IMG/VR virus record: IMGVR_UViG_3300035698_013060
Span: 1-64,000 of that record
Length of the DNA stretch: 64,000 nt
Strand: one strand, 5' to 3'
In this document: piece by piece, positions 1 to 64,000 of the stretch
How positions within the stretch are numbered: the stretch's first letter is position 1
Layout: every line of letters begins with the position of its first letter
The notes under the pieces: generated by a model
Told to the model about the DNA's origin: nothing
Seen by the model: the letters and a program-made list of their open reading frames with translations, nothing else
The model's database searches: none
Program-made: the position numbers and the translations under genes

Positions 1-23
1 CTAAACTTAAGGAGGAATGAGCA

Positions 24-2168
24 TTGGATACGTTGAAAGTAACAAGTAAGCTGATCAAGAAGATACGGCGAGGAGAGGACTTCTCTGCCGCGAATCTCAA
101 GAATTGCCGGAAGGTCTTAGAGGCTGCTAACGTCCAGTACATTAGTACTGGTAAGACCTTTTTGACAGATGAGGAATTCGATGCACTGCGGGCAGAGTAC
201 AATCTGTATGACACCGCAATCCCTCTGAACCTTTCGGTTCAAGCAACCGGAAAGAAAGTAGAGCACACCAACTCTAACTTGCTCGGCTCGTTGGACAACG
301 TCTTCGACTGTGACCAGTTGACCGACTGGGTATCCAAACGTGCCAATGTTGGAGTCCCTGTTCCAAAGGGCGCTGTTCTGATAGCCTCATTCAAGTATGA
401 TGGTTGCTCGGTGGCGTTTGACGTTGGAAAAGAAGACGACATCATCAAAGCGTATTCCAGAGGTCAAGACGGCATCGGGGAAGACTTCACCCATATCTTT
501 GAAGGGTGGAAGTACATGTCAGATGAAGGGTGTACGAACAAGTGTGAGTGTATCATGCTCTGGGACGACTTTGAGGAATATTCGAAGTTGTACGCAGAGG
601 AAAATGGAAGGGCTTTGGCCAATCCACGCACCGCTGTGGCTGGTATACTCGGATCCAACGATGGAGCCAAGTACGCTAAGTTCCTAACGCTTGTTCCTCT
701 CGACTTCGTCCACTCTGGATCTGAAAAGTTCTCCAGACTGGAACGACTCTCACAGATGGCGAGCTCAGCTGAGTGCTCTAATGGCTTCATGCCGATGGAG
801 TACGCTACTCTCAAGTGGAACGGTAAGAAGCTCTACTGGGAGTTCGAAGGGAAGCGTCATCCGGTCAGTGACCTGTACGAGCAAGTCATTGATGATCGGA
901 ACAGTGACACATTCGGCTACATGATCGACGGCATCGTCGTTGAGCTAGCCTCTGAAGCCACCAGAACGAGTCTGGGTTTCAAAGAGAGTGACGGTAAACC
1001 GGTTCCCAAGTGGGCCGTGGCATTGAAGTTCCCCTACAAATCCGCGATCACCAGGATCAAAGAGTTTCAGTTCGACGTGGCAGGTAGCCGCTCGGGCCGG
1101 ATCACCCCGGTTGTGATGATTGACCCAGTCACTATCGACGGTAAGGAATACAGTCGTGTAAGTCTTTCCAACTTCAGTCGAGTGATGAAAGAAGACCTCA
1201 GGCACGGTGAGGAGGTTGAACTCACTATTCGAGGTGACGTTCTCGGGTACGTAGCTAGACCTGAAGGGAGAGAGGTTAACACCGATCAACCCAAGGTCCA
1301 GATCCCCAACTCTTGCCCGGTCTGTGAGGGTGACGTCGAGTTCAATGAGAGCGGAGCATGGCTGTTCTGCCAAAACTCAGAGTGTATGAGTAAGGCAACT
1401 GGCTGGGTTTTGAACTACCTCCGAAGGATGCGTATCAAAGGCATCGCAGAGGAAACAGTCCAGAAGCTCTACGATGAAGGTTGGCTCGACGATGGACCAA
1501 CTTGCTTGTATGACATTTCCAACAACGAAGAGGAGATAGCGTTAATCGAAGGCCTCGGACCAAGGTCCGTAGCTGATATGGTGGAAGCGATCGATGCCCG
1601 TCGGGAACCATGGGACTACGAGGTCGTGGGTTCAATGGGCTGGACTGGTCTCGGTCGAAGTATGATGAAGAGGGTATTCCAGGAGATGACCTGGGCTGAC
1701 CTGACGACCATGTTCAATACGTCCTCCAAGACGGAGTTTGTAGAAACCGCTAAAGGATTCAAGGACTTCGGTAAGGGCAGAGCTCAGAAACTCTATGAGT
1801 GCTGTCGAGACCAAGGAGCTTACGTAGATGCTCTCTTCGGAGAGCTCGATGTGAGGCTCTGGAGCAGGGAAGACCATTCCATACCGGAAAAGAGTCTGAC
1901 GTTTGTCATTACCGGAGACCTGCATAGGTGGGACCGAGACGATCTGAAGATCGAGCTGACACAGATGGGACACCGTCTGACCAGTTCCGTATCGGGTAAG
2001 ACCGACTATCTCGTTACGAATTTCCCTGATTCAGGGACCACGAAGATCACAAAGGCTCGCTCTCTAGGCAAGCCGGTGATTTCCGAAGAAGAGTTCATGA
2101 ATCTGCTCGGTCTCGGTCCTGCTGAGAATGTGAAGATAGGATCGGATGTCAGCGATGTCCCGTTCTGA
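24..2168 (+). CDS. ligA: NAD-dependent DNA ligase
   Basis: KYDG adenylation motif, SRGQDGIGED, NPRTAVAG, IDGIVVE, PKWAVALKF, OB fold (GRITPV), Zn finger (CPVC...CQNSEC), HhH repeats, BRCT (FVITG...SVSGKTDYLV); GGAGG RBS before TTG. Confidence 0.97.
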   Translation: MDTLKVTSKLIKKIRRGEDFSAANLKNCRKVLEAANVQYISTGKTFLTDEEFDALRAEYNLYDTAIPLNLSVQATGKKVEHTNSNLLGSLDNVFDCDQLTDWVSKRANVGVPVPKGAVLIASFKYDGCSVAFDVGKEDDIIKAYSRGQDGIGEDFTHIFEGWKYMSDEGCTNKCECIMLWDDFEEYSKLYAEENGRALANPRTAVAGILGSNDGAKYAKFLTLVPLDFVHSGSEKFSRLERLSQMASSAECSNGFMPMEYATLKWNGKKLYWEFEGKRHPVSDLYEQVIDDRNSDTFGYMIDGIVVELASEATRTSLGFKESDGKPVPKWAVALKFPYKSAITRIKEFQFDVAGSRSGRITPVVMIDPVTIDGKEYSRVSLSNFSRVMKEDLRHGEEVELTIRGDVLGYVARPEGREVNTDQPKVQIPNSCPVCEGDVEFNESGAWLFCQNSECMSKATGWVLNYLRRMRIKGIAEETVQKLYDEGWLDDGPTCLYDISNNEEEIALIEGLGPRSVADMVEAIDARREPWDYEVVGSMGWTGLGRSMMKRVFQEMTWADLTTMFNTSSKTEFVETAKGFKDFGKGRAQKLYECCRDQGAYVDALFGELDVRLWSREDHSIPEKSLTFVITGDLHRWDRDDLKIELTQMGHRLTSSVSGKTDYLVTNFPDSGTTKITKARSLGKPVISEEEFMNLLGLGPAENVKIGSDVSDVPF

Positions 2169-2181
2169 TGAGGAACTAAAG

Positions 2182-2222
2182 GCCCCCGGCCAAACGGCCG
2201 GGGGCTGGAGGTCCTTTTCTTC
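2182..2222 (+). terminator. Intrinsic terminator after ligase
   Basis: GCCCCCGGCC-AAAC-GGCCGGGGGC hairpin followed by a T-rich tract. Confidence 0.7.
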
Positions 2223-2249
2223 CTACCGTATATGAAAGGTATCGAGACA

Positions 2250-2257
2250 TATATTAG
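2250..2257 (+). promoter_or_regulatory. Early-class phage promoter motif (TATATTAG)
   Basis: Member of the recurrent intergenic ATATTA motif; resembles the phiKZ early consensus TATATTAC. Confidence 0.55.
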
Positions 2258-2323
2258 AAACTTGGAATGGCTTCAATCCTTATAGTCAGCGTACCCAATA
2301 ACCCCCAACAAAAGAGGAGATTT

Positions 2324-2458
2324 TTGAGAGTCCAATGCAAGCCATTTCACCGGGAGCTGGCTCGGGAGCAAAATGGAAACGGCTTGGGACCAAAGAGGGA
2401 ATCGTTGAAGTGGCTAAGAACAGTGAAACAACACGGAAAAATCGGCGGAAACAATTGA
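2324..2458 (+). CDS. Small hypothetical protein (44 aa, TTG start)
   Basis: GAGGAG RBS just before an in-frame TTG, downstream of an early-type promoter. Confidence 0.45.
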   Translation: MRVQCKPFHRELAREQNGNGLGPKRESLKWLRTVKQHGKIGGNN

Positions 2459-2542
2459 AAGATGAAAAGGTAAAAGGGTGTATAGATCTAATTGCCCTAT
2501 TACTGTTCCTATTATAGGGATAGTATAGCCACTAAAGAGAAC

Positions 2543-2574
2543 AGCCGCCATCGGGTCGGGACCCGATGGCGGCT
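2543..2574 (-). terminator. Terminator of HU gene
   Basis: AGCCGCCATCGGGT/ACCCGATGGCGGCT perfect stem, T-rich tail on the minus strand. Confidence 0.75.
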
Positions 2575-2604
2575 AACTCGTTCTGAAATTCTTTGGTCTG
2601 CGAC

Positions 2605-2886
2605 CTAACGGCCGTTGACGGAGTCCTTGAGACCCTGACCGGCGCGGAAGCCGACGACATTGACGGGGCCGATGTCAATTTCTTCCATCGTCTGCGGATT
2701 GATACCCTTACGGGCGGCACGTTCGCTGACGGTGAAAGTACCGAAGCCAGCCAGTTGAACCTGACCTTCTTCAGTCAGATTGGTCTGCACGGCGGACAGC
2801 ACGGAGTTGACGATGATTGCAGCGTCTTTCTTCGTCACGTCCAGGTCTTCACACACGGCGTTGATGATGTCTTGGCGATTCGGCAT
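2605..2886 (-). CDS. hup: HU/IHF family DNA-binding protein
   Basis: VQLAGFGTFTVSERAARKGINPQT...FRAGQGLKD signature; GGAGG RBS. Confidence 0.97.
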   Translation of the reverse strand: MPNRQDIINAVCEDLDVTKKDAAIIVNSVLSAVQTNLTEEGQVQLAGFGTFTVSERAARKGINPQTMEEIDIGPVNVVGFRAGQGLKDSVNGR

Positions 2887-2967
2887 TTTGGTACTAGCCT
2901 CCTGTTTCGCTTCTTTTGTATTTTGACCGATCGGTCTTTTGGAGGGTGCGAAGTAACACCCAATGCT

Positions 2968-2979
2968 TAATTTCTTGTT
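2968..2979 (-). promoter_or_regulatory. Late-class promoter AACA-N6-TA (HU)
   Basis: AACAAGAAATTA on minus strand upstream of HU. Confidence 0.6.
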
Positions 2980-3099
2980 TCTACACAGGAGCCCTCAACC
3001 GGGACTTTCCCTAGGGTGATGAGTAGGAGCATAGAAATATCTTTACACTCAAGGCGCTTTTGAGGTTCCCTTTGACCTGAGCAACCCGACGGGAGAACT

Positions 3100-3107
3100 C
3101 ATATTAG
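3100..3107 (+). promoter_or_regulatory. Early-class promoter CATATTAG (RNAP beta fragment)
   Basis: Recurrent motif about 100 nt upstream of the start codon. Confidence 0.6.
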
Positions 3108-3208
3108 ACCGAGAAGACTCTGGACCCTATTCAGGTATAGACCTACGGTCTTCACCTGAACTATCCCATTGAAATCCCTATCCGTGGAATGAAAAGAGAG
3201 GAACTACC

Positions 3209-4708
3209 ATGAATCAATCGGAACTCGTCTCCGCTGTCTCTGACAAGTCGGAGCCGTTCAACGAAGAAATGATCTTCTACAGAGAGCGAGAATCCATCAT
3301 CGCTCATCTCGAAAATATATGCAGGGCACTCGAGGTCATTGAATACATCAAATTCGTCGGCCTCGATTGGGAAGACGATGAGAGCAAGATGACTGCTTTC
3401 TCCACGGTGGACATCAAGCAAGCCAGGTTCGCCGAAGTTACGATGCGCTTCAGAGTAACGTACAAAGGGGAAACCCAAGACGTTATCAAGAAGACCTTCA
3501 TCCCGAGACTTGTCGACAACTTCTTCTTCATCATCAACGGCATACGCTACTATCCGATTTATCAGATAGTGGATCGAGGAGTATTCGTCACGCCGAAGGT
3601 GTATTCGTTGAAGACACTGCTCATGCCTATCCGCTTCAAATACAAACGGGTAGCAATGGCCGATGCGCACGACCAAGAGTTTGAAGCTCATGAGTTCGAG
3701 CTGAATCTGTTCAAAAACAGTATCAGTTATCTGTACTACTTCTTCGCAAAAATGGGTCTTCACGGGACTCTGGGATACTTCGGTTACGAGTACGGCGACG
3801 GTGCAGACCTGCTTCTCGTCGAGGCTGATGAACTGGAAGACTTGTCAGCGTACAAGAAGAGCATTTTCTATTCGTTCTGGTTAAAGGGTGATCTCTGGTT
3901 GATAGCCAAGAAGAAGACCTTTAAGACCGAAGAACAGAAGAGCTTTCTCTACTCGCTTGTCGAGGTCCTATCTGTGATAGGAGATGTCGAGGACATTGAA
4001 GAGGAATGGCTTCGTGTACTCGGAAGCCTCTTCACCAAGAGTGCTAACAGCAGGGTCGACAAGGCCCGCAAGGTTCTGTTCTCGTTGGAGAGGATTCTGG
4101 ACGACGAGACCAAGCGTATCCTCAGCGAGATCAAGCCGGAAGACAAGGAAGACACTTATTCCATCATCAGGTGGATGCTTCGTGAATTCGAAACACATCA
4201 GTACCAGGACAACGTTAGCCTCCGCTGCAAGCGGATGCAGTGTTGGGAGTATCTCACCAATCCACTTCTACGGTTTTTCAGTAACGCTACCTATCGCATT
4301 CTCAACACGAGAAACCTTACTATCAGGACTCTGACCGGTGTATTCAACATCGGCCCGAACTTCTTGACAAAGAGGTTACTCAGCAACGAACTGGTCAGAT
4401 ATGAAGGTGGAGTAAATGCCATCGACCTCTTCGGGGCATCTTTGAAAGTGACCATGCGTGGGGCTGGATCTATCGGTGGCTCCGGTGGAGACGTCTCTGA
4501 CAGATACCGAGGAGTGCACAAGAGTTACGTTGGAAATCTGTCGTTGGTTACAGCCAGCCCAGGTGATCCTGGACTGAGTGCAGTACTCACCCCATTTGCC
4601 AATGTTGAAGAAGGTGTGTTCAACATGTTGGAAGATGAGCTGGCGGACAAACCTACTAAGAAGGCTAAGAAGCCCGCGACTAAGAAAAGAGGAAGGGAAA
4701 AGAAGTGA
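3209..4708 (+). CDS. Phage multisubunit RNA polymerase, beta subunit N-terminal fragment (probably non-virion RNAP)
   Basis: FFIINGIRY (beta FIINGxE region) and YRGVHKSYVGNLSLVTASPGDPGL, equivalent to RDVHxSHYGRICPIETPEGxNIGL; stops before the C-terminal catalytic half. Confidence 0.88.
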   Translation: MNQSELVSAVSDKSEPFNEEMIFYRERESIIAHLENICRALEVIEYIKFVGLDWEDDESKMTAFSTVDIKQARFAEVTMRFRVTYKGETQDVIKKTFIPRLVDNFFFIINGIRYYPIYQIVDRGVFVTPKVYSLKTLLMPIRFKYKRVAMADAHDQEFEAHEFELNLFKNSISYLYYFFAKMGLHGTLGYFGYEYGDGADLLLVEADELEDLSAYKKSIFYSFWLKGDLWLIAKKKTFKTEEQKSFLYSLVEVLSVIGDVEDIEEEWLRVLGSLFTKSANSRVDKARKVLFSLERILDDETKRILSEIKPEDKEDTYSIIRWMLREFETHQYQDNVSLRCKRMQCWEYLTNPLLRFFSNATYRILNTRNLTIRTLTGVFNIGPNFLTKRLLSNELVRYEGGVNAIDLFGASLKVTMRGAGSIGGSGGDVSDRYRGVHKSYVGNLSLVTASPGDPGLSAVLTPFANVEEGVFNMLEDELADKPTKKAKKPATKKRGREKK

Positions 4709-5580
4709 TTGATCGAACGTCAACGATGATCAAAGTCAGAACTGCAGCGGCCATCGCTAACGTCGGTCTTCCTACTTACTACTTCTCATCAGAGGTGGCC
4801 CCGCTTGGGGTCACCTTTCCGGGGTGTAAGAATGTTCTGAAGACCATAAAGGCCATTCTAAAAGAAGGTTACACTGGCTTTTGCTTAAGAACAGAATGGC
4901 CAGATAACGCTCATCTGGAGCAGTGTAAGGGATTCCAATGGCCTCTATACCCTGTCAATCTAAACAGTCGCCTGAAGTTTTACATCTTTAGGAACATTCA
5001 ACCAGGTTCAACTGATACGACTTACGCTATTGACTATCTTGAGGCCATACTAGATGGAGGGGTTAGCAAGTACGGAAGGATGGATCCGTCCCTTGATCTT
5101 TCAAACACCGTAGACTTTAATGAGATTGTCCAGCCTTTCGGGGCGTTCCCTTTCATATACGAACATGTGAGTTGTTATCAGATGAGGATAGCCATTCAAG
5201 ACTCCTCTAAGATATCTCATTGGAACGCTACGGTGGCATGGGATAGAATCAATGGAAGAATGGATGGAAGGTACGGACTGGTCGGCGAGGTCAACCCCAC
5301 AAGCGATATCTCTCATAGGGAGGCTTTGAGTTCAGGAGGATTAAAGGCCACGGGCGTCCTCCCAGTCAGTCAATGGTTCTCTGAGGACAGAGGCAAGCTC
5401 AGATACATCATGCGAGACCATGCCATTCCAGGTATCTGGTATGAGTGTTCTAAGATTGATGGTTCTCGTTTTCAGTTTTGGGACATTGCTGAAGACTCCA
5501 CTAGAGCTTACAGTTCTTGGTGTCTGAATCACCTGAAAGACATCGATCTGATAGAGTATCATCTGGACTACCGTAAATAA
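4705..5580 (+). CDS. Hypothetical protein
   Basis: 291-aa ORF overlapping the stop of the RNAP gene (GTGA); no recognised motif. Confidence 0.75.
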   Translation: MIDRTSTMIKVRTAAAIANVGLPTYYFSSEVAPLGVTFPGCKNVLKTIKAILKEGYTGFCLRTEWPDNAHLEQCKGFQWPLYPVNLNSRLKFYIFRNIQPGSTDTTYAIDYLEAILDGGVSKYGRMDPSLDLSNTVDFNEIVQPFGAFPFIYEHVSCYQMRIAIQDSSKISHWNATVAWDRINGRMDGRYGLVGEVNPTSDISHREALSSGGLKATGVLPVSQWFSEDRGKLRYIMRDHAIPGIWYECSKIDGSRFQFWDIAEDSTRAYSSWCLNHLKDIDLIEYHLDYRK

Positions 5581-5595
5581 ACCATACGGTTGATA

Positions 5596-5603
5596 CATAT
5601 TAG
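5596..5603 (+). promoter_or_regulatory. Early-class promoter CATATTAG (ncRNA candidate)
   Basis: TGATACATATTAGTAAT is identical over 17 nt to the promoter at 53494-53510. Confidence 0.65.
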
Positions 5604-5950
5604 TAATGTATCGCGAACGATGACGTTCGTGTTGCAAAGGTACCTGGTGGACCAATGCGTAAAAAGGAAGGTTATTGATCCGTGCGCTAATGGAAGCGTG
5701 TGCACGGGGAGACTATGCCAGCCTCTGTATCCCGTCGCCTTCGGGTGTACGCTGGGATCAGGTGCAGAGGAGTCAGGAATATTGTGATCTAAGGCCCAGC
5801 AACAATTGTGGATTAAGTCGCCCTGGCAGCGATACCACGACCTAGACCAATGGAAAAAGGTTTCCAACCACTGGTCGATCCGCCGAGGTATATCGGTTTT
5901 TAAGTAATCCGCCGATAGGGTCCTGAAAGGGGCCTTATCGGTATTCCTTT
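5604..5950 (+). ncRNA. Unclassified ~350-nt structured RNA candidate
   Basis: Own promoter and terminator, no credible ORF; many G-U-containing helices, cUUCGg and GAAA tetraloops, long-range pairing 5641-5651/5879-5890. Confidence 0.65.
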
Positions 5951-5981
5951 TTCTTTTCTATGCTCCCTTTAGAAAGAAGAA

Positions 5982-6009
5982 GGCCCCTATCCCGTGAAGG
6001 ATAGGGGCC
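5982..6009 (-). terminator. Terminator of major capsid gene
   Basis: GGCCCCTATCC-N6-GGATAGGGGCC followed by TTCTTCTTT on the minus strand. Confidence 0.8.
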
Positions 6010-6047
6010 AACTCGAACTTCAGACCGAAAGGTCTGCTGGGACTCCG

Positions 6048-7715
6048 TTACGGAGTGGGCCAGCTGACGGCGCCGGTGTTGTTCTTGATCTCAATGCGGA
6101 AAATCGCATCGTTGAAGTACTCAGTCAGATGCCGCTTCGCGATCATGATGCTCGGGACCAAGCTGTACTGGGGATCCGAGTAACCCTTCTCGACGTTGAA
6201 GCTGTAGGGGAAGTACTTGTAGGTCATCTGCTCGTCCTGGGACGAGACAAAGATCACGTACAGGTAGCCCTGAGGCATCGCCGGGGTAGACACGATCTCG
6301 TAGCGATTTGCACCGCTGATAGCGCCGAGGCTGTAGTCTGCTTCCACACCCGAGCGTTCGCCAGCGGAACCAACAAAGGTCCAGGTGACATTCGGGAGCA
6401 GGTTGCAGTCCAGATCATTGCCGATGATCACGAACTTGCCGCCCGTGAACATACGATCCTGCTTGAGCTTCGTGGCGTAATGGTCGATCACGTCCTTCAG
6501 CATTTCGCGCCAGGCCTTCGGCGTACCGGAGAACTGTGCGTAGGGCTTCAGGTCGAATTCGGCCGGATAACGCTGGTCGCGGGCATAGCCCTCGACGATG
6601 AAGTCGCGCAGCTCGTGGTCGAGCTTCAGTGCCAGGGTGTTGGTCATGATATCGACGACCTTCGCGGCACCGTCGATATTGTACATGGCCATCACGTCTT
6701 GCAGGAACTCGATGGGAAGCGGGGCGTTCAAGTGTGTGCCGGTTCCGATCGTCAGGTCGCGAGTCTGAATGTCAAACGAGATACTCTCGGTATGCATGTT
6801 GAATTCAGAGCTGAGCTTACCCTTGATCTTCACTCCCAAGACGAAACCGCCGGTGGTCGCCAGCGTCAACGTCCCTGTCACACGATCCACACGGCCGAAC
6901 AGGTTGTCGGTCGTAGGAACTGCACCAGTCAAGGGGTTGCCGTCGACATCCAGGTCACTGGGATGGTACGCAGAGACGGCGTAGAAAACATCACCGTTCA
7001 GGCCACAACCGATACGTAGCTGTTCCACATCCACTGGTGCATCAGCATCACCGCCGAGGCTATGAGTGGTGGTGATCCGAACTGCGATCACATGGAAATC
7101 CGGATCAACACTGTCACCGACTGCCGCAGAGGCAACTGCCGCACCGGGAAGAGTCCCCAACAGGTCGAAGCCCTTGGTGGCACCGTCTACAATACCAGCA
7201 CCGTAATCGGTGTCGGCCAAGAACAGCCAATCATTCCAGAGAGACTGGCCTTCGACCAGACCTTCTGCACTGCCGCCGTCCATGATGGCTTCGGGCAGGT
7301 AATGGCGAACGCCATTCTTGATGATGTACGGAAGCAGGTAGCTGACCGAGAACTTCGGCAGCTTCACAACTTCGGTCGGAATGGCGTTCTTCATCGCCAT
7401 CCGGGGCCAAAGCTTCCTGATCGTCGGAACGCTCAGGCTGCTGATCGGGGTAACGCCGCTGAGGCTCTCTTGGAGAGTCGTCATCCGGCTGTTGTCAATG
7501 AGTTGCGCCAAGGAGTCCTGCTCATCGGCATCGACGCCCTTAAGCATCGCGGCCTTGTAGTCCTCGAACAGCCCGTTGTCGCTCAAGATCTCCTGGTAAC
7601 CTTCACCCAGGATATTGACGTGCTGTTCATCGAACAGGGCTTTTGCCTCATTCAGGACTTGGCTGTAGCCATCCTGTTTGGGCGCACCGAGATTGGTGGT
7701 CTTGTATGAAATCAT
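6048..7715 (-). CDS. Major capsid protein (HK97 fold, gp23-like) precursor
   Basis: 555 aa; highly biased codon usage; SLSVPTIRKLWP, LQDVMAMYNIDG...LALKLDHEL (gp23-like), LNE/LQE candidate cleavage sites; late promoter and strong terminator. Confidence 0.88.
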   Translation of the reverse strand: MISYKTTNLGAPKQDGYSQVLNEAKALFDEQHVNILGEGYQEILSDNGLFEDYKAAMLKGVDADEQDSLAQLIDNSRMTTLQESLSGVTPISSLSVPTIRKLWPRMAMKNAIPTEVVKLPKFSVSYLLPYIIKNGVRHYLPEAIMDGGSAEGLVEGQSLWNDWLFLADTDYGAGIVDGATKGFDLLGTLPGAAVASAAVGDSVDPDFHVIAVRITTTHSLGGDADAPVDVEQLRIGCGLNGDVFYAVSAYHPSDLDVDGNPLTGAVPTTDNLFGRVDRVTGTLTLATTGGFVLGVKIKGKLSSEFNMHTESISFDIQTRDLTIGTGTHLNAPLPIEFLQDVMAMYNIDGAAKVVDIMTNTLALKLDHELRDFIVEGYARDQRYPAEFDLKPYAQFSGTPKAWREMLKDVIDHYATKLKQDRMFTGGKFVIIGNDLDCNLLPNVTWTFVGSAGERSGVEADYSLGAISGANRYEIVSTPAMPQGYLYVIFVSSQDEQMTYKYFPYSFNVEKGYSDPQYSLVPSIMIAKRHLTEYFNDAIFRIEIKNNTGAVSWPTP

Positions 7716-7889
7716 GCTAGTTTCCTCGCTTAGGTCCTTTCGTCACACTTGCACACGGCCCCATTCTCTGGCAAAGTCTGGGATTTGTGTCGGTTTGAGA
7801 GAAGGCTTTGTTTTCCTGCCGGACCAATCCCCGAACCCCCAGCGCACGCATGGGCAGTGCAGGGATAGGAAACAGCCGATAGAAGTCAT

Positions 7890-7901
7890 CAATTCAATGT
7901 T
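7890..7901 (-). promoter_or_regulatory. Late-class promoter (major capsid)
   Basis: AACATTGAATTG on minus strand, about 175 nt upstream of ATG. Confidence 0.7.
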
Positions 7902-7920
7902 ACGTCTACACTAGGAATAG

Positions 7921-8541
7921 CTACTCAGCGGGCTTCCTGCTAACCCGTTCGAGGACATCAGCAATAATCTTCACCTGTTCTTTGATAGCGATGAAGGAAA
8001 GAAGAAGGTTCTTGTATTCTGCCTTCGCAAACTTCTTGGTGAGTAGAATCCCGATCTTTTCTTGGATATCGAATGAGTGATCCTTCAGGACGGTCAAGAC
8101 CTCCTTGACGGTCAAGTCGGATGTAGTAGATGTCACTCTGAGAATGGAATCCAGAAGCTCTTCAGCCATCCCATTGAGGCCTTCGTACTCAGAGAAGAGC
8201 TTTTTTCGCTTCTCTACCTCAGCCTCGTCAAACTCTGGCTCTTCCATAGCGGGATCTTCTTCGCCGCCGCCGCCAAAGTCGCCTCCAGCATCATCATCAT
8301 CATCACCAGCACCTGCTCCAGCAGCATCATCATCGCCAGCACCTGCTCCATCCCCTAGATCATCTCCCCCGGTATCCCCTGCACCAGTGTCTTCCTTCTT
8401 TTCTTTCTTCTTTTCAGCGCCTCCAGCGTCCTCCCCTTCAGCTTTACCGGCAGGATCGTCTTCAGGTTTACCTACAGCTGTATCGTCTTTGTCCTCAGGA
8501 GCCTCATTAAGGAGGCTTTTATTCTTATAAAAAATGGCCAT
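7921..8541 (-). CDS. Acidic low-complexity head/scaffold-like protein
   Basis: D/E/G-rich N half, helical C half, directly upstream of the capsid gene; MAIFY...LLNE N-terminus. Confidence 0.6.
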   Translation of the reverse strand: MAIFYKNKSLLNEAPEDKDDTAVGKPEDDPAGKAEGEDAGGAEKKKEKKEDTGAGDTGGDDLGDGAGAGDDDAAGAGAGDDDDDAGGDFGGGGEEDPAMEEPEFDEAEVEKRKKLFSEYEGLNGMAEELLDSILRVTSTTSDLTVKEVLTVLKDHSFDIQEKIGILLTKKFAKAEYKNLLLSFIAIKEQVKIIADVLERVSRKPAE

Positions 8542-8551
8542 CGGCGCCTCC

Positions 8552-9223
8552 TCATTCCGGTGAAGTAACTCTTGAGACTTCTGAAGCTTTCTTACAGTTG
8601 TGAGAGTAAAGCATCAGAGAACAGTTCAAAACAATGATGTAAGAAACCATCTTACAGTTATGTGAAATGACAAAAGCCGTATCGAATAGTTTCGTAGAGA
8701 ACATTATCACTATGCCTGATATCATACTGGCGCAAACCTGCCACTTTAAGATCCTACCCCATGCCGAGTATGTATCTATCATTCTTCCAAAGATGATTGC
8801 AGCCACAACAACACTGAGCAATGCTTGCGGTCTTCCTATGAGCATTCCATCTCTAATCATCATAGGACATAACAACGAACCGTATACACACACAAGGGCA
8901 TACATTAGTGGCGTGAGTTTCAGTATCTTGAATCGCTTCTCAAAACTGTGTCCATTGTTACCTGAGTAAACACATAGCATGACGATTACTGGGTCAGCGA
9001 TTCTTTCAGGAAGGTATGTGAACGTAATCCAGAAAGAAGGATTATCACTGAAGTATGAAAAAAGGATATGGACTAAAGTAAGTCCTCCCATTAATGCTCC
9101 CCAAGTACTAAACCAGAAGAGGGATTTCAGTTCCCTGTTCTGGCGGTACATCTTCAATGATAGCCCGAAAACGGACAACCCCATGAGAACACAGAGTATC
9201 TCTTGAAATAAGTGTAGTTCCAT
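8552..9223 (-). CDS. Polytopic membrane protein, MASE3-like stand-alone sensor domain
   Basis: About 7 hydrophobic segments; LHLFQEIL, GALMGGLTLVH and SHNCKMVSY resemble MASE3 HxxxE / MGxLDxxH / HxxKxxxY; start moved to MELHLF (AAAGGA RBS). Confidence 0.55.
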   Translation of the reverse strand: MELHLFQEILCVLMGLSVFGLSLKMYRQNRELKSLFWFSTWGALMGGLTLVHILFSYFSDNPSFWITFTYLPERIADPVIVMLCVYSGNNGHSFEKRFKILKLTPLMYALVCVYGSLLCPMMIRDGMLIGRPQALLSVVVAAIIFGRMIDTYSAWGRILKWQVCASMISGIVIMFSTKLFDTAFVISHNCKMVSYIIVLNCSLMLYSHNCKKASEVSRVTSPE

Positions 9224-9224
9224 T

Positions 9225-9731
9225 TCAACTTCCTTTGATAGCAGGAATGTCGTGTCTACTATCATCCATTTTCTTGAGGGCCTTTTCTAACTCGGAAAAG
9301 CTGTCCAGCTTCGCCAGAAGGTTTGTATTTTTCTTCTTCTCAAGATCGAGTTCCTTCCGGAGCTGAGCGTTTTCTTCTTGGAGCTTTTTGACCGAATCTT
9401 CAAGGATGTCTACTCTCTCCCTGAGAGCCCCAATGAGGTTCCGATACTCTTCACAGATCTGGGTTACGTTAGGCTCCTCGGTCATTCCCTTGAGAAGCTT
9501 GGCTCTCTTGATCTTTTCGTTAACAATCTCTTCCTCAGCTACATCAGCTTCTGCGTTTTCCTTCCGCACCTGGCTTTTTCGTACATGAACGGCCCCTATA
9601 ACTCCTAGAGCGATAGTAGTTACCAGAGTTAGGATTTTATGTATGGTGTCTGCGCTGAGGTTGAACGTCATTTTGCTATACTCTACCCTTTGATAACTAT
9701 TTATGATTTCTTGGAGATGGCTTGTCCCCAT
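9225..9731 (-). CDS. Single-TM coiled-coil protein (holin/spanin-like architecture)
   Basis: One TM helix (ILTLVTTIALGVIGAV) followed by a long heptad region; start may be 9671. Confidence 0.6.
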   Translation of the reverse strand: MGTSHLQEIINSYQRVEYSKMTFNLSADTIHKILTLVTTIALGVIGAVHVRKSQVRKENAEADVAEEEIVNEKIKRAKLLKGMTEEPNVTQICEEYRNLIGALRERVDILEDSVKKLQEENAQLRKELDLEKKKNTNLLAKLDSFSELEKALKKMDDSRHDIPAIKGS

Positions 9732-9804
9732 AACTAATTACTTAGTTACAGGGAACGAAGCCTGAATCGGCAGAGTTTCTTGGGTCTGGTTCAACCCGTG
9801 GGAC

Positions 9805-10200
9805 TTACGCTCTGTCGACGGGATCGGCCAGAATGAGCTTGGCTCTCTCAACTGACAACCTGCCTTCTTTCGACTTGTTGATGAGATTCACTGCGTATGA
9901 CAGGATGACCTTGATGACCATACCGTCAGCGATCTCCAAGTACCACGGCAGTTTCAGCATGTCATCGAGAAGATCGACGGCAGCATCGAGTTTGTCACCG
10001 CTCTGTACGTCCTCTATGACCTCGGAGGCCAATTCGGTAAGAGAGATGACATCGTTGACGATCCGTGAGAACGAATCGATGTTCTTCAGAATGTCTTCGA
10101 CTGAGCGAAACTTAATCCGCTGAAGAGGACCTTCGTCCGCTCTGTACTCGTCCCAGAGCTCTTTCACTTTTTCCACGAGTTGTTTCACGGTGTCTGCCAT
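9805..10200 (-). CDS. Hypothetical protein
   Basis: Start moved to MADTVK (GGAGG RBS); late promoter at 10257-10268. Confidence 0.75.
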   Translation of the reverse strand: MADTVKQLVEKVKELWDEYRADEGPLQRIKFRSVEDILKNIDSFSRIVNDVISLTELASEVIEDVQSGDKLDAAVDLLDDMLKLPWYLEIADGMVIKVILSYAVNLINKSKEGRLSVERAKLILADPVDRA

Positions 10201-10388
10201 TTTTCGTTCCTCCGTTTTTCCATTGAGGTTTGGTTTCCCGCGATTGGGCATTAAGACAATTTGTTGTTCTCACACGGCCAAAGCGAATGGTTCCAACTTC
10301 TAGCTGATACTTCTCTATATATAAACCTCACGATAGCAACTATAGAGGGCCTCTTCAGCGAATTCCCTTTTCGGGAGCTGGGTGACTC

Positions 10389-10400
10389 AACAACAGATTG
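10389..10400 (+). promoter_or_regulatory. Late-class promoter (prohead protease), inside a 10-bp inverted repeat
   Basis: AACAACAGATTG flanked by CTGGGTGACT/AGTCACCCAG. Confidence 0.65.
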
Positions 10401-10454
10401 ACAGTCACCCAGTCGTCTGGGATCTAGCAGAGAACATTACGGAGATCCGTTACT

Positions 10455-11279
10455 ATGAGTGAAAGAACAGTTGCTTATCTGATCACAGAGGGTAGGGGTC
10501 CTGAGACTCAGCCGAAAATCCTCCGTTCTGGAAACCCGAATGTCTGCCGGTTTAAGGTGGACACGCTCCAAGAGGGTGGTATCATCAATAGGAATAAACG
10601 GCGTTACCGCTGGGATCTCCTGGTTGATGCATGTAATCATCCTTACGTTCAGGAACGCTTGAGCACGGGAACCTTTTACTGCGAGTCCGGGCACCCGCGC
10701 GAGAAGACCGTGGCGAGGCAACTCAGGATTGAACAGGATCGGGTTTCCTGCATCATTAAAGAAATCGCTCTGAACAAACCCAGGGTCGGAGGTCCGATTG
10801 TCGAGACTGCCTCCACCCGTCGTGGTAAGGACCTGATGGGTTTGATCAGAGACAACGGTTGTAAAGTGGCGTTCTCCATGAGAGGCCTTGGTAAGGTCCA
10901 AGAATCTTCAGGTATTATTGATGTCGTTCCACCTCTACGTATCGTGTGCTGGGATGAGGTTGTTCACCCATCCGTCCCGAACGCCTACATGGGTGAGATC
11001 CTCACCGACGACGTGTTTGAGCCTGGAAAGGTTGATGAAGAATCTCTGATCATCCTGGCCGAAGACGACTTCGCCAGATACGTTCTGGACGCTTCTCCTG
11101 ACGCTAAGAATGCTTTGGATGCTTTGGAAGTTGATCCTCATGCATCTGGTAACAAGATCATCGTCAACGAGGACGGTACGCTCTCGATACAGCAGGAAAG
11201 CGAAACAGTCATCTGTCTTACAGAGACATTCGTCCGTCGTGAGATCGCCAATTACTTCTCAAACAGAACCGACGCTTAA
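10455..11279 (+). CDS. Prohead core protease (T4 gp21-like)
   Basis: INRNKRRY, ESGHP (catalytic His), AFSMRGLG (catalytic Ser), WDEVVHPSVPNA. Confidence 0.92.
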   Translation: MSERTVAYLITEGRGPETQPKILRSGNPNVCRFKVDTLQEGGIINRNKRRYRWDLLVDACNHPYVQERLSTGTFYCESGHPREKTVARQLRIEQDRVSCIIKEIALNKPRVGGPIVETASTRRGKDLMGLIRDNGCKVAFSMRGLGKVQESSGIIDVVPPLRIVCWDEVVHPSVPNAYMGEILTDDVFEPGKVDEESLIILAEDDFARYVLDASPDAKNALDALEVDPHASGNKIIVNEDGTLSIQQESETVICLTETFVRREIANYFSNRTDA

Positions 11280-11311
11280 TGTCGTGAATAATTGAGTAGA
11301 GGGATAGAGAT

Positions 11312-12067
11312 ATGCCAGTAGACGAACCGCAAGTCGCCCTCTCCATGGACTACTTTATCGGCCGCATTCTGAGTCGATTTGGTGCATCCAATAGGAAGGT
11401 CGAGATCAAAGGCCTGGATATGGCAAAGGTGATTGCTGAAGACACCTTGCCCCTCTACTCGAAATTCTTTCCATGGGAATATCTCTTTGACATAACGACA
11501 GAAAGTGCTGTTCCAGGTAGACAAGGGTTCTACTTCATCACAGCACCGACTGCTATCATGAGCGTTGCCAGAATTGTTGGAGGATTGAGCAGTCAATCTG
11601 CCATCGGTAACATTGGTGGAGTGACTACTTCAACGTATCAGGCTGACGTTCATATCGGAAGTAGAGGCATAGCCTTTAGTCTAATGGACGCCATGAACCA
11701 GAATACGCTCAACGCAGCTACATCCTTACCAGTGACAACTAGGTTTTGGCCTCCGCAGACATTGGAGATCACTCCTAAAGGACCGTATAACGGAAACGTA
11801 GCGATCATTAACTGCATTCATCCAGTCACTCTCCATACAATTCCATGGAACATGGCTGATGAGTTCTTTCAACGAGCTCTCACTGATGTGTGTCTATCTC
11901 TCAGAGGTCTCCGTAGGAAGTTTGAGAGGATCAACACAATCTACGGTGAGATTAACTTGTCGATGGAAGATATCGACAAGGAGGCGGACAAGGACGCTGA
12001 AATCACCGAGAAATGGCGAGCTTGGGCTCCAAAGAGAGCTAATCGAAAGAGATGGTTCGTCGGATAA
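11312..12067 (+). CDS. Putative neck/head-completion protein
   Basis: Follows the protease; DTLPLYSKFFP and RRKFERINTIYGEINL resemble jumbo-phage neck proteins. Confidence 0.55.
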   Translation: MPVDEPQVALSMDYFIGRILSRFGASNRKVEIKGLDMAKVIAEDTLPLYSKFFPWEYLFDITTESAVPGRQGFYFITAPTAIMSVARIVGGLSSQSAIGNIGGVTTSTYQADVHIGSRGIAFSLMDAMNQNTLNAATSLPVTTRFWPPQTLEITPKGPYNGNVAIINCIHPVTLHTIPWNMADEFFQRALTDVCLSLRGLRRKFERINTIYGEINLSMEDIDKEADKDAEITEKWRAWAPKRANRKRWFVG

Positions 12068-12102
12068 CAAGAAAGATCTATAAGGGGCTAACGGTATTAC
12101 CG

Positions 12103-12264
12103 TTAGCCTCTTTTCTTTCGCATAGCACATACTCTACATCTAGTTATCTTTTTCCGTCTCCAGTCAGAAAGCCTCTTAAGAGGTATCTTCGGTTTCTTTT
12201 GGAGTTTCGATGAAGTCTTTTCAGTCTTCTTCCCTCTGAAAACGATTGTCTTTAGAGCTTTCAT
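12103..12264 (-). CDS. Small basic protein (53 aa; not in ORF track)
   Basis: MKALKTIVFRGKK...CRVCAMRKKRG; AGGA RBS. Confidence 0.45.
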   Translation of the reverse strand: MKALKTIVFRGKKTEKTSSKLQKKPKIPLKRLSDWRRKKITRCRVCAMRKKRG

Positions 12265-12327
12265 AAAAAAATCCTAAAAGATGCGGGGGAGGTTGTCCTC
12301 CCCCGCTAAATACGCTTTCCGCCCTAC

Positions 12328-12717
12328 CTAGAGGATCCCAAGCTTGATTTGAAGAAGGACCGTATCAGGGTCTTCTTTTTCATCAGACTCAGTGCTTTCC
12401 TCGGGGAACAGATCGACCACATAGTCCGGATCGATTCTATCCTCCTCGATGATGAAGTTATCCACTATGAAATCTGGAGTAAATTTCCCAACAAGAGCAG
12501 CGATCTTACAAGCATCACATGCCTCTACTCCAAACCTCTTGAGTTTCATTGCCACGGATGCCGCTTCTGCGACTAATCCGATTTCATTTAAGGCCTCAAG
12601 GATAAATCTCCTTCTACGTTCTTCCTGATCCTCCCAGTCTGACACCGCGTCGATTTCCGCCTCCCACCAATCTTGGCCAGAAGTGCGATCCTCGTTCTGC
12701 AGTGCCCGTGTCCTCAT
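12328..12717 (-). CDS. Hypothetical acidic protein (early-class promoter)
   Basis: GGAGG RBS; GATATTAC motif at 12800-12807; hairpin terminator near 12284-12306. Confidence 0.75.
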   Translation of the reverse strand: MRTRALQNEDRTSGQDWWEAEIDAVSDWEDQEERRRRFILEALNEIGLVAEAASVAMKLKRFGVEACDACKIAALVGKFTPDFIVDNFIIEEDRIDPDYVVDLFPEESTESDEKEDPDTVLLQIKLGIL

Positions 12718-12818
12718 AACATACCTCCTCTTTTTCCTCTTCGGTTACTGTCTCCTTCCTAGTAGAACACCGTCTATAGGCGTCCTCGATCTACATTGCG
12801 TAATATCTGTCTGTTAGG

Positions 12819-13448
12819 TTACTTCAGTTTGACAGGAGCCATCCTTTGCTCCATCATCTTTCGGTTCATATACTTCTCAGGCTCTTCTTCCTGAACCTGT
12901 GTCGCCTCATCAGCCATTCTTTGTAATTCTACAACTGGAACCTCCCTAATAGGTAGAGGTCTCGGCATCGGGTTCACTCTAGATACTAGATCCGGTTTAG
13001 GTTCCAAAGGCCTCAATTTGACCACTGGTTCATCTGGAATGTAAGGTAGCATCCTGTCTACCATTAGGTTCGTTATGGCCTTGTTGGTGCCGATCTGGAT
13101 CTCACCTTTAAGGAGCCTCCGATCGACACTCTGGACTACTCCCCATTGAACTAACAGACTTCTATTGAAGGTCATCATGTTTGATTGGAGCTCCATGAGG
13201 TTGGTCCCCATAGAGTCTATCTTGTCTTCTACGCGAGCAATACCCTCTTTACGGTTCTCAAGCTTTCCAATCCTATTATTAAACTGAATAGCTGTCCGAC
13301 AGAGCCATGACGCCGTGACGAGGATGCATGCAACAACAATCCTTTCCCATCCTCTTGTTGTGAGGAATAGAAACTTCTTAGGTCCAACGGCCTTTTTAGA
13401 GATCGAGTCTTCCAAGGCCTCTTCAGCGGCATCTATGATATCGCTCAT
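12819..13448 (-). CDS. Membrane-anchored coiled-coil protein
   Basis: One TM segment (IVVACILVTASWL), then a coiled coil and Pro-rich tail. Confidence 0.7.
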   Translation of the reverse strand: MSDIIDAAEEALEDSISKKAVGPKKFLFLTTRGWERIVVACILVTASWLCRTAIQFNNRIGKLENRKEGIARVEDKIDSMGTNLMELQSNMMTFNRSLLVQWGVVQSVDRRLLKGEIQIGTNKAITNLMVDRMLPYIPDEPVVKLRPLEPKPDLVSRVNPMPRPLPIREVPVVELQRMADEATQVQEEEPEKYMNRKMMEQRMAPVKLK

Positions 13449-14080
13449 ACGTCAATCTCCTGCCCACAGACGAACTGTGTGACTTTTGCCAAGATCACTG
13501 AGTTCCTGTATACTCTCATGAATACGTCATGGTTGACCCTGGCAAACTCATCTACTGCTTTGGCAACTCCGACGAATTTAGGATGAGGATAGTCATGAAC
13601 GAACAAAATTCCCCCTGGAGAAAGCCTGGGCCAGACATGTTCGAGAGATACCTTTATAGACGAATAGTAGTCTCCATCAAGAAATCCAAAACAAATTCTT
13701 TCAGGGAGACCAGTAGGAAGAGTATCTTCAAACCATCCCTTGTGGATTTTCGGCATCCTACATCCTTTAAGATTGTTCCTGAAAACATCTATACTTGAGA
13801 TGAGTAGCCCTTTCTCATAGAGTGGAGTCCCATCTTCTTTAGTCTTCTCAGGTAAACCTTCAAAGCTGTCGTACACATGTAGTTGCTTTTCCGACCCGAA
13901 TCTTTCCAAAGCCATCTGAAGCAACCTGGAGGTACATCCTTTGAAGCACCCTACTTCCACAACGTCTCCTTCCAAGTGAAGACATGACCGCATGGAAAGC
14001 AACATCGGTAATCCGTTGGATCTGGAAACATATCCTGTTTTATCGGCTGTCAGAATGAATTCTTGGAGAGAATTTTTCAT
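13445..14080 (-). CDS. TylF/MycF-family O-methyltransferase
   Basis: EGDVVEVGCFKG, YDSFEGLP, KGWFEDTLP, LDGDYYSS, PGGILFVHDY. Confidence 0.92.
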   Translation of the reverse strand: MKNSLQEFILTADKTGYVSRSNGLPMLLSMRSCLHLEGDVVEVGCFKGCTSRLLQMALERFGSEKQLHVYDSFEGLPEKTKEDGTPLYEKGLLISSIDVFRNNLKGCRMPKIHKGWFEDTLPTGLPERICFGFLDGDYYSSIKVSLEHVWPRLSPGGILFVHDYPHPKFVGVAKAVDEFARVNHDVFMRVYRNSVILAKVTQFVCGQEIDV

Positions 14081-14127
14081 TTGGATTTTTCACTATCTAA
14101 AATTACACTTGAGATACTAGATTCTTG

Positions 14128-14694
14128 TCAGTACTCTTCAGCTAATCCTTCTCGGATTAACAGATTGTTGACGTTCGTTGATCCAATGAAGAGGGTTGCC
14201 AGGTACCGACCGTATTTCCCTGTTTTATCCTTGACAGTCTCAACGATGATTCTCTTTCCGAGAGTCAAGTCCATGAGTCTGTCCCTAGCTTCCAGGCCCT
14301 TCAGTTTGACAGCCTTAGATACACCTCTGAGCTCCGGAGTATTGATTCCAGCGAGTCTGAGTGTCGTAACGAAGTTGGCTCTCAATCCGAGGTCGATATC
14401 AGCAGCTGTCACAGTATCACCATCGTAGATCCTGATGATGTGGGTATGATACCAATATGTCTTACTCCAGTTTCCCTCAACCGGCACGGCAGACCATATT
14501 ACGTTGTTCCCTCTACCCCTCTTACCGATATCAAGAACGCAGTCGCCAGGACCTTTATCCTTTTTCAAACGAGCGTATATGATTTGACCTCTTTTGAAAC
14601 CGAGATCCACCCAAATGGGAACCAGACCACGGGAGCGACGAGCATCCAGTCTCTTACAAAAATACCTGTGTAGTTTAGGTCTTATAGATCTCAT
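14128..14694 (-). CDS. Thermonuclease (SNase-family) with N-terminal extension
   Basis: RIYDGDTV, LRLAGINTPE, DKTGKYGRYLA, NNLLIREGLA. Confidence 0.9.
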   Translation of the reverse strand: MRSIRPKLHRYFCKRLDARRSRGLVPIWVDLGFKRGQIIYARLKKDKGPGDCVLDIGKRGRGNNVIWSAVPVEGNWSKTYWYHTHIIRIYDGDTVTAADIDLGLRANFVTTLRLAGINTPELRGVSKAVKLKGLEARDRLMDLTLGKRIIVETVKDKTGKYGRYLATLFIGSTNVNNLLIREGLAEEY

Positions 14695-14695
14695 A

Positions 14696-15016
14696 TCACG
14701 TTCTCCCTTCGGTGAACACTTCTCTGGCTCGGAGCGCATCCGGTGCTGACAAGTTGCTCGGTCGGTTTTTCTGTTCTTCTGTATCAGACATCATCTTTTC
14801 GTAAATCTCATCAAGGGTCTTGTGTTTAGAGTAACTTCTGAAGAAAGCTTTTACAGTCTTATCAGAGATCCCATGGATTCTTGATAAGGACTTAACTTTG
14901 TCTTTGAAGCTTTGGCCTGGTCCAATCTTTATCCCGAATACATTCCTTATGAACGCCACTACGCTTATGTCTCTGCGGAGTGAGTTAATCGGGCTTTTGA
15001 CCCTTATATCAGTCAT
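14696..15016 (-). CDS. Hypothetical basic protein
   Basis: ORF translationally coupled within the minus-strand operon. Confidence 0.7.
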   Translation of the reverse strand: MTDIRVKSPINSLRRDISVVAFIRNVFGIKIGPGQSFKDKVKSLSRIHGISDKTVKAFFRSYSKHKTLDEIYEKMMSDTEEQKNRPSNLSAPDALRAREVFTEGRT

Positions 15017-15801
15017 CTTACATTTCCAAATTTCCCAGTCCTAAGAAATCTGTCGACCACTGTCCTGGATCTAGGATGACTGATGAGTTGATTATGAGTC
15101 ATTTCCAAAGTAGCTGTGTCTACTACCCCATGTGCAGTAGGAAGGCCATGAGCCGACCTAACTGTAACTGATCCATCGTTCGGACCCTTAAGGCCTTTGA
15201 TTCTGAAATCAAGTTCTTTCTGAGATCTTGTCAACAACTCACTTACATTCGAGTAAGGTTGACTTCCAGCCACAAGACCGATCTTGAACTTACTTTTAGG
15301 TTTATCACTCATCACAGCTTTGAGGATTTCGTCCATATACTTGATGATGAAAGTTTTACTCAATGTCGGACGGATGTCTTCTATTCTTTGGAACAACGGA
15401 CTCCCCTTGAATGGAGTACCAAGAGAGACAACCTTTCCAGGATTCTTAAACCTCCACCTAGAAAGAATATCAAAGACAATGAGTCCACCGAGAGAATGTC
15501 CGATGAAATGGACCTTTTTGTAATCTCTACCGAAGTTTACTTTCTCCAACTGTTCACCGGCTTCACCCATAAGTCCTTCCCAGGAGGTAAATACCGTTGA
15601 GAGATCCATTCTGAAAACTGACCAACCGAAATCTTGTTGGAGACCAACACCCATAACCTTAGTGACATTAGCACTCCCAATCCAACCGTGGACGACGAAG
15701 ACGATTTCATCTTTATGCTCTTTACCCCCTACAACCTTAGGGGTGTAAAAAAGCATTGTCATTGGATCCCTCTCATTGAGGAATAATTTCTTGTCACTCA
15801 T
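15013..15801 (-). CDS. Alpha/beta hydrolase (lipase/esterase)
   Basis: VVHGW oxyanion, GHSLGG nucleophile elbow, LGTPFKGS, NDGSV, catalytic His (THNQL); start moved to MSDKKLFLNE. Confidence 0.9.
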   Translation of the reverse strand: MSDKKLFLNERDPMTMLFYTPKVVGGKEHKDEIVFVVHGWIGSANVTKVMGVGLQQDFGWSVFRMDLSTVFTSWEGLMGEAGEQLEKVNFGRDYKKVHFIGHSLGGLIVFDILSRWRFKNPGKVVSLGTPFKGSPLFQRIEDIRPTLSKTFIIKYMDEILKAVMSDKPKSKFKIGLVAGSQPYSNVSELLTRSQKELDFRIKGLKGPNDGSVTVRSAHGLPTAHGVVDTATLEMTHNQLISHPRSRTVVDRFLRTGKFGNVR

Positions 15802-16015
15802 CGTCCTTTTTTCCTTTGCCTGTCGGCCCGGACTTCTTCCCGGACTTCTTAGCTTCTTCCTTAGAACGCCAGGAGTCGTCAACTCGCCCGAAGAATTCCT
15901 TCTTGTCGGCTTCGCTCATGCCAGCCACCGGATCTCCTTCAAGATTGCCCGCCTTGTCCTTGAGCATCGACTTGAAGTGCTTTTGGTATTTGGTTTCCTC
16001 AGTGAATATCGACAT
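15794..16015 (-). CDS. Small charged protein, putative internal head protein
   Basis: MSIFTEE start with AGGAG RBS; late promoter at 16061-16072. Confidence 0.7.
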   Translation of the reverse strand: MSIFTEETKYQKHFKSMLKDKAGNLEGDPVAGMSEADKKEFFGRVDDSWRSKEEAKKSGKKSGPTGKGKKDDE

Positions 16016-16198
16016 TTCGAGGACTCCTGTTGTGTTCTGTGAAAAAAAGAGAGAACTACTCAATTCACTGTTCAAGGTGGTGTAGAAATGAAGTCAAGAG
16101 AAATGGGCCCGGGCGACTCTCATGAGCCACCCAGACCCGGGCGGAATATGTTTTTTATATAAGGTATTAATATCAGTTTTTCAGGTGCTGTAGATTCG

Positions 16199-16855
16199 TT
16201 AGAAGTTTATTGTCAGCACCAACTTGGCAGCTTCCTTCCCCTTCCGGTTGATATTGAGGACGATCTCGATGGGACCTTCGTCTTCAGTCATCGTCACTAC
16301 TTTCTTCTTAGGTCTTTTCCTCGCATCTACTTTCTTCAGAGGTTTGGTTCGAGCTCTGAATTGAATCAACTTCTCGAGAAGGTCAGGTCTTCTGTTCTTG
16401 AGCCTGCTTATGAAAAGAGCATCTTTCACGGCGATGTGAGCCTGTTTTGTAGAACCACACCGATGACAATTCCGTATGATTCCATGAACCCGTACGGATA
16501 ACCGGTTCCTCTCCTCAGAGCACCCAGCGCAGAACTTTTTTCGAAGACTGATCTTATTACTGCAATCGTTAGCCAAGCAAATTCTTGTCTTCGTCTTCAT
16601 CTTCTTGATCTCCCTAGGCTTTTGTATTTCTTTTCCCCATTCGGAGGCGATCCCCTCGCCTCTCTCCCTTAAACTCTTTTTAAGGATGCACAACCCAATG
16701 CGCATTTCGTAAGAGTTCCTCGGGTACTCGAATGTTCGTGGCTCTCTGCCATTGAGTCTGAAGAACACCCTCTCGAAGTGGGTGTAACTCCGTTTCGATA
16801 TCCCTGTCTTTTTTGGATCTGGTCTGTTGATCTCTAGTCTGACTTCCCTACTCAA
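16199..16855 (-). CDS. Basic Cys-rich (Zn-finger) protein
   Basis: CLANDC...CAGC and CHRC...H motifs; very K/R-rich. Confidence 0.65.
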   Translation of the reverse strand: MSREVRLEINRPDPKKTGISKRSYTHFERVFFRLNGREPRTFEYPRNSYEMRIGLCILKKSLRERGEGIASEWGKEIQKPREIKKMKTKTRICLANDCSNKISLRKKFCAGCSEERNRLSVRVHGIIRNCHRCGSTKQAHIAVKDALFISRLKNRRPDLLEKLIQFRARTKPLKKVDARKRPKKKVVTMTEDEGPIEIVLNINRKGKEAAKLVLTINF

Positions 16856-16966
16856 CTCAATCCCCCTATCTGGTGTAGTTTACGACTATACGGCTTCGAT
16901 ACTCTTTCATTATATGAGTTCGAAGGAACTAACCATTGGAAGATGAGCTTAATATAGGATGACGAC

Positions 16967-19003
16967 ATGTCTAAAACTAACACCCAGTCCGGTCCTATTC
17001 TGGACATACGCACCAAGAACTTGAGCTTTCTAGCTACAGTCCATGAGCTCAAAACTTTCGGAGTAAAGAACTATGCGTTCTTTCTCAGGCTTAACGATCC
17101 GAGCCTGGTGGGAGTAGACCCGTTTGACGAGAATTTATCCAACGATATGAAGGGTAGGATCCTTAAAGAAGTCATGACCAATCCGTGGTACTACTTCAGA
17201 GAGGTTACCCGAATCCCAGTCCCTGGTAGAAAGAGTGGTATACGATTCAAGCTTCATAGAGGGAATTTGGCTCTCCTATGGTGTCTACTCAATAACTTAA
17301 ATACAATCATAGTTCTACCCCGTCAGAATTACAAGACAGTATCAGCTTGTTGCTACTACGGCTATCAATTTGAGTTTGGAACAGAGTCGTCAGTCTTCAC
17401 GTTCGGAAACAAGGAGTACGGAGACGCTAAGAAGAATTTGCGGATCATGAAGGATATTCTCCTTCTAAATCCAGAATGGTTAACTTTTCGACAGGGTTCT
17501 CAAGACCAAAATAACATAGAGTTCTATATTCTCAAACATACCAAGAATGAAGTCAAAACGATTTCATGTGGTAAAGATCCCGAACACGCTGATACTATTG
17601 GTCGCGGTCTGACCGCTCCTAATGAATGGTGGGATGAGTTCTCATTCTTACGTTACAACCAGATCACATATAATGCCGCCGCTCCAGCCTTTTCAGAAGC
17701 TGCTGATATGGCGAAATCGAATGGTAGATGTTACGGCAAACTCATCTCGACCACGCCTAACAACACTGACCTAGCTTCTGGTAGATATTGTAAAGACCTC
17801 ATCAACATGGCGGCTGACTTTACTGAGAAGATGTACGACATGGATCGGACGGAGATCGACGAGTTCGTCGATAGAAACTCGTCCAATGACTTTGTATATA
17901 TCTTCTTTGACTACAAACAACTTAGGCGTGGTCCTCAATGGTTCCGATCGCAGTGCAGGAATCTTAACAACGAACTGGATGTCATCCGCCGAGAGATATT
18001 GTGCGCATGGTCTCCATCATCAGACGTTAATCCATTCTCAGATGAGGAAATCCTGGAGATAGAAAACTTCCAAAGGGATCCCATCAGTACAGTGATGCTT
18101 CAAGGGTTTTACGAACTCCAGTATTTCGCAGAGCTCCAGAGAGGGATAAATTACTTAACTACAGTAGACGTTGCTGGTGGACTAGACCGAGACAGCTCTG
18201 CTATTGTACTTTCAGATCCTGATTCACTAGAAACAGTAGCTTGTCTAAAGAACAACAAGATCAGTACTGCTGAACTTGAGGATGCTCTTAGAGAACTTCA
18301 TCGGATGTACCCTGACGTTATTTTCATAATAGAAAGGAATAGTTACGGGTTAAACATCATCCAGAGGTTTGAAAAAGAACCAGACTTGAAGAAGTCTCTC
18401 TTCTATACAGAGACAAAGACTAAGGCGGAAAAACTTTCTAAATCCAAGAAAGGCAAAAGAGTATACGGGATTAATACGACTTCTACGACTAGACCTCTCA
18501 TCATCGAGTGCATCAAGACCATGGTTTCCGATATGCCAGAAGTCTTAGTGGCAAAAGCTATCATAGACGACGTTAAAACCTTGGAAATGAAGAAGAGCAA
18601 TAAAATCGAACATGCTAACGGCGAGCACGACGATGCTATCTTCTCCAAGGCGTTCGCCCTGTATGTGAAGGATTACCATTGGGAAACTCTCAAAAGGTTC
18701 TTGAAGGGCGGAAGGTCAGCTATGTTCAAAGCAGTCCGCCGAATCTCTGTAAACAATAGACGTAACGATGGTAGGAAGGACTCTAGTAGGTTTATCACAG
18801 AGTCTGAGGTACAGCTCGAAAAGCGAAAACCTAAGAAGGAGGAGACCTTCCTAGCTCAAGTCATTGCTCTAAATAAAGGGGATTCAAAAAAAGGACCGAG
18901 CCCTCTCGGAGCCGTTCGAACCAAACCCGTGAGCGGGCTTGGGGACTACCTCGAACCGCAACCTGAAGAAGAGAATAATACCGCCCTGATAAAACACCGG
19001 TAA
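16967..19003 (+). CDS. Terminase large subunit
   Basis: Walker A LPRQNYKT, GRGLT, Walker B WWDEF, STTPN, RNase H-like VDVAGG...DSS, IIERNSYG, HDDAIF; promoter AACTAACCATTG at 16927-16938. Confidence 0.93.
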   Translation: MSKTNTQSGPILDIRTKNLSFLATVHELKTFGVKNYAFFLRLNDPSLVGVDPFDENLSNDMKGRILKEVMTNPWYYFREVTRIPVPGRKSGIRFKLHRGNLALLWCLLNNLNTIIVLPRQNYKTVSACCYYGYQFEFGTESSVFTFGNKEYGDAKKNLRIMKDILLLNPEWLTFRQGSQDQNNIEFYILKHTKNEVKTISCGKDPEHADTIGRGLTAPNEWWDEFSFLRYNQITYNAAAPAFSEAADMAKSNGRCYGKLISTTPNNTDLASGRYCKDLINMAADFTEKMYDMDRTEIDEFVDRNSSNDFVYIFFDYKQLRRGPQWFRSQCRNLNNELDVIRREILCAWSPSSDVNPFSDEEILEIENFQRDPISTVMLQGFYELQYFAELQRGINYLTTVDVAGGLDRDSSAIVLSDPDSLETVACLKNNKISTAELEDALRELHRMYPDVIFIIERNSYGLNIIQRFEKEPDLKKSLFYTETKTKAEKLSKSKKGKRVYGINTTSTTRPLIIECIKTMVSDMPEVLVAKAIIDDVKTLEMKKSNKIEHANGEHDDAIFSKAFALYVKDYHWETLKRFLKGGRSAMFKAVRRISVNNRRNDGRKDSSRFITESEVQLEKRKPKKEETFLAQVIALNKGDSKKGPSPLGAVRTKPVSGLGDYLEPQPEEENNTALIKHR

Positions 19004-19097
19004 AGTAGGAGGGGCTAGGATAGCACCTTAAAAGAGTGAGATCCCATCGAACAGGTAATGGAATCACATCAGCGAAAAAACCAGGAGGTTAACTAAG

Positions 19098-19940
19098 ATG
19101 GCAGTTGAAATGACAGAGAATATGATAGATCAGATGCTTGGAAGAGAAGTCGATGAAAGCGCCTTCTTCAAAGTAGCTGAAGGCAATGACGAAGAAATGG
19201 GGCTTTCCATAGGGCTTCTCTACCGAACTTTTCTCAAGGAGCAGATCGAAACTGAGATCATCGAAGCAACGGTAGAAACTCCTCCAAAAGATTTCCTCAC
19301 CCAGATCACTGAGAGGATTGATCTGATCCGTATCAAGGCGGAACAAGAGGAAGAGGATGTCAATATTGACGAGATCGATGGAGAGTATCGTGCCCTATTG
19401 GTAGACGTAGTAGAGGCGCTAGAGAAGCGTTTCGATTTCGACTTCTCAGCTGGGACAGAAATGACTGCTGAAGACATGGACCTGTCGGACTTAGAGTCCA
19501 GGGTCTCTGGTCTCTACGAGTTCTTCGTCGTCAAGCGTATCAAGAACATGGTTACGTTTTTCCAGAAGTTCATCTTTTCCAATAGGAAGGTCTTGGCACG
19601 AGAGTACCGACCCCGCTTGGAGAACAAGAAGGACTTTTCTCTTACCTCCTTGAAGGAGACATTCAAGAACTTTGATGATGTCGTAGTGATGTATTTCCTC
19701 AAGGATATCATGGTCGATGCCGTCGAATCTGGATTACCATTTTCTGACTTGATTTCTCTTCTTGAGACCGAGAATGAAGGAGAGATATCGTTGGTGGTTG
19801 CTAAAGGAGCTATCGACGGAGAAGAGAGCGATGTAGTGAGGAATTACTTAGCTCCCATCGTGAATGACGACGAAGTTCTACAAGCCATAACGGCTAAGGT
19901 AAGAATGGAGCTCATCGAGGACCTCCCGAAGAAAGACTAG
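19098..19940 (+). CDS. Hypothetical acidic protein
   Basis: 280-aa ORF, GGAGG RBS. Confidence 0.8.
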   Translation: MAVEMTENMIDQMLGREVDESAFFKVAEGNDEEMGLSIGLLYRTFLKEQIETEIIEATVETPPKDFLTQITERIDLIRIKAEQEEEDVNIDEIDGEYRALLVDVVEALEKRFDFDFSAGTEMTAEDMDLSDLESRVSGLYEFFVVKRIKNMVTFFQKFIFSNRKVLAREYRPRLENKKDFSLTSLKETFKNFDDVVVMYFLKDIMVDAVESGLPFSDLISLLETENEGEISLVVAKGAIDGEESDVVRNYLAPIVNDDEVLQAITAKVRMELIEDLPKKD

Positions 19941-19955
19941 AACCAGGAGCCAGAC

Positions 19956-20699
19956 ATGGACGACACAAGAAAAACGGACATTGAAGACTCGGACCTGACA
20001 CTCATCGAGCATCCAGGAGCTGGAGGAGTGATAAGTCATCCAACAGCGTTGTCGGGACCAAAAGGAGAACTCACCGTATCAGACTCGATACCGGCGATAT
20101 CCGATCTTGACATGATGAGTATGGGGGTTTCGGACGAGACTGAGCAAGCCATGCGGGGAGGTCGAGATATTGCCAAGGAGCTTTCTCTCAATAACATCAG
20201 CAAAAGTCTCGTTGAAAAGATCAACGCCGCTATTGTTGTCGCTGAGAAAGAGGGAGCCCCGGAAGACAAAATTGAGAGGCTCAGACAGTCCAAGCGGCAA
20301 TTCGAAGCTGTTTCCACACTAGGGCCACTCAGAGACCACATCGTAGCGAGGGGTTCCAAGTATGATAAGATGAATGATGTTCAGAAGGCTAGACGACTGA
20401 AGAGTTTGACGTCCAAGGCCACCAAGAAGCTGAAAGATGACAAAGAAAATCGTTATCTTCCAGTCCATACATCTTGTCGACACCTGAAGGGTTCTCTCCC
20501 CAAAGGTCGGGAGCACTATGCAGATGAGTTCATCGAGAGGTTTTCTGACTTCATCTGTCGTAGGAAGCTTAAGGAATGGGCGGTCTTCATCTCCCAGACC
20601 TTGAACAACCTACACAGACTGAGAAAACCATTCCCAACCAACGGTGACTTTGTTCAGCTGGTTATCGACGTCATCGAGGGTAATGAGACTAGCGAGTGA
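19956..20699 (+). CDS. Hypothetical protein
   Basis: 247-aa ORF, AGGAG RBS. Confidence 0.8.
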   Translation: MDDTRKTDIEDSDLTLIEHPGAGGVISHPTALSGPKGELTVSDSIPAISDLDMMSMGVSDETEQAMRGGRDIAKELSLNNISKSLVEKINAAIVVAEKEGAPEDKIERLRQSKRQFEAVSTLGPLRDHIVARGSKYDKMNDVQKARRLKSLTSKATKKLKDDKENRYLPVHTSCRHLKGSLPKGREHYADEFIERFSDFICRRKLKEWAVFISQTLNNLHRLRKPFPTNGDFVQLVIDVIEGNETSE

Positions 20700-20841
20700 C
20701 ACAGCACAGAACTCTCTTGAAGATTCTTCTAAATCCCCTTCTCCGAAGACTTGGATGGTCCATCATCTCTGTCATTGGAGAAGGGGAACAATTCATTAAA
20801 TACGAGCTAAGAAGATATCCTGAGAACTGCCGGAGGGTGTA

Positions 20842-21570
20842 ATGAGATTCAAGTTTTTCAAGAAGAGAGACGGTAAGGTCATAGTCAATGCGGCCTCACT
20901 GGAAATACTGGTGCCGAGGGAATACTTCGACACTGACATAGCTGAGATCTCAGGCGACAAGTTAATCGTCTTAGGGATCTTTCGCTTCCGGGTCAGGATG
21001 GATCCGAAAAGTCAACCAACACTGTATACTGTGAACATTCCCAGTCCACTCTCTATACAGTACAGTTCTGAGCATTCTCTCAGAGAAGCTGTTGGGAAAG
21101 ATAAGGACAAAATTCCTTACAGAGTTTTCACACTGGAAAGGGGTGATGTCTTTCTTGAGAGTGAGACCATCGTCACTAGCGCTAAGAACGTTGAGTCTTT
21201 CGTGAAACTTCTTCACTCTGGTAAACTTCCGACAATGGTGTATGCAGACGTCTACCGCCAGTATATGCAGGTACAGGACGATAACGAGACTTCCCTTGGA
21301 GTGTCATCTGCAACATTGGAAGCTATTGTCTCTGAACTGTGTCGGTACGAGAAAGACCATGACATTCCTTTCCGTTTGGCCCTTGCCAAGGCCGGAACTA
21401 CTGAGAGAGATTTCGAAATGGTGACTCTTAAGACCCTCCCTGAGCTCACCAGTACATTTAGTGGGATCTCTTTCGAAAATGTGAACAAGGCGCTCGCGTC
21501 AAGCGTGAATAATAAAAGAAAGAAGAAAAAGGAGAAAATCACTCCCATGGAGGCTGCCATCAGGAGGTAA
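20842..21570 (+). CDS. RNA polymerase beta-prime C-terminal fragment (probably virion RNAP)
   Basis: LEAIVSELCR and TSTFSGISFENVNKAL match beta-prime HxExIVxQM / SxxxxxSFE motifs and the C-terminus of 60977-62821; late promoter at 20787-20798. Confidence 0.75.
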   Translation: MRFKFFKKRDGKVIVNAASLEILVPREYFDTDIAEISGDKLIVLGIFRFRVRMDPKSQPTLYTVNIPSPLSIQYSSEHSLREAVGKDKDKIPYRVFTLERGDVFLESETIVTSAKNVESFVKLLHSGKLPTMVYADVYRQYMQVQDDNETSLGVSSATLEAIVSELCRYEKDHDIPFRLALAKAGTTERDFEMVTLKTLPELTSTFSGISFENVNKALASSVNNKRKKKKEKITPMEAAIRR

Positions 21571-21710
21571 GCTGTCTTAAAAACTATTGGTTTTATGCAT
21601 TTGATGGTCCTTTCAGGCACACCTGCTTGAAAGGGCCTTCCAAACCGCTCAGTACATATTTACGGCAAGGGAAACAAGCGACCTACCCCTTCGAGCGAAT
21701 CAGACTAGTC

Positions 21711-21722
21711 AACAGTAAATTG
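21711..21722 (+). promoter_or_regulatory. Late-class promoter (tail sheath/tube)
   Basis: AACAGTAAATTG. Confidence 0.7.
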
Positions 21723-21787
21723 AGTGATTCCTATTAGCGTCGGCGAGAAGCAAGTGTGAAACCCCAAATTGTGGAGAGAGTTGGATT

Positions 21788-24694
21788 ATGCCTGATCTTT
21801 ACCTTCACCCGTCAGTCACCTCGTACATCACGGACCAGAGCCAGGTCTTTCAGACCGCAGCTGGAGTGACGACCCTGTTCTGCCCTCTGATCAGTCAGAA
21901 GGGTCGGGACAATGTCCTCCAGGTCGTGGACGGTCCCAGTGATGATGATTTCGTGGACAAACATGGAGACCCGGACAGCTCCAAGTACGGCCAAGCCCAG
22001 CTGAATGTTCTTGAGTGGATCAAGGCAGGCGGGACTGTGGTCACAATGCGTGTCCTTCCGGAAGATGCCCTGTACGCGCATGCCATCATTGACCTCCAAA
22101 CCAAGGACGTCGATATCAAGAAGTGGCAATTCTTCGGTATGGACATCCAGAAGGTTGTCCAGAGTGCCGGGAACTATTACTTCTCAGTGATCGAAGAGGA
22201 CGGCAACGAGCTTATCCTCATCACTGCTGAGAAACTCCAGGAATGGTACGACGGCACGGATACGGGAAGCGGCGGTATTTACCTCGACATCCCGATCTAT
22301 GACGACGACGAAGCCATCATTCGTCTCAACGGCGGATATGGTACTGGCGTATTCGGTTCTGGTCCTTACTCGACCACTCCCACCAAGGTGGCAGAAGTCG
22401 ATGAGAGCCGTGTTCTGATTCGTTCCAGGACCAAGAGAGTCGTAGGCGGTGCTGCTTCTGAGTCTGCCATTCTCGCGTACGCCGAATCGATCGACGGCGA
22501 CCTCATCATTGCAGACGGCTTCATGCATCATGCAGTAGGCTACTTCCGGGCCGACGGTCGGGGAGCAGAATACTACAATGAGCTGGAGTTCAAGCTCACT
22601 GCCAACGACGCACTGGACGATACGTACCAGTTCCGCGTGTTCGACCTCGAAGTCTACCACCAGAAAGATGGTGTGAATGTTGTGGTCGAAGGACCGTATC
22701 AGGTCGCTTTCGATGAGACTGCACTGGATCGTAGTGGTGAAAGCATGTTCATCAGTAACGTGCTGGAACGCTATGGAAAGGGTACCACGTTCGTCCTGAT
22801 CGATGACGGTTACGAAGCCCTGTGTGAAGAGCTCAACGCTACCACAGATCCCGCACTTCAGGATCCCTTCTTCCTGAGTGAGAGAAACCTGTACAGCGGC
22901 GTGACCGACATCCATGGTCTCAACGTTCTGTCGAGTGGGCAAACTACCCTCTCCATGGACGTTTCTCCGAACGACGACAAAGCCTACGTCGAAGAGCCCA
23001 ACCTGTTGTACCCTGGTGGCCCGATCGTGGCTGCTGGAGTCGATGCACTTGAGATCGGTTCTGTCATCAATGTCACCACTGGTCGGATTGAGTTCGTTGC
23101 ACCGATCTTCACTGATGAGCTGAAAGCAGTGACTCACGTCTGGGAAGATGCGACTACTGTACTGGCTATCGGTGCGGTTGCAGTACCTACTGACATCGTG
23201 AAGCTTACCTTGGCTTCCATGACGAATAACCTCGGTCGTGGTGTATTTGCAGTTGGCGACTGTCTGTTGGAAGTCAATGACGGCGTGAATGACAGCATCG
23301 TTGAGAACTCTATCACAGCCATCGATCTGACGGCTATGACAGTGACGCTCGGTACGGTCCTGCCGATCGATGCAGGCTACACTATCAACCTCAAACAGGT
23401 GAAGTACGAAGCTGGTGACGTCATCACTGAATCGGCCCTGCCTGAGTTCAGTGAAGCCAACTTGATCAAGAGATCCTTGGATGGCGTGACGTACATGACT
23501 CCCACTGACGCAGATGTGGCAGCAACGGCTCTCTTCATCAGCGTAACTGCTGCGCAAGCCGCGACATTCGTGGTTGGTGGAAGTGTTGAGTTGGAAGTCT
23601 TCCAGAACGGAGTCGATTCCGTGATGGTTGATGCTGAAATCGTCGAGATCGACGAAATCGATGCTGTCGACAGCTACTTGAAGCTGGCAGATGCAGTTGA
23701 CATTCCGGCTGGTGCAGTTAGCGTGTTCACTCCAGGTATCAAGGTCGTACAGACCATGAATGCTGACAGTGACGGTTCGAGTGATGTCAACTTCGATGAG
23801 AGCGTTCCCCTGTCTGGCGGTTCCGTGGGATCTCTGATGACAGCCAATGGCCTAATCGATACCACTGTCCGTGACCAGCTCCTGGTCCAAGCGTACACAG
23901 GTGCGATCAACGAGGAAATCCTCCAGAAGAAGCTGTGGCCCATCGACATGGTTCTCGACGCGAACTACAACAAGTCCGTGAAGGATGCGTGTAACGACTT
24001 TGTCGCCACACTACGTCAGGACTGTGTGTTCTGTGCAGACCTTGGCTTCACAGCCAATCCGCAACAGGCGTTGGATATGAGAGCAACCCTCGGCTACAGC
24101 ACGTTCTTCACAGCGATGTTCTCTCAGGACGCTTCGGTGTTCGATGAGTACATTGGTCGGAACGTCAAGGTCACGGTCCCGTTCTTCATCGCTGGTAAGG
24201 TTCCGCTCAATGACAAGAATAACGGCTTGCACTGGCCCTTCGTCGGTCCCCGGCGTGGAGTCATCAGCGGCTTCGAGAACTTGTCATGGAATCCGACAGA
24301 CCAGTGGCAGGAACGTCTGTACCGCAAGCAGGTGAACTATGTCAAGAAGGACCCGAGACGGACGATGCTGTATGGACAGCTGACTTCGCAGACGGTCACG
24401 TCGGCCTTGTCAGACCTCAACCACGTTCGCGCTCTTCTCCGGATGCAGCGTGAGGTCGAGGAAATGATGGAGGACTACAACTTCGAGTTCATCTCGGACG
24501 CGACCCTCGGTACCATGAACTACAACCTGAACAACTATCTCGCCAAGTGGCGTGACAATGGTGCTTGCAGCTCCATCAGTGGTCAGGTGTATTCTTCGGA
24601 CTACGACAGGAAGCAGAAGACTGCGCGTGTGAGAATCGAGATGGTCTTCACGGCCGTCCTGGAACGCGTCATCATCAACTTCGTCGTCAAGTAA
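21788..24694 (+). CDS. Contractile tail sheath protein
   Basis: YLHPSVTSYI N-terminus; C-terminal RQDCVFCAD, WPFVGPRRGVI, SALSDLNHVRAL, FEFI...LERVIINFVV; large acidic beta-rich insertion. Confidence 0.93.
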   Translation: MPDLYLHPSVTSYITDQSQVFQTAAGVTTLFCPLISQKGRDNVLQVVDGPSDDDFVDKHGDPDSSKYGQAQLNVLEWIKAGGTVVTMRVLPEDALYAHAIIDLQTKDVDIKKWQFFGMDIQKVVQSAGNYYFSVIEEDGNELILITAEKLQEWYDGTDTGSGGIYLDIPIYDDDEAIIRLNGGYGTGVFGSGPYSTTPTKVAEVDESRVLIRSRTKRVVGGAASESAILAYAESIDGDLIIADGFMHHAVGYFRADGRGAEYYNELEFKLTANDALDDTYQFRVFDLEVYHQKDGVNVVVEGPYQVAFDETALDRSGESMFISNVLERYGKGTTFVLIDDGYEALCEELNATTDPALQDPFFLSERNLYSGVTDIHGLNVLSSGQTTLSMDVSPNDDKAYVEEPNLLYPGGPIVAAGVDALEIGSVINVTTGRIEFVAPIFTDELKAVTHVWEDATTVLAIGAVAVPTDIVKLTLASMTNNLGRGVFAVGDCLLEVNDGVNDSIVENSITAIDLTAMTVTLGTVLPIDAGYTINLKQVKYEAGDVITESALPEFSEANLIKRSLDGVTYMTPTDADVAATALFISVTAAQAATFVVGGSVELEVFQNGVDSVMVDAEIVEIDEIDAVDSYLKLADAVDIPAGAVSVFTPGIKVVQTMNADSDGSSDVNFDESVPLSGGSVGSLMTANGLIDTTVRDQLLVQAYTGAINEEILQKKLWPIDMVLDANYNKSVKDACNDFVATLRQDCVFCADLGFTANPQQALDMRATLGYSTFFTAMFSQDASVFDEYIGRNVKVTVPFFIAGKVPLNDKNNGLHWPFVGPRRGVISGFENLSWNPTDQWQERLYRKQVNYVKKDPRRTMLYGQLTSQTVTSALSDLNHVRALLRMQREVEEMMEDYNFEFISDATLGTMNYNLNNYLAKWRDNGACSSISGQVYSSDYDRKQKTARVRIEMVFTAVLERVIINFVVK

Positions 24695-24804
24695 GGAATT
24701 TTCAGAGTTGCTTCCACCGGGTTGGGTATGGAACCCTTCCCGGAGGGAGTTGCGATGACTAGGGCACAAAGAGACTGAATGAGAACGAAAGGGAGTAGAG
24801 TATC

Positions 24805-25575
24805 ATGAGCATTGTCAGACCCGGCGAGGGCATGAATAGTGGCTCCGAGGAAATTTACGCGGAAGCCAATTCAGCCCAGGAAAACTTCTACACTGGTGGG
24901 TTCAACAGCGACGTGCTGTACTTCGATCCCCTACTGGTGGGAATGGCGTTCATCGTTTGGACGCGGTTTCCTTCATGGGTGACCGATGAGTATCCCAACA
25001 TCAAACTTCTGACCCAGAAGAATTTTGCGGGCTTTGATGGCCTGGCAGATCTCGAAATCACTCCGGCCGATGTGACCGAAGGATTCGCGACGAATGCCTA
25101 TCAGATCGCTCAGAACATGGGTCCGAAGCCGAACAACTTCACCCTGCGGCACCTGGAGTACTCCGGGAGTCCTATCAAGAATGCGTACCAGCACTGGGTC
25201 ACTGGCATCCGGGATCCCGAGACCGGCATTGCCACGTATCCCAAGCAGTACGGCATGGATTACCGGGCCAAGAACCACACCGGTGAGCTCATGTACATCG
25301 TCACGCGTCCGGATGCGGACAACCTCGAGAAAAAGATCATCGAGTTCGCGTGCTACTGGACTGCAGTGTTCCCCCGGCGGATTCCGCTGGCTCACTTCGT
25401 CTACACCAAGGGTACGCAGAACGCGCCGGTCGAGATCGAGCAACCGTTCTCTGGTGTGATGCACATCAGTTCCAAGGTCGACGAGGCTGCGGTGCAGCTG
25501 TTGAAGAACAGTCAGCATGGTTTCGACTTCCGCGAGGAAAATGAGTACGAGGCGCCAAACGCCGTCAACGCTTAA
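24805..25575 (+). CDS. Tail tube protein
   Basis: Immediately after the sheath; EYSGSPI...WVTGIRDPETG, YIVTRPD, YWTAVFP typical of jumbo-phage tubes. Confidence 0.85.
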   Translation: MSIVRPGEGMNSGSEEIYAEANSAQENFYTGGFNSDVLYFDPLLVGMAFIVWTRFPSWVTDEYPNIKLLTQKNFAGFDGLADLEITPADVTEGFATNAYQIAQNMGPKPNNFTLRHLEYSGSPIKNAYQHWVTGIRDPETGIATYPKQYGMDYRAKNHTGELMYIVTRPDADNLEKKIIEFACYWTAVFPRRIPLAHFVYTKGTQNAPVEIEQPFSGVMHISSKVDEAAVQLLKNSQHGFDFREENEYEAPNAVNA

Positions 25576-25610
25576 TCTCTGAGCCCAAGCCGGACTGAGA
25601 TGACAAATGA

Positions 25611-25651
25611 TTCCCCTATCCCGTTGCCCTCGGGATAGGGGGATTTATTTT
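25611..25651 (+). terminator. Terminator after tail tube
   Basis: TCCCCTATCCCG/CGGGATAGGGGG followed by T tract. Confidence 0.8.
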
Positions 25652-25724
25652 CTCTAAGAAGAATAAGAGACAGGAGAACCCGAAGGTTCTCCTGCCAATC
25701 CGTCCATTGTAACGGTTTTATACG

Positions 25725-28160
25725 TTAGAACTCTTCGTCTTCTCCGTCTTTTCTATCGAGAGTCTTCTTAGCTTTTTTCTCCTCGACTTCCTTGAGAATC
25801 TTCTCAACCTTGTCCCATGGGATAGTGGTCATGAGTTCCTTAGCCATGGCTAACCTGAAGTATCTAACCTTGGCTTCGTCATTGTCTCCAACGGTCAAGG
25901 ATACCAAGAAGTCCATCACTATAGACATGTTGTTAATCTGGTCACTCAAGTTAGTGACATTCAAAGAAGCTGGCGGAGGGAATCTGACGAAGAGCTTATA
26001 GATGTCGATGAGAACGACGGCGTCATTGCTATCAACTTTCTTTTCAATCTTCTCAGCTTCAGTCTTCTTGGTTTTCTTTTTCTTCTCTTTGTCAGTACTT
26101 TCCTGAGCTTCAATATCGCCGTACTCATTCCGGTACAGGATTTGAATCAAGATGGAGAACTGTTCACCATAGTTCTGCTGACGTCTAACGACGGAGCGTA
26201 GAAACTTGGCATTCTCCATGGTCAGGGACCTAGCGAACTGCACGGCTTCCGAGTCGGCAATGAACGCATGCGGGATGCCAGTCCCAGCCGTCAGCGCCTT
26301 CATCAACCATTCCATGAACTCGTCCTGCATCTGCGGCGAGTTCTCTTCAATGGTCTCCACGTCCACTGGCTTCTCCGAAGAGACGACAGGAACGAAGATG
26401 TCGTTGAATGACCCAATGAGGGCCAGAAGATGGTTGATAGACGACGAAGCAATATCGTCAAAGGTCAACTCCTTGGACCTAAGGTCCCGTATAAAGGTGT
26501 TGACTGCCGCTCCTTCATCGTTATCCAAACCTGTCTCGATGTAGAAAATCCGCTTGGATGGAGCCCTAACGAGTCTGTGCATCAAGGTTGCAGTCAGGAT
26601 GGAGATGTAGAGCTTTGCCGTGAACAGAATGGACTGGAACAAGGAGTCGTAGTAGACACCTTCACCTGTATCGTCACCGAAGTGAACACATTCGTTCGGG
26701 GTCAGGTACGTAACCCTAACCTTCTTACGAATCAGGTAATCCTGTTGGAGAAGGTTATAGATGACATCAGCGAACTGCTTGTTCTTCTCCAGGACATCGC
26801 GGTTTAGCCTCTTGGCGATTCCTTTGATAAAGAGCTTGTGAATGAAATTCTGCTTGGCAGCTTGGACCTTGTTGGTATTACTCCGACCAACGAGGGCATC
26901 CCATGTACTACCAGCGTTGACTGTATTCCGGATAAGGTATTCACCAGAGTCGACGCCCTCAGAACAAGGTTCGAAATACAAGTAGCCGTAACAGACGTCA
27001 TTGACCTCGAGCTTAACTACCCTCTCAGGCATAAGGGTTCTAAGCACAGATCCAGCTACTTCGACCGGCTTACCGTCTTTGTCCTTCTTCTTGTTCTTAG
27101 GATCGAACGGATTATGAAGAAGAGTGCTCTTCTCTTCGTCCTTTTCTCCAAGATTCCTAGCATCTTCAGAAGCTTCAGCAAGGAAAAGACTGGAATTGTT
27201 TGCCACTAGGAGATTACTGTTCAGGCCATCGATAGTAGCTTTAATAACATCTTCCGAAAAGCCATTAATCTCAGTTTTACCTTTTTCCGATTCTTTCTTT
27301 GCCTTTTCATCTTCTTCTTCGTCGATGTCGAAAGCCTCATCAATGGCTTTCTCAAAACCTTCCATCACTTTGACGAATGCGCCTTCTGTCAGTCTGTTCT
27401 GTTTGAAGATTCTGGCGTTTTCCGGATCCCAAAGAGAATCACCCTCGAATGCCGCCGAGTCTACACCATCTTCAGATAGAAGTTTGGTCAGTTCCTTCTT
27501 GAGAGAAATGACTGCGAGGAAGTAATCCCCGTCTATCAAAGAGTTCCTGAGAATCTTTCTGGCGCGTTTGCTCAGACTGTACTTGGTATCCAGAAATTTC
27601 AGGTTAGTTTGAGTCCTGTCCCGATCGCTTTCCTCAAGTTCCTCTCCCTCATATCCGTAGGTGAGAGAAATCTTAGTGAAGTCGTCCGGACTCATAATGT
27701 TGTCGACATAGGTATCAACAGCTTGGGACATCTGTGGAATCATGTCCTTAATCCGACGGTAATCATGATAGAGAGCAACTCTTTCGCTCTCTGCTATCAA
27801 AAGCTTGTTCAGTCCCTTGACTTCAGCTTTCTCCACAAGCTTCTGGATGTCGACGAGGTTCTTAGCCCCATCAGGATCTAGCTTCCCATTGACCGGGTCA
27901 TTGGCCTTCTGAATCGTGACAGCTGAGAAGAATTCACAAATGTCAGATCCGACTGCATCTTTGATCCGACTGGAGGCTCTGTTGATAGCCGTCCTAATGT
28001 CCCGATCATCCTTCCTGTTTTGTTCCAGGAACTTCTCGTCCATCCCTAGGATAGATGACGTTGTCATTCGCCTAAGTGAACTCAGGCTCTTGAATTCAAC
28101 GCCGAACAGGCCCTTACCCGGACCTTTCGGTTTCTTTTTCTCTTCGGTGGTCACTGCCAT
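25725..28160 (-). CDS. Portal protein (T4 gp20-like)
   Basis: AVDTYVDNI, RNSLIDGDYF, HRLVRAPSKRIFYIETG (gp20 RAPERRxFYIDVG), TGIPHAFI. Confidence 0.9.
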   Translation of the reverse strand: MAVTTEEKKKPKGPGKGLFGVEFKSLSSLRRMTTSSILGMDEKFLEQNRKDDRDIRTAINRASSRIKDAVGSDICEFFSAVTIQKANDPVNGKLDPDGAKNLVDIQKLVEKAEVKGLNKLLIAESERVALYHDYRRIKDMIPQMSQAVDTYVDNIMSPDDFTKISLTYGYEGEELEESDRDRTQTNLKFLDTKYSLSKRARKILRNSLIDGDYFLAVISLKKELTKLLSEDGVDSAAFEGDSLWDPENARIFKQNRLTEGAFVKVMEGFEKAIDEAFDIDEEEDEKAKKESEKGKTEINGFSEDVIKATIDGLNSNLLVANNSSLFLAEASEDARNLGEKDEEKSTLLHNPFDPKNKKKDKDGKPVEVAGSVLRTLMPERVVKLEVNDVCYGYLYFEPCSEGVDSGEYLIRNTVNAGSTWDALVGRSNTNKVQAAKQNFIHKLFIKGIAKRLNRDVLEKNKQFADVIYNLLQQDYLIRKKVRVTYLTPNECVHFGDDTGEGVYYDSLFQSILFTAKLYISILTATLMHRLVRAPSKRIFYIETGLDNDEGAAVNTFIRDLRSKELTFDDIASSSINHLLALIGSFNDIFVPVVSSEKPVDVETIEENSPQMQDEFMEWLMKALTAGTGIPHAFIADSEAVQFARSLTMENAKFLRSVVRRQQNYGEQFSILIQILYRNEYGDIEAQESTDKEKKKKTKKTEAEKIEKKVDSNDAVVLIDIYKLFVRFPPPASLNVTNLSDQINNMSIVMDFLVSLTVGDNDEAKVRYFRLAMAKELMTTIPWDKVEKILKEVEEKKAKKTLDRKDGEDEEF

Positions 28161-28171
28161 GGTTTTTATCC

Positions 28172-29269
28172 CTAGATGTCGGTGCTGGTTACTTTCAACC
28201 TACTCGCGGACTCGGAGCGGATAAGAGCCGCCATGTTCACGAGAGCTTCGAGCTTTCCTCTCAGCACTGTTATTCCGTTCTCTATATCACTGACCTGCTG
28301 CGTTGACAACGTCCCATCAGTTAGAGAAACGATTTTGTAGAACAGCAGAAATCTGTTAAGCGCCCTAGAAGGGGCATGTTCAAAGCTCTCATCTCCTATG
28401 AATGTCGAGATGTCAGCTATCGTTTGACTAAACTCGTCAATGGTATCATCACTGTTCTCTACCATAAGAGCGACAACCTCATCAAGGACGTTCCTAGTGT
28501 TCCTATAAGGGAAGAACCAATCCAGGGCACTAGATGAGACCGCTGAGTCAGAGTCAACCTTGGAAAAGAGCGATGGTGACGAGATACAAAGGCGACTGAC
28601 AAGATTGTTCTCTAGCACTGGGAGAAAGTATGAGAATAGCCTTTCGTAAGCATTTGCGAAGGCCAACTTCATTCCCGCGTCAATGATAGGGTTCCCCGAA
28701 TCAGTCATGGCAATGTCCCCGTCGAGCGGGAATACATCTCTAACGTCTGTTGCTGATATGTCTGTGAAGTCGTCGGAAGCGAGGATTTCAGGAAGAACCT
28801 CAGTCTCGAAGGCGTCGTCGAACTCAGTAGAGTCAACGTAGGACCGATAGCTTCTCCGTGTCATGAAGAACTCGTACCTCAATCCGTGGTTAGAAGAAGG
28901 TTTCTGTGGATTTCCTGAAGAGAGAGCATCAGCTTCGTCAGCTGTGTCTCCAAGATTGATACCAGTATCGGTGAATACAAAGTTTTTCTTGACTAGATCC
29001 CCAGCTTGGTGTACCATGAGGAAATTCCTGGAGAGGACTTCCTCGATGAACAAGTCTACGGTAGCTTGATCTAGAGTATTGAGTCCAGCTAAATCTTCCA
29101 TACTGATCAGTTCCAGAAGAAGACAGTTTGTCAACGGGATAAAAGAATCCCTAGACAAATTAGCCAGTCTCGACATCTGGGTATACTCTCCAGGACGAGT
29201 CTTGCTTTCGAAGAAATCTTGTACTTCCTGCGCTGTAAAGAGCGAGGAGCTTGTTATGTCTACACTCAC
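28172..29269 (-). CDS. Hypothetical (likely virion structural) protein
   Basis: 365-aa acidic ORF in the late operon with the portal. Confidence 0.75.
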   Translation of the reverse strand: MSVDITSSSLFTAQEVQDFFESKTRPGEYTQMSRLANLSRDSFIPLTNCLLLELISMEDLAGLNTLDQATVDLFIEEVLSRNFLMVHQAGDLVKKNFVFTDTGINLGDTADEADALSSGNPQKPSSNHGLRYEFFMTRRSYRSYVDSTEFDDAFETEVLPEILASDDFTDISATDVRDVFPLDGDIAMTDSGNPIIDAGMKLAFANAYERLFSYFLPVLENNLVSRLCISSPSLFSKVDSDSAVSSSALDWFFPYRNTRNVLDEVVALMVENSDDTIDEFSQTIADISTFIGDESFEHAPSRALNRFLLFYKIVSLTDGTLSTQQVSDIENGITVLRGKLEALVNMAALIRSESASRLKVTSTDI

Positions 29270-29279
29270 GTCTTCCTCC

Positions 29280-30587
29280 TTACACGTTTGATGGGACTAA
29301 CAAGAGCTCAAGTCTCTCATTAAGGAGAACTAAGAGATCTCTAACAGAGGCTAAATCTGTCCTCATCAGAGATATTTTATCAGTCCATTCAGTATCAATG
29401 GCCGTCTGTTCTCCGGCACTCTTAGCAAAGTAGTCTAGAGATGGAAGGTAATACCGAAGGATCTGCGCTCTCCACCACTGCTTTTGAAAGTCCATCTCAA
29501 TGAGACGAACGCTAGCTGTTCCCGATCTGGCTTCTTCAAACCCGATAACAGTTTCTCCAGGATTCCAGCTGACAGATTCCACAGTCAGTATTTCACCCAA
29601 ATCATCTCTGGCTCTTATCTCCTCAAGACTGATATCGAACTCATAGGGGATAATCCATGTGATAGACGTGGCAGCTTGGATATGCCTGTACTTCAACGTC
29701 TCGATCGACCCCCATACAGAGTCATCAAAGAGATACCCGTCAGAGGCATCTAGTAAAACATGTCTGGCGCTCTCTTGGTGCGTCTCGGCTCCAGCCTGGT
29801 CAACGTATCTCTGAGCCGCTTCTTCCAAGAAAGTTCTGACTTCAATGTCCCATACTCCAGGAGAACCGTACGTATAAAGCTCGCTGAGAGAGAAGTCAAC
29901 GAATGGGTCATCTTTCATGATGGATGAAACGCCGAGAGTGTCTACCATGACATGAGGTAAACTAAAACAATAGTCAATGGACTCTTCCTGTAGTAGGTAC
30001 GGAGCATCCAAAAACATGTTGGTGGCTTTTTGGGTAGAGTACTCCGACTGAATAAGAGCGTCTCCCAATGTGGGATTGGTGAGAATCTCAGAGAACTTGT
30101 TGATGAGAGTCGAGTATGACCAGAACTTCGTAGTGTCGGCTTTAGTCTCGTCTATCACCCTCTCCACAATGTACCTATCGTTTCTTTGCATGGAACGAAC
30201 GACGTACTTCTCAAATGCTTCAGGATCTACGGTCCCACTGATCTCAGCTCCGGAGACAAAAGAAAAACGTAAGGCGTCGTACCCGTAGATGGCATCTGTG
30301 CTGACTTTGATCTCAGCCATAATGATGGCTCTGGCGTCAGCCAACTCAGATGATCCGGTAGCTAGTTCCTCAAGTTTGAGGGATACGCTCTCGTCGTCTA
30401 TCACCGTCAAAGAATAAAAGTCACTAATGACTACTCCGCTACCGATATCGACAAGCTTCTCCATCAACTCAGTGAAGACTTCATTCGAGAGAAGGGTAAA
30501 GCGGTTGAAGGCCTCGTACGCCTCTGCGTCTTCGTCTAGACTCAACCCCTTGATGTATTCTACTATCTCAAGTTCTGTGAGTGGCAT
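29280..30587 (-). CDS. Putative virion structural protein
   Basis: 435 aa; YRHIQAATSITWII...VIGFEEARSGTA beta-module seen in phage virion proteins. Confidence 0.7.
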   Translation of the reverse strand: MPLTELEIVEYIKGLSLDEDAEAYEAFNRFTLLSNEVFTELMEKLVDIGSGVVISDFYSLTVIDDESVSLKLEELATGSSELADARAIIMAEIKVSTDAIYGYDALRFSFVSGAEISGTVDPEAFEKYVVRSMQRNDRYIVERVIDETKADTTKFWSYSTLINKFSEILTNPTLGDALIQSEYSTQKATNMFLDAPYLLQEESIDYCFSLPHVMVDTLGVSSIMKDDPFVDFSLSELYTYGSPGVWDIEVRTFLEEAAQRYVDQAGAETHQESARHVLLDASDGYLFDDSVWGSIETLKYRHIQAATSITWIIPYEFDISLEEIRARDDLGEILTVESVSWNPGETVIGFEEARSGTASVRLIEMDFQKQWWRAQILRYYLPSLDYFAKSAGEQTAIDTEWTDKISLMRTDLASVRDLLVLLNERLELLLVPSNV

Positions 30588-30590
30588 CTC

Positions 30591-31259
30591 TTATCTCCTA
30601 CCTTTCGATATCGCCATCCGAAGGATCTTCTTGGCTTTATTGTATGCAACGGTCTTGGCGGCATACATCGACCTGATGGGTGAATTACTGGGGTTAGCAT
30701 CGTGACGGGATTGAGCTTCGTCCATGACTTCTCGGGCTTCTCTAGCTTTTCTCTCCGCCTCAATAACTTCCAAGGACTTACCAGCCTCTTCCTCGCTCAT
30801 ATTGAGGATGATATCGTCAAGGTCTATATCACCTGGATCCTTTCCAGCATCGGTAGCAATAGCTACCTGCATGTTATACCTTGCCTCAGATCTCCCTACT
30901 GGAAGAACGGCGTTAGATGGGACCACCTCTTTATCATCAATCTTTCGCATAGCAGACCCAAGAAGGACGTTCTCCATGTCATTGAGAATCGCACTTCTAG
31001 CAGCACCGGCTGTGGAATTAAGTAAGTCGATGAAGCTGACAGGATCCGCCCCTGAAGAAAACTCTTTCTCGTATTTCGAGAGAGTTGAGTTAAAGTCATC
31101 CATTGATACTGACCCATCGATCAACCTGTTGATCACCTCTACGAACACCGTGTACGGAAGACCTAGTACGCGGTCGTACCTATCAAAGTTGGACGAATCG
31201 ATGCTGAAGCCCTCGATGAAGGCCTCCACAACCGCTCTCGGCTTTAGGTTCTCAGGCAT
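30591..31259 (-). CDS. Hypothetical protein
   Basis: First gene of portal operon; GGAG RBS; AACA-N7-TA promoter variant at 31294-31306. Confidence 0.75.
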   Translation of the reverse strand: MPENLKPRAVVEAFIEGFSIDSSNFDRYDRVLGLPYTVFVEVINRLIDGSVSMDDFNSTLSKYEKEFSSGADPVSFIDLLNSTAGAARSAILNDMENVLLGSAMRKIDDKEVVPSNAVLPVGRSEARYNMQVAIATDAGKDPGDIDLDDIILNMSEEEAGKSLEVIEAERKAREAREVMDEAQSRHDANPSNSPIRSMYAAKTVAYNKAKKILRMAISKGRR

Positions 31260-31383
31260 GGCTTATCTCCGGTAAGCTGTATACACTTTCCACTAATTGT
31301 AATGTTCGGGAAAAAAGTCAGCACCCCCCAGAATGGGGGGTACCGACGGTTCCCGCGCAGGGCTTTTAAACCCTGGCGTCACT

Positions 31384-32127
31384 TTACAGTTGGACGGTCA
31401 TGAAATACTGTTCCCAACGGTACCTCTTCTCTTCACAATCTATTCCCACGAGGACTCTACCGTCTTCCATGTCGATGACATGCACGAGCATCCCAGCCTT
31501 CTTTGAAATTGGCAAAAGGAACTTCCGATCGAGTATGACTTGTATCAGTCCCTTTTCACCAGGTCTTAGCTTCTTATCTACGCTAAGGAAGCGGCCTTTC
31601 TCGATGATGACTACAGGGAAATCCCCTGAAGTTAGTGCTTCTTGGACTCCATCCGGTATCTCGAAGGAATTCACATCTTGATCCCCGACATACATGTCAT
31701 ATGTATTTTTGTGCCTCTTGTGTAGACTCGAGTTACTTATGAAGGTAGTCTTCTTCATCGAGTCAGCAAGAGCTCTATCCGGGAATCCCCTTTTCTCTAG
31801 TTCGTCATCCGGAACTGACCCGCCAAGTATTCGAATCATACGATCATGAACGACAACGTCTTCCACGAACGACTTGTACTGCTTGTATGCTTGGAACAGT
31901 TCACCACCGTTTGCTGCATAGTTCAGTTCGAGCAATGGGTACTTCTTCTGATCTGGTGTCAGCTCAAGCTTGACAATAGAAAACCATGTGGTTCCCACAC
32001 CTGGAGCATGGTAACAGACGTTATTCTCCATAGCGTATTCGGAACCAATATTCTTCAAAACCTGGTTGACGTCCCAGACCCATCCGAATAGTGCCTTACC
32101 ATGACTCTGACCTGCTTTAGGCTTCAT
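31384..32127 (-). CDS. Hypothetical protein
   Basis: 247-aa ORF. Confidence 0.75.
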   Translation of the reverse strand: MKPKAGQSHGKALFGWVWDVNQVLKNIGSEYAMENNVCYHAPGVGTTWFSIVKLELTPDQKKYPLLELNYAANGGELFQAYKQYKSFVEDVVVHDRMIRILGGSVPDDELEKRGFPDRALADSMKKTTFISNSSLHKRHKNTYDMYVGDQDVNSFEIPDGVQEALTSGDFPVVIIEKGRFLSVDKKLRPGEKGLIQVILDRKFLLPISKKAGMLVHVIDMEDGRVLVGIDCEEKRYRWEQYFMTVQL

Positions 32128-32387
32128 GTCAGTTCTCCTATTCTTTCTTCAATCATGTTCCCAAGGACGATGAGTGCTCCTAAAGCGTGAACTCCGCACC
32201 TCATATCACTATGTGCAGAAACACAGTGATCCCACTCATCGATACTGACAGAGACCTTGAGGTATACTCCCATGTCATCTTTTCTACAAGCTGATGCTGA
32301 CACTAGAGCTTTCATATCCCCTTTCGTCACAGTCCCCGTAAAGGAAAAGGACATCTCACTACCAGAGAATTCATAATCATCCTTCAC
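32124..32387 (-). CDS. Hypothetical protein
   Basis: Coupled small ORF. Confidence 0.6.
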   Translation of the reverse strand: MKDDYEFSGSEMSFSFTGTVTKGDMKALVSASACRKDDMGVYLKVSVSIDEWDHCVSAHSDMRCGVHALGALIVLGNMIEERIGELT

Positions 32388-32390
32388 ATG

Positions 32391-32504
32391 TCACCCTCTT
32401 CCAGGGAGGCCGATGGCTCTGAATCCGATTTCGAGACTGGTGTATGAATGAAAGGACAACTTGGCAATATCACCTGACTTACTAAGCTTCGCTTTGTCAG
32501 TCAT
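32391..32504 (-). CDS. Small hypothetical protein (37 aa; not in ORF track)
   Basis: MTDKAKLSKSG...GLPGRG fills the gap between co-oriented genes; GAGG-containing RBS. Confidence 0.45.
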   Translation of the reverse strand: MTDKAKLSKSGDIAKLSFHSYTSLEIGFRAIGLPGRG

Positions 32505-32515
32505 AACTACCTACC

Positions 32516-32968
32516 TCACTTTCCGTAAAGAGCCCATGTTTTCCGAATTTCAAAGATAGCTCCGTAACCATGCTCAGAGTCAGTCGATGAGAACCACAAG
32601 GCATTGTCAGGATCTTTATGTCTGAAGTTGGACACGATCCAACCTTTCTTTCGACTCCCATCAAAGGAACTCTCATCGAATTCTGGGTACAAACCGTCTC
32701 CCATGAGCCACGAATAGATGAATCCTTTAATGGCTTCTCGGTCCATAGCGAATGGCAAACACGTCGGATCTTTTTCCTTTGGAGGATTGCGAGGCTTGTA
32801 CTGCGTGAACAGAAGCATCGTACATCCGTTGTCTCGGATTTGATACCACGTCAAGACCTCTCCGATCTTCTCTCCACACATTACCATGTCAATGGATTGA
32901 TCCAAGAGATTCCGACCTTCTCTATCGGAAAGACCAGTCACCATGATATGCTGATTGTCGAACTTCAT
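32516..32968 (-). CDS. Hypothetical protein
   Basis: DGSRKKGW...WALYGK C-terminal pattern common in uncharacterised phage proteins. Confidence 0.75.
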   Translation of the reverse strand: MKFDNQHIMVTGLSDREGRNLLDQSIDMVMCGEKIGEVLTWYQIRDNGCTMLLFTQYKPRNPPKEKDPTCLPFAMDREAIKGFIYSWLMGDGLYPEFDESSFDGSRKKGWIVSNFRHKDPDNALWFSSTDSEHGYGAIFEIRKTWALYGK

Positions 32969-32969
32969 T

Positions 32970-33341
32970 CTATTCTTCTATCTTGTTTTTCAACATCTCC
33001 TGTAACTGTTCCGTCTCCCGAACCTTCGGAGCTAACTTCATCGCCACTTTAGCAGCGTTAGCATCGAAGTCGCCCGATAGGAGAGTAGTCAAGTTTATCA
33101 ATATAAGTTTCTCCAGCATAGCTGCGAGACGACCATTAGTCTTGATCGCCGTTCGTAGCTTCTTGAGAGCATTGCAGTGGTCCTTCTCAACAAGATCCCA
33201 CTGATCATCGACTTGAATGCATCCGAGTTTGGTCCGAGTGCATACATCCAAGTCTCGTGTGAGTTCTCTGACGATCTGCTCTTTGTTTCTGAGCATCGAC
33301 ATGAAGAGATTGTATGCTTGTTCGCTGCTCATCTTTGGCAT
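32970..33341 (-). CDS. Hypothetical protein
   Basis: Coupled ORF. Confidence 0.7.
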   Translation of the reverse strand: MPKMSSEQAYNLFMSMLRNKEQIVRELTRDLDVCTRTKLGCIQVDDQWDLVEKDHCNALKKLRTAIKTNGRLAAMLEKLILINLTTLLSGDFDANAAKVAMKLAPKVRETEQLQEMLKNKIEE

Positions 33342-34333
33342 CAGTGTTTAACCTTTTGGATTTTACACATATGGATTCCGTGGTCACAATCCTCACACTC
33401 AAAGGATTTCCGGCTAGCGATGCAGTCATGACAGACTTTGATCTCACACTTAGTGCAGACTAGTTCAGCAGACTTCATTTCCTTGCATTTTTCGCAACGA
33501 AAATGAGTCTTCTCAGGAACTTTCAGACCACGATGCTTGACTGCTGATGGCCATTCATCTGGGAAGTACCAGATATCATTACTTGGTACATCGCACGAGT
33601 AAATGGGGATTGCACCTCCAGCCTCTTTGACGAACCTGTCTGTTTCCGGGTCGTCGTAGCATCCGCAGACGTAGACTTTCACGATTCCCGCAGCTGCCAA
33701 GGCTTTGTAACAAGGGATACATGGAGTGTACGTCATATACGCGATCGCACCATCAGTACTCACACCCCTCTTAGCGGCCTGTCCGATAGCGTTGATCTCG
33801 GCATGTATGGTTCGAACACACCCTTTAGTACCGTCTTCCTCGTTCATAACGAGATGACCGACCTCGTTACAGTGTGGTGTTCCAGGCATGGAACCGTTAT
33901 ACCCTGTCGCCAGTACGAAGTTGTTCTTCACTAAGACACATCCTACGTGAATCTTATCGCACGTAGACCTCTCACTAGCGAGCATTGCCTGTTTGAGGAA
34001 GTACTGTCCCCATGAGGGACGGTCTACATGCTTTTCAGCTGCGAGAGCATCGACTTCTGGACCCATTTTTTGAGCCACACCCAGAATCTCAGCCACAGCA
34101 GTATCTATATTCGAGACACTGACACTCCCTCCGAAGCAGTCGATTCTTGATTCGTCACAAATCCTGGCCTTGACCCATGTATTCTCCGAGTGCATGGGGT
34201 TGATCAATTCCATCATCTTTTCCCCGTGGATATTCCTGACCTCAGGATACCACGAAAGTACCCCAATCGCCACCTCCTTGATGGTTTTAAGGTCCAACCC
34301 GCTTGTGATCTCCAGTCCGTAAAGTTTCGCCAT
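33341..34333 (-). CDS. dCMP deaminase with N-terminal extension and C-terminal Cys-rich domain
   Basis: RPSW..YF, RSTC, VGCVLV, TGYNG, IHAEINAI, TPCIPC; tail with four CxxC. Confidence 0.92.
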   Translation of the reverse strand: MAKLYGLEITSGLDLKTIKEVAIGVLSWYPEVRNIHGEKMMELINPMHSENTWVKARICDESRIDCFGGSVSVSNIDTAVAEILGVAQKMGPEVDALAAEKHVDRPSWGQYFLKQAMLASERSTCDKIHVGCVLVKNNFVLATGYNGSMPGTPHCNEVGHLVMNEEDGTKGCVRTIHAEINAIGQAAKRGVSTDGAIAYMTYTPCIPCYKALAAAGIVKVYVCGCYDDPETDRFVKEAGGAIPIYSCDVPSNDIWYFPDEWPSAVKHRGLKVPEKTHFRCEKCKEMKSAELVCTKCEIKVCHDCIASRKSFECEDCDHGIHMCKIQKVKH

Positions 34334-34336
34334 TCT

Positions 34337-35962
34337 TCAAGTCTCCAGTATTTTCAACAGTTCATCCTTGGCCGGGAGTCCTAGCCATCGGTGTCCTAGC
34401 TTCAGCATATCTCCTCTAAGGAGATCAGCTGTCAACTTGTATCCTAGTTCGTCACCAGGGTCATTGTCGCTTTTAAACATCAATCTACCAATCTGGTTAG
34501 ACGGGTCTATCATACACGACAGAATGATAGATGGATACAGAGAAGACAAGTCCAAATCACAGACATTCTCGAAGATCGAGTTCAGTAGGTGACCCATGAC
34601 CCTCACCCCGAGGGACGCATTATTTTCAGGGCTCATCACCCACGCTCCTCTGAATTTTCCTCCATGCTTTCTCCCGACGTTTCTGTTGTTACTCATTATG
34701 AGTCCCTGATCAAACATGTGTTTCAGGGCCAGGTTTCTCAAGGACACCGTCTTCCTCCATGCCTTATGCACTCTGGTACGAGTGATCATGGCGATCTGAT
34801 AGATGAGGTCGATGTCTTTGGTCTTCTGTTCGATCTTGTGCAACAGAATCGAGTCGTTCATGTTGTAGAAGACGTATTTCTTGTAATCCGTCCTCGAGAA
34901 TTCTCTCATTGAGCAATCCATGGGATCTTTACCACTGCCGACCTTTTCTTCTTCTGCAATGTCGTCAAGACCGTAACCGTCCTTCTTACCAAGAGTAGCT
35001 CTCAAGTTTGCATACGTAATGAGCTGGTCGATGTAATTCGTCCATCCTGCTACGACAGCATAGTCACCCTTCGTGCTCCAATCCTGGTTCCGTGTATCCT
35101 CATAGTAGTAGGCCTTCTTAAAGGGGAAGTCCTTAGGACACATGATCTCCGAAGGTTCACACCTAAAGAGTTTCTTGATTCTCCCTTCCATATAGCAAAA
35201 ATCATAGCCCTGGTTCCATGCTCCGAGGAAGTCCGGACGAAGCTCTTCGTTAACGGTTCTGAAGAATGACAAGATCAGCTTCCGCTCATCTTCGAAGAAT
35301 GTAATGCGACACTCGTCTAGATCGAAGCGATCAATCGCTTCATCAGCGTTTGCCTCTAGATTCTTCTCAAACTCTTCTACCAGAGGATTATCCTCATTCC
35401 GGAGTAGAAAGACATACAGCGTGTTCAACTTTCCACTGTACAACGAGATAGCGTCAATCGGACATGGAGCGTTCTCTCTGTCAAAAGGATTACCATCCCA
35501 ACTGTCAACCTCAATGTCCCAGTGGGCTTTGTGTAGATTTGGAGCTATATTGATCTCCCCTTGATATCTGTCAATCCACCGGCCGATATAATGATCTTCT
35601 ACGTGGATATCAGTACCATGAAAGAATGGCAGCTTCCGCATGTACTCTTTCATATTCCAGCTCGTCCGGTCACGAATACTACGCTCCCACTCCGTCTCTA
35701 GTCCTGCCAACTCAGCCATGGTCCGACCGACGTCTCCATACGGAACTTTCTCTATTGGTACGACCTCGTCGATGGGGACGAACGTCGCTCCTCTATCTCT
35801 TTCGATATCGTCCATATCCACAAAGAAACTTAAGGTTGGTTTCTTGTCGACATGAAGCTTCTTTTCACCGTCAATACATTCGGTAAGTAGGAGCTTACCA
35901 GTGGAGTTGGAACCACGGCGACTGTTAACGTAAGTTACTGTTGAAAGGTATCTCTCCGGCAT
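34337..35962 (-). CDS. Split family-B DNA polymerase, N-terminal part (3'-5' exonuclease + motif A)
   Basis: ExoI WDIEVD, ExoII AWNQGYDF, ExoIII YNMNDS, FRGAWV, motif A DLSSLYPSII. Confidence 0.92.
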   Translation of the reverse strand: MPERYLSTVTYVNSRRGSNSTGKLLLTECIDGEKKLHVDKKPTLSFFVDMDDIERDRGATFVPIDEVVPIEKVPYGDVGRTMAELAGLETEWERSIRDRTSWNMKEYMRKLPFFHGTDIHVEDHYIGRWIDRYQGEINIAPNLHKAHWDIEVDSWDGNPFDRENAPCPIDAISLYSGKLNTLYVFLLRNEDNPLVEEFEKNLEANADEAIDRFDLDECRITFFEDERKLILSFFRTVNEELRPDFLGAWNQGYDFCYMEGRIKKLFRCEPSEIMCPKDFPFKKAYYYEDTRNQDWSTKGDYAVVAGWTNYIDQLITYANLRATLGKKDGYGLDDIAEEEKVGSGKDPMDCSMREFSRTDYKKYVFYNMNDSILLHKIEQKTKDIDLIYQIAMITRTRVHKAWRKTVSLRNLALKHMFDQGLIMSNNRNVGRKHGGKFRGAWVMSPENNASLGVRVMGHLLNSIFENVCDLDLSSLYPSIILSCMIDPSNQIGRLMFKSDNDPGDELGYKLTADLLRGDMLKLGHRWLGLPAKDELLKILET

Positions 35963-36111
35963 AATTATCCTCCTTGATTGTTTTTCTTAAGTAATCCCAT
36001 GTTTTCATAAGGGCTTTTAACCTATAGGCGACACCGGATCAGTTGGTTAGTCTTCGAACAGTCTATTGAGTAAGACCGTTAATATACGTTTGAACAGAAG
36101 GGGAGTCCGAC

Positions 36112-36810
36112 ATGTCTGATCAAGAAAAAGACGCTATCTCGCTGGGCAAGTACGTCGACCACTTTACCGCCGAGATGGAGCTCATCATCGCTGAGCTCGA
36201 AAAGCTCCAGAGAGATGCCGACGACATATCCTCTGAGATAACGGAGAAGAAGGCTGCTGCTAAGAAAAATCGCGCTCGGCATAATTCGGGACCGAGTCCG
36301 CTGACATACATGTACAATATGTACGCCAATCTAAACAACGTCAGAGGTAACCGAATTTCATTGATGACGCTTCTTGTGAATATCAAGAGACTGATAGCTG
36401 ACCTGAGCATTAAGGATGTAAAGGTGGAACAGGATGTCTCTAAATTCGCTGGTCTTGCTGCCGAACTCTATGCACGCATATCTCAGGACAGAGACCCCTC
36501 CACAGAACCTGCCACAGATAAAGCAGCTGTGTTAGTAGCTGATGCAATCGAAGGGCTCGATGAAGCTGGAGAAACCGCATACCAAGACTTGACCGAAGAT
36601 GTCGTCGAAATGGAAGGTCAATACGTCTGTACGGATGAAGGCGTCATCCTCAGAGTCGATGATGACTATGAGCTCTTGGAAGAAGTTTCAGGGGCAGACA
36701 TGAATGACTTTAGGATAGCTTTGAATAGAGACAAGTCAGTTCGAAAGGCTACCTGGATTAGCGGAGATCAAGAACTTGAGATCGTTGAGATTGGTGATGA
36801 GGAGGAGTAG
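36112..36810 (+). CDS. Hypothetical protein
   Basis: GGGAG RBS; late promoter at 36057-36068. Confidence 0.8.
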   Translation: MSDQEKDAISLGKYVDHFTAEMELIIAELEKLQRDADDISSEITEKKAAAKKNRARHNSGPSPLTYMYNMYANLNNVRGNRISLMTLLVNIKRLIADLSIKDVKVEQDVSKFAGLAAELYARISQDRDPSTEPATDKAAVLVADAIEGLDEAGETAYQDLTEDVVEMEGQYVCTDEGVILRVDDDYELLEEVSGADMNDFRIALNRDKSVRKATWISGDQELEIVEIGDEEE

Positions 36811-36816
36811 AACATC

Positions 36817-37044
36817 ATGTTGAATCTAGACGAATACGCAAAAGAGTTTGAGATTACTCCCATGCTCTCGGATGTGGATGAGAGAGAACTCGTTACCTTA
36901 CTTCATGCTGCCAAGACAAAACTTTATCTTATGAGAAGAGACATGTTGAGCAACGATGCTCTTAAGTTAGTTCAACATGAACTTGAAGTACTCTCCGGAT
37001 ACTACACTGAAGAGTACAAGAACGATGAAGATGGAGGAGCATAG
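36817..37044 (+). CDS. Hypothetical protein
   Basis: GGAGGAG RBS. Confidence 0.7.
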   Translation: MLNLDEYAKEFEITPMLSDVDERELVTLLHAAKTKLYLMRRDMLSNDALKLVQHELEVLSGYYTEEYKNDEDGGA

Positions 37045-37048
37045 AAAG

Positions 37049-37639
37049 ATGTTATTTTACGAGCAAGTAGATATAGATTCAAAGAGACAAGGACGGTCTG
37101 CCTACGAAGAAGTCGATGATCTCCTAGACGATTGGAGAGATATGACTCGAGAGGCTAACTCGTATTGCGGAAGCAAAGTTTTGAAGATAATCGACCCTAG
37201 CGGTAAATACAAAGGGCCGTTCAATGGAACTGAGTCTGATCGACTGAAAGCTGTAGAACTTGTAACGTCAACTCTTTCCAAGGTGAAGAAGGTCGTTCCG
37301 AAGATGAAGAAGGCTCTTCGTCCAATGATTCAGAAGTTGGAAAAGGGTATCGAGTCAGGAGAGTTTCCAGACGAACGAGAATTTCTGATCTTTAAGTCCA
37401 AAGGGGAAGAGCAACGAATTCGAGCTGATCAACTTCTGGCTAGAATGAAGGCCTTTATGAAGGTTTCCGACTCAGAAATCTCGTTGGTTCTTTCCGATGT
37501 GACAATTATGTGGCAACAATTTGGAGATCTTAAAGCTAAAACAGAAGGTCTTCCTAAGAAAGCATCTGAAAAGAATAGTTTAACAGTCATGAATCTTTTC
37601 GGTTCTCAATCCTTGAGTAGTCAACATTTCCGGAATTAA
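37049..37639 (+). CDS. MLFY-family putative head protein
   Basis: Start moved to MLFYEQ (GGAGGAG RBS upstream; avoids overlap with the previous gene). Confidence 0.7.
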   Translation: MLFYEQVDIDSKRQGRSAYEEVDDLLDDWRDMTREANSYCGSKVLKIIDPSGKYKGPFNGTESDRLKAVELVTSTLSKVKKVVPKMKKALRPMIQKLEKGIESGEFPDEREFLIFKSKGEEQRIRADQLLARMKAFMKVSDSEISLVLSDVTIMWQQFGDLKAKTEGLPKKASEKNSLTVMNLFGSQSLSSQHFRN

Positions 37640-37645
37640 GCAATC

Positions 37646-37796
37646 ATGCTGTTTTATGAGAAAGCAGAGGTCATTGGATTCCACTCCATGACATGGCCTC
37701 AAAGTTCGGATGCAAGGAAGTAAGAAGAATGCCTGGGCTCTTTTGGGGACGAAGTTCACGAAACTCACCTTGAAGCAGGTCAAAAACAGCTTCTAA
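37646..37796 (+). pseudogene. Remnant of an MLFY-family gene
   Basis: MLFYEKAEVIGFHS... stops at 37723; another frame continues HGLKVRMQG...KNSF to 37796. Confidence 0.4.
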
Positions 37797-37816
37797 TATT
37801 CATAGGAGATTGAGAG

Positions 37817-38989
37817 ATGCCATTCGCAGGAGTTACAGACGCCATGGAGCGTCACCCAAATCTAAGCAAGTACTCTCCTAAAGCCCGCAAAGCGTGGTTC
37901 AAGGTGTGGAATGAGTGTGAGATCAGAGAGCTCAAGAAAGAAGGCAACTCTGATAAGAACCGGAAGAATTGGGAGGGGAAGTGCTTCGCCACAGCCTACA
38001 AGGTTGCCAACCGAGTTGATGGAAAGAAGTCCATCGATGAGGGGACCATCTTCAAAGGAACGATCCAAGAAGCCATTATGGCTAACGTGATCTCGAAGTC
38101 GGTTCTCGACGAGGCTATGGGTAATGTCACTTCTGATGACTCTTCACTCGCTGTTCATAGACTCAAAAATTTTCATGAAGATTTAGCTTTCCTGAAAGAC
38201 GAGCTTGAGAGGGGTAGATCCATCTATGTGGCTCGCGATGGAGTGGATCAGGGTAAGTTCAAGATCGGTGACCTCGTCGGGGTACCGTTCTGGCACAGAG
38301 CCCTAGAGGTCACTTCTGTAGAAGAACATGCGAGTGAAGAAGAGCTCCTACCTGACGCTGGCGAAGGTCCAGAAGGTCATACATCGGACGAGAAAGGTAA
38401 TACGGTGGACATGTTCGATGTTCTGGAGCTCTCTGACATGCATCAAGTAAGAGAAAACCGCTCTCTTATGTTCCTCAAGGAAGTTGACGTCGAGGGAGCC
38501 TTAAAGGGTATCGCTAAGAAAGTCGGCTTTGGTGTCGAGGAGCACAAGGAAGGACAGAATCCTGAGAAGTTCATTGCTGAACAGAGCGCCTTCTTGAAGG
38601 AGATCAAACATCTCCTTTCCCTTGGAGAAAAAGCCAAGGACATGTCTGATCCTGAAGATGAGGTCGTCCTGAAATGGCAGGGATTGATCTACGACGTCGT
38701 CAAGACCCAGGACAGCGACCGGGAAGAAGACAAAGAGATCGCTGGCAAACGTCTCAACTTCATGAAGAGCAAAGATGCCAAGTACGTTGGCAGAGGTATT
38801 GGAAGATTCGACGGGTGGTTGATCTTTGTCAGTTCGAATGGACGAGTGTTTTCTCCTGACAGAAAAGGTATCAGAGTTCTGTGGGATCTGAAGAAGGCGA
38901 AGAACACTATCTTCTGGGTAGAGAAGAATATTCAGGAAGCCAGAGACGCTTTGAAAAAAGGGAAGAAAGAAGAAGGGTCGAAAGAGTAA
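37817..38989 (+). CDS. Protein with N-terminal ChaB-like domain, probable head protein
   Basis: LSKYSPKARKAWFKVWN...CFATAYKVA resembles ChaB; several IxE/LxE sites follow. Confidence 0.65.
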   Translation: MPFAGVTDAMERHPNLSKYSPKARKAWFKVWNECEIRELKKEGNSDKNRKNWEGKCFATAYKVANRVDGKKSIDEGTIFKGTIQEAIMANVISKSVLDEAMGNVTSDDSSLAVHRLKNFHEDLAFLKDELERGRSIYVARDGVDQGKFKIGDLVGVPFWHRALEVTSVEEHASEEELLPDAGEGPEGHTSDEKGNTVDMFDVLELSDMHQVRENRSLMFLKEVDVEGALKGIAKKVGFGVEEHKEGQNPEKFIAEQSAFLKEIKHLLSLGEKAKDMSDPEDEVVLKWQGLIYDVVKTQDSDREEDKEIAGKRLNFMKSKDAKYVGRGIGRFDGWLIFVSSNGRVFSPDRKGIRVLWDLKKAKNTIFWVEKNIQEARDALKKGKKEEGSKE

Positions 38990-39117
38990 CAGCCTTTTCG
39001 AACGGATATTAGGCTGTTGTCTCCGATTCCTACTCTTTTGGAGGATTCTGAGATGAGGACGGACGTAAAGTCGGTAATCGAAGAATATTGGAAAAAGAGC
39101 GAATTCAAGCTCAAAGT

Positions 39118-39194
39118 ACCCTGGTAGCTCAGCTGGATAGAGCAACGGCCTTCTAAGCCGTAGGTCCCGCGTTCGAGTCGCGGCCGGGGTGCCA
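39118..39194 (+). tRNA. tRNA-Arg(TCT)
   Basis: Full cloverleaf: ACCCTGG/CCGGGGT, anticodon loop CTTCTAA, TTCGAGT T-loop, encoded CCA. Confidence 0.97.
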
Positions 39195-39216
39195 GTAGTC
39201 TAAAAGGAAGTCACAT

Positions 39217-39735
39217 ATGCTGGACCTCGAATTGTTAGCCAGATGGTTTTGGCTACTTCCACTGTCTATACTTCTAGCAATATCGTATGTATCATACATG
39301 CTTAAGAAATGTGAAAAGTGTGAACACGTCGTAACTCTAACTCTAGCTCGAGAGGCCTTTAAAAGGTCCAGGGAGTTTGTCCTCGTGTTCTCTTCAGAAG
39401 GGAGGATTCTCTTTGTCAACAAAGTGTTTCCTCACATGAGTAAGCTTATCGGTATCACGAGTATTAATGGGACATTAGTAGATGAGTGGTTAGCGAGCTC
39501 TTGCATTAAACGACATAACACGATGATATCTGAAGTGTTGAAGGATGGACAAGAGAGGGCGATGTTGATCGAGATGAAGTTCGGTAACTTTCTGATTACT
39601 AGAATATCTAAGTTCTCCTTAGGGAAAGATCGAGAGCTTGTCATCGCCATTGCGCATGACGTGACTGATGAGTTCAAAGATCTAGAGGAACAAGAGAGGG
39701 AGACGATCATGAAAAATGGATGGAGGCTCCCATGA
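39217..39735 (+). CDS. Membrane-anchored PAS-domain protein
   Basis: N-terminal TM; VLVFSSEGRILFVN ... VIAIAHDVTD PAS/PAC motifs; no output domain. Confidence 0.7.
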   Translation: MLDLELLARWFWLLPLSILLAISYVSYMLKKCEKCEHVVTLTLAREAFKRSREFVLVFSSEGRILFVNKVFPHMSKLIGITSINGTLVDEWLASSCIKRHNTMISEVLKDGQERAMLIEMKFGNFLITRISKFSLGKDRELVIAIAHDVTDEFKDLEEQERETIMKNGWRLP

Positions 39736-39944
39736 ATGTAGGAGATAAAGCGATATTCCCTCGCAGGAAAATTTCCTCTGGTGGGAAGACACTGTACGAC
39801 ACCAGATGGACGGTCTCTGAGATTCAGGATGACATATTCACTCTGACAAATCGAAGAGGTCGGACTATCAAGGTTAGAAAGACTGCAATTGGTTTCAGAG
39901 AGCCGACTCCAGCCGAACTGGTCAAGTACCGGAAGAGTTGGTAA
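39732..39944 (+). CDS. Small SH3/KOW-like hypothetical protein
   Basis: MNVGDK start with GGAGG RBS; terminator hairpin 39966-40002. Confidence 0.65.
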   Translation: MNVGDKAIFPRRKISSGGKTLYDTRWTVSEIQDDIFTLTNRRGRTIKVRKTAIGFREPTPAELVKYRKSW

Positions 39945-40029
39945 CAAGTTTGTGTTCGCAACACAGTCAGTCCCCCATCCCCTTAAAGGGATGGGGACTG
40001 ACATTCTGTCCGGACATGAAAGGAAGAAC

Positions 40030-40245
40030 ATGCCGATCTTGAAGAGCAGTTATTCGTGCGTGTCTTGTGGGAACACGATGTACGGTATGAGATGTGGGAT
40101 GAGAGACCCACGACTGCCAGGGATCAGCGTGGTAAAGTGTAATAAGTGTTCAGCAAAGACCTTCATTTGCTTGAGGACTGGAGACAGAATACCCAGACCT
40201 CAGATCATTTCTATGCTCGGATTAGAGCTTTGGGAATCGATCTAA
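40030..40245 (+). CDS. Small Zn-ribbon protein
   Basis: CVSC...CNKC; AAGGA RBS. Confidence 0.6.
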   Translation: MPILKSSYSCVSCGNTMYGMRCGMRDPRLPGISVVKCNKCSAKTFICLRTGDRIPRPQIISMLGLELWESI

Positions 40246-40254
40246 CACATGATT

Positions 40255-40320
40255 GGGCCGCTAGGGGTGGACCGATGATCCGGGGGTGATTCCCCGAGGA
40301 GGTCCACCCCAGGCCGCCAC
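40255..40320 (+). ncRNA. Kink-turn hairpin RNA/leader upstream of tmRNA
   Basis: GGGGTGGACC/GGTCCACCCC stem, 3-nt bulge, tandem GA/GA; begins at late promoter AACACATGATTG (40244-40255). Confidence 0.5.
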
Positions 40321-40328
40321 ACCTTTTC

Positions 40329-40780
40329 GGGGGCGAATATGGTCTCGACTGGGTAGACTAAGGTGATAGCTGCGTTCAGAGGATGGGTCGTTGGCCTCTG
40401 TAAAAACATCGACCTGCAAACACAACTGCCAAAACCACACCGGTTATGCAGTTCCCCGCTCCTCTTGCCCTCGCGGCATAAGGAACTAGTTGACGAGACA
40501 ATGCCCGGCCGAACTCGCCGCCCTAGAGGCACAGAGTTTCGTCACGTCAGCGAAAAGAACATAGGTATCGGGTAAAGAACCCACGGGTCGTGTAGCTAAC
40601 GTACACGTGGACGGTCCTTCGGGACCACTAGCTCGACTCACAATGTCGCTCTTCGGAGCGGTGGAGTGTCTTTCCATGCCTGTAATAAGGTGAGTCGTAT
40701 CGGCACAAACATAGACTATAACGTAGACGCTATTACTAAGTGTATCTAGGACCCGGGTTCGACTCCCGGCGCCTCCACCA
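40329..40780 (+). ncRNA. ssrA: tmRNA (452 nt)
   Basis: 5' GGGGGCG...TCGAC; 3' T-arm CCGGGTTCGACTCCCGG, then CGCCTCC-A-CCA with G3-U wobble; tag ORF 40428-40481 AKTTPVMQFPAPLALAA*. Confidence 0.96.
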
Positions 40781-40788
40781 TTCATCAA

Positions 40789-40814
40789 ATCCCCTATCCA
40801 TTTGGATAGGGGAT
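40789..40814 (+). terminator. Hairpin after tmRNA
   Basis: ATCCCCTATCCA/TGGATAGGGGAT; no U-tract. Confidence 0.6.
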
Positions 40815-40831
40815 CAATACTGAGGAAGAAA

Positions 40832-41194
40832 ATGACTGAACAAATTCTCACTCAAGAGGAAGTTCTGTATGCTCCGGGGACAATGGGAGAATGGATTAAG
40901 TCCCAGCTCATTTCAATGGGCATGTTCTCTCACCATGCTGATGCCATCATGAAGATGGTCGTCGAGGATCCCTCATACCAGAGTGTCATCCAGTGCTTGG
41001 ACAAGAGGAAGGATGGATATCCTGAAATACTTCCGAAAATTGTCCTTCGATCCTTCAGAGCGGCAACCTTGAAGTGGATCGACGCAAACATACCAGAACA
41101 TTTTGCTCGGCCAATGTTTTCGGGAGAGCTCGATGACATTAAGAACAATCCCCCTCAATGGCTAGTCGATCAGATGTCTAAAGAATCCTCTTAG
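40832..41194 (+). CDS. Hypothetical protein
   Basis: MTEQIL start with GAGG RBS; WIDANIPEHFARPMF pattern. Confidence 0.75.
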   Translation: MTEQILTQEEVLYAPGTMGEWIKSQLISMGMFSHHADAIMKMVVEDPSYQSVIQCLDKRKDGYPEILPKIVLRSFRAATLKWIDANIPEHFARPMFSGELDDIKNNPPQWLVDQMSKESS

Positions 41195-41231
41195 GATTTT
41201 CCGTTTAGACGATTCGGGAACTCCATATCAT

Positions 41232-41355
41232 TGAGGCAAATGATCCGATCCATCCCCGACGACGCGCTCGGTGACCGCTCCCACAGGCGGTCTACCGAGG
41301 ACCTTCACTCAGATCATGTCCCCAGGCGTTCCAGGACGCTTGGGGACTTGGTTTG
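41232..41355 (+). ncRNA. Small structured RNA candidate
   Basis: Closing stem 41240-41248/41309-41317, inner hairpin 41267-41299, terminator 41318-41347. Confidence 0.45.
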
Positions 41356-41382
41356 GCTTTGGTTCCATAACAGTATTCATGT

Positions 41383-41458
<76 letters not shown>

Positions 41459-41473
41459 CTTTTAGGAGAGACC

Positions 41474-41737
41474 ATGGAGCTTGGAAACGGAGATTTGGAT
41501 AGGATTTCATTACACTGTCATGCTGTAGCGGTTCACCATTTCGCAACATTCTACAATCCAAAGAACAGAGGCCCAAACTTTACATGAGAAAAGTTTCCTG
41601 AGATGTTGGCTGAGTTTTGTGAGACACAAGCATTCTGTATCTGTCGGAATGACAGAAAGAAGAAAGAGTACAGAGAGCATGGTCGAAGGACTGGTCTAGA
41701 GATAGGCCAGAGAATGTTGAAATGGATGACAGAGTAG
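41474..41737 (+). pseudogene. 87-codon gene with one in-frame TGA (41585-41587)
   Basis: AGGAG RBS + ATG; frame continues after the TGA (GPNFT*EKFPEMLAEF...) to TAG 41737. Confidence 0.55.
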
Positions 41738-41970
41738 ATATAAATCTTCAACTCAGGAGTTTAACCATGGTGAATCAGTGCTCTGATAGCACCGGAAATC
41801 ACATAGTCGTGAAGGGAAGCAGAGTCCGATGTCGTGGTAGAGATTATACGGTCAAGAATATCATTCCTGGAGGTGGTAGGCACGGGACCTGCGCTTTGGA
41901 GTTCGAAGAGGAATTCCATATTAAAGGAATTGAGGTCCCAGATGAGATCTCGATCGATTTGATCCATTGA
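41722..41970 (+). CDS. Small hypothetical protein
   Basis: CSDSTGNHIVVKGSRVRCRG SH3-like pattern; true start may be 41767 (AGGAG RBS). Confidence 0.65.
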   Translation: MDDRVDINLQLRSLTMVNQCSDSTGNHIVVKGSRVRCRGRDYTVKNIIPGGGRHGTCALEFEEEFHIKGIEVPDEISIDLIH

Positions 41971-41991
41971 ACAATCAATCAGACAAGAATC

Positions 41992-42047
41992 GGGGTTCAC
42001 GTTCGTCCCTCCCTCCTTCCCCCTCTTCCCCAGCGGACGTGAACCCC
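41992..42047 (+). ncRNA. Hairpin with 28-nt C-rich (anti-SD-like) loop, copy 1
   Basis: 14-bp stem; loop TCCCTCCCTCCTTCCCCCTCTTCCCCAG. Confidence 0.55.
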
Positions 42048-42063
42048 TTATTTTCGGAATGAA

Positions 42064-42094
42064 AAACCCCCAGGCCAATGAGGCCTGGGGGTTT
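42064..42094. terminator. Bidirectional terminator
   Basis: AAACCCCCAGGCC/GGCCTGGGGGTTT between convergent units. Confidence 0.75.
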
Positions 42095-42133
42095 CTCTTC
42101 GTCTTCTTCCACCGGAGCCGCCGGGGAGAAAGA

Positions 42134-42559
42134 TCAGGTCTTGTTAGCGCCTGCGCCCTTGGGCAGATCAGACGACTTCTTGTTACCCTCCGAACCGGAA
42201 AGGATTTCACGAGCGGCGGAAGTGGCCTTACTCCGGTACTTGGTCTCGATTTTCTTCCGGAAATTCTCAGCCATCGCCCGGTGCTTCTTCCACTGGACCC
42301 AGTTGGCATCCTTGTTGCGAGAAGCCATTTCCATGGCAGTCCTCTGCACCAACCGACCAATCTTTTGCTTCTTTGTGATCTTGACGCGCTTGATCTCCGT
42401 AGAGAAGCTAGCACGCTTCCGTTCGGTCAGGATCTGTTCGTCAGAGATCTCTTTGCCAGATTCATCCAAAAGGCCAAGGTCTTGTGCCTCCTCGACGATA
42501 ATGGCGATAAGGGCGTCTTCCTGAACTTGCTCTTCTGCTTCGTTTCCAAAAATGCTCAT
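42134..42559 (-). CDS. Putative internal head protein (acidic propeptide + basic domain), paralog B
   Basis: MSIF start, LDE/LTE sites, basic C-half similar to 42623-43099. Confidence 0.75.
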   Translation of the reverse strand: MSIFGNEAEEQVQEDALIAIIVEEAQDLGLLDESGKEISDEQILTERKRASFSTEIKRVKITKKQKIGRLVQRTAMEMASRNKDANWVQWKKHRAMAENFRKKIETKYRSKATSAAREILSGSEGNKKSSDLPKGAGANKT

Positions 42560-42622
42560 GGGGCCTTCCTCTCCTGTATTTCGGCTCCGGAATTATCCTC
42601 TACTCCCGGTGGGAGAGCGGTA

Positions 42623-43099
42623 TTACTTCTTCTCTGAGGCTGCTTTCTTCTTCTTCTTGCCGCCGCCAGAGATGGTCTGTTGAACCGTCTGACGCGCTTT
42701 GGATTTGTACTTCTTCTCAATCTGCTCACGGAGCTTGAGCTCCATCTTACGAGCTTTCTCGTAACGCTTGTACAGACCGCCGCCCTCAGCTTTGGCCAAC
42801 TTCATCGTGGCCTGTTGACGCATGAGCGACAACTTCTGTTTCCGCGTCTTCACGACAATCTTGCGACTCATCTTCGGCGCAGCTTCCGACAAGAGTTCGT
42901 CAAAGAAGCTCTTGTCTTCTTCGGTGAGACTCTCAGTACTGTCGTCGTCAATGAAGAGTACGGATTCGTTGATTTCGACCAGTGATTCACTGATCTCTTC
43001 AGCATCCATCTCGAGAGCGTCGAAGAGCTCGTCCATCTCATTCACGAGATCCTCGCTCAGCTGAACCTTTTCTTCCGGACCCGTGTTCAAGAACAACAT
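42623..43099 (-). CDS. Putative internal head protein, paralog A
   Basis: MLFL start, many (L/I)xE sites, basic C-half; late promoters at 43142-43153 and 43173-43184. Confidence 0.75.
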   Translation of the reverse strand: MLFLNTGPEEKVQLSEDLVNEMDELFDALEMDAEEISESLVEINESVLFIDDDSTESLTEEDKSFFDELLSEAAPKMSRKIVVKTRKQKLSLMRQQATMKLAKAEGGGLYKRYEKARKMELKLREQIEKKYKSKARQTVQQTISGGGKKKKKAASEKK

Positions 43100-43322
43100 A
43101 GTCTTTGTCTCCGCTTTGTTTTCATCCCTTTTAGTCACTGTCAATAGACAGTTACTTAACGATAGAGTCAGGTAATTAGATGTTCCAGACAACGCCCCCC
43201 TTGGACAGATATTAGATACGAGGTTTCGGGTTCAAGGACCCTCAGAACTACTAATTAGTTAAAACAAAAATCGTCCATTAAATCGTCAAATTTCAGAGGA
43301 TTGGGCGCAGGAGAAATTACAC

Positions 43323-45302
43323 ATGAAGACTGGAGCTTTTCTAGACGAATACTCGGCGGAAGCCACTGCCATGCTTGAGACAGCAGCCGGAAGAAAACTC
43401 ACTGAGAGTGAGATTAATACTCTAAGTAAAACAATCCAAGGGGTAGAAGACACACAGATTGAACTCTCTAACACATATACTGAAACAGAGAGGACTTGTT
43501 CCTTACTATCGGTCCTAGACCGACTTCGAGAAGTGAAACCAATCATCACCGGCAATGGAACCCTCTTTAATAGGGAAGGGGCTGGAGGACACAACGTCGC
43601 TGGTGGTTTTGTGAAGAGTCTTTTAGATACCAGGAAGGCTTGTAAGAAACGGATGTTCGAGGTTCAAGACAAGGCTAAAGGAAAAAAGGGAAATGACAAG
43701 AAGGTTTTGGACCAGCAGAAAGAAGTGTTGGACATGCGCCAGAAGGTCTTTAAAGTCTTAGTAAATGCTTACTACGGCTCGATAGGAATGCCCGCCTTCA
43801 TATTCTATGATCCGAATTCTGCTCCAGCTGTGACTGGAACTGGTATGAACGTAGTCACTAGTCTAGTACAGTCGTTCGAACAGTTCCTTGATGATAACTG
43901 GGCTTTCGAATGTTGGGGTGACGTCTTCGAGTTCGTACAAGCCTCTCTCGACAAAGATTCCTCTTATGAGATCGAATTGTCAACTGACATTAATGTCTCT
44001 GATATCCATGAGAGACTGACGAGAAAGCTTCCAGAAGGATTACATCCTTCAGAGGGTGAAGAGATCTTGTCTCAGATGTCTGCAAGACTTCAGACCCTTC
44101 TTGAATCCTTGGATGATGATCAACTCGCAAGGTTGTATTACAGGAACAATCTTTATGCGTTTCTGGTAGAGAGTGACGTCTCTGATCTCCTTGTAGAAAT
44201 TCTGGGATATGATATCCCATCCGGTAATCCTGGAGAAGTTGATGATCCAACGCTCAAGAAAAATTTAGATACTCTGTGGGCGGTGGTGAATGATTACGTA
44301 GTTCTACTAACGTTCCATCAGGACAGGATGGACTTCTGTGAGCACTCTGAGAAAAGGTCTGTCCTTGTAGTGGACACTGATTCGACATTCCTGTTGATGG
44401 ACACGTTCGTCAAGTGGGTAGTTGACACCTACGATATTGGAGAACTCGATCCTAACAGAAGAATCAGCCTATGTAACATAGTGGTTTTCATGATGGCTGG
44501 ATACTCTGATATTATCCTAGAGGACTATGCTCGTAGGACCAATATCGAAGCATCAGAACATCTGGATTTGAAGAATGAATTCATCTTCTCCAGAATCATG
44601 CTAACTCCTAACAAAAAGTCATATGCTGGAAGCATCATGTCTCGAGAAGGTAAACTACTTAGTCCTCCAAAATTCGAGATCACCGGTCTAAAGATCAAGA
44701 CAATTAATGTGAACAAGAAAACGAGGGAGTACTTCAAGCGCGTATTGAAGGATAAGATAGTTGAGTGTAAAGAGATCGATATCCAAGATCTCTTAGGGGA
44801 ATTTGTAGCTTATGAGGTTATGGTCGCTGAAAGCATCGAGAACGGCGAGCTAGTGTTCGCTCAACCGACGAAATACAGCGGCTTCAGCTTTTATAAGGAA
44901 CCATACAGACAGGCAGTTGTACGGGGAACAGTCGTGTGGAACGATATTTACCCAGAGACTCCAATCCAAGCACTTGACAACGTCAGAATGCTTAAGTGTG
45001 CTGGAATCTCCGAAGGGGATTTCGACGCTATTGTTACTAACTTGAAAAAAGAGGATGCAAAGATAGCCGCCAGGGTCCGTGACCTGGTATTTGAGAATGA
45101 AAAGACTGCTCACCACGGATTCAGCAGAGTTTGTTTACCAAGGTCTGTCAAGGAAATCCCATCCTGGGTCAAGCCGTTTGTGGACGTTGAAATGATCGTC
45201 CATGACAACGTGAGGAACGCGCTCATCCTCCTGGAATCTGTCGGCATTGTAGTGCTCGACGCCAGGAATCGTTCGCGGTACTCCAACATCGTCCGGTTTT
45301 GA
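43323..45302 (+). CDS. Split family-B DNA polymerase, C-terminal part (motifs B and C, thumb)
   Basis: LLDTRKACKK, QKVFKVLVNAYYG, VTGTG, VVDTDS, LKNEF, KKSYA, ITGL. Confidence 0.92.
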   Translation: MKTGAFLDEYSAEATAMLETAAGRKLTESEINTLSKTIQGVEDTQIELSNTYTETERTCSLLSVLDRLREVKPIITGNGTLFNREGAGGHNVAGGFVKSLLDTRKACKKRMFEVQDKAKGKKGNDKKVLDQQKEVLDMRQKVFKVLVNAYYGSIGMPAFIFYDPNSAPAVTGTGMNVVTSLVQSFEQFLDDNWAFECWGDVFEFVQASLDKDSSYEIELSTDINVSDIHERLTRKLPEGLHPSEGEEILSQMSARLQTLLESLDDDQLARLYYRNNLYAFLVESDVSDLLVEILGYDIPSGNPGEVDDPTLKKNLDTLWAVVNDYVVLLTFHQDRMDFCEHSEKRSVLVVDTDSTFLLMDTFVKWVVDTYDIGELDPNRRISLCNIVVFMMAGYSDIILEDYARRTNIEASEHLDLKNEFIFSRIMLTPNKKSYAGSIMSREGKLLSPPKFEITGLKIKTINVNKKTREYFKRVLKDKIVECKEIDIQDLLGEFVAYEVMVAESIENGELVFAQPTKYSGFSFYKEPYRQAVVRGTVVWNDIYPETPIQALDNVRMLKCAGISEGDFDAIVTNLKKEDAKIAARVRDLVFENEKTAHHGFSRVCLPRSVKEIPSWVKPFVDVEMIVHDNVRNALILLESVGIVVLDARNRSRYSNIVRF

Positions 45303-45329
45303 GCCGGAAGAACAAGAAAAACGAGGAGA

Positions 45330-46130
45330 ATGAAGATGGCGAGAAGAAGAGGAAGCGGAATGTTCACGAGATCGGCGCAGGTCTATAACTCCCAGGTTGG
45401 AGCCTTGGAGTTGGGATTTGCTGATTTCGTCGGGTACGTGAAAGTCACAAACGTCAATGAGGACTCGAAGGGCAAGAAAGCTCGGCGTGGTGCTCAGATG
45501 TACGATTATGACCACAGCGTGATGCTGACACTGAATCAAGAAGAACTGGCGATGCTCTCAGCGTCCGTTGAGGACCTGATTGCTGGTGGTCTCGACATGA
45601 TTGAGTTCAGCCACAAGAGCGGGAACAGTATCAAGTCCGTCAGTTTCGGCATCGGTCTGGATGGTGAATCCAAAGAGTTCCAAGTCTGTATGACCGAACT
45701 CGAAAGAGATGATCCTGATCCGGAGAATCCGATTGAGCAATCGTGGTATGAAGTTCCTGTCGAAACCCTCGGATCTGAGGGGAATGAACGGGAATATCGT
45801 CCGGCACTCGAAATCTTCAGATCCTGGATCAGGAGTGCTTTGGCTGTCAGCCTAATGGGCGTGGCCCATTCAACTAACTGCTCGCTTCCGGAGCGTGGAA
45901 GAAGTGGCAGGGGTCCCGGAGGTGGTGACCGCGAAGATGATCGTAGTGGTGGTGACCGTGGAGGAAACCGCGAAGATGATCGTGGTGGTGGTGACCGTGG
46001 AGGAAGTCGCACGGCCGACAGGTCTTCCAGGCCCCGCAGACCAGCACCGAGGCGAGATGAAGGTGATGGTGGAAATGACAATCGCGGTAACGACAACGAT
46101 GGACGTGGTAAAGACGACATTCCGTTCTAG
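45330..46130 (+). CDS. Putative single-stranded DNA-binding protein
   Basis: After the polymerase; G/R/D-rich disordered linker and C-terminal DDIPF. Confidence 0.7.
   Translation: MKMARRRGSGMFTRSAQVYNSQVGALELGFADFVGYVKVTNVNEDSKGKKARRGAQMYDYDHSVMLTLNQEELAMLSASVEDLIAGGLDMIEFSHKSGNSIKSVSFGIGLDGESKEFQVCMTELERDDPDPENPIEQSWYEVPVETLGSEGNEREYRPALEIFRSWIRSALAVSLMGVAHSTNCSLPERGRSGRGPGGGDREDDRSGGDRGGNREDDRGGGDRGGSRTADRSSRPRRPAPRRDEGDGGNDNRGNDNDGRGKDDIPF
45928..46005 (+). repeat. 39-bp tandem duplication in the SSB-like linker
   Basis: ACCGCGAAGATGATCGT[A/G]GTGGTGGTGACCGTGGAGGAA x2. Confidence 0.9.
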
Positions 46131-46152
46131 GACGGGATTGATCTAATGAATT

Positions 46153-46187
46153 AAGAGGACTGGACGGGAAGCCGTCCGGTCCTCTTT
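46153..46187 (+). terminator. Terminator after SSB-like gene
   Basis: AAGAGGACTGGACGG-GAAG-CCGTCCGGTCCTCTT. Confidence 0.7.
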
Positions 46188-46203
46188 CACTGGAGGAATA
46201 AAG

Positions 46204-46950
46204 ATGAAAAGATCTGAGCAGGCGCACCTAAGTGTAGGTTCGCCTACAATGCTCGAGTTCGAGAAAGACCCGAAGGTCCTGGAGAAGAAAGTAACAGAAT
46301 TCCTTCCTGGGATCGTGAAAGAGAGTCCCATAAAGCTCATGGTATGTGACTTGGACGAAGTCCTAGTCCGCATCTGTCCGAAATGGCTTGTAGAGGCTTT
46401 CAAAGTCGGGATGGTTGATGAAGAATTAGTCAACCCTCTGGCAGTAGATGCCAGAACGAAGTACAACATTAGCGAGTACATGGGGGTATCTCAAGAAGAG
46501 GCCCTCAGGGTCTATGACACCTTGGACTTCTACGATGACCTCGTTCCTACTAAGTTGGGAGCAGCTCTCTCGTTTGCCTCTTCTAAAGAGGTGATAAAAC
46601 TGGCCATTGTCTCACACAATACTCCGAGGAACCTGGAGAGTAAGAGGAGATTCTGTAAGAAATTCTGGCCCAGAGCTAGTAGGTTCTTTCTTCCGTTGGA
46701 CCAGCCTAAGTCCGATATCATCAATGAGAAAGGCCTTGGAGGATACTGCACATTCTGTGACGATAGCGTAGCCGTAATGTGTGACGTGGTAGCCAACACC
46801 GATCCAATAGGAAAAGAATTCCTTATGCCCCTATACGGATACAACGGGGAGGATTCCTTTCCAGACGTTCTCATCCAGGCTATGGCTGAATCAGGGGCGA
46901 CCCTTAGGTACTACTCTCCAAGTTCAGAGGGGCCATCCCCGGTAATCTAG
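46204..46950 (+). CDS. HAD-superfamily 5'(3')-deoxyribonucleotidase-like protein
   Basis: CDLDEVLV motif I, DFYDDL, IVS motif II, K, FCDDS motif IV, YGYN. Confidence 0.75.
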   Translation: MKRSEQAHLSVGSPTMLEFEKDPKVLEKKVTEFLPGIVKESPIKLMVCDLDEVLVRICPKWLVEAFKVGMVDEELVNPLAVDARTKYNISEYMGVSQEEALRVYDTLDFYDDLVPTKLGAALSFASSKEVIKLAIVSHNTPRNLESKRRFCKKFWPRASRFFLPLDQPKSDIINEKGLGGYCTFCDDSVAVMCDVVANTDPIGKEFLMPLYGYNGEDSFPDVLIQAMAESGATLRYYSPSSEGPSPVI

Positions 46951-47012
46951 GTCCGAACAGGATATTGACTACACCTCACTCAAATTCCAAGAGCCGGAGA
47001 GAGTCGAGACGC

Positions 47013-48563
47013 ATGAAGACGGACATATTCCAAATAGACACGTTCGTGGAGGTCAACAGCCTGAAGGCCGTTACCAACCCGATCTACCTCAATCCCGACA
47101 GGACACCCACGTCCAACGGGATCTTTTCGTTTGAGATCTTCGGTACTCCGGGGACTAGGGATAGGAAAGAAAGGTTCGGGTATATCGACCTCAATGCACA
47201 CGTCATACACCCGTTCCTGTACAAACATCTCGTTCAGATGGACCGGAAAATCCGGGCCGTGGCCGAAGGGATGAACTTGTTCAAGGTTGATAAGGCTGGA
47301 GATCTTGCCAAAGCAGAAGAAGGTGATAAGGATGCTGGTACAGGATTGGAGTGGCTATACTCTGTCTTTAAGACCATCAAGTGGAAGCCTTCCGGGACTA
47401 AGTCTCGTGATACGAAGATCTCAATGTTTCGCCAACTGAAGGTGGATGAGATCTTCGTGACCAAGTGGCCGATAATTCCATGTCACTACAGAGATCTGAA
47501 CTTTGCCAAATTAGATACCGGACGTATCGGTATTGGTGAAGTGAATGAGTTCTATGTTAGGGTCCTTGGAGCATCTGAAGCAGTCAAGAGGAACCCTCCT
47601 GGTCTTGGTTTGGTTGGTCACTCAGCGTCGTACAGGATGCAGACTGTCTTAGTTGAGCTCTATGATCATCTGATGTCCCGTATGACCTTTGGTAAGCGGG
47701 GCTACATTCGTCGGTTCCTTATGGGTAAGAACCTAGACTATACGGCTCGGGTAGTCATCACAACCAGTAAGATGTCCGAGGCTGATAGGTACACTGATAC
47801 TGAAGTGCCTCTTTCTCACATGGGCGTTCCTTTGCACATCTGCTGTGTTGCCTTTCAACCATTCGTGGTAAAGGCAGTACAGGAGATGCTTGGGTCCATC
47901 CTAGCTGGAAAGAGGCGTATCATCATGGGGCAGAAGTCTGTCGAGGGTATAGATCTTCTCTCCGAGAATATCTCGGATGATGGAGTCGAACAGATGATCT
48001 CCATGTTCGCCAGATCCCAGGAAGAGCGGTTCAGTCCGATCCTCTTGGAAGATGCTGAAGGGAACAAGACGGAACTCAAGTTGTTTGAACAGTTTCTGGG
48101 CCGTAGCTTTACGGTGTGCGATCTTCTTTTTCTTGCCTGCCGAGAGGCTATCAAAGGCAAGTACATGTACATCACTCGTTATCCAGTAACGTCACATCAG
48201 TCAACCAACGTTGTCAAACCAGTCATTGTCACTACCGAGAAAACTACTACGATCGACTTCACCCCAGGTGGAACTGCCGAAGGACGTAGATCTATTCTTG
48301 GAAAGATTGACAATTACCCGGATATCAATTACGGTCACCTGTGGCGTGAAGCTGCAGTGATGGACAATACTATGACTGGAATCACTGGCGCAGACTTCGA
48401 CGGAGATCAAATGAGTCTCGTCGGGATGTTCACCCAGGAAGCCAACGCTGAAGCTGAAAAGATCATGAAGAGTAAGATGAGTCTCGTGACGGCTGACGGA
48501 CGTCCGTCCAGAAACGTTAGTAATGAGGCTGTGCTTTCGTTGTACATGATGACAAAGGATTGA
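47013..48563 (+). CDS. RNA polymerase beta-prime N-terminal/catalytic fragment
   Basis: GIFSFEIFG, RFGYIDL, IIPCHYRD, GKRGYIRRFLMGKNLDYTARVVI, TRYP, catalytic GADFDGD; start moved to MKTDIF. Confidence 0.95.
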   Translation: MKTDIFQIDTFVEVNSLKAVTNPIYLNPDRTPTSNGIFSFEIFGTPGTRDRKERFGYIDLNAHVIHPFLYKHLVQMDRKIRAVAEGMNLFKVDKAGDLAKAEEGDKDAGTGLEWLYSVFKTIKWKPSGTKSRDTKISMFRQLKVDEIFVTKWPIIPCHYRDLNFAKLDTGRIGIGEVNEFYVRVLGASEAVKRNPPGLGLVGHSASYRMQTVLVELYDHLMSRMTFGKRGYIRRFLMGKNLDYTARVVITTSKMSEADRYTDTEVPLSHMGVPLHICCVAFQPFVVKAVQEMLGSILAGKRRIIMGQKSVEGIDLLSENISDDGVEQMISMFARSQEERFSPILLEDAEGNKTELKLFEQFLGRSFTVCDLLFLACREAIKGKYMYITRYPVTSHQSTNVVKPVIVTTEKTTTIDFTPGGTAEGRRSILGKIDNYPDINYGHLWREAAVMDNTMTGITGADFDGDQMSLVGMFTQEANAEAEKIMKSKMSLVTADGRPSRNVSNEAVLSLYMMTKD

Positions 48564-48566
48564 GAT

Positions 48567-49733
48567 ATGTTATTTTACAGCGAAGTTAATAGTATTCCAA
48601 CGAACTGGGAACCTATTGATGAAATGGCTTTCCCTTTCTTTGGGACTATGGACCTGTACCATGGATCCAGATACGAGATCAATGGAGGTTTCCTTGACGC
48701 TCAAATGTGGGTCAGTAGTAATAATCTAGAGGAAAACTCTGGGTTGGGAGTATTCTTTTAGGATAACAAGGCTTCTGCTGCTAACTGGGCTCTAGAAACA
48801 TACGCTAACTGGGTATTTGACGAGTACAGGAAGTCTAAGACTAAGAAGGTTCTTACGTTCAAGAAAGTACGATACGCCGGAGGGTATATACTTCCTATTT
48901 TCGCTACGAGACCTAACGCTAGTGAACTTTTGATCATGGACGACAATGATTCAGCTTGGGATGGATTCTATTCTGAGAACGAGGATAGCTCGAAGTTCTT
49001 AGATAAAGACGGCAATAGGAATCTGATGGGGGGATTTGTAGATTGGTTGTGGACACATAAGAAACACAATAACAAACTTTGGATCTTCAAAGCTACTGAG
49101 AATAGGAGTAATATCACTCACGGTCATAGCCTAGATTACTCTGAATACACTGTTGTTCAGGACAAAGTGAAGATACAGTCTAAGAAGAGTATAAGTCCTA
49201 GTGACTTGAAAAGACCGAGAGTAGTTAGTGGTGGTGAATTCTACCATTATTTCCAAAGCGAACGTATATTCGGTAGAATATTCCTCAGTCCGAAAAAGTC
49301 GATACATAATCTCAACACTTCTAGGATAATCGCTGGAGAGGCGAAGGTGGTGGGGACCAAAAATGTGATGCGTGTTGATGATCCGAGAAGAATAGCTCAC
49401 ATCAAAATGAGGAACTACATATTCTCCGATGGAATTGGACTGACGTTTAAGGAAGCTTCTGGAGGATATAGTCCAAAAAGTGATGTGAAGGAAGGCTACA
49501 GAGATGTAGTTTTGAAGGGTGGAATTGACAGAACAGCTCTCGTAGCTGCTGTTAAAGCTGCTCTTAACACTGAGCTTGTGAACGAAGAAATCATAGTTTT
49601 AGTATACGTCCCATCTGATTCCCAGATAATAAAATGGGGTAGAATCAGGATTATGAGCTTCCAGAAGAAAAAGAAGGGTGGAGTCTTTCTTGTGATTACC
49701 AACCCTAAAAAGTTTTACTGTTTGGGGAAGTAA
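48567..49733 (+). pseudogene. MLFY-family protein with ADP-ribosyltransferase-like N-terminal motifs, interrupted by one in-frame TAG (48759-48761)
   Basis: ORFs 48567-48761 and 48930-49733 are one frame with no other stop; LYHGS...GLGVFF*DNKASAANWA. Confidence 0.65.
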
Positions 49734-49735
49734 TC

Positions 49736-50365
49736 ATGCTTTTCTACAACAAAGACATCATTACTGAAGTAGTACACGGAAGTTTAAAGCTTCCGGTATC
49801 TACTCCGGAAGAGCTCTTAGAGTGGATGGACAGACTCGAATACGGGTGGATCGGTAAAGATGGAACAGAGCATTCTTCACCAAAAGGCGACAGTGACATC
49901 TTCGAGAAATGGTGGGACGAGTATGCTCTTCTACTTCCAAAGGACGTCGCTAAGAAAAAGATAGGGACGTGCTACGAGCAGACTATTTTTGCGGCTCACG
50001 TCTTCAAAACCCAGTTCGAGATACAACACAAACTTGTTCATATTCAGCAGTACCTTACCAGCAATCATGCTTTCCTAGTCTTTAAAAGAGACAGGAAGTG
50101 GTACCACTTCGAGCATTCCTTCGCCATGTTCAGAGGGATACATGGTCCATTCAACTCAGTGAAAGAGATCGCTGAGAGGGTCTACGTGATGATGAACTCT
50201 CATACCCAGGGAGGCCATGGATTTGAATGGCATTACATGGATCCGAAGAAGTTTAAGAAGAAGATGTCAGCTCGAGAATTCTATAGAGAAGTGAAATACA
50301 ACTGGAAATACTCCGAAGGGGATACCTCTAAGGAACCTCTTGAAACTGAACCCAAGGAGACATGA
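49736..50365 (+). CDS. MLFY-family transglutaminase/papain-like protein
   Basis: GTCYEQ (Cys), NHAFLVF (His), WYHFE (acid) triad. Confidence 0.75.
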   Translation: MLFYNKDIITEVVHGSLKLPVSTPEELLEWMDRLEYGWIGKDGTEHSSPKGDSDIFEKWWDEYALLLPKDVAKKKIGTCYEQTIFAAHVFKTQFEIQHKLVHIQQYLTSNHAFLVFKRDRKWYHFEHSFAMFRGIHGPFNSVKEIAERVYVMMNSHTQGGHGFEWHYMDPKKFKKKMSAREFYREVKYNWKYSEGDTSKEPLETEPKET

Positions 50366-51408
50366 ATATGATCGTTGGAATTGAAGAAAAAGTAAAAGAA
50401 GCCTCCGAGATGGATGCCATGCTCGAGGCTGCCCTGGAATTCCTTGACAAGGTTGCTGTCGTCGAGGGAACCAGTGAGCTCATGATGATGGAAGAGAGCA
50501 AGGAGCTCTTGGAAGCAATGGGTTTTGACGAGGGCGATATTACTCTCACTGAGGACTCTGAGTTCTACGAGGAGCTACTTGACGAGGGATTCAAATCATC
50601 CTTTGGAAAGTACTTCGGTAGGATGATTGGCAAGGGATCTGCTAAGGGAACAGAAGTAGCCGTTCCAGATACAGGGGGTTTCGCTGTAGAAAGAGCTGCA
50701 TCGAAAGCTGCTGGAGAACAAGCTAAAGCTCCGAAGAAGTCAATAGCTAACAGATTGATCGATTACGCAATGAAACCTATGCGTAAGGCTGTAGGAGAAG
50801 GAGCTAAAGATGCGGGGGATCAGGCTGCTGAAGGAGCTAAAGAGAATATCAAGGAATGGAAGAAGGAAATAGAAACCAAGGTACAGGACGCCAAGTCCGA
50901 AGCCTTGAGAAAAGCCTACTTCCTCGGAGGAGCCTCCCTTGTCGGTACTGCTGCGTCTTCAGCGATCCTTTATGACAAGAACAAGCTGATCGAAGATTCC
51001 AAGAGCTTCGTCAAACAAGTGCAGTTTCTCAGGAACTCAGCCACTGGTAATAGCGGAGAACTAAAGATTCAAGAGACCAGTATTCGCAAGAAAATAGGTC
51101 TCTTCATTCGGTTCTTCATCGAAGGCCTTGTGATAGCGATTTCATCAGCCCTGCTCGGAGGAGCGTTCGCCCTTATTTCGTTCCCTCTTGCCGTCGCTGT
51201 TGCTGTCTTAGTCCCGATCATCGCATCGATGCTTACCACAATGAAGAGAGGTGAAGCCGTCTCTGTCATGGTAAACAACGAGATCAAGGATTTTGACAGA
51301 TTCATGAAGTCAACGTCCGGAAAGCAACTTTCCAGAATCCAAAAGAAGTCACTGACAAAGTCCAGAGACAACTTGATGGAACTACAAAGAAGGCTGGTGA
51401 CAGGATGA
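50362..51408 (+). CDS. Putative ejected/head protein with acidic propeptide and hydrophobic helices
   Basis: Acidic N-terminal ~75 aa ending LTE/LDE; C-terminal hydrophobic hairpin. Confidence 0.7.
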   Translation: MNMIVGIEEKVKEASEMDAMLEAALEFLDKVAVVEGTSELMMMEESKELLEAMGFDEGDITLTEDSEFYEELLDEGFKSSFGKYFGRMIGKGSAKGTEVAVPDTGGFAVERAASKAAGEQAKAPKKSIANRLIDYAMKPMRKAVGEGAKDAGDQAAEGAKENIKEWKKEIETKVQDAKSEALRKAYFLGGASLVGTAASSAILYDKNKLIEDSKSFVKQVQFLRNSATGNSGELKIQETSIRKKIGLFIRFFIEGLVIAISSALLGGAFALISFPLAVAVAVLVPIIASMLTTMKRGEAVSVMVNNEIKDFDRFMKSTSGKQLSRIQKKSLTKSRDNLMELQRRLVTG

Positions 51409-51770
51409 TTTTTTATGACAAAACGGATACAAGTAAAACTACCATTGGTGGGTCCGATGATCTTGTCGAGATCTTCGCTGAAATGACTTTCCATGAAGCG
51501 AAAGATGTCGAGCTTCTCAATGAGATTCCTAAGCCGACGCTTGGAGAAGGTGAGTGGGCTGTCGCTAAAAGGGTGAAGATCAAACACCGCAAGCGCAATC
51601 CTCGTACCGGCCGGATGAAGAAATTCAAGCAGCTTCAGTGGATTAAGACCAAGATCTCTCCGGAACAGCGGACCTTCAGGAATATGCCTAGATACGCTGA
51701 CAAGAAAGTCCATGGTTCATTTCTCAGACTGGTTGGGATTGACGAAGGGTGGCGGCAAGGCTGTGAGTAA
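51405..51770 (+). CDS. MIFY-family protein (possibly 5' part of a frameshifted gene)
   Basis: MIFYDK start, LNE site, basic domain; overlaps the next ORF by 59 nt. Confidence 0.65.
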   Translation: MIFYDKTDTSKTTIGGSDDLVEIFAEMTFHEAKDVELLNEIPKPTLGEGEWAVAKRVKIKHRKRNPRTGRMKKFKQLQWIKTKISPEQRTFRNMPRYADKKVHGSFLRLVGIDEGWRQGCE

Positions 51771-52251
51771 TTACAGAACTGTTGACGCTGTTACTGGGAA
51801 ACTTATCAAAGAACCCGGAAGAATCAGTGTGGCGTCATATGAAAAGATATCTCAAAAACAGGGAATGATTTTCAAACCGTCGTCAATAATAGCAATCGAT
51901 CCAGGTGGAGAGTTTACTGCTGCTATCTGGTTGGAGTCTATCTATAGGTATATGGCTTTCTCAGCTTTCAATATGAAAGGAGAGAGTCTCGTTGACAAAA
52001 TGGCCAAACGGTTGAAGAAATCTCTTATGGTCAACAAGTATTGGGGTAAGCTCTCCGAGCTGATAGATCATCTCGAATACTACAAATCTTTGGAGCCGGA
52101 CGAAGAGTGGATTGCTGTACTCAGGGCCTTGAAAAGCAAAAATCATTTCGTGAAAGCAGCATTGGCTGATCTAGAATCGAAAGATGAAGTGAAGTTTGAC
52201 AAGAGTCTTATCAGGGCCTTGAAAAAGGAATCCTCAAGTAGGAAGAATTGA
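51712..52251 (+). CDS. Hypothetical protein (possibly 3' part of the gene starting at 51405)
   Basis: No clear RBS; +1 frame relative to the upstream ORF. Confidence 0.55.
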   Translation: MVHFSDWLGLTKGGGKAVSNYRTVDAVTGKLIKEPGRISVASYEKISQKQGMIFKPSSIIAIDPGGEFTAAIWLESIYRYMAFSAFNMKGESLVDKMAKRLKKSLMVNKYWGKLSELIDHLEYYKSLEPDEEWIAVLRALKSKNHFVKAALADLESKDEVKFDKSLIRALKKESSSRKN

Positions 52252-52350
52252 CGTAAAGAAAGAAAGTACTTGGTGCTGTCACCGGACATCTTATCCATGA
52301 ACAACTCATTGCTCTGAATTCGAACTAAACAAACTGGAGAGGTAAGAGAA

Positions 52351-52719
52351 ATGCTGTTTTACGCAAAAGAACAAGAAGATGGAGAGCTCCTGGACGAGAT
52401 GTTCGGCGGCATTGGCTCTTGGCTCAAGCGCAATTGGCTCGGTAAGGATGAAGACCTCCTTACCGACATCAAAGACAAGATGAAGTCTGAGATCAAGACT
52501 CAGGAAGACAAGGACGAAGCTCTCGAGGATCTTGATGAGATCATCGATGCGACTCCGTCCTCCGGTAAGATCAGTTGGGGAGACGTTGCTTCCTTCTTGA
52601 TGACCAGTGGATGGATCTACCTCGTTATACGCATTATCCATGGACAGTCCAAGACGTCCAAGGATTTTCGGAAGAATCTCATGGACCTGCGGAGCAAGAT
52701 CAAGGCCATGAAGGTCTAG
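52351..52719 (+). CDS. MLFY-family putative head protein
   Basis: MLFYAKEQEDGELLDE; own late promoter at 52300-52311. Confidence 0.8.
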   Translation: MLFYAKEQEDGELLDEMFGGIGSWLKRNWLGKDEDLLTDIKDKMKSEIKTQEDKDEALEDLDEIIDATPSSGKISWGDVASFLMTSGWIYLVIRIIHGQSKTSKDFRKNLMDLRSKIKAMKV

Positions 52720-52898
52720 TAGCTCGAGAATTGAACATTTGATTGAGAGGACCAGAAGCTGCCGCGGGTCATCTCCTTTCTGCGACTAGCCCCACGGGTA
52801 AACCCCGTGGGGCTGGTTTTTTCCGAAGCGTGCCAACTAGGCGCTTCGGGCACATATTACGCCGACGTCCTGAGTCAACTCTAACAAAGGAGGTCGGT

Positions 52899-53597
52899 AT
52901 GATGAAGAGACTGAGGGAAGATGCGTCCACGATAAGGCGTATGTGGAAGCTGTTACTGTCGGACTTCGTTGTCGGCTTCGTATCGGCTGTGTTCATGGCT
53001 GTTTTCTTCAAACTCAAAGGAGAGTATTTGACGCTATCAACTATCGCTATGTTGGGATGCTTTGGCAGTTCAGCTGGAATACTCAGACCGATGTTCGCTA
53101 AAACGAGTTTGAAACGTCTCAGGACATGGGCTATAGCATTGGACCTTCTTAGTTCGTTCACCATGGTAGCGTTTGTATTCGTGAAGAATCCTCTGTGTTT
53201 AATCATAGCGACGATCAACAACATTGGAGTGGGAACGACATACGGAGCTATGGACGATGGTATTGAGCATAGCATTATGGAGGCAGGAATAATGTATCGA
53301 GTCCATAAGTCATGGGCTAGAACATTTGGGTGTGCCGGAGCTCTAACGGGAGGACTTGCTCTCACTTTATTGAATGGTATGGGACTAGTTGACAGCGATA
53401 CTGCTCTAGCATTTGCCTGCTCAGTCAATATACTGGTCCTACCAGTGACGTGGTGGGCTGTCGAAGAGTGGGTGAGGCGAATGCTTACTCTTCTGATACA
53501 TATTAGTAATTTAGACTGGAATGGTTTCAGTCTGTCGCAGGAGGCTCTAGGTGAACATCACCGAGACAATCCAGCGGGCAATAGCAGCGACCCGTGA
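52899..53597 (+). CDS. MFS-like membrane protein (single ~6-TM half)
   Basis: AAGGAGGT RBS, early promoter at 52853-52860; about 6 hydrophobic helices; 3' end runs through the next promoter and is uncertain. Confidence 0.6.
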   Translation: MMKRLREDASTIRRMWKLLLSDFVVGFVSAVFMAVFFKLKGEYLTLSTIAMLGCFGSSAGILRPMFAKTSLKRLRTWAIALDLLSSFTMVAFVFVKNPLCLIIATINNIGVGTTYGAMDDGIEHSIMEAGIMYRVHKSWARTFGCAGALTGGLALTLLNGMGLVDSDTALAFACSVNILVLPVTWWAVEEWVRRMLTLLIHISNLDWNGFSLSQEALGEHHRDNPAGNSSDP

Positions 53598-54078
53598 GGT
53601 CATTCCTGACTACTTCGAGTCGACCCTGGTGATGCATCGTCAGGGCTCCGGCAAGGAGCAAGGGAGTGTCTTTGTGGGCTTCGGTTCCGATAAGGAACTT
53701 GAGGACGCGCTTGTGGCAGCCGAGTGGGAGTCTTACTCTCACCCGGACGTCATGGAAGGCTGTGAAGCCTTCAGAGCGCCAATCGAGGGACTACTCGGTA
53801 CCGTCGATCTCGCAGCTCTGCCCGGCGACCACGTCGTCATCCTCGAGGATCCGAAGGAGACCGGTCAGGTCTCTGCGGTGGTTCGAGGAGTTCCAGCTGA
53901 GAAGGTGGCGTTCTGCGCCATCATACTCGGTTTGGAGCAGGAGAAGACCGTGGTATTCACGGTTCATCCTGGCGATCCCGTCCGCCCTTCTCAGGTACCC
54001 GCGCAGGACCTGGCTGGGAAGACGGTTACCGTAAAGGAAGCCCTGGAACTGGGTCTCCCGATCGGTAAGTTCGCCTAG
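53551..54078 (+). CDS. Hypothetical early protein
   Basis: GGAGG RBS + GTG; promoter at 53499-53506; VFTVHPGDP. Confidence 0.8.
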   Translation: MNITETIQRAIAATREVIPDYFESTLVMHRQGSGKEQGSVFVGFGSDKELEDALVAAEWESYSHPDVMEGCEAFRAPIEGLLGTVDLAALPGDHVVILEDPKETGQVSAVVRGVPAEKVAFCAIILGLEQEKTVVFTVHPGDPVRPSQVPAQDLAGKTVTVKEALELGLPIGKFA

Positions 54079-54352
54079 TCAACCTTCGGGTTGTACGAAG
54101 CGGAGTGGTCACTCGACTGGCTATTTGCTCACCGTACATACGGTGGCGGTAAGACCTGCCTAAAAATTGGTCAGTGCAGCCACGCAGAGCTACCATGCCT
54201 GCACAAGCCCTGAATGGCAATCAGGAAAAGGAGTGCGCCGGTTGCCAACCGCAGCTGCTCTCCTTTTTCTATGCCCCGTAGCTATACGCTTTTCGGTCTC
54301 ATATTACCGCATTGACTTGAAGAAACACGGAAACGAAAACTGGAGAAGATCA

Positions 54353-54820
54353 ATGCACAGCAGTAACAGAATCCTCAAGGCTCTTGGTGAAATCGCAGAA
54401 GTGATGACTGAGGTCGCTATAACTCCCGTCATACGGGAAGAAATCGTGGTGGTTCCCCGGGTACGGACAGTTCCTGTTCGCCGCATGGTAGTAGACACTG
54501 GCAGTGAAGAGATCGACGCCGCCCTCTGGATCCTGTACAACTGGAACCATAGTGACTGGTTGTCTGAACTGCGGGATGCCGAGGACGTCATCTGTCGGTA
54601 CTTGGAGCGGGCATACTGTCCCAACTCCAAGGAAACAGAAGTCGCCCGTGCCGTCCTGCTCTGCCCCAATCGACGTCAGATGTGGTCCAGTATTGTCAGG
54701 GCAGCTGAGAAGGTGATCGAGCGGGACAGCCGTCGGAGCCGCCAGGTCGTGGTTGAGCGTGTGGTGGTTCGCCGCCGTCGCAGTACCAGCCTCTTGGAAG
54801 AACTCCTCCGCACTCTCTAA
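54353..54820 (+). CDS. Hypothetical Arg/Val-rich early protein
   Basis: GGAG RBS; promoter at 54300-54307. Confidence 0.7.
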   Translation: MHSSNRILKALGEIAEVMTEVAITPVIREEIVVVPRVRTVPVRRMVVDTGSEEIDAALWILYNWNHSDWLSELRDAEDVICRYLERAYCPNSKETEVARAVLLCPNRRQMWSSIVRAAEKVIERDSRRSRQVVVERVVVRRRRSTSLLEELLRTL

Positions 54821-54954
54821 CGGAAAGGGACCGGTCAGGAGCCGGAAAGGGCCTTCGGGCCCTCCTTTCTTCTATGATCCAACGTATGTGTAGAAGTGTC
54901 ATATACATATTATGGGACTATACTGAGTTAGTCTCTAGCTCTAAACCACAATTT

Positions 54955-55004
54955 GGCGAGGACCCTTTCTCCCTCCCTCCACCATTCCCTAGAGGGTCCT
55001 CGCC
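54955..55004 (+). ncRNA. Hairpin with C-rich (anti-SD-like) loop, copy 2
   Basis: 12-14-bp stem GGCGAGGACCCT/AGGGTCCTCGCC; loop contains TCCCTCCCTCC. Confidence 0.55.
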
Positions 55005-55031
55005 TCCCATTCCAACAAGGAGATTTGAAAG

Positions 55032-55502
55032 ATGAAGATTTGTATGGTTCTAGCAATGGTCTTCGCCGTCTCATGTACAGCGCAGGACAACACAGTAGCA
55101 CGTGTGATCTTCGCTGAAGCCGCCAATGCTGATCACTTGGAGAAGAAACTCGTGATGAGTGTGATCCTGAACCGGGTAGGACATATAGGTTTTGGTCGCA
55201 TTGAGTCGACACGAGGTGTAGTCCTCCAGTCGAAGGCCTTCTCATGTGTCAACGGGAAGGGTAGTACCCTTTGGACTATCTCAGGTAACCCGTCGAAGAT
55301 CGATGGGTTAAATCGAGATACCTGGAAAGAGTGTTTAGATGTAGCTAAGATGACAGTCCCGCTCAGGACTGATATTGTATACTATCATGATCACTCGATC
55401 AAAAAACCATCCAGTTGGAACAACGCATACTGGAACGCCATCGAAGTGGTAAGGACGAAGAAATTCGTCTTTTACCGTGTCGAAGAACAAAAGCATCAAT
55501 GA
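55032..55502 (+). CDS. Cell wall hydrolase, SleB/Hydrolase_2 family, with signal peptide
   Basis: VARVIFAEA (catalytic Glu), VMSVILNRV, AFSCVN, YYH...PSSW, FVFY; N-terminal hydrophobic signal ending VSC. Confidence 0.88.
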   Translation: MKICMVLAMVFAVSCTAQDNTVARVIFAEAANADHLEKKLVMSVILNRVGHIGFGRIESTRGVVLQSKAFSCVNGKGSTLWTISGNPSKIDGLNRDTWKECLDVAKMTVPLRTDIVYYHDHSIKKPSSWNNAYWNAIEVVRTKKFVFYRVEEQKHQ

Positions 55503-55598
55503 TGATCCTCCGCCTGGTAGGAGCCCCACCCGGGGCTCCTGCTTTTTCGTTTTCATCCAACAAAAAATAGACAAATTAGTACAACAGGAGGAACTGTC

Positions 55599-58424
55599 GT
55601 GTACATATCTTATTTAAGACTCGTTAACTTTACAGGAGTCTTCTCGGGGACCGGTCGTAGTGACATCGAGATTGAATTTCCGGACCCAAAGTCAATGTCG
55701 TCTAGGGTAATCTTGTTCATGGGAGCCAATGGCTCAGGCAAGTCAACTACTATGTCTCACCTACATCCCTTTGCTGGGAGCTTCGATGGTCGTGAAGACA
55801 CTATGGTTAGGACCAATGAAGACGGTCTTAAACAGATCCAACTGATCGACGGTGATACTGTATACGACATTGAACACCATTATATACGTTCCGGTAAGAA
55901 GCCGAAGACTAAGAGCTTCATCCAGATTTCTCAGGTTGGTGACGAGAAATCGACTGAACTGAACGAGAATGGTGGAGTTGGTACCTTCAAGGATGTTTTA
56001 GTCGAACGCCTCGGATTGACGGAAGAATTTTTCAAGGTCGGTAGACTGGCTTCAACGACCTCCAACTTCGTGGAGTTGTCCGCAGCACAGAGGAAAGACT
56101 TCATTACGTCTCATCTTCCCAGAGTAGAGCCGTACTTGGAAGCTTTCGGGCATGTTAGGAAGAAGTGCTCGACTAGTGAAAAAACTATGAAGTATCTCGC
56201 CTCAGAGATCTCACGGTACGACGACAGAGAGCAAGTTAACACTGAGATGAACGACGCTAAAAGAGAACTGAAGCGTCGGGATAAAGCTCTGCGAATTCGA
56301 CAAGGTGACGTCTCTGTAACTCAGAGTAAGATTGATACTCTGGTTGAAAAGATCGGTGATGGTACGGAAACCAAAGCCGAGCTCGAGACTGAGCTTCAAG
56401 AATCTTTAGAGTCTTTGGAGGAAGAGCTGGAAACTGTTGTGGAAACGACTGGCGTAGATTACGAAGATGTAGAGACGGTTCAAACTTCGTCGAAAACAAC
56501 CGTAGCTAGGTTGGAACAGGACTTTGATACACAGGATTCACGAATGAGTGAACTGCGTAACGAATTGATCAAGATCGAGAAAGGTTTGGCTGTCAAGGAG
56601 CGCAGGCTTGCTTCTGTCGGAGAACGAGGAGTTGATATCAAGAAACTCCAGAAGGTAGCCAAGGACGAAAAGGTTGAGAAAAAGGCCTCTACTAAGAAGG
56701 CTCAATCTCTTCTGAAAAACTCGACTATCAAAAGGTTTCTTTCACTCGCTGACCATATTCCTGAGTCTCGTTACAGGGGCGAAGCTAGGATGGGTTTAAT
56801 TGAAGCCTCCAGACTCGTCGCTGAGATCTTTCAGTTCCATTCTTCTGTCGAAGCTGACGAAGATGACAACTTCTTTGAGAGTATCACTGAAGAGATCATT
56901 GATCCCAGTTGTAGAGAAGCTACGCTTACTGCAAAGCATGCAGCTGAAGGACTCAGAAAAGACTACATCAAGGCTAAAGAAGACTTGGAGGAACTGGAAC
57001 GTGCAGCCAAGGCTGCTGATGAACTCAATCTCAGACCAGAGGATTGCTCCATTGACTCATGTCATTTCCTCCAGGATGCTGTAGAAGGAAGTAAGAAAGC
57101 CAAGATGATTCCAAAGGCCAAGAGGAAACTGAAGGATATCAAAGAGAAAGGTTTGGAGCAGAAAGAAGCAGCTGAATACTATTCTGCTGTAATGAACGCA
57201 GCCGGGTATGTAAGACAGTTAGCAGAGTTATTAGCTCAAGGCGAAGCCTTTGAAGGTGTTATCCTTCAGAGTAAGAACAAGAAGAACAATCTTGTACCGT
57301 TCTCTCGAGCCATTTTCTCAGGGATGGATCCGTTTGATGTTCCTTCTGTCGCTTCGTACGTCGGTGAAACCGGTGAACTTCATTTCAGAAGTGCTGCTGA
57401 GTCATGTCAGGTTATCTTTGACTATCTGGAATACTTGGAAGACATCCAGAGACATAACGTGAATGCAACAGCTGCTGAAGAGAAGATTGCAACTGTTGAA
57501 GGAAGCGTGGAGTTGGTAACCGGATTGAAGACTGAGATAACCGAATCCAAGAATGATGTTACTAAAAGGAAGACTGCTATCTCTAAGAAGCTCAAAAAGC
57601 TAGTTGAGACTGAAAGACGTCGCAACGAAGCTAGAGAAGTCTGTAGAGGAGCTGATAGAGTAGCTATTCTTGTGAAGAAGTACTCTAAGGCTAAAGAAGA
57701 GCTGACTGAGGTATCGAAGTCTCTTGGTAAGGTTCGGAAGCAGATAAAGCAACTCTCTGATTTCAGAGAGAAGTTAACAGAACAAACTGAGAGTATGGAG
57801 ACTGATGAAAAGTCCAGGGATGCTGCCGCTGAGAAAACTAGACTCTTAGAGGTCAAGATCTCCAAACTGGACGAGTACCAAACTCGATACGATGAGTTCC
57901 AGGCCAGCTACGTTAAACAGGTTGCAGTCAGAGATGCCTGTGATCCTAAGAAGGGTCTCCCACTTGCATTCATGAGAGAATTCATGGCCTCTACTGAAGT
58001 GACAGCAAATACACTCTTCGACATGGCTTTTCGAGGCCGTTTCAGGGTCGGATTTGAAGTCAGTGAAAAGGAGTTCAAGGTCCCTGTTCTAAAGGATGAC
58101 GGTGACATTCTACCGGACGTCAGTTATGCCAGCGACGGAGAGCGAGCTTTGGTCAAGACCATCGTTTCACTTGCTTTACTCAGTCGATACGTCAATGTAT
58201 TCCCGATTCTCGCTATGGATGAGGTAGATGCTACCTTAGACGAAGAGCACAGAGGGAATTTCGCACAGATATTAGACAACCAGGTTGAGGAGCTTGACCT
58301 ATCACAGGTCTTCGCCATCAGCCACAACGAAAACTTCCGTGATCCTAGCGTTTCTGTTGTCCTATTTCCAGGACATACGCTCGGTGAGGGAGAGACAAAT
58401 CCGGTGTTGATGGACTTCTCATAA
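55599..58424 (+). CDS. SbcC/Rad50-like SMC ATPase
   Basis: Walker A GANGSGKST, long coiled coils, CSIDSC hook-like motif, ASDGE signature, Walker B AMDEVD, ISHNE. Confidence 0.93.
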   Translation: MYISYLRLVNFTGVFSGTGRSDIEIEFPDPKSMSSRVILFMGANGSGKSTTMSHLHPFAGSFDGREDTMVRTNEDGLKQIQLIDGDTVYDIEHHYIRSGKKPKTKSFIQISQVGDEKSTELNENGGVGTFKDVLVERLGLTEEFFKVGRLASTTSNFVELSAAQRKDFITSHLPRVEPYLEAFGHVRKKCSTSEKTMKYLASEISRYDDREQVNTEMNDAKRELKRRDKALRIRQGDVSVTQSKIDTLVEKIGDGTETKAELETELQESLESLEEELETVVETTGVDYEDVETVQTSSKTTVARLEQDFDTQDSRMSELRNELIKIEKGLAVKERRLASVGERGVDIKKLQKVAKDEKVEKKASTKKAQSLLKNSTIKRFLSLADHIPESRYRGEARMGLIEASRLVAEIFQFHSSVEADEDDNFFESITEEIIDPSCREATLTAKHAAEGLRKDYIKAKEDLEELERAAKAADELNLRPEDCSIDSCHFLQDAVEGSKKAKMIPKAKRKLKDIKEKGLEQKEAAEYYSAVMNAAGYVRQLAELLAQGEAFEGVILQSKNKKNNLVPFSRAIFSGMDPFDVPSVASYVGETGELHFRSAAESCQVIFDYLEYLEDIQRHNVNATAAEEKIATVEGSVELVTGLKTEITESKNDVTKRKTAISKKLKKLVETERRRNEAREVCRGADRVAILVKKYSKAKEELTEVSKSLGKVRKQIKQLSDFREKLTEQTESMETDEKSRDAAAEKTRLLEVKISKLDEYQTRYDEFQASYVKQVAVRDACDPKKGLPLAFMREFMASTEVTANTLFDMAFRGRFRVGFEVSEKEFKVPVLKDDGDILPDVSYASDGERALVKTIVSLALLSRYVNVFPILAMDEVDATLDEEHRGNFAQILDNQVEELDLSQVFAISHNENFRDPSVSVVLFPGHTLGEGETNPVLMDFS

Positions 58425-58461
58425 GAGAAAAAGATGCCAAAAAAGGCAGGAGGGTTGACAG

Positions 58462-58785
58462 TTGGCTGAGTACGAGAAACTGCAAAAGATCGAGAAAGCT
58501 CTGGACCACACGTTCAAAGCTTTGGGGTGGGACGAAGATGGTAACATGTTTGCGTTCATCGATGACGATGACGAAGACAACATGTTCATCAGTATCAGCG
58601 AAGATAGTGGTATTACCATCAAAATCAGAGAGACAATCCACACTAACCAGATCACGGTCTTTAAGGATGGGATCCCCCAACAGGGTAGGACCACTATCGC
58701 GGAGACCGTCAAAGTCGTCGTTGAAATGATGCTAAAGCCTTGGCTTGACGAGTTCTTGAAAGACATAGCACAGACTCTACTTTAG
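58462..58785 (+). CDS. Hypothetical protein
   Basis: GGAGG RBS + TTG. Confidence 0.7.
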   Translation: MAEYEKLQKIEKALDHTFKALGWDEDGNMFAFIDDDDEDNMFISISEDSGITIKIRETIHTNQITVFKDGIPQQGRTTIAETVKVVVEMMLKPWLDEFLKDIAQTLL

Positions 58786-58962
58786 ACCCGGGTGTTGGGG
58801 GGTCAGGTCCGATTCCTTAGTATAATCCGCGAGCATCCCGGGTCCAAGGTCTAACAATCCTTGTCTCCTTATGTAAACGGCACCCCTTGCACTGGCGTGG
58901 AGCCATGTAATGGGAGGGCGACCGGAGCCCTTGCAGGACCACCGGTAAATTTTCAGGAGAGA

Positions 58963-59271
58963 ATGATGACAATCACAGACCATTTAAAGGCATACGTCGA
59001 GCAGGCCGGTTTAGTTCCTGGAACTATGGACTATTACCTGGCAGAAAATGCCTTTTGGTTTGCAGCAGCTAGTGTCTTTAATGAAATCCTTAGCGTAACC
59101 AATAAGCCAAAGCTCATCAGCAGTTACGTGCTCAGGGAGCAGCTAGAGGCAATGAGGGGAGAAATTGAGGGAGGAGCTAAGAAAGCTGTCATTGATGCCT
59201 TTCTATCTAGATTCAAAACTCAAGGAGAGGAAAACGATGAAATTGAACAACGACCAGATGGCAACCCTTAG
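58963..59271 (+). CDS. Hypothetical protein
   Basis: AGGAG RBS, start moved to MMTITD. Confidence 0.7.
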   Translation: MMTITDHLKAYVEQAGLVPGTMDYYLAENAFWFAAASVFNEILSVTNKPKLISSYVLREQLEAMRGEIEGGAKKAVIDAFLSRFKTQGEENDEIEQRPDGNP

Positions 59272-59605
59272 AGTAGCCTTTCAACACGGTCCTGAGAGAT
59301 GCATGGTACGCTTGAGAGCTTCTGACAAGAAGTGTACTCTCATGGTCCGCAAAGGACAAGCAAAGGCCGTCCCACTGAGAGAGCTTGGAGGCATGGCAGC
59401 TAGGGCTGTTCTCAACATGTGCACCGAGATTCGGAAAGACCGGATGGCTGTGTACTACAAGTTCAAGCAAGAGGCTCTCAACGCCTACCAGGAGGAAATG
59501 GATCGTGTGCGAAAAACCAAACAAGGTGAAGGTGGGAGTACTGGGACCGGGACACAACCAGGACAGACAAGCTCAGATGATGATAGAGGGGCTGAAACAA
59601 AGTAG
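59237..59605 (+). CDS. Hypothetical protein
   Basis: GGAGAGG RBS, start MKLNND. Confidence 0.7.
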   Translation: MKLNNDQMATLRVAFQHGPERCMVRLRASDKKCTLMVRKGQAKAVPLRELGGMAARAVLNMCTEIRKDRMAVYYKFKQEALNAYQEEMDRVRKTKQGEGGSTGTGTQPGQTSSDDDRGAETK

Positions 59606-59918
59606 TTTGAATGAGATAATTCCGGTGAAGACAGAGATGGAGCTGGAACAAGAGGAAGCGAAGAAAAACTGGCCTGGTCCTGAGGAAGAGAAACCTCAAG
59701 TAGTCTTCCCTTTCAAAAAGACCCCAGACGCGTCAGCGGCTATGCTATTGGCAATGGCCTCCTCAATGGGCGGAGCTATGTATGGAGGATCAGGGAGAGG
59801 AGCCAAAGGAGTCGGCTTTGGATCCAAGCAAACGAAGAGTCGTTCCAAGAGCCAAAAGACCAAGCGCAACACGGCTAAGGCTAGTAAGCGAAGTAACAGG
59901 AGAAAGAAGAAGAAATGA
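59577..59918 (+). CDS. Hypothetical protein with basic tail
   Basis: KRNTAKASKRSNRRKKKK C-terminus; start uncertain. Confidence 0.6.
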   Translation: MMIEGLKQSSLNEIIPVKTEMELEQEEAKKNWPGPEEEKPQVVFPFKKTPDASAAMLLAMASSMGGAMYGGSGRGAKGVGFGSKQTKSRSKSQKTKRNTAKASKRSNRRKKKK

Positions 59919-60919
59919 TTAATTTCATCCAGAAGGCATCTTATGACAGAGCTCTGAAACTGGCTTCAGCCAATTTCACCTCCGATACGAAGATTCCTGA
60001 CTGGACAACGGAGAAGGGCTGGGAGGCTGAGATCGGAATGGATTTAGCCTCCCTAGCTCTGCATCCTGGTCTGGTTTGGGACCATAATAGAGAGAAGGCT
60101 ATTCATTTTTCCAAGAGGGTGGTGTTTGCTACGAACATCAACAAGACCAATGGAGTGGCTCATATCATTCTTCCGGCGTTCGTCAGCGATCCTTTCACAG
60201 ATGATCGTCGAATTGACTACGATGAAATCGAGAACGCAGTGTGGTATGCCCACAGGGCCATGGAAAGAATCTATACCACCAAAAAAGATGATTCCTGGGT
60301 TAGACGGAAAGTCGGTATCACCGGTCTGGCTGATATGCTTCTCATGCTGAACATCAGGTATGATAGCATGGAGGGACTGGAAGTCTGCCGAGAAGTCTGT
60401 TACCATGTGGCAAGAGCTTCATGGATGGCGTCTATCGTTCATCATGGAGAGAATCTTTCATTCGATACGCATAGCTACATAAGGTCAGATAAGCTCGATA
60501 GGTTCTTGAACCAAGCCGGTCGTAGACTCGACAACGTTATCATGAAGCAGATGAGAACGTCATCCAAATTCAGATATTTTGACGGAACAACGGCTGACAG
60601 TCCTCCTGCTAACGCATGCGAGATTGCCAATTTTGTATCTTCCGGAGTGGGAGTTCTACAACCGACGAGGGCATGGTGGAAAGATAGTAACGACAGATCT
60701 GACACCGAGTTCGGTTACTCCTTTATGGAGTTCGTCAGATGGTTCTATGAGATCGAGTCAGGTGTTAGCATCTCTCGTGACAATCCTCCGGAATTCCTTG
60801 ATAGATGTTGGGCTATCGATCACAACGTCTACAATACTTGTTGTAAAGGGATCTCTGAACCGAATGTATGCATGAAGTATACATGGGTCTATGAGATCAT
60901 TGCCCTGGACCTGCTCTGA
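59915..60919 (+). CDS. Degenerate ribonucleotide reductase large-subunit-like protein (catalytic loop missing)
   Basis: HPGLVWD, FVSDPFT...IDYDEI, RRKVGITGLADML..LNIRYDS.EG, PPANACEIANFVSSGVG align with NrdJ/NrdA; NPCGE absent. Confidence 0.75.
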   Translation: MINFIQKASYDRALKLASANFTSDTKIPDWTTEKGWEAEIGMDLASLALHPGLVWDHNREKAIHFSKRVVFATNINKTNGVAHIILPAFVSDPFTDDRRIDYDEIENAVWYAHRAMERIYTTKKDDSWVRRKVGITGLADMLLMLNIRYDSMEGLEVCREVCYHVARASWMASIVHHGENLSFDTHSYIRSDKLDRFLNQAGRRLDNVIMKQMRTSSKFRYFDGTTADSPPANACEIANFVSSGVGVLQPTRAWWKDSNDRSDTEFGYSFMEFVRWFYEIESGVSISRDNPPEFLDRCWAIDHNVYNTCCKGISEPNVCMKYTWVYEIIALDLL

Positions 60920-60976
60920 AACTCATATTAGGTCCAGGACGCTGGAACAACAAACCCTGAAATAGGAGATAGGTGC

Positions 60977-62821
60977 ATGGATATAACGCGCATGGAGATA
61001 GAACAGCTGCTGGAAGGCGGCAGAGACTTCCGTGATAGCACTAAGTGGATGGTCATGGGATCTCACTTCGATGACTATAGAAATGAGTCCCTTAGGATCG
61101 GCTTCCCGAATGGGGACGAGATTGAGACCACTCGCAAAGAGTTGATGGTCAACCTCATCGTACTTCCTATCTTCCCGAAGTTCGGAGTGGAGTTGGAGCC
61201 AGAGCTCTGGTTCGACTCGGAGGTCTATGGGTCCGACATGGCTGAGTACTTCGATATGGCCATCACAGCCCTTGGAGAGGTCGAGGACGTCGGGGCAGTC
61301 AACAGAGCGGTAGCTGAAGCCATCGCTGAGCTCTCATCGTTAGCGGTGGACGCTAACGTGAGAATAGGAAGCACCGTAAACCTCTGGGAGCTCGGACGTG
61401 TCTGTGACGAGGTTCCTAGGCTTGATGAGATTCTACACACGGACATGAGTGCTGTTGGGGATTTCCGTAAGGTTGAACTCCGCATCAACGAGCTCATGAG
61501 AGAAGCAGAAGATCTCCTCTCGGAGCACTCTCAGATCTATAAGGCGCTTCTACGGAATACCAATTCGGATCAGTTCAAACAGATTCTTGTCAGCATCGGT
61601 CCCAAGCCGAACTTGTTTGGAGAGGTCATTCCGGAGCTTCCGGACACCAACTTCATGCGAGGTCTGAGGAACGTTCAAGACTTCTTTCTGATGTCAGAGA
61701 CGGCCAGGAAGGTCCTGATCACGACTCACAGATCGGTCAGACAATCGGGCTATCTCACCAGGAAGCTCTCGTTACTAACCATCGACACACTACTCAGTGA
61801 AGAAGATGACTGTGGCACTCAGCACTGCGTGAAATTTGAGATCACTGACGAAGATGCTCTTTCTCGTATCAAGGGAAGATGGTATAAGGAGACCACCACA
61901 TCAGATGAGCTGGTTATGGTGGATCCTGACAACGAGTCGTTGATCGGAAAGACCATATTTCTGCGATCCCCGATGACGTGTGCAGGGACAGATGTCTGTC
62001 GGACTTGCTATGGTGATCTTTGGAGAGTTAACAAGGACATGCATGTCGGCATCGTTGCCGTACTGTTCTTGACCAGTCAGTTCACCCAGAGGCTTCTATC
62101 GGCAAAGCATCTACTTCAGACCCGTTCTCCTGACTTGGATTGGGGTGAGAAGTTCTTGATGGCATTTTCTGTTGATAGATCCATCGTCACAGTCCTCCCG
62201 GACTTCAATGCCACGTTGGTTTTAGATGACGATGACGTCGAAGACGACGAGAGTACTGGAGAGAAGTACATCACCGGCATGACCTTGACTACCTCGTCGA
62301 GGGAACTCAGGATTCCACTCCCAGCCCAACTGTATTTCACTGATGACTTTCAGAAAGCCCTACCAGGTTTCAGGACATCAGAGGGAAAGTTCGAAATCAA
62401 ACTCAAGGACTTCGTTGATGAGGTCATCTTCTCAGTGTTCATCCAGAACGAGGAGATCACTCAGTCTCTCAATCAGATCAAGGCGTTGATCGAAAACAAG
62501 GATCATCTTGGGGCCGAAACGATTGATGAGATGGTAAGCATGATGTTCGGTCTGCTCAGTGGCAACGGTATCTTGTTGGACATGATTCACATCGAGTGCA
62601 TCATGCGGAACTTGATACGGGATCCGGAAGACATCTCCGAAAGGCCGGACTTCCATACGGAATCACCGGACTACGTCATCTTAAGGCTGGCTGACTCCAT
62701 CCTTCACGGGAAGAGTGTCACCGTCGGTCTTTCGTTCGAAAATCTCAAACAGCAGCTTAACTCAGCCAGGACGTTCCGTAAGGAAGGTTCCTCATTGATA
62801 GACTGCTTCTTCGAAAGGTAG
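60977..62821 (+). CDS. RNA polymerase beta-prime C-terminal half (bridge helix, trigger loop)
   Basis: NFMRGL, SGYLTRKL, EDDCGT, LRSPMTC, VCRTCYG, TQRLLSAKH, HIECIMR, LSFE; early promoter at 60924-60931. Confidence 0.95.
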   Translation: MDITRMEIEQLLEGGRDFRDSTKWMVMGSHFDDYRNESLRIGFPNGDEIETTRKELMVNLIVLPIFPKFGVELEPELWFDSEVYGSDMAEYFDMAITALGEVEDVGAVNRAVAEAIAELSSLAVDANVRIGSTVNLWELGRVCDEVPRLDEILHTDMSAVGDFRKVELRINELMREAEDLLSEHSQIYKALLRNTNSDQFKQILVSIGPKPNLFGEVIPELPDTNFMRGLRNVQDFFLMSETARKVLITTHRSVRQSGYLTRKLSLLTIDTLLSEEDDCGTQHCVKFEITDEDALSRIKGRWYKETTTSDELVMVDPDNESLIGKTIFLRSPMTCAGTDVCRTCYGDLWRVNKDMHVGIVAVLFLTSQFTQRLLSAKHLLQTRSPDLDWGEKFLMAFSVDRSIVTVLPDFNATLVLDDDDVEDDESTGEKYITGMTLTTSSRELRIPLPAQLYFTDDFQKALPGFRTSEGKFEIKLKDFVDEVIFSVFIQNEEITQSLNQIKALIENKDHLGAETIDEMVSMMFGLLSGNGILLDMIHIECIMRNLIRDPEDISERPDFHTESPDYVILRLADSILHGKSVTVGLSFENLKQQLNSARTFRKEGSSLIDCFFER

Positions 62822-62827
62822 GGAAAC

Positions 62828-63256
62828 ATGGCGACGGAAGCGAAAAGAGAGTGGATGTCCGAAGCTCTGAAATACATGTGGGACAAACTGCTGGGAGTCG
62901 TCAGCGGGAATCTTCTCGAAGATGACGTTCTTGCCGTTATGCTTAAGATAGAGGAAACGATCCTCTATAACGGGTACTCTGTTAAGTACGGAAGGGCTAG
63001 AGACAAGGCTCCACACCAGATCATCAAGATCTATGAGACCCCAAAGGGATCCAAACAGTTTGCAGTGTTTACGATGCTGTTGGGTGGCGAATCCTCCAAA
63101 AAGATCATCGACGACAACAACCAGGAACGCCTTATGCTAGGTGAGATCTGGGATGATAGTCGAGGTAAGAAACGGAAGATTGGTCCTGGTAAAAAGGGTC
63201 ATCGGAGAGAGGAGAATGATAAGAATGCAAGTAATGATAAACCTCCTTCAGTCTGA
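62828..63256 (+). CDS. Hypothetical protein
   Basis: 142-aa ORF directly after RNAP gene. Confidence 0.7.
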   Translation: MATEAKREWMSEALKYMWDKLLGVVSGNLLEDDVLAVMLKIEETILYNGYSVKYGRARDKAPHQIIKIYETPKGSKQFAVFTMLLGGESSKKIIDDNNQERLMLGEIWDDSRGKKRKIGPGKKGHRREENDKNASNDKPPSV

Positions 63257-64000
63257 AGAGACAGTGCTTAAAGAGACCTGGAATTCAATTCTGGATCTAT
63301 GTTATCATTGTGTGGCTGGAGATGTTAAAAGGGCTCGTGAAAGAACCCTTGAGGGTTTGGAACTCTATATCGCATCTCTAGGCTACTCCGTTGACTTCGT
63401 CTCTGCGGCAAAGGAACAAGGTCCTAACTACCTTGAGTTAGTACACTGGCCTCTAAAAGGGGAATGTCAGTTCATCAACTATAAGTTCTCAATTTGTAGG
63501 GGTCATCCCAACGACCCTCTCAAACTTATCATCGATGCCAACAACAACGCCAGAAAAGATTTGGTGGAACCTCTGAGAAGCGGAGCCAATAATCACCGCA
63601 AGGTGATTAGAGACAAGGCTGGAAGGCCCTTCAAGCCTCATCTCCCAGACCCGAAGCTGGATACTACATCCAAGGTTGAGGCTGATAGAGTCATAGCCAT
63701 GGAGATGTCTGAGGGAGACCCGATCGAATTCTGTGAGATCTGTCCTTCATTGGAAGGGTGTATCGTCAGAGTTGAGAAGTGCGACTTGAAACCTGAGAAA
63801 GTTGGAGTCGTGTATTGGGTGCAAGGTCAGAATGTCCATACCAAGAACAAGGGGACAACCATCGAGTTCAGGGTATGGGGAAAGACTCTCGACAAATCTG
63901 GGACCATCATTCGTATTCCAGACAAGAGCCAAAGTACAAGGAAAGAGAAAGATAAAGTCTCTACCTTTCCGTGCACCAACATCAAAGTGATCGCTGACAG
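63216..64000 (+). CDS. Hypothetical protein, truncated by window end (not in ORF track)
   Basis: GAGGAG RBS; frame MIRMQVMINLLQSEE... stays open to position 64000. Confidence 0.75.
   Translation, partial: MIRMQVMINLLQSEETVLKETWNSILDLCYHCVAGDVKRARERTLEGLELYIASLGYSVDFVSAAKEQGPNYLELVHWPLKGECQFINYKFSICRGHPNDPLKLIIDANNNARKDLVEPLRSGANNHRKVIRDKAGRPFKPHLPDPKLDTTSKVEADRVIAMEMSEGDPIEFCEICPSLEGCIVRVEKCDLKPEKVGVVYWVQGQNVHTKNKGTTIEFRVWGKTLDKSGTIIRIPDKSQSTRKEKDKVSTFPCTNIKVIAD

What the first reader, a model, noticed from the sequence alone, without database searches (positions are those of the whole stretch)
5596..5950. Stand-alone ~350-nt multibranched RNA with its own early-type promoter and terminator
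Seen: promoter CATATTAG (5596) and a terminator with GAAA loop (5912-5941) bracket a region with no RBS-supported ORF. Helices: 5613-5630 hairpin; 5641-5651 with 5879-5890 (closes a ~250-nt domain); 5680-5687 with 5700-5707; 5722-5731 with 5761-5770 capped by cUUCGg (5739-5744); 5711-5714 with 5771-5774; bulged TGCCAG (5716-5721) complementary to CTGGCA (5823-5828), a possible pseudoknot; 5845-5876 nested hairpin. G-U pairs and tetraloops favour the + strand. I could not match it to RNase P, SRP, 6S, group I/II introns or a riboswitch. Inference: an unclassified large phage ncRNA, possibly a ribozyme or RNP scaffold, perhaps partnered with the unknown protein 4705-5580.
Basis: partly seen in the sequence, partly recalled or inferred. 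Interest (0 to 1): 0.8.

Follow-up and report, generated by a model that had tools for sequence, protein, structure and literature searches.

The report
Orphan non-coding early transcript unit
A 370-base gene-free stretch in an uncultured AR9-like giant phage carries a genuine early-promoter motif and a strong terminator, so it probably makes a ~340-base non-coding RNA, but nothing shows that this RNA has a conserved fold or a ribozyme-like role.

Summary
The window is the start of a 241-kb AR9/PBS1-like jumbo phage from a salt-lake metagenome. Positions 5581-6047 are a 467-nt gap between a 291-aa gene (+) and the major capsid gene (-).

Supported:
- The promoter word belongs to a recurrent motif, GA(C/T)A-N-ATATTAG. 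It has about 21 good sites, nearly all 23-125 nt upstream of SD-led gene starts. It resembles the AR9 early (virion RNA polymerase) promoter.
- A strong intrinsic terminator sits at 5911-5942.
- No frame has a credible start or gene-like codon usage.
- No Rfam family matches.

Not supported:
- The fold is no more stable than this genome's background.
- The proposed closing helix has an ensemble probability of 0.6%.
- The energy does not favour either strand.
- No homologue exists in any collection searched, so covariation cannot be tested.
- The only full-length homologue of the neighbouring protein has no such RNA beside it.
- No RNA run was listed, and the four DNA runs are identical.

Best reading: an autonomous, moron-like early transcription unit making a string-of-hairpins RNA of unknown role. 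A decayed gene cassette is the main rival. Three distant jumbo-phage records carry the same promoter word ahead of short terminator-bounded stretches without ORFs. That hints at a class of such units, but no homology was shown.

The parts
4705..5580 (+). Upstream neighbour: a 291-aa protein of unknown function, last gene of the + operon. It is not part of the RNA unit.
   Evidence: ORF with an SD. Codon score is 0.17. It has no Pfam or PHROG match. There are only four remote homologues in 1.8 billion representatives. One of them is a PKD-repeat protein.
5588..5603 (+). Early-type (virion RNA polymerase-like) promoter motif, GTTGATACATATTAG
   Evidence: PWM score is 21.6, within the range of about 21 good sites genome-wide that precede SD-led genes. 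It is identical over 17 nt to the site at 53494-53510. It resembles the annotated AR9 early promoters (PMC5312081). The same 13-17-mer recurs in distant jumbo-phage records.
5610..5610 (+). Predicted transcription start, 6 nt after the motif. Here it is A; at the other sites it is usually G.
   Evidence: There is a conserved position 7 nt after ATATTA in the PWM. Fifteen of 21 sites have G there. The AR9 geometry is motif-(6N)-G+1 (PMC5312081). This start is inferred, not measured.
5612..5631 (+). 5'-terminal hairpin: 8 bp with an AUGA loop
   Evidence: Base-pair probability is 0.998. Promoter-proximal 40-mers of this class fold better than genome 40-mers (mean -9.4 against -6.5 kcal/mol, p = 0.014).
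5679..5708 (+). Hairpin H2
   Evidence: Present in the MFE and centroid folds. The duplex energy is -13.2 kcal/mol.
5722..5770 (+). Hairpin H3, with a 10-bp base. CUUCGG lies at 5739-5744 in its apical part.
   Evidence: Probability of the base pairs is 0.99. The probability of the UUCG-closing pair is only 0.29.
5772..5827 (+). Hairpin H4.
   Evidence: Probability of pair 5774-5825 is 0.92, against 0.05 for the pseudoknot pairing 5718-5826.
5838..5876 (+). Hairpin H5
   Evidence: Present in the MFE and centroid folds.
5882..5902 (+). Weak first terminator T1: 5-bp stem followed by T5. It looks like a shortened copy of T2.
   Evidence: Found by the terminator scan. It shares the direct repeats ATCCGCCGA and TATCGGT with T2.
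5911..5958 (+). Strong intrinsic terminator T2: 13-14-bp stem, GAAA loop, T-rich tail. This is the predicted 3' end of the RNA.
   Evidence: Terminator scans. The hairpin energy is -21.2 kcal/mol.
5955..5966 (-). GGAGCATAGAAA motif on the minus strand, pointing antisense into the unit. It may be a late-type promoter or a translation-initiation signal.
   Evidence: There are 7 exact sites in 241 kb and 0 in a shuffle; 14 against 1 with one mismatch allowed. Four exact sites sit directly before ATG. One of those genes encodes a virion structural protein. Three exact sites, including this one, have no start codon after them.
5982..6009 (-). Terminator of the major capsid gene (minus strand). Its sequence is related to T2.
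   Evidence: Terminator scans. The repeats shared with T2 are listed.
6048..7715 (-). Downstream neighbour: the major capsid protein gene, convergent with the unit
   Evidence: phrog_20655 at 8.8e-138 and Pfam Gp23. It is 40% identical to the AR9 major head protein.

Best explanation
Window 5588-5958 is an autonomous, moron-like early transcription unit of an AR9-like jumbo phage whose product is non-coding.

Proposed sequence of events:
1. The injected virion RNA polymerase recognises the GATACATATTAG motif and starts near 5610.
2. The transcript begins with a protective 5' hairpin, as other transcripts of this promoter class do.
3. It runs through about 290 nt that fold into a row of independent hairpins.
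4. It ends at two tandem intrinsic terminators: a weak one at 5882-5902 and a strong one at 5911-5958. The result is an RNA of about 290-340 nt.

Shown here: the motif, its genome-wide association with gene starts, the terminator, and the absence of coding signal. Inferred: that the unit is transcribed, that this happens early, and the exact ends.

The same terminators also end the upstream operon, which includes the RNA polymerase subunit gene and the 291-aa gene.

The most likely role is a stable early RNA that acts through short single-stranded segments or bound host factors, as a regulator or decoy. A ribozyme or large folded scaffold is less likely. This last step is conjecture.
For: Promoter:
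- The motif is real and recurrent, with about 21 good sites. Nearly all are co-oriented with SD-led starts and lie 23-125 nt upstream of them. One precedes tRNA-Arg, so this class also drives an RNA gene.
- The 5595 site scores 21.6 and is identical over 17 nt to the site before gene 53551.
- The AR9 early consensus AAATATATATTAT-(6N)-G has the same core and geometry (PMC5312081, PMC7598289).
- The same 13-17-mer occurs repeatedly in distant jumbo-phage records.

Terminator:
- It appears.

Non-coding:
- Every ORF scores below about 94-99% of true-gene windows.
- No start is SD-supported.
- There are no Pfam or PHROG hits.
- There is no similarity to proteins of relatives.

Other points:
- The gap is the second largest in the genome.
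- 5' hairpins are generic to this promoter class.
- Comparable units, with the promoter word followed by 85-380 nt without ORFs and then a terminator, occur in G008 and G007.
Against: - There is no expression data. No RNA run was listed.
- There is no conservation. The four DNA runs are identical and no homologue turned up anywhere.
- AR9 work shows that one mismatch can kill a predicted early promoter (PMC5312081). The predicted +1 here is A, not the usual G.
- Fold stability is not above background.
- Frame 0 (5590-5907) has only one internal stop and the opposite strand has a 99-codon open frame. That pattern is seen in 2.8% of shuffles and is typical of coding DNA.
Confidence: 0.5

Rival explanations
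1. It is the relic of an early gene cassette (a decayed moron). The promoter, 5' hairpin and terminator survive, but the small gene between them has lost its SD, its start and its frame. The RNA may still be made but does nothing.
For: - The architecture and size equal those of neighbouring early cassettes, for example 53498-54270.
- Frame 0 has a single internal TGA in 106 codons, and a second frame on the other strand is open.
- The slot after the RNA polymerase subunit gene is hypervariable in relatives. One relative has only a 97-nt gap before its capsid gene.
Against: - Codon usage is non-coding in every frame.
- There is no remnant similarity to any protein family or to relatives' proteins.
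- The promoter and both terminators are perfectly intact.
- The phage has no suppressor tRNA.
Confidence: 0.22
2. It is one half of a convergent sense/antisense pair. The early + transcript and a later - transcript, started at GGAGCATAGAAA (5966-5955), overlap. Their pairing or polymerase collision would shut off early + transcription of the operon late in infection.
For: - The minus-strand motif is highly non-random and sits exactly at the end of the unit.
- One gene directly behind such a motif encodes a virion structural protein.
- Near-matches of the motif lie antisense at the ends of two other early units, at 54277 and 54880.
- AR9 has seven late promoters that drive antisense transcription (PMC5312081).
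Against: - The motif may be a translation-initiation signal rather than a promoter, since it contains GGAG and sits 1 nt before ATG at four sites.
- There is no transcript data.
- This reading does not explain why 300 nt of spacer are kept.
Confidence: 0.12
3. It is merely the long 3' UTR and termination buffer of the upstream operon, set between convergent genes. On this reading the promoter-like word is inactive.
For: - No terminator lies between the stop codon at 5580 and 5882, so operon transcripts must cross the stretch.
- Other 3' regions of this phage are also hairpin-rich, for example 54079-54270.
- AR9 has a consensus-like early promoter that is silent (PMC5312081).
Against: The 17-nt identity to a gene-proximal promoter (BLAST E = 0.005 within the genome), together with the matching 5' hairpin layout, is hard to credit to chance. 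Relatives manage with gaps of about 100 nt.
Confidence: 0.1
4. One reading: a large multibranched structured RNA, either a ribozyme or an RNP scaffold, possibly working with the 291-aa protein.
For: All the proposed helices are complementary as stated. A UUCG and a GAAA loop are present, and the + strand MFE is lower than the - strand MFE.
Against: - The closing helix has probability 0.006 and costs 5 kcal/mol.
- z-scores are about -2 on both strands and lie within the genome background.
- There is no Rfam match even at E up to 10.
- No paralogue or homologue was found with a covariance model of the core.
- The protein's homologue lacks the RNA.
Confidence: 0.06

Closest known systems
AR9/PBS1 early transcription units (virion RNA polymerase promoters, consensus AAATATATATTAT-(6N)-G; Lavysh et al. 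2017, PMC5312081)
   Same: Both have an AT-rich ATATTA core, a start about 6 nt downstream, recurrence in front of early operons, and a host phage that is an AR9 relative (major capsid protein 40% identical).
   Different: The consensus here is GA(C/T)A-N-ATATTAG. This unit has no gene behind the promoter. No transcript mapping exists for this phage.
Morons: autonomous promoter-gene-terminator insertions between conserved phage genes (the Hendrix concept; cited from general knowledge)
   Same: It has its own promoter and its own terminator. It is inserted in a slot that is empty or differently filled in relatives.
   Different: The cargo is non-coding or decayed. There is no clear compositional contrast with the flanks.
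Phage-encoded stable non-coding RNAs with their own promoter: phi29 pRNA, and the ncRNAs reported in jumbo phages such as PA5oct (PMC7318152)
   Same: It would be a phage-made RNA of a few hundred nucleotides or fewer that is not translated.
   Different: There is no sequence or structure match to any curated family, pRNA included. No function or binding partner is known.
Large structured phage-associated RNAs (GOLLD, ROOL, HEARO/omega RNA) and RNase P, 6S, SRP and tmRNA
   Same: The size range is similar, and they occur in phage or mobile DNA.
   Different: None of their Rfam models matches even at E up to 10. There is no adjacent IscB or TnpB gene. Folding is not unusually stable.

Membership tests
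Any Rfam 15 family (RNase P, 6S, SRP, tmRNA, group I/II introns, riboswitches, pRNA, GOLLD, ROOL, HEARO, small ribozymes) | Covariance-model score at or above the family's gathering threshold | tested here: not met
   In the whole window only a tmRNA and two tRNAs pass, all elsewhere. On 5400-6150 at E up to 10 there are three sub-threshold chance hits, two of them on the terminators.
AR9-type early (virion RNA polymerase) transcription unit | Match to the phage's own recurrent AT-rich early motif | tested here: met
   PWM score is 21.6. The site is identical over 17 nt to the site before gene 53551.
AR9-type early (virion RNA polymerase) transcription unit | The motif class sits upstream of, and co-oriented with, gene starts across the genome | tested here: met
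   Nearly all sites scoring 17 or more lie 23-125 nt before an SD-led start. One lies before tRNA-Arg.
AR9-type early (virion RNA polymerase) transcription unit | Conserved purine (G) start 6 nt after the motif | tested here: inconclusive
   Fifteen of 21 sites have G. This site and its twin at 53498 have A.
AR9-type early (virion RNA polymerase) transcription unit | Transcript present early and independent of protein synthesis | not testable with these tools
   No RNA run was listed, and the host is uncultured.
Intrinsic terminator | G+C-rich stem-loop followed by a T run on the transcribed strand | tested here: met
   5911-5942 has a 13-14-bp stem at -21.2 kcal/mol with the tail ATTCCTTTTTCTTTTC.
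Evolutionarily conserved structured RNA | Compensatory base-pair changes among homologues | not testable with these tools
   No homologue was found: phages blastn, 15 related records by DNA and/or the CM, held loci. The four runs are identical.
Evolutionarily conserved structured RNA | Folding energy clearly below shuffles and below the genome background, and specific to one strand | tested here: not met
   z is -2.15 on + and -2.59 on -. The + strand ranks at the 11th and 4th percentile of genome windows. The strand difference is ordinary.
Protein-coding gene or recent pseudogene | ORF with an SD and start, gene-like codon usage, or protein homologues | tested here: not met
   Shown. The residual hint is two unusually open frames.
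Moron | Own promoter and terminator, inserted between genes that are adjacent in relatives | tested here: inconclusive
   The promoter and terminator are present. One relative has the RNA polymerase subunit gene, one further gene and the capsid gene with a 97-nt gap. Its DNA could not be read, and the intervening proteins are not shown to be homologous.

The most novel reading that the evidence does not exclude
The unit is one example of an unrecognised class. In environmental jumbo phages that share the GATACATATTAGTAAT early promoter, several short terminator-bounded units of 85-380 nt carry no gene. There are three in G008, a tandem array of five in G007/G010, and this one. They would be very early, fast-evolving non-coding RNAs made by the injected polymerase. 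Candidate roles are decoys or regulators aimed at host factors or defences.
Probability: 0.15. Interest if true: 0.6.

Novelty: new member of a known kind. Interest (0 to 1): 0.3.

Why it matters
If the RNA is really made, it would be one of the first transcripts of an AR9-like jumbo phage, produced by the injected polymerase before any phage protein. Non-coding early products of such phages are almost unstudied.

As it stands, the finding mainly yields two things. It defines this uncultured phage's early promoter and a second recurrent motif. It also gives a candidate ncRNA that still needs expression data. It does not open a long-standing question, and there is no evidence for a new ribozyme or scaffold class.

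Tried and rejected
Searches for a known family:
- Rfam at gathering threshold and at E up to 10: nothing.

Searches for homologues of the RNA:
- blastn against 50,697 phage records: nothing.
- A paralogue in the phage's own genome: only the promoter word repeats.
- Variation among four salt-lake runs: zero differences across 4.6 kb, so no comparative signal. This used the single read-laying run.
- DNA and covariance-model searches (R1, core 5676-5830) of 15 related records, including whole AR9 and BpSp, and of 10 held loci: nothing below E = 1.
- Global alignment to the analogous 340-nt unit of G008: 42.9% identity, the same as shuffled controls. Its fold z-score is -1.85.

Routes through the neighbouring genes:
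- Capsid protein: a relative with 84% identity exists, but its contig stops 82 nt past the gene. A relative with 66% identity has a different gene there.
- RNA polymerase subunit: the closest relatives are 47-56% identical, and synteny downstream is variable.
- The 291-aa protein: the word-based search found only itself. The exhaustive search found four remote relatives. The full-length one has no RNA beside it.

Tests of a coding or pseudogene origin:
- tblastn of all ORFs of the relatives' loci against the region: only noise.
- Pfam and PHROGs on the ORF pieces: nothing.
- Stop-codon recoding: rejected, because the phage has only tRNA-Arg and tRNA-Lys.

Other checks:
- Antisense targets in the phage genome: only chance-level 11-12-mers.
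- RNA sequencing runs: none was listed.
- 'TTCTATG' as a general terminator tail: rejected.

Full report
CONTEXT

The window is the first 64 kb of a 241,176-bp IMG/VR record with direct terminal repeats. The record comes from salt-lake metagenomes. Its major capsid protein (6048-7715, minus strand) is 40% identical to that of Bacillus phage AR9/PBS1. It is 29-37% identical to the capsid proteins of other uracil-DNA-type jumbo phages. Gene 3209-4708 is a split RNA-polymerase subunit (phrog_2943).

The finding lies in a 467-nt gap (5581-6047). The gap separates the last gene of a plus-strand operon, a 291-aa protein at 4705-5580, from the convergent capsid gene. It would be the second largest gene-free gap in the genome (after discounting a spurious 99-codon ORF).

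THE OBSERVATION

The promoter word is the best-supported part:
- A position-weight search seeded with A(C/T)ATATTA(G/T) converged on GA(C/T)A-N-ATATTAG. It also found a conserved base 7 nt after ATATTA. The final scan gave 25 sites, about 21 of them scoring 17 or more.
- Almost all of those are co-oriented with an SD-led start codon and lie 23-125 nt upstream of it. One precedes tRNA-Arg.
- The annotated AR9 early promoters read (C/T)ATATATTATAT. The published AR9 early consensus is AAATATATATTAT-(6N)-G+1, recognised by the injected virion RNA polymerase (PMC5312081, PMC7598289). The core and the geometry are the same here.
- The site at 5595 scores 21.6. It is identical over 17 nt to the site at 53494-53510, which lies 44 nt before gene 53551.
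- The same 17-mer, or its 13-mer core, recurs in distant jumbo-phage records of IMG/VR. There are four to five copies in G007/G010, three in G008, and single 21-nt matches in G009 and G011.

The terminator at 5911-5942 is strong: a 13-14-bp stem, a GAAA loop, -21 kcal/mol and a T-rich tail. It is preceded by a weak one at 5882-5902 that looks like a shortened copy of it.

CODING POTENTIAL

No plus-strand ORF has a credible start. The best candidate is a 56-codon TTG ORF at 5675, with GGAAGG only 3 nt upstream. Real genes here have 7-10 nt of spacing.

I trained a codon log-odds score on the long ORFs of this genome:
- True 50-codon windows score 0.26 +/- 0.12.
- Every ORF of the region scores between -0.16 and +0.08, below about 94-99% of true windows.
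- Small bona fide genes score 0.17-0.34.

There is no Pfam or PHROG hit. There is no similarity to any ORF of the relatives' loci.

One residual hint of a coding past remains. Frame 0 (5590-5907) has a single internal TGA, and the opposite strand has a 99-codon open frame. Only 2.8% of dinucleotide shuffles give two such open frames, and the pattern is common in coding DNA. The phage encodes only tRNA-Arg and tRNA-Lys, so recoding is excluded.

STRUCTURE

The predicted fold is a row of independent hairpins: 5612-5631, 5679-5708, 5722-5770, 5772-5827 and 5838-5876, followed by the two terminators.

Stability:
- Without the terminator the z-score against dinucleotide shuffles is -2.15 on the plus strand and -2.59 on the minus strand.
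- Against GC-matched 290-nt windows of the same genome, the plus strand ranks at the 11th percentile for the global fold. It ranks at the 4th percentile when only local hairpins are allowed.
- The strand difference of about 10 kcal/mol is matched or exceeded by 47% of genome windows.

- The helix 5641-5651/5879-5890 is complementary. Enforcing it costs 5 kcal/mol, and its ensemble probability is 0.006.
- The proposed pseudoknot arm is used by a hairpin of probability 0.92.
- The 5' hairpin is not special to this RNA. Transcripts predicted from this promoter class generally begin with a stable hairpin (mean -9.4 against -6.5 kcal/mol for genome 40-mers, p = 0.014).

So the strand assignment rests on the promoter and the terminator, not on the fold. 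A large closed architecture is not supported.

HOMOLOGUES

I found none.
- Rfam gives nothing, even at E up to 10.
- blastn against 50,697 phage records gives nothing.
- Contigs from four salt-lake runs are identical over 4.6 kb.
- The nearest capsid relative (84% identity) sits on a 2.3-kb contig that ends 82 nt after the gene.
- The 66% relative has a 483-aa gene downstream of its capsid gene instead.
- The closest RNA-polymerase-subunit relatives are 47-56% identical, and what follows that gene differs in each. One contig has the subunit gene, a 326-aa gene and the capsid gene with only a 97-nt gap.
- A covariance model of the core (5676-5830) and the DNA itself found nothing. Both were run on most of 15 related records (L002's record by the model only), including whole AR9 and BpSp. 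The model was also run on ten further loci, and the phage's own genome holds no second copy.

Covariation therefore cannot be tested. No RNA run was listed.

THE NEIGHBOURING PROTEIN

An exhaustive HMMER search found four remote relatives of the 291-aa protein. They include a full-length one (P0030, 40% identity) and a PKD-repeat secreted protein. In the P0030 contig the gene is followed by a 102-nt gap holding a terminator hairpin and then a convergent gene. Nothing links the protein to the RNA.

A SECOND SIGNAL

On the minus strand at 5966-5955, directly after the capsid terminator and overlapping the T-tail of the plus-strand terminator, lies GGAGCATAGAAA.
- This 12-mer occurs 7 times exactly in the genome and 0 times in a shuffle. 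With one mismatch allowed the counts are 14 and 1.
- Four exact copies are followed by (A/G)ATG. One of those genes encodes a virion structural protein.
- Three exact copies, including this one and the one 183 nt upstream of the polymerase-subunit gene, have no start codon after them. That suggests a promoter, perhaps late-type, rather than only a ribosome-binding context.

If it is a promoter, the stretch is transcribed convergently from both sides. This is unproven.

COMPARABLE UNITS ELSEWHERE

In G008, a 195-kb jumbo phage whose capsid and polymerase subunit are only about 24% identical to ours, the core ACATATTAGTAAT occurs three times. Each copy is followed by a stretch without an SD-led ORF and then a terminator. 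The stretches are about 340, 115 and 85 nt long.

In G007/G010 five tandem units share the promoter word, a conserved 5' hairpin and a conserved 3' hairpin. Their 200-380-nt interiors have no ORF of 30 codons with an SD.

The 340-nt G008 unit shows no sequence similarity to ours: 42.9% identity, against 42.7 +/- 3.2% for shuffles. Its fold z-score is -1.85. This is an analogy of architecture, not homology.

VERDICT

The most economical reading is an autonomous early transcription unit with non-coding cargo. It consists of a promoter, a predicted start near 5610, a 5' hairpin, about 290 nt of hairpins and tandem terminators. It is inserted, like a moron, into a variable slot. I put this at about 0.5.

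The rivals are:
- a decayed gene cassette (0.22);
- a sense/antisense pair with the minus-strand motif (0.12);
- a plain 3' UTR with a silent promoter-like word (0.10);

It is a new, unverified member of a known kind, namely phage-encoded non-coding transcripts. Interest is modest until expression or conservation is shown.

Noticed in passing
window 40329-40780 (+): There is a phage-encoded tmRNA (Rfam RF00023, 102 bits, full-length model) that ARAGORN did not call. It lies between tRNA-Arg(TCT) at 39118-39194 and tRNA-Lys(CTT) at 41383-41458. The tRNA-Arg is preceded by an early-promoter motif at 39004.
   Followed up: partly
window 5955-5966 (-), 3026-3037 (+), 37036-37047 (+); G000:C1 78009, 120739, 144497, 229992: The 12-mer GGAGCATAGAAA occurs 7 times exactly and 0 times in a shuffle. 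Four copies sit directly before ATG, and one of those genes encodes a virion structural protein. Three copies have no start codon after them. It may be the late promoter or a combined promoter and translation signal of this phage.
   Followed up: partly
window 5878-5945 and 5982-6009: The weak terminator T1 looks like an internally deleted copy of T2, sharing ATCCGCCGA and TATCGGT. T2 and the capsid-gene terminator on the other strand share GATAGGG(T/G)CC arms.
   Followed up: no
G000:C1:146040-146520 (-), outside the window: A high-scoring early promoter (24.0) and a strong terminator bracket about 470 nt. This stretch has coding-like composition in two frames but no canonical start. It may be a gene with an unusual start codon or a frameshift.
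   Followed up: partly
L050 (G010) and L052 (G007), minus strand, about 1.1 kb: There is a tandem array of five units. Each has GATACATATTAGTAAT (one copy has ATCAG in place of ATTAG), a conserved 5' hairpin (AATCAG...CTGATT), a variable AT-rich interior of 100-250 nt and a conserved 3' hairpin (GCCACTGGAGC.ATCCAGTGGC). No SD-led ORF of 30 codons is present.
   Followed up: partly
L051:1154-1513 (-), L053:1500-1690 (+), G008:C1:77030-77140 (-): In G008 all three copies of ACATATTAGTAAT are followed by terminator-bounded stretches of about 340, 115 and 85 nt without SD-led ORFs. The 340-nt one is 53% G+C in a 44% G+C genome and has no Rfam match.
   Followed up: partly
window 54079-54270 (+): Gene 53551-54078 has a long (about 190 nt) hairpin-rich 3' region that includes a cUUCGg hairpin and a strong terminator. 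Hairpin-dense non-coding tails are therefore not unique to the finding.
   Followed up: no
L025:29-715 (+): In one relative (RNA polymerase subunit 56% identical) a TnpB-like gene (OrfB_IS605 / Cas12f-like TNB domains) lies directly upstream of the subunit gene.
   Followed up: no
L002:3634-5085 (-): In the relative with 66% capsid identity, the slot downstream of the capsid gene holds a 483-aa gene with repeated Cys-rich CPxHG...C.KC modules. It may be a homing-endonuclease-like insertion. This shows that the junction is a hot spot for accessory DNA.
   Followed up: no
window 4705-5580 (+): The 291-aa protein is nearly an orphan. The ESM Atlas model has pLDDT 0.26, and there are four remote relatives in 1.8 billion representatives. 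One relative is a 1347-aa PKD-repeat, type IX-secreted protein that matches in six stretches. That hints at a repeated beta-sandwich-like module.
   Followed up: partly

What the first reader, a model, noticed from the sequence alone, without database searches (positions are those of the whole stretch)
41992..42047. Two hairpins with unrelated stems but the same C-rich anti-Shine-Dalgarno-like loop (copy 1; copy 2 at 54955-55004)
Seen: both have ~14-bp stems of different sequence (GGGGTTCACGTTCG vs GGCGAGGACCCTTT) enclosing sequences that start TCCCTCCCTCC and end TTCCC[C/T]AG. Conserved loop with swapped stem points to a functional single-stranded motif. Copy 1 contains CCTCCTT, the exact complement of AAGGAGG; it follows a late-promoter-like AACAATCAATCA (41970) and precedes a terminator. 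Established: C-rich loop sRNAs (RNAIII, RsaE, cuckoo RNAs) repress translation by pairing with SD sequences. Inference: phage sRNAs that broadly sequester host ribosome-binding sites. Alternatives: the opposite strand has GGA repeats (CsrA sponge) and four G-tracts (G-quadruplex or origin signal).
Basis: partly seen in the sequence, partly recalled or inferred. Interest (0 to 1): 0.75.

Follow-up and report, generated by a model that had tools for sequence, protein, structure and literature searches.

The report
Two phage hairpins displaying C-rich loops
A 241-kb salt-lake jumbo phage has exactly two very stable RNA hairpins that display a long, G-free, C-rich loop; they are real and not chance, they resemble the ribosome-binding-site-pairing loops of known regulatory RNAs and similar hairpins in unrelated phages, but what they do is untested.

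Summary
At 41992-42047 and 54955-55004 (+ strand) are hairpins with unrelated stems of 15 and 14 bp (about -26 kcal/mol each). Their loops are 26 and 22 nt, G-free and 54-59% C. Both loops start with TCCCTCCCTCC and end with TTCCCYAG. These are the only such hairpins in the 241-kb genome.

The shared 11-mer is only modest evidence, because the loops are low-complexity (P about 0.04 given their composition). The composition of the loops on such stems is the robust oddity.

All three wobble pairs are G-U on the + strand, which is the locally transcribed strand, so these are RNA elements.
- **Copy 1** ends the tRNA-tmRNA-small-ORF unit. It carries a U-tract and is followed by a canonical terminator.
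- **Copy 2** lies in the leader of a secreted cell-wall hydrolase gene, 43 nt after a phage-specific promoter motif. Other leaders from this promoter class also carry hairpins, but with small loops.

No Rfam family matches. No RNA data, close relatives or strain variants exist. Unrelated phage contigs do hold hairpins with near-identical loops on different, covarying stems.

My best reading (about 0.35) is a C-rich loop that pairs with G-rich, Shine-Dalgarno-type RNA.

The parts
41992..42006 (+). copy 1, 5' arm of the stem (GGGGTTCACGTTCGT)
   Evidence: 15 pairs with 42033-42047, including U12-G and U15-G wobble pairs
42007..42032 (+). copy 1, 26-nt G-free C-rich loop (CCCTCCCTCCTTCCCCCTCTTCCCCA); CCTCCTT at 42012-42018
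   Evidence: entirely unpaired in both MFE and centroid structures
42033..42047 (+). copy 1, 3' arm of the stem
42048..42054 (+). U-rich tail (TTATTTT) directly after the copy 1 stem; a terminator-like 3' end
   Evidence: read directly
42067..42091 (.). canonical bidirectional intrinsic terminator (10-bp GC stem, 5-nt loop, A-tract before, T-tract after). It also serves the minus-strand gene 42134-42559
41767..41970 (+). small ORF (67 aa, SD AGGAG) whose stop codon is 21 nt before copy 1; no family hit
39118..41458 (+). RNA gene cluster upstream of copy 1 on the same strand: tRNA-Arg(TCT) 39118-39194, tmRNA 40329-40780, tRNA-Lys(CTT) 41383-41458
54906..54912 (+). phage-specific promoter-like motif CATATTA (consensus nACnYATATTA), 43 nt upstream of copy 2
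   Evidence: 41 genome occurrences, 27 of them intergenic, mostly 30-165 nt upstream of start codons; this site scores 13.6 bits
54955..54968 (+). copy 2, 5' arm of the stem (GGCGAGGACCCTTT)
   Evidence: 14 pairs, one U-G wobble
54969..54990 (+). copy 2, 22-nt G-free C-rich loop (CTCCCTCCCTCCACCATTCCCT)
54991..55004 (+). copy 2, 3' arm of the stem
55017..55023 (+). Shine-Dalgarno AAGGAGA of the downstream gene, 12 nt after the hairpin and unpaired in the predicted fold
55032..55502 (+). gene served by the leader that holds copy 2: SleB-type cell-wall hydrolase with an N-terminal signal-like segment; its own terminator is at 55516-55543
   Evidence: (Pfam Hydrolase_2, 37.6 bits)

Best explanation
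Both elements are RNA hairpins on phage sense transcripts. Each has a very stable 14-15-bp stem that holds open a 22-26-nt loop. The loop has no G and almost no A, so it cannot fold on itself, and it presents three or four CCUCC/UCCC units.

The stems look like this phage's ordinary transcript-end and leader hairpins; the loop is the special part. I take the loop to be a recognition module that pairs with G-rich single-stranded RNA of the Shine-Dalgarno type (GGAG, GGGA, AAGGAGG). That is how the C-rich loops of RsaE/RoxS, RNAIII, 6C and the betaproteobacterial toxic sRNAs work.

Copy 1 is the 3'-terminal hairpin, with a U-tract, of the tRNA-tmRNA-small-ORF unit. It could persist as a 3'-end-derived small RNA that acts in trans. 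Copy 2 carries the same module inside the leader of a cell-wall hydrolase mRNA.

Shown: the structure, the strand, the context and the uniqueness in the genome. Inferred: expression, pairing and any effect on translation.
For: - Strong folds with fully unpaired loops on the + strand.
- All three wobble pairs are G-U on the + strand, and the minus-strand fold of copy 1 is no better than shuffles.
- Both sites lie on the locally transcribed strand.
- These are the only two such hairpins in 241 kb, and their composition is far from chance.
- Copy 1 contains a perfect 7-nt anti-SD, CCTCCTT.
- SD motifs (AAGGAGA, AGGAGG) are the main enriched words upstream of the phage's genes, so SD-led initiation operates in this host.
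- The loops pair somewhat better with start regions than with internal coding windows: -12.1 against -9.5 kcal/mol for copy 1's loop, and -10.7 against -8.7 kcal/mol for copy 2's.
- Other leaders from the same promoter class carry strong hairpins with loops of only 3-8 nt, so the big C-rich loop is an added feature.
- Unrelated phage contigs hold near-identical loops (UCUCCUCCCUCCCUC...) on different, covarying stems, often followed by a U-tract. In a sample of viral contigs, 3.5% of such tracts are enclosed by stems of 10 bp or more, against 0.35% at random positions.
Against: - There is no expression data, because no RNA run was listed.
- There are no relatives or strain variants to test conservation or covariation.
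- No Rfam family matches.
- No specific target has long complementarity. The hydrolase and small-ORF start regions rank 195-216 and 137-212 of 258 as partners.
- The phage's own genes use the same SDs, so a general anti-SD RNA would not discriminate host from phage.
- Copy 2 is not an independent sRNA.
- The shared 11-mer is only modestly significant given the low complexity (P 0.04).
Confidence: 0.35

Rival explanations
1. The hairpins are purely structural. Copy 1 is a (weakened) terminator or 3'-end protector, and copy 2 is a leader stabiliser like the other leader hairpins. The loops are just non-pairing pyrimidine spacers, possibly grown by slippage of a TCCC unit, with no sequence-specific partner.
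For: - Leader hairpins are generic in this phage.
- Copy 1 has a U-tract and sits where a terminator is expected.
- The loop motif is low-complexity, and (TCCC)n runs arise easily.
- No specific target was found.
Against: - It does not explain why a 22-26-nt loop is kept at all, when every other terminator and leader hairpin here has 3-8 nt.
- It does not explain why both large loops are G-free and C-rich with the same start and end.
- It does not explain why near-identical loops are kept on covarying stems in other phage lineages.
Confidence: 0.25
2. The loop is a protein-binding platform rather than a base-pairing seed. Candidates are ribosomal protein S1 (a standby site or translation enhancer upstream of the hydrolase SD), a cold-shock, KH-type or phage-encoded RNA-binding protein, or Rho.
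For: - An unstructured pyrimidine-rich tract 27-62 nt upstream of a free SD (copy 2) is where S1 or standby sites act (established knowledge).
- Analogous hairpins in L261, L308 and L330 also lie 40-70 nt upstream of SD plus ATG.
- C-rich, G-poor RNA is the known preference of Rho.
Against: - Copy 1 has no downstream gene on its strand.
- Loops of 22-26 nt are short for a rut site (about 60-80 nt).
- The phage encodes its own RNA polymerase, on which Rho may not act.
- No RNA-binding protein gene was recognised next to either copy.
Confidence: 0.2
3. The elements act at DNA level. The G-rich minus strand forms a G-quadruplex (or the C-rich strand an i-motif) within an extruded cruciform, marking a replication, recombination or nuclease site.
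For: - Only four quadruplex-type motifs exist in the whole genome, and two are these loops.
- Copy 1 lies 1.3 kb from the DNA polymerase gene, and copy 2 lies 0.6 kb from an SbcC-like gene.
Against: - The stems contain T-G/A-C mismatches that weaken a cruciform but are good G-U pairs in + strand RNA.
- In copy 2 the fourth G-run lies in the stem.
- There are no flanking origin features.
- The analogous elements in other phages carry U-tracts typical of RNA 3' ends.
Confidence: 0.08
4. Chance resemblance of two unrelated hairpins.
For: The loops are low-complexity. Given their composition, an 11-mer match has P 0.04.
Against: The joint occurrence of long stems, long loops, zero G and more than 54% C in 2 of 16 hairpins is about 1e-6 by composition. 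Both copies are on the sense strand.
Confidence: 0.03

Closest known systems
C-rich-loop riboregulators that pair with Shine-Dalgarno regions (RsaE/RoxS, S. aureus RNAIII hairpins 7, 13 and 14, prophage-encoded SprX, actinobacterial 6C; PMC6486639, PMC4152353, PMC4005690)
   Same: Unpaired UCCC/CCUCC motifs are displayed in hairpin loops. As in RNAIII hairpin 14, one copy is itself the terminator hairpin. At least one known example (SprX) is phage-borne.
   Different: The loops here are two to three times longer (22-26 nt against about 6-12) and sit on much longer stems. There is no Rfam match. Copy 2 is embedded in an mRNA leader. Expression and targets are unknown.
Betaproteobacteria toxic small RNA (Rfam RF02278; Kimelman et al. 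2012, recalled from memory; cited in PMC4603805)
   Same: Short terminator-ended RNAs with pyrimidine-rich anti-SD-like loops, often on mobile DNA; they are toxic, presumably by titrating ribosome-binding sites.
   Different: RF02278 did not match either copy at E up to 10. It also did not match the look-alike phage elements at E up to 1. The host and phage lineage are different.
Unnamed phage RNA family found here (Burkholderiales-type prophage contigs: L011, L013, L015, L217-L236, L237/L350/L353, L261/L308)
   Same: A stem closes a 22-31-nt G-poor loop with the core UCUCCUCCCUCCCUC and often ...CUUCCCCAG. The stems differ between lineages (GCCUGGG, GCCGGGGG, GCCGCUGCCG, GCGCUGCCUG) while the loop is kept. 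A U-rich tract follows, and several copies lie 40-100 nt upstream of an SD plus ATG, like copy 2.
   Different: That family has an outer helix and a second small GNRA hairpin, both absent here. Its hosts have high GC. A covariance model of its loop hairpin ranks copy 2 first in the window but only at 18.2 bits (E 0.18), and copy 1 at 9.9 bits (E 6.8). This is resemblance, not demonstrated membership.
Intrinsic (Rho-independent) terminators
   Same: Copy 1 has a GC-rich stem followed at once by UUAUUUU, at the end of a transcription unit.
   Different: The loop is 26 nt instead of 3-8. Copy 2 has no U-tract. A canonical terminator follows copy 1 only 19 nt later.

Membership tests
Known C-rich-loop sRNA families in Rfam (RsaE, 6C, RNAIII, RF02278 toxic sRNA, alpha-proteobacterial anti-SD sRNAs) | Match to the family covariance model | tested here: not met
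   No hit at gathering threshold in the window. No hit from these families at E up to 10 around either copy; the best match at copy 1 is Pxr at 23.9 bits against a gathering score of 80.
C-rich-loop anti-SD riboregulators (as a functional kind) | Unpaired CCUCC/UCCC motifs presented in a hairpin loop | tested here: met
   The loops are fully unpaired in MFE and centroid structures. Copy 1 holds CCUCCUU, and both hold UCCCUCCCUCC.
C-rich-loop anti-SD riboregulators (as a functional kind) | Own transcription unit (promoter and terminator) or a processed stable small RNA | tested here: inconclusive
   Copy 1 has a U-tract and a downstream terminator, but the only nearby promoter-type word (41917) scores 5.3 bits, like non-promoter sites. 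Copy 2 has a promoter motif upstream but no terminator and continues into a gene.
C-rich-loop anti-SD riboregulators (as a functional kind) | Expressed as RNA | not testable with these tools
   No RNA run was listed for this sequence; only DNA runs hold it.
C-rich-loop anti-SD riboregulators (as a functional kind) | Loop-dependent pairing with the ribosome-binding sites of targets | tested here: inconclusive
   Pairing with start regions is only generic: -12.1 against -9.5 kcal/mol for internal windows. No extended target was found, and the neighbouring genes' start regions are below-average partners. The host genome is unknown.
Intrinsic terminator | GC-rich stem, loop of 3-8 nt, U-tract directly after the stem | tested here: inconclusive
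   Copy 1 meets the stem and U-tract criteria but its loop is 26 nt. Copy 2 has no U-tract (UCCCAUUCC).
Phage C-rich-loop RNA family found here (alignment A3, model R1) | Significant score against the covariance model of the loop hairpin; presence of the outer helix and the second GNRA hairpin | tested here: not met
   Copy 2 scores 18.2 bits (E 0.18) and is the top hit of the window; copy 1 scores 9.9 bits (E 6.8). Neither copy has the outer helix or the second hairpin.
CsrA/RsmA-titrating RNA (minus strand) | Several GGA motifs in the loops of short hairpins on a transcribed RNA; match to CsrB/RsmX/Y/Z models | tested here: not met
   There is no Rfam match. The minus strand is antisense to the local genes at copy 2, and at copy 1 it lies beyond the minus-strand gene's terminator. 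The minus-strand fold of copy 1 has z = -0.29.
G-quadruplex-forming DNA/RNA (minus strand) | Four runs of three or more G separated by short loops | tested here: met
   Both loops match on the minus strand; they are two of only four such motifs in the genome. Whether the quadruplex forms or has a function cannot be tested here.
Rho utilisation site | About 60-80 nt of unstructured C-rich, G-poor RNA | tested here: not met
   Only 22-26 nt are unpaired, and the flanks are a stable helix.

The most novel reading that the evidence does not exclude
The long G-free (UCCC)n loop on a strong stem is a recurrent, so far unnamed, phage RNA module. It appears here in a jumbo phage that encodes its own RNA polymerase, and in several unrelated temperate-phage lineages. 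It would act as a mimic of the 16S rRNA 3' tail. In that role it could be a decoy that captures Shine-Dalgarno sequences. Alternatively it could capture factors that recognise or cleave the anti-SD, such as anti-SD-cutting toxins or initiation proteins. Either way it would give phages a general handle on translation initiation or a counter-defence.
Probability: 0.12. Interest if true: 0.8.

Novelty: new variant of a known kind. Interest (0 to 1): 0.5.

Why it matters
Regulatory RNAs of jumbo phages are almost unexplored. If the loops do pair with ribosome-binding sites, this would be a phage-encoded translation regulator with an unusually large multivalent seed. One copy is placed next to the phage's tRNA/tmRNA module and the other in front of a cell-wall hydrolase gene.

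The same loop on different stems in unrelated phages suggests a broader, unnamed RNA class. That class could be defined and tested with simple reporter, toeprint and binding assays.

If the loops turn out to be inert spacers, the result still documents this phage's promoter motif and its habit of starting transcripts with hairpins.

Tried and rejected
1. **Comparative genomics of the phage.**
   - The neighbouring hydrolase has no homologue but itself.
   - The DNA polymerase's nearest relatives are 36-41% identical, AT-rich, lack the hairpins and lack the whole 36.8-42.1 kb module.
   - Other salt-lake DNA runs hold the phage at 3-5x with no differences, and one contig spans copy 1 unchanged.
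   - So no covariation test is possible.
2. **Expression.** No RNA run was listed.
3. **Loop motif in bacterial genomes.** There were 81 scattered hits without enclosing stems, which is uninformative.
4. **Loop motif in metagenomes.** More than 120 hits were (TCCC)n runs ending in YAG, without stems. They come from a few lake metagenomes at 55-60% GC and look like eukaryotic intron polypyrimidine tracts, so they are irrelevant.
It is not repeated and is unlike the phage motif.
6. **Further copies in the genome.** The candidates at 154792-154823 (+) and 211828-211855 (-) are short; the second is antisense to a gene and the first lies in a stretch where my rough gene call placed no gene. Neither is a member.
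7. **Cis anti-SD pseudoknot with the hydrolase SD.** Only 5 bp (GGAGA/UCUCC) can pair, and this start region is a below-average partner.
8. **Coding explanations.**
   - A + strand ORF (54874-55035) reads through copy 2, with the loop encoding SLPPPFP, and ends in ATGA on the hydrolase start. Its start codons lie upstream of the predicted promoter and have no SD, and copy 1 has no counterpart.
   - The minus-strand ORFs across both hairpins overlap a terminator or real genes.
9. **An RNA-binding protein next door.** The 67-aa ORF gave no family and no confident look-alike.
11. **Annotated phage records.** Nothing there resembles the window beyond a tRNA or the look-alike family.

Full report
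**What the window is.** The window is the first 64 kb of a 241,176-bp virus record with direct terminal repeats. The record is held by salt-lake metagenome runs. Several features mark it as a bacteriophage of the jumbo class that carries its own multisubunit RNA polymerase:
- genes are preceded by Shine-Dalgarno motifs;
- it encodes tRNA-Arg, a tmRNA and tRNA-Lys;
- it has a split family-B DNA polymerase;
- it has a protein with the RNA polymerase Rpb1 domain 2 (46965-48563, 29 bits).

**Checking the observation.**
- On the + strand, copy 1 (41992-47) folds into 15 pairs around a 26-nt loop (-26.1 kcal/mol, z -3.6).
- On the + strand, copy 2 (54955-55004) folds into 14 pairs around a 22-nt loop (-26.0 kcal/mol, z -6.2). 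Both loops are fully unpaired.
- The stems are unrelated in sequence.
- Both loops begin with TCCCTCCCTCC, an 11-mer found nowhere else in the genome, and end with TTCCCYAG.
- Copy 1 holds CCTCCTT.

A whole-genome scan found only 16 hairpins with a perfect stem of 10 bp or more and a loop of 12-45 nt. These two are the only ones with long C-rich loops. Relaxing the stem to 7 bp added nothing comparable.

The 11-mer is weaker evidence than it looks. For loops made almost only of C and T, a shared 11-mer has P about 0.04. The composition is the strong signal: only 71 of 482,310 22-nt windows have at least 12 C and no G. Two such windows sitting in the loops of 2 of 16 long hairpins is not chance.

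**Strand and level of action.**
- The three non-Watson-Crick pairs in the stems are all G-U when the + strand is read. They would be A-C mismatches on the other strand.
- The minus-strand fold of copy 1 is no better than shuffled sequence (z -0.29).
- At both sites the + strand is the transcribed strand.

I therefore treat both copies as RNA elements whose C-rich strand is the functional one. The loops are nevertheless two of only four quadruplex-type motifs in the genome.

**Context of copy 1.**
- It lies 21 nt after the stop of a 67-aa ORF (41767-41970). That ORF is the last gene of a + strand block containing tRNA-Arg, tmRNA and tRNA-Lys.
- In the nearest relatives a 232-aa + strand gene (like the window's 36112-36810) directly abuts the two small minus-strand genes before the DNA polymerase. 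The 36.8-42.1 kb block therefore looks like an insertion.
- The stem is followed at once by TTATTTT. A canonical bidirectional terminator (42067-42091) follows 19 nt later and also ends the converging minus-strand gene.
- The 'late-promoter-like' AACAATCAATCA is not repeated in the genome.

**Context of copy 2, and the phage's promoter motif.** K-mer enrichment in upstream regions revealed a phage-specific motif, nACnYATATTA.
- YATATTA occurs 41 times, about half the number I estimated from base composition.
- 27 of these are in the roughly 10% of the genome that is non-coding, mostly 30-165 nt before start codons.
- A review of jumbo-phage polymerases describes such bioinformatically detectable AT-rich 10-nt motifs, centred at -10, as early promoters read by the virion polymerase (PMC7598289).
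- One instance (54906-54912, 13.6 bits) lies 43 nt upstream of copy 2.
- The only instance near copy 1 (41917) scores 5.3 bits, like non-functional in-gene sites.

Copy 2 is therefore in the roughly 110-nt leader of gene 55032-55502. That gene is a SleB-type cell-wall hydrolase with a signal-like N-terminus and its own terminator. The hairpin ends 12 nt before the SD, AAGGAGA, which stays unpaired in the predicted fold.

Folding the predicted leaders of 25 promoters of this class showed that most begin with a strong hairpin, but with a loop of 3-8 nt. Strong stems at transcript starts and ends are thus ordinary in this phage. The large C-rich loop is what is added at these two places.

**What could not be learned.**
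- No Rfam family matches either copy.
- No RNA run was listed.
- The hydrolase has no homologue, and the polymerase's nearest relatives are 36-41% identical and lack the elements.
- Other lake samples hold the phage without a single difference.

Conservation and covariation within the lineage therefore cannot be tested.

**Related sequences elsewhere.** Searching the loop motif gave three kinds of result.
- In bacterial genomes it gave scattered hits without enclosing stems.
- In metagenomes it gave (TCCC)n runs ending in YAG that look like intron polypyrimidine tracts of a lake eukaryote. The motif alone is therefore not diagnostic.
- In viral contigs every non-self hit had the tract as a hairpin loop.

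Following this up gave a family of at least 15 elements in Burkholderiales-type prophage contigs.
- It has an outer helix.
- A 7-bp helix closes a 26-31-nt loop with the conserved core UCUCCUCCCUCCCUC.
- A second small hairpin covaries, and a U-tract follows.
- It is absent from Rfam.

A looser search sampled 114 sites. In that sample, 3.5% of the tracts are enclosed by stems of 10 bp or more. The comparison figures are 0.35% at random positions, 0 of 95 sites in bacterial genomes and 1 of 912 in the metagenome hits. The new cases keep the loop on quite different stems (GCCGGGGG; GCCGCUGCCG against GCGCUGCCUG; a 16-bp stem in L330). Several lie 40-70 nt upstream of an SD plus ATG, like copy 2. 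The downstream genes share no family.

A covariance model of the family's loop hairpin ranks copy 2 first in the window, but at 18.2 bits (E 0.18), and copy 1 at 9.9 bits. The resemblance is real, but membership is not shown. 'Same loop, swapped stem' is nonetheless a recurring pattern in phage DNA, which argues that the loop is functional.

**Mechanism.** The best-supported reading is a displayed single strand that pairs with G-rich RNA of the Shine-Dalgarno type, as in RsaE/RoxS, RNAIII, 6C and the toxic sRNAs of Betaproteobacteria.
- In favour: the unpaired CCUCC/UCCC units, the perfect anti-SD heptamer in copy 1, the terminator-hairpin position of copy 1 (as in RNAIII hairpin 14), SD-led initiation in this system, and slightly better predicted pairing with start regions than with coding windows.
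- Against: no specific target, below-average pairing with the two adjacent start regions, the phage's own dependence on the same SDs, and no expression data.

I give this reading 0.35. The rivals are:
- inert spacers on ordinary structural hairpins (0.25), which does not explain the size, composition and recurrence of the loops;
- a protein platform such as an S1 standby site (0.2), which fits copy 2 and the leader-borne look-alikes but not copy 1;
- a DNA-level quadruplex or cruciform (0.08);
- chance (0.03).

**Verdict.** The promoter claim and the 'broad sequestration' claim are not supported. The function remains to be tested. I class it as a new variant of a known kind (C-rich-loop riboregulators). 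There is a modest chance that it belongs to a wider unnamed phage RNA class.

Noticed in passing
window 54906-54912 and about 40 other sites genome-wide (e.g. 2250, 3100, 52853, 60924): A phage-specific promoter-like motif, nACnYATATTA. It is about half as frequent as I estimated from base composition, and 27 of 41 copies are intergenic, mostly 30-165 nt upstream of start codons. Some copies have CCGTAAATA about 15 nt upstream. It is probably the early-promoter consensus of the phage's own RNA polymerase.
   Followed up: partly
genome-wide, downstream of the promoter motif (e.g. window 2250, 3100, 53499; genome 128593, 138606, 234818, 236544): Most predicted leaders from this promoter class start with a strong GC-rich hairpin with a 3-8-nt loop. 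Several have a U-tract, so they look like terminators placed just after a promoter. They could be 5' stabilisers or attenuators.
   Followed up: partly
window 39118-39194, 40329-40780, 41383-41458: tRNA-Arg(TCT), a one-piece tmRNA (Rfam 102 bits; missed by ARAGORN) and tRNA-Lys(CTT) sit in a roughly 5-kb + strand block (36.8-42.1 kb). The nearest relatives have no such block between the 232-aa gene and the genes upstream of the DNA polymerase.
   Followed up: partly
window 46965-48563: A 532-aa protein carries the RNA polymerase Rpb1 domain 2 (29 bits). It is a beta-prime-like fragment, as in phiKZ/AR9-type jumbo phages that encode multisubunit RNA polymerases.
   Followed up: partly
window 34337-35962 (-) and 43323-45302 (+): The family-B DNA polymerase is split into separate exonuclease and polymerase genes on opposite strands, about 7 kb apart. 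The relatives have the same split, but there the two genes are close together.
   Followed up: no
L011:6487-6574, L013, L015, L217-L236, L237, L350, L353, L261, L308 (viral contigs): An unnamed structured RNA family in Burkholderiales-type prophages. It has an outer helix, a helix closing a conserved C-rich loop, a covarying GNRA hairpin and a U-tract, and it is not in Rfam. In L234, and by shared protein families probably L223, it lies about 100 nt upstream of a diversity-generating retroelement cassette (lectin-fold target, bAvd, reverse transcriptase). In others it lies about 1 kb downstream of an S24 repressor gene. A Burkholderiales-2 RNA match lies 1-2 kb away in L011 and L237.
   Followed up: partly
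L097-L216 (metagenome contigs, mostly Ga01050xx, Ga0209390, Ga0209491, Ga01604xx): There are hundreds of (TCCC)n runs ending in TTCCCYAG, usually followed by G, in contigs of 55-60% GC from a few lake metagenomes. They look like intron polypyrimidine tracts with 3' splice sites of an abundant eukaryote (an alga?) and are unrelated to the phage.
   Followed up: partly
window 54874-55035 (+): A 53-codon ORF reads through copy 2, with the loop encoding SLPPPFP. Its stop overlaps the hydrolase start (ATGA). Its start codons lack an SD and lie upstream of the predicted promoter, so it is probably not translated.
   Followed up: partly
window 55599-58424: An SbcC-like (SMC/RecN-type) ATPase gene lies directly downstream of the hydrolase. 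Together with the split polymerase, this looks like a replication and recombination block.
   Followed up: no
window 39217-39735: A 172-aa protein with a PAS fold (23.8 bits, just above the cut-off) sits between the tRNA-Arg and the tmRNA, which is unusual for a phage.
   Followed up: no

What the first reader, a model, noticed from the sequence alone, without database searches (positions are those of the whole stretch)
48567..52719. Shared N-terminal M-(L/I)-F-Y peptide on unrelated proteins: candidate capsid-targeting signal for a set of injected effectors
Seen in sequence: otherwise dissimilar ORFs begin MLFYSE (48567), MLFYNKDIITE (49736), MIFYDK (51405), MLFYAKEQEDGELLDE (52351), MLFYEQ (37049), MLFYEKAE (37646), MAIFYKNKSLLNE (8541, -), MLFLNTGPEE (43099, -), MSIFGNE (42559, -), MSIFTEE (16015, -) and MSDKKLFLNE...MLFY (15801, -). 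Most are followed by (L/I)-x-E sites. Established: T4 internal proteins use a ~10-aa N-terminal capsid-targeting sequence removed by gp21 after (L/I)-x-E, and this window encodes a gp21-like protease. Inference: this is a different, modular packaging tag. Its cargo includes an ART-like protein, a Cys-His-Glu enzyme and a lipase, i.e. enzymes that could be delivered into the host with the DNA. The tag could be useful for loading foreign proteins into capsids.
Basis: partly seen in the sequence, partly recalled or inferred. Interest (0 to 1): 0.85.

Follow-up and report, generated by a model that had tools for sequence, protein, structure and literature searches.

The report
N-terminal MLFY tag on phage proteins
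About twenty otherwise unrelated proteins of an uncultivated 241-kb salt-lake jumbo phage begin with the same four residues (Met-Leu/Ile-Phe-Tyr), most likely a variant of phage T4's capsid-targeting propeptide, so it flags which proteins the phage probably packs into its head.

Summary
M-[LI]-F-Y opens 15 genes of the 241-kb genome where 0.05 are expected. The Leu, Phe and Tyr codons vary synonymously, so selection acts on the peptide. The motif is not enriched inside proteins. Tagged proteins are mutually unrelated apart from two paralogue pairs. They are acid-rich after the tag and enriched for (L/I)-x-E sites.

The phage is an AR9/PBS1-like jumbo phage with a T4-type head: a Gp23-family capsid protein, a portal and a gp21-family protease.

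The link to the head comes from comparison:
- The putative scaffold gene beside the capsid gene carries the tag (MAIFY here, MLFY in a relative).
- Three tagged families have AR9 homologues annotated as virion proteins.
- Relatives carry sister tags at the same N-termini: MFLSE/MFLNE, M-x-S-I-F-L-N-E, and MKNLFLLE/MSSFFN in AR9.
- A transglutaminase-like enzyme carries the tag as a 16-20-residue add-on that its homologues lack.

I read it as a lineage-specific variant of the T4 capsid-targeting sequence, in which aromatic residues target and L/I-x-E directs cleavage. Packaging, cleavage and injection are untested.

- The "ART-like" label is unsupported, and that gene has an in-frame TAG.
- The ORF at 37646 has only 25 codons.

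The parts
48567..48761 (+). Tagged ORF, MLFYSEVNSIPTNWEPIDE...; 64 codons ending at an in-frame TAG (48759-48761). First piece of a 388-codon frame.
48762..49733 (+). Continuation of the same frame after the TAG (323 codons).
49736..50365 (+). Tagged protein, MLFYNKDIITE|VVHG..., 209 aa. Transglutaminase-like (papain-fold Cys-His) domain. Sequence homology to P0003 starts at residue 21 and most structural matches start at residues 16-22, so the tag is a 16-20-residue add-on.
50368..51408 (+). Untagged neighbour, 346 aa. Acidic N-terminal region with several L-x-E sites and a hydrophobic C-terminal segment. Same gene cluster.
51405..51770 (+). Tagged ORF, MIFYDKTDTSKTTIGGSDDLVE|..., 121 aa. Overlaps the next ORF (51712-52251), which is in another frame.
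52351..52719 (+). Tagged protein, MLFYAKEQEDGELLDE|MFGG..., 122 aa. Acidic, with a weakly hydrophobic C-terminal segment.
37049..37639 (+). Tagged protein, MLFYEQVDIDSK..., 196 aa, no family match.
37646..37723 (+). MLFYEKAE... ORF of only 25 codons, followed by two in-frame stops before gene 37817-38989. Possibly a decayed tag.
42623..43099 (-). Loose tag, MLFLNTGPEE..., 158 aa. phrog_26909 'virion structural protein'. Homologue of AR9 g153 (virion protein, starts MSSFFNLLTE) and syntenic beside the DNA polymerase gene.
42134..42559 (-). Loose tag, MSIFGNE|AEE..., 141 aa. Paralogue of 42623-43099 (phrog_26909). The G001 homologue starts MMRGIFLQSE.
7921..8541 (-). Putative scaffold or core protein, MAIFYKNKSLLNE|APED..., 206 aa. 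Long acidic low-complexity region; immediately upstream of the capsid gene. Positional counterparts in relatives start MLFYND (L048), MFLSE (G001) and MNSIFLKN (L052).
15013..15801 (-). Alpha/beta-hydrolase (lipase/esterase-like, nucleophile elbow GHSLGG). MLFY is at 15756; an alternative start at 15801 adds MSDKKLFLNE. The fold begins about residue 14-18 after MLFY.
15794..16015 (-). Loose tag, MSIFTEE|TKY..., 73 aa, lysine-rich.
10455..11279 (+). Prohead (head maturation) protease of the gp21 family, the presumed processing enzyme. H80, S141 and D167 are invariant in 75 homologues.
6048..7715 (-). Major capsid protein (T4 Gp23 family, PF07068). N-terminus MISYKTT...QVLNE|AKALF; L21 and E23 are invariant in the alignment with a 66% relative and AR9.
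47013..48563 (+). Virion RNA polymerase beta'-N subunit (orthologue of AR9 g145). Untagged. The tagged cluster 48567-52719 starts 4 bases after its stop codon.

Best explanation
The M-(L/I)-F-Y N-terminus is a lineage-specific form of a capsid-targeting propeptide of the T4 type.

Proposed mechanism (inferred, not shown):
1. The hydrophobic, aromatic extreme N-terminus, with Phe3 and Tyr4 invariant, gives each carrier affinity for the assembling prohead core.
2. The carrier is built into the procapsid together with the scaffold, which carries the same tag.
3. The gp21-family prohead protease then cuts at a nearby (L/I)-x-E site, typically 6-25 residues from the N-terminus. This frees the mature protein inside the head, and the short acidic propeptide leaves.
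4. Because tag, linker and site together occupy only about 10-25 residues ahead of the folded domain, the module can be placed on any gene. The cargo set is therefore large and unrelated: about 20 proteins, or 7% of the genes. It includes the scaffold, virion-protein families shared with AR9, a lipase-like hydrolase, a transglutaminase-like cysteine enzyme, a zinc-ribbon peptide, a PrsW-like membrane protease and other proteins with transmembrane segments.
5. Some of these are probably ejected with the DNA.

Shown: the enrichment, the peptide-level selection, the modularity, the association with head genes, with virion-protein orthologues and with L/I-x-E sites, and the presence of the protease.

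Inferred: binding to the core, encapsidation, cleavage position and ejection.
For: 1. Enrichment and N-terminal specificity: 15 strict starts against 0.05 expected, with no internal enrichment.
2. Synonymous codon variation and non-conserved upstream DNA.
3. Tagged proteins are mutually unrelated except for two paralogue pairs.
4. Modularity.
- The transglutaminase-like protein aligns with untagged homologues only from residue 21, and most structural matches start at residues 16-22.
- The hydrolase domain starts at about residue 14-18.
5. Processing context.
- (L/I)-x-E in residues 5-30: 15 of 21 against 64 of 244 (p = 5e-5). The region is also acid-rich.
- A gp21-family protease is present, with invariant His, Ser and Asp. 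Relatives' orthologues hit Peptidase_S77.
- The capsid protein is Gp23 family, with an invariant L21-x-E23 near its N-terminus.
6. Link to the head.
- The acidic protein directly upstream of the capsid gene is tagged here (MAIFY...LLNE|A) and in a relative with 66% MCP identity (MLFYND...ILSE|G).
- In L052, six consecutive genes between the protease and the capsid gene start M-x-[SN]-[IL]-F-[LFI].
7. Virion orthologues.
- 42623-43099 and 42134-42559 correspond to AR9 g153 'virion protein'.
- 142224-143138 corresponds to AR9 g216 'virion protein'.
- Both families hit 'virion structural protein' PHROGs.
8. Tag conservation at orthologous N-termini despite 23-39% identity elsewhere.
- AR9 g216 starts MKNLFLLE, g153 MSSFFNLLTE and g215 MFFEK. 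The proteolysed virion-RNAP subunit g078 starts MSFFKG.
- In G001, MFLNE opens the g216-like protein, and MFLSE opens both the scaffold and the orthologue of the tagged TM protein 115605.
9. T4 precedent.
- In the 10-residue IPIII CTS, targeting depends mainly on residues 4 and 7 and processing on residues 8 and 10 (PMC9026906).
- The CTS is MKTYQEFIAE (PMC8442874), so the targeting residues are Tyr and Phe.
- T-even internal proteins are diverse and share only the CTS (PMC3012670).
Against: - There are no experimental data. The phage is known only from salt-lake metagenomes, so neither presence in virions nor cleavage is shown for any tagged protein.
- Six of 21 tagged proteins have no (L/I)-x-E in residues 5-30.
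- Only three tagged families have detectable AR9 homologues, so the virion-protein link rests on few cases.
- Some tagged genes lie in tail or baseplate neighbourhoods. 182121-182672 lies beside baseplate-wedge homologues, and 154945-156106 lies after the tape-measure region. The tag may therefore not be head-specific.
- Several carriers have 2-3 predicted transmembrane helices, which is awkward for soluble head cargo.
- The virion RNAP beta'-N subunit, a known packaged protein in AR9, is untagged.
- Structure co-prediction of the protease with a tagged 30-mer gave no answer, neither for nor against.
Confidence: 0.6

Rival explanations
1. Processing signal only. The hydrophobic N-terminus is an extended recognition element (P-side residues or an exosite) for the prohead protease, or simply a conserved short propeptide. 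Incorporation into the head is directed by other parts of each protein.
For: In relatives the tag is fused to the cleavage motif itself: MFLSE, MFLNE, SIFLNE, SLFLNE, LLLE. In this genome MLFLNE and KKLFLNE also occur. This looks like an F/L-phi-x-E site placed at the very N-terminus.
Against: In this genome MLFY is separated from the first L/I-x-E by a variable 2-30 residues, and position 6 is rarely E. In T4 the targeting and processing determinants of the CTS are separable, and a non-cleavable CTS still targets (PMC9026906). Unrelated enzymes such as the transglutaminase-like protein have no other obvious head-binding part.
Confidence: 0.15
2. General virion-assembly or ejection-apparatus tag, not head-specific. 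The motif would mark proteins recruited to another assembly, such as the tail, baseplate or membrane-associated assembly sites, or proteins handled by a phage chaperone.
For: Some tagged genes sit among tail or baseplate homologues. Several carriers have transmembrane helices or a PrsW-like domain. T4-type proheads assemble on the membrane (PMC9026906).
Against: The scaffold-position protein next to the capsid gene carries the tag in four lineages, and in L052 the tagged genes fill the protease-to-capsid interval. The enrichment of L/I-x-E sites points to the head protease.
Confidence: 0.12
3. A signal unrelated to virions: an N-terminal stability or degradation signal (N-degron-like), a translation-efficiency ramp, or a localisation signal within the infected cell.
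For: The first few residues are known to influence translation and stability (my own knowledge, not tested here). No direct evidence of packaging exists.
Against: The tag is not on the most highly expressed structural genes: sheath, portal and terminase are untagged. It co-occurs with acidic linkers and L/I-x-E sites. It tracks virion-protein orthologues and the scaffold. It lacks the 7-15-residue hydrophobic core of a secretion signal.
Confidence: 0.08
4. Inherited remnant. The carriers descend from one ancestral gene or share a 5' cassette spread by recombination, and the tetrapeptide has no present function.
For: Two pairs of carriers are paralogues.
Against: The other carriers belong to different folds: alpha/beta hydrolase, transglutaminase-like, PrsW-like and zinc ribbon. 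The flanking DNA is not conserved and the codons vary synonymously, which indicates purifying selection on the four residues. Sister tags are kept at orthologous N-termini across phages with only 37-46% capsid identity.
Confidence: 0.03

Closest known systems
[quoted passage not shown]
   Same: - A short N-terminal propeptide shared by otherwise diverse proteins.
- Aromatic residues near the N-terminus act as targeting determinants (T4 Tyr4 and Phe7; here Phe3 and Tyr4).
- A separate L/I-x-E processing site follows.
- The phage has a Gp23-family capsid protein, a portal (phrog_213/phrog_3004; a 48%-MCP relative's portal hits Portal_T4) and a gp21-family protease.
- The cargo includes enzymes.

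   Different: - No sequence similarity to MKTYQEFIAE.
- The tag is a fixed tetrapeptide at residues 1-4, with a variable spacer before the cleavage motif.
- About 20 carriers scattered over the genome, instead of a handful in T4.
- The scaffold-position protein itself carries the tag.
- Several carriers have transmembrane segments.
- Nothing has been tested experimentally.
N-terminal propeptides of ejection and inner-body proteins of phiKZ-like giant phages (phiKZ gp175, SPN3US gp245 protease substrates)
   Same: Giant phages with multisubunit virion RNA polymerase and many head-internal proteins whose N-terminal propeptides are removed by a gp21-like protease. Propeptides are proposed to target proteins into the prohead, for example SPN3US gp47 (PMC7411985).
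   Different: - Those propeptides are long (for example 111 residues in gp47), and the papers I read describe no shared short tag.
- From my own knowledge, their cleavage motif is S/A/G-x-E or A-x-E. Here [SAG]-x-E is not significantly enriched (p = 0.06), whereas [LI]-x-E is.
Virion proteins of Bacillus phage AR9/PBS1 (g153, g215, g216, and the virion-RNAP subunit g078)
   Same: The closest characterised relatives: capsid 40%, virion RNAP beta' 34% identity. Their virion proteins start with related F-rich N-termini (MSSFFNLLTE, MFFEK, MKNLFLLE, MSFFKG). Two of them are homologues of tagged proteins here. g078 is annotated as proteolysed.
   Different: - AR9 has no MLFY enrichment: 9 pattern matches against 9 in the reversed control. 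It has no dominant N-terminal 4-mer.
- Its tags are looser and fewer.
Encapsulin cargo-loading peptides
   Same: Short, portable peptides that load unrelated cargo enzymes into an HK97-fold shell. A relative (L052) even has an EncFtn-like protein carrying the N-terminal tag.
   Different: From my own knowledge, encapsulin loading peptides are typically C-terminal, are not removed by a maturation protease, and bind the shell protein directly. The binding partner here is unknown.

Membership tests
T4-type capsid-targeting sequence (CTS) system | Short propeptide at the extreme N-terminus, shared by proteins that are otherwise unrelated | tested here: met
   15 strict and 6 loose carriers. Only two paralogue pairs remain after trimming 12 residues. 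The add-on is absent from homologues of the transglutaminase-like protein.
T4-type capsid-targeting sequence (CTS) system | Targeting determinants are hydrophobic or aromatic residues in the N-terminal part of the propeptide (T4 IPIII residues 4 and 7) | tested here: inconclusive
   Phe3 and Tyr4 are invariant in 19 of 19 tags, parallel to T4 Tyr4 and Phe7 (PMC9026906; PMC8442874). Their role in targeting cannot be tested in silico. Co-folding gave no answer.
T4-type capsid-targeting sequence (CTS) system | Propeptide ends at a gp21-type (L/I)-x-E cleavage site | tested here: met
   15 of 21 carriers against 64 of 244 other proteins have [LI]-x-E in residues 5-30 (p = 5e-5). Six carriers lack it. 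Actual cleavage is not shown.
T4-type capsid-targeting sequence (CTS) system | Phage encodes a gp21-family (Peptidase S77-like) prohead protease with catalytic His and Ser | tested here: met
   Window 10455-11279 hits phrog_207 and phrog_3014 'head maturation protease'. H80, S141 and D167 are invariant in 75 homologues. The direct PF03420 scan of this genome was negative, but orthologous proteases of relatives hit PF03420.
T4-type capsid-targeting sequence (CTS) system | T4-type head: Gp23-family capsid protein, portal, scaffold core | tested here: met
   MCP hits PF07068 Gp23 and phrog_20655. The portal hits phrog_3004 and phrog_213. The acidic scaffold-like protein lies beside the MCP gene.
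T4-type capsid-targeting sequence (CTS) system | Sequence similarity to the T4 CTS (MKTYQEFIAE) | tested here: not met
   The consensus M-[LI]-F-Y-[ENDQ]-x shares no alignable similarity with it. This is an analogous or highly diverged variant, not the T4 sequence.
T4-type capsid-targeting sequence (CTS) system | Carriers are physically inside the head, are processed, and are ejected | not testable with these tools
   The phage is uncultivated and known only from metagenomes. Indirect evidence only: AR9 homologues of three carrier families are annotated virion proteins.
phiKZ-like inner-body or ejection-protein propeptides | Processing at S/A/G-x-E, with long family-specific propeptides | tested here: inconclusive
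   [SAG]-x-E in residues 5-30: 11 of 21 against 80 of 244 (p = 0.06). The propeptides here are short and share a tag.
Sec/Tat-type signal peptide | N-terminal positively charged region followed by a hydrophobic core of 7-15 residues | tested here: not met
   Only four hydrophobic residues, followed by polar and acidic residues. No N-terminal transmembrane-like segment in any carrier.
   No Pfam hit at E <= 0.1 for either piece. No PHROG hit. The Atlas model has low confidence (pLDDT 0.33) and its nearest clusters are not ARTs.

The most novel reading that the evidence does not exclude
MLFY is an autonomous, minimal (4-5 residue) capsid-loading peptide recognised by a dedicated site in the procapsid rather than by the protease. 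It would define, from sequence alone, an unusually large packaged proteome of about 20 proteins, including membrane-inserting proteins and enzymes, in a halophilic AR9-like jumbo phage. The sister tags in related lineages (MFLSE, x-S-I-F-L-N-E, LLL-x-E, MLFY) would then be a co-evolving tag-receptor series. That would offer several mutually orthogonal tags for loading proteins into T4-type capsids.
Probability: 0.3. Interest if true: 0.7.

Novelty: new variant of a known kind. Interest (0 to 1): 0.55.

Why it matters
If the tag works as proposed, the packaged and possibly injected proteome of an uncultivated jumbo phage can be read directly from its genome. Here that is about 7% of its genes. 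The same approach should work for the whole AR9/PBS1/phiR1-37-like clade through the sister tags. It would also show that the T4 strategy extends to distant giant phages, on a much larger scale and including the scaffold itself. In that strategy, diverse cargo shares only a targeting propeptide. A four-residue tag separable from the cleavage site would be a compact tool for loading foreign proteins into capsids, but the T4 CTS already serves that purpose, so the practical novelty is modest.

Tried and rejected
1. RNA- or DNA-level signal: rejected. The codons vary synonymously and upstream DNA is not conserved. No extended upstream k-mer was found beyond Shine-Dalgarno-like words.
2. AR9-type late promoter (AACA-N6-T[AG], PMC5312081) as a marker of late expression: not informative. 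It was found upstream of 3 of 19 tagged and 32 of 254 other genes.
3. MLFY in relatives: no enrichment in AR9 or in the 239-kb relative G001. This led to the discovery of different sister tags instead.
4. Searches for close relatives with long contigs found only identical copies or short contigs.
   - Searches run: MCP, virion RNAP beta', portal and sheath in IMG/VR; RNAP beta' in the JGI metagenomes.
   - Two look-ups returned no DNA.
5. Homologue search for the 304-aa tagged virion protein: only itself was found.
6. Co-folding of the protease (75-row alignment) with the first 30 residues of the 49736 protein: 'no answer', score 0.00. This is not evidence either way.
7. ART-like assignment: no support.
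8. Stop-codon reassignment or a suppressor tRNA as the explanation for the in-frame TAG: the genome has only tRNA-Arg(TCT) and tRNA-Lys(CTT).
9. Population variants at the TAG or at the tags: none seen in four salt-lake runs. Only one contig, probably the source, spans the TAG.
10. Literature: no paper holds 'MLFY' in a phage-assembly context.

Full report
WHAT THE WINDOW IS

The window is the first 64 kb of a 241,176-bp IMG/VR virus record with direct terminal repeats and 48% GC. The same sequence, without a single difference, occurs on a 57-kb contig from another sample. It also occurs in several salt-lake metagenome runs.

It is a jumbo phage with multisubunit RNA polymerases. Its nearest characterised relatives are Bacillus phages AR9/PBS1, the Staphylococcus jumbo phages and Yersinia phiR1-37. 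Virion RNAP beta' is about 34% identical and the capsid protein 40% identical to AR9.

The head is of the T4 type:
- Capsid protein at 6048-7715(-): phrog_20655 and PF07068 Gp23.
- Portal at 25725-28160(-).
- Large terminase at 16967-19003.
- Prohead protease at 10455-11279(+): phrog_207 and phrog_3014. H80, S141 and D167 are invariant in an alignment of 75 homologues.

THE OBSERVATION

With my own gene calls (273 genes), MLFY is the commonest N-terminal tetrapeptide by a wide margin. After curation, 15 genes start with M-[LI]-F-Y where 0.05 are expected (Poisson 1e-32). Six more start with looser forms: MAIFY, MLFL twice, MTVFY and MSIF twice.

Several checks show this is a real peptide-level signal at true N-termini:
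- The tripeptide [LI]FY is not enriched inside proteins (17 observed, 12.6 expected).
- For 12 of the 15 strict starts the Met lies 1-11 codons after the upstream in-frame stop, and all tabulated starts follow a purine-rich stretch (GGAG/AGGA in most).
- Leu, Phe and Tyr are each encoded by several synonymous codons, and the upstream DNA is unrelated, so selection acts on the peptide.
- Position 5 is E, N, D or Q in 16 of 19 tags. Nothing further is conserved.
- With 12 residues trimmed, the carriers are mutually unrelated except for two paralogue pairs.

Corrections:
- The ORF at 37646 is only 25 codons long, followed by two stops before gene 37817-38989.
- 48567-49733 is one 388-codon frame interrupted by a single TAG at 48759-48761. 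The TAG is identical in the second assembly, and the genome has no suppressor tRNA. I describe this break and leave it as it is.
- 51405-51770 overlaps 51712-52251, which is in another frame.
They are at 3269 in the non-virion RNAP beta-N subunit and at 235429 in UvsX.

WHAT THE CARRIERS ARE

Most carriers have no family match. Those that can be identified are:
- 15013-15801(-): an alpha/beta hydrolase with a GHSLGG nucleophile elbow. The domain starts about 14-18 residues after MLFY.
- 49736-50365: a transglutaminase-like Cys-His enzyme (Atlas score 0.96, TM about 0.75). Two homologues from unrelated phage contigs lack the tag, and homology starts at residue 21. Most structural matches start at residues 16-22. 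The tag, spacer and ITE site therefore form a 16-20-residue add-on.
- A PrsW-like membrane protease.
- Two proteins with 2-3 predicted transmembrane helices.
- A 70-aa zinc-ribbon protein.

Compared with the other proteins, the carriers are more acidic after the tag: 0.23 against 0.15 (p = 6e-6). They more often have (L/I)-x-E within residues 5-30: 15 of 21 against 64 of 244 (p = 5e-5). [SAG]-x-E, the phiKZ-type motif, is not significantly enriched.

THE LINK TO THE HEAD

Four lines of evidence connect the tag to head assembly.

1. The scaffold position. The 206-aa protein directly upstream of the capsid gene has a long acidic low-complexity region typical of scaffold or core proteins. It starts MAIFYKNKSLLNE|A.
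   - In a relative with 66% capsid identity (L011/L048) the protein in that position starts MLFYND...ILSE|G.
   - Three more of the nine neighbouring genes there start MLFYDE, MIFYEE and MIFLNE. The last is an HD-domain protein.

2. Virion-protein orthologues.
   - The paralogues 42623-43099 and 42134-42559 hit phrog_26909 'virion structural protein'. They are homologous and syntenic to AR9 g153, annotated 'virion protein'.
   - 142224-143138 hits phrog_26049 and AR9 g216, also 'virion protein'.

3. Sister tags in other lineages. Orthologous N-termini keep a related hydrophobic, Phe-containing tag although the proteins are otherwise only 23-39% identical.
   - AR9: g216 starts MKNLFLLE, g153 MSSFFNLLTE, g215 MFFEK. 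The proteolysed virion-RNAP subunit g078 starts MSFFKG.
   - G001, a 239-kb relative with 37% capsid identity and 63% GC: MFLNE opens the g216-like protein. MFLSE opens both the scaffold and the orthologue of the tagged transmembrane protein 115605. MMRGIFLQSE opens the g153-like protein. F-phi-x-E is six-fold concentrated in the first eight residues of G001 proteins.
   - L052 (46% capsid identity): six consecutive genes between the protease and the capsid gene start M-x-[SN]-[IL]-F-[LFI], mostly followed by N/D/K-E. They include an EncFtn-like and a DUF5661 protein.
   - L053 and L056: MFLDDE...GLMFLSE|A, MRPLLLSINE and MRTLLLE.

4. The capsid protein. It has an invariant L21-x-E23 close to its N-terminus in this phage, the 66% relative and AR9.

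MLFY itself is restricted to this lineage. AR9 and G001 show no enrichment.

INTERPRETATION

The best explanation is a T4-type capsid-targeting propeptide in a lineage-specific form.

In T4, the diverse internal proteins share only a 10-residue CTS that directs them into the scaffolding core and is removed by gp21 (PMC3012670; PMC7411985). Within that CTS, targeting depends mainly on residues 4 and 7 and processing on residues 8 and 10 (PMC9026906). With the sequence MKTYQEFIAE (PMC8442874), the targeting residues are Tyr and Phe, and the processing residues are the I-x-E.

The present system has the same logic: invariant Phe3 and Tyr4 at the extreme N-terminus and a separate (L/I)-x-E a few residues on. 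In the relatives the two parts are fused (F-L-x-E at the N-terminus). This suggests that MLFY evolved from an N-terminal cleavage-site tag.

It differs from T4 in five ways:
- It has no sequence similarity to the T4 CTS.
- The spacer before the cleavage site is variable.
- There are about 20 carriers, or 7% of the genes.
- The scaffold-position protein carries the tag.
- Some carriers have transmembrane segments.

What is shown is statistical and comparative. Binding to the core, encapsidation, the cleavage position and ejection are all inferred. I put this explanation at about 0.6.

RIVALS

- Processing signal only, with no targeting role (0.15). The fused tags in relatives favour it. The variable spacer here and the separability shown in T4 count against it.
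- A general virion or ejection-apparatus tag, not specific to the head (0.12). Some carriers lie among tail or baseplate homologues and some have transmembrane helices.
- A signal unrelated to virions, such as stability or translation (0.08).
- A functionless inherited remnant (0.03). Different folds, synonymous codon variation and conservation across lineages all count against it.

An attempt to co-fold the protease with a tagged 30-mer returned 'no answer' and counts neither way.

NOVELTY AND VERDICT

I found no description of this tag, or of the sister tags of the AR9 clade, in the searchable literature. The AR9 genome paper and the phiR1-37 proteome paper could not be read.

The principle is known from T4, so this is a new variant of a known kind. 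Its value is that it predicts the packaged proteome of uncultivated jumbo phages from sequence alone and gives concrete, cheap experiments. 'ART-like', 'different from T4' and 'injected effectors' go beyond the evidence or are too narrow.

Noticed in passing
window 48567-49733 (TAG at 48759-48761): A 388-codon frame that starts with the MLFY tag is interrupted by one in-frame TAG after codon 64. It is identical in a second assembly from another sample. The genome has no suppressor tRNA. It could be a nonsense-mutated gene or a read-through gene. It was left as found.
   Followed up: partly
window 37646-37816: MLFYEKAE... opens a 25-codon ORF that is in frame with gene 37817-38989 but separated from it by two stops. 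The downstream gene has its own Shine-Dalgarno sequence. This looks like a decayed tag region.
   Followed up: partly
window 51405-52251: The tagged 121-aa ORF overlaps, by 59 bases and in another frame, a 179-aa ORF with a weak ribosome-binding site. This may be a frameshifted single gene. No slippery run was seen at the overlap.
   Followed up: partly
L052:2804-8594: In a relative with 46% capsid identity, six consecutive genes between the protease and the capsid gene start M-x-[SN]-[IL]-F-[LFI]. One is an EncFtn-like (encapsulated-ferritin-like) protein and one is DUF5661. The EncFtn-like protein would be a ferritin-like cargo apparently tagged for a phage head.
   Followed up: partly
L048:56-4217, L049:1865-3737, L050:1199-3069: Relatives with 62-66% capsid identity carry two-component-system genes close to the capsid gene. 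One is a 1162-aa PAS/HATPase/receiver protein. Others are a HATPase+PilZ kinase with a receiver protein.
   Followed up: no
contig of P0013 (no DNA returned): A relative with 61% capsid identity encodes an 879-aa protein with Vault_3 and MVP_shoulder (major vault protein) domains near the DNA ligase gene.
   Followed up: no
L009:15429 (genome 235429) and window 3269: M[LI]FY also occurs internally, at residue 86 of the UvsX-like recombinase and at residue 21 of the non-virion RNAP beta-N subunit. That is 3 internal occurrences against 0.36 expected. They are probably chance, but internal starts were not excluded.
   Followed up: partly
window 39118-39194 and 41383-41458: The only two tRNA genes of the genome: tRNA-Arg(TCT) and tRNA-Lys(CTT).
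   Followed up: no
L005:17539-L006:6208 (genome 157539-166208, - strand): A 2889-aa ORF at the position of the AR9 tape-measure protein (g204, 1925 aa). It is followed by an orthologue of an AR9 virion protein and two small MLFY/MIFY genes that flank a RusA-like gene.
   Followed up: partly
window 50484-50522: A 39-base stretch is shared, with 5 differences, with an unrelated, more abundant contig in four salt-lake runs. This is a short shared segment of unknown meaning.
   Followed up: no
whole genome: The AR9 late-promoter consensus AACA-N6-T[AG] is not enriched upstream of genes here, and no long AT-rich early-promoter word was found. The promoters of this phage remain unidentified.
   Followed up: partly
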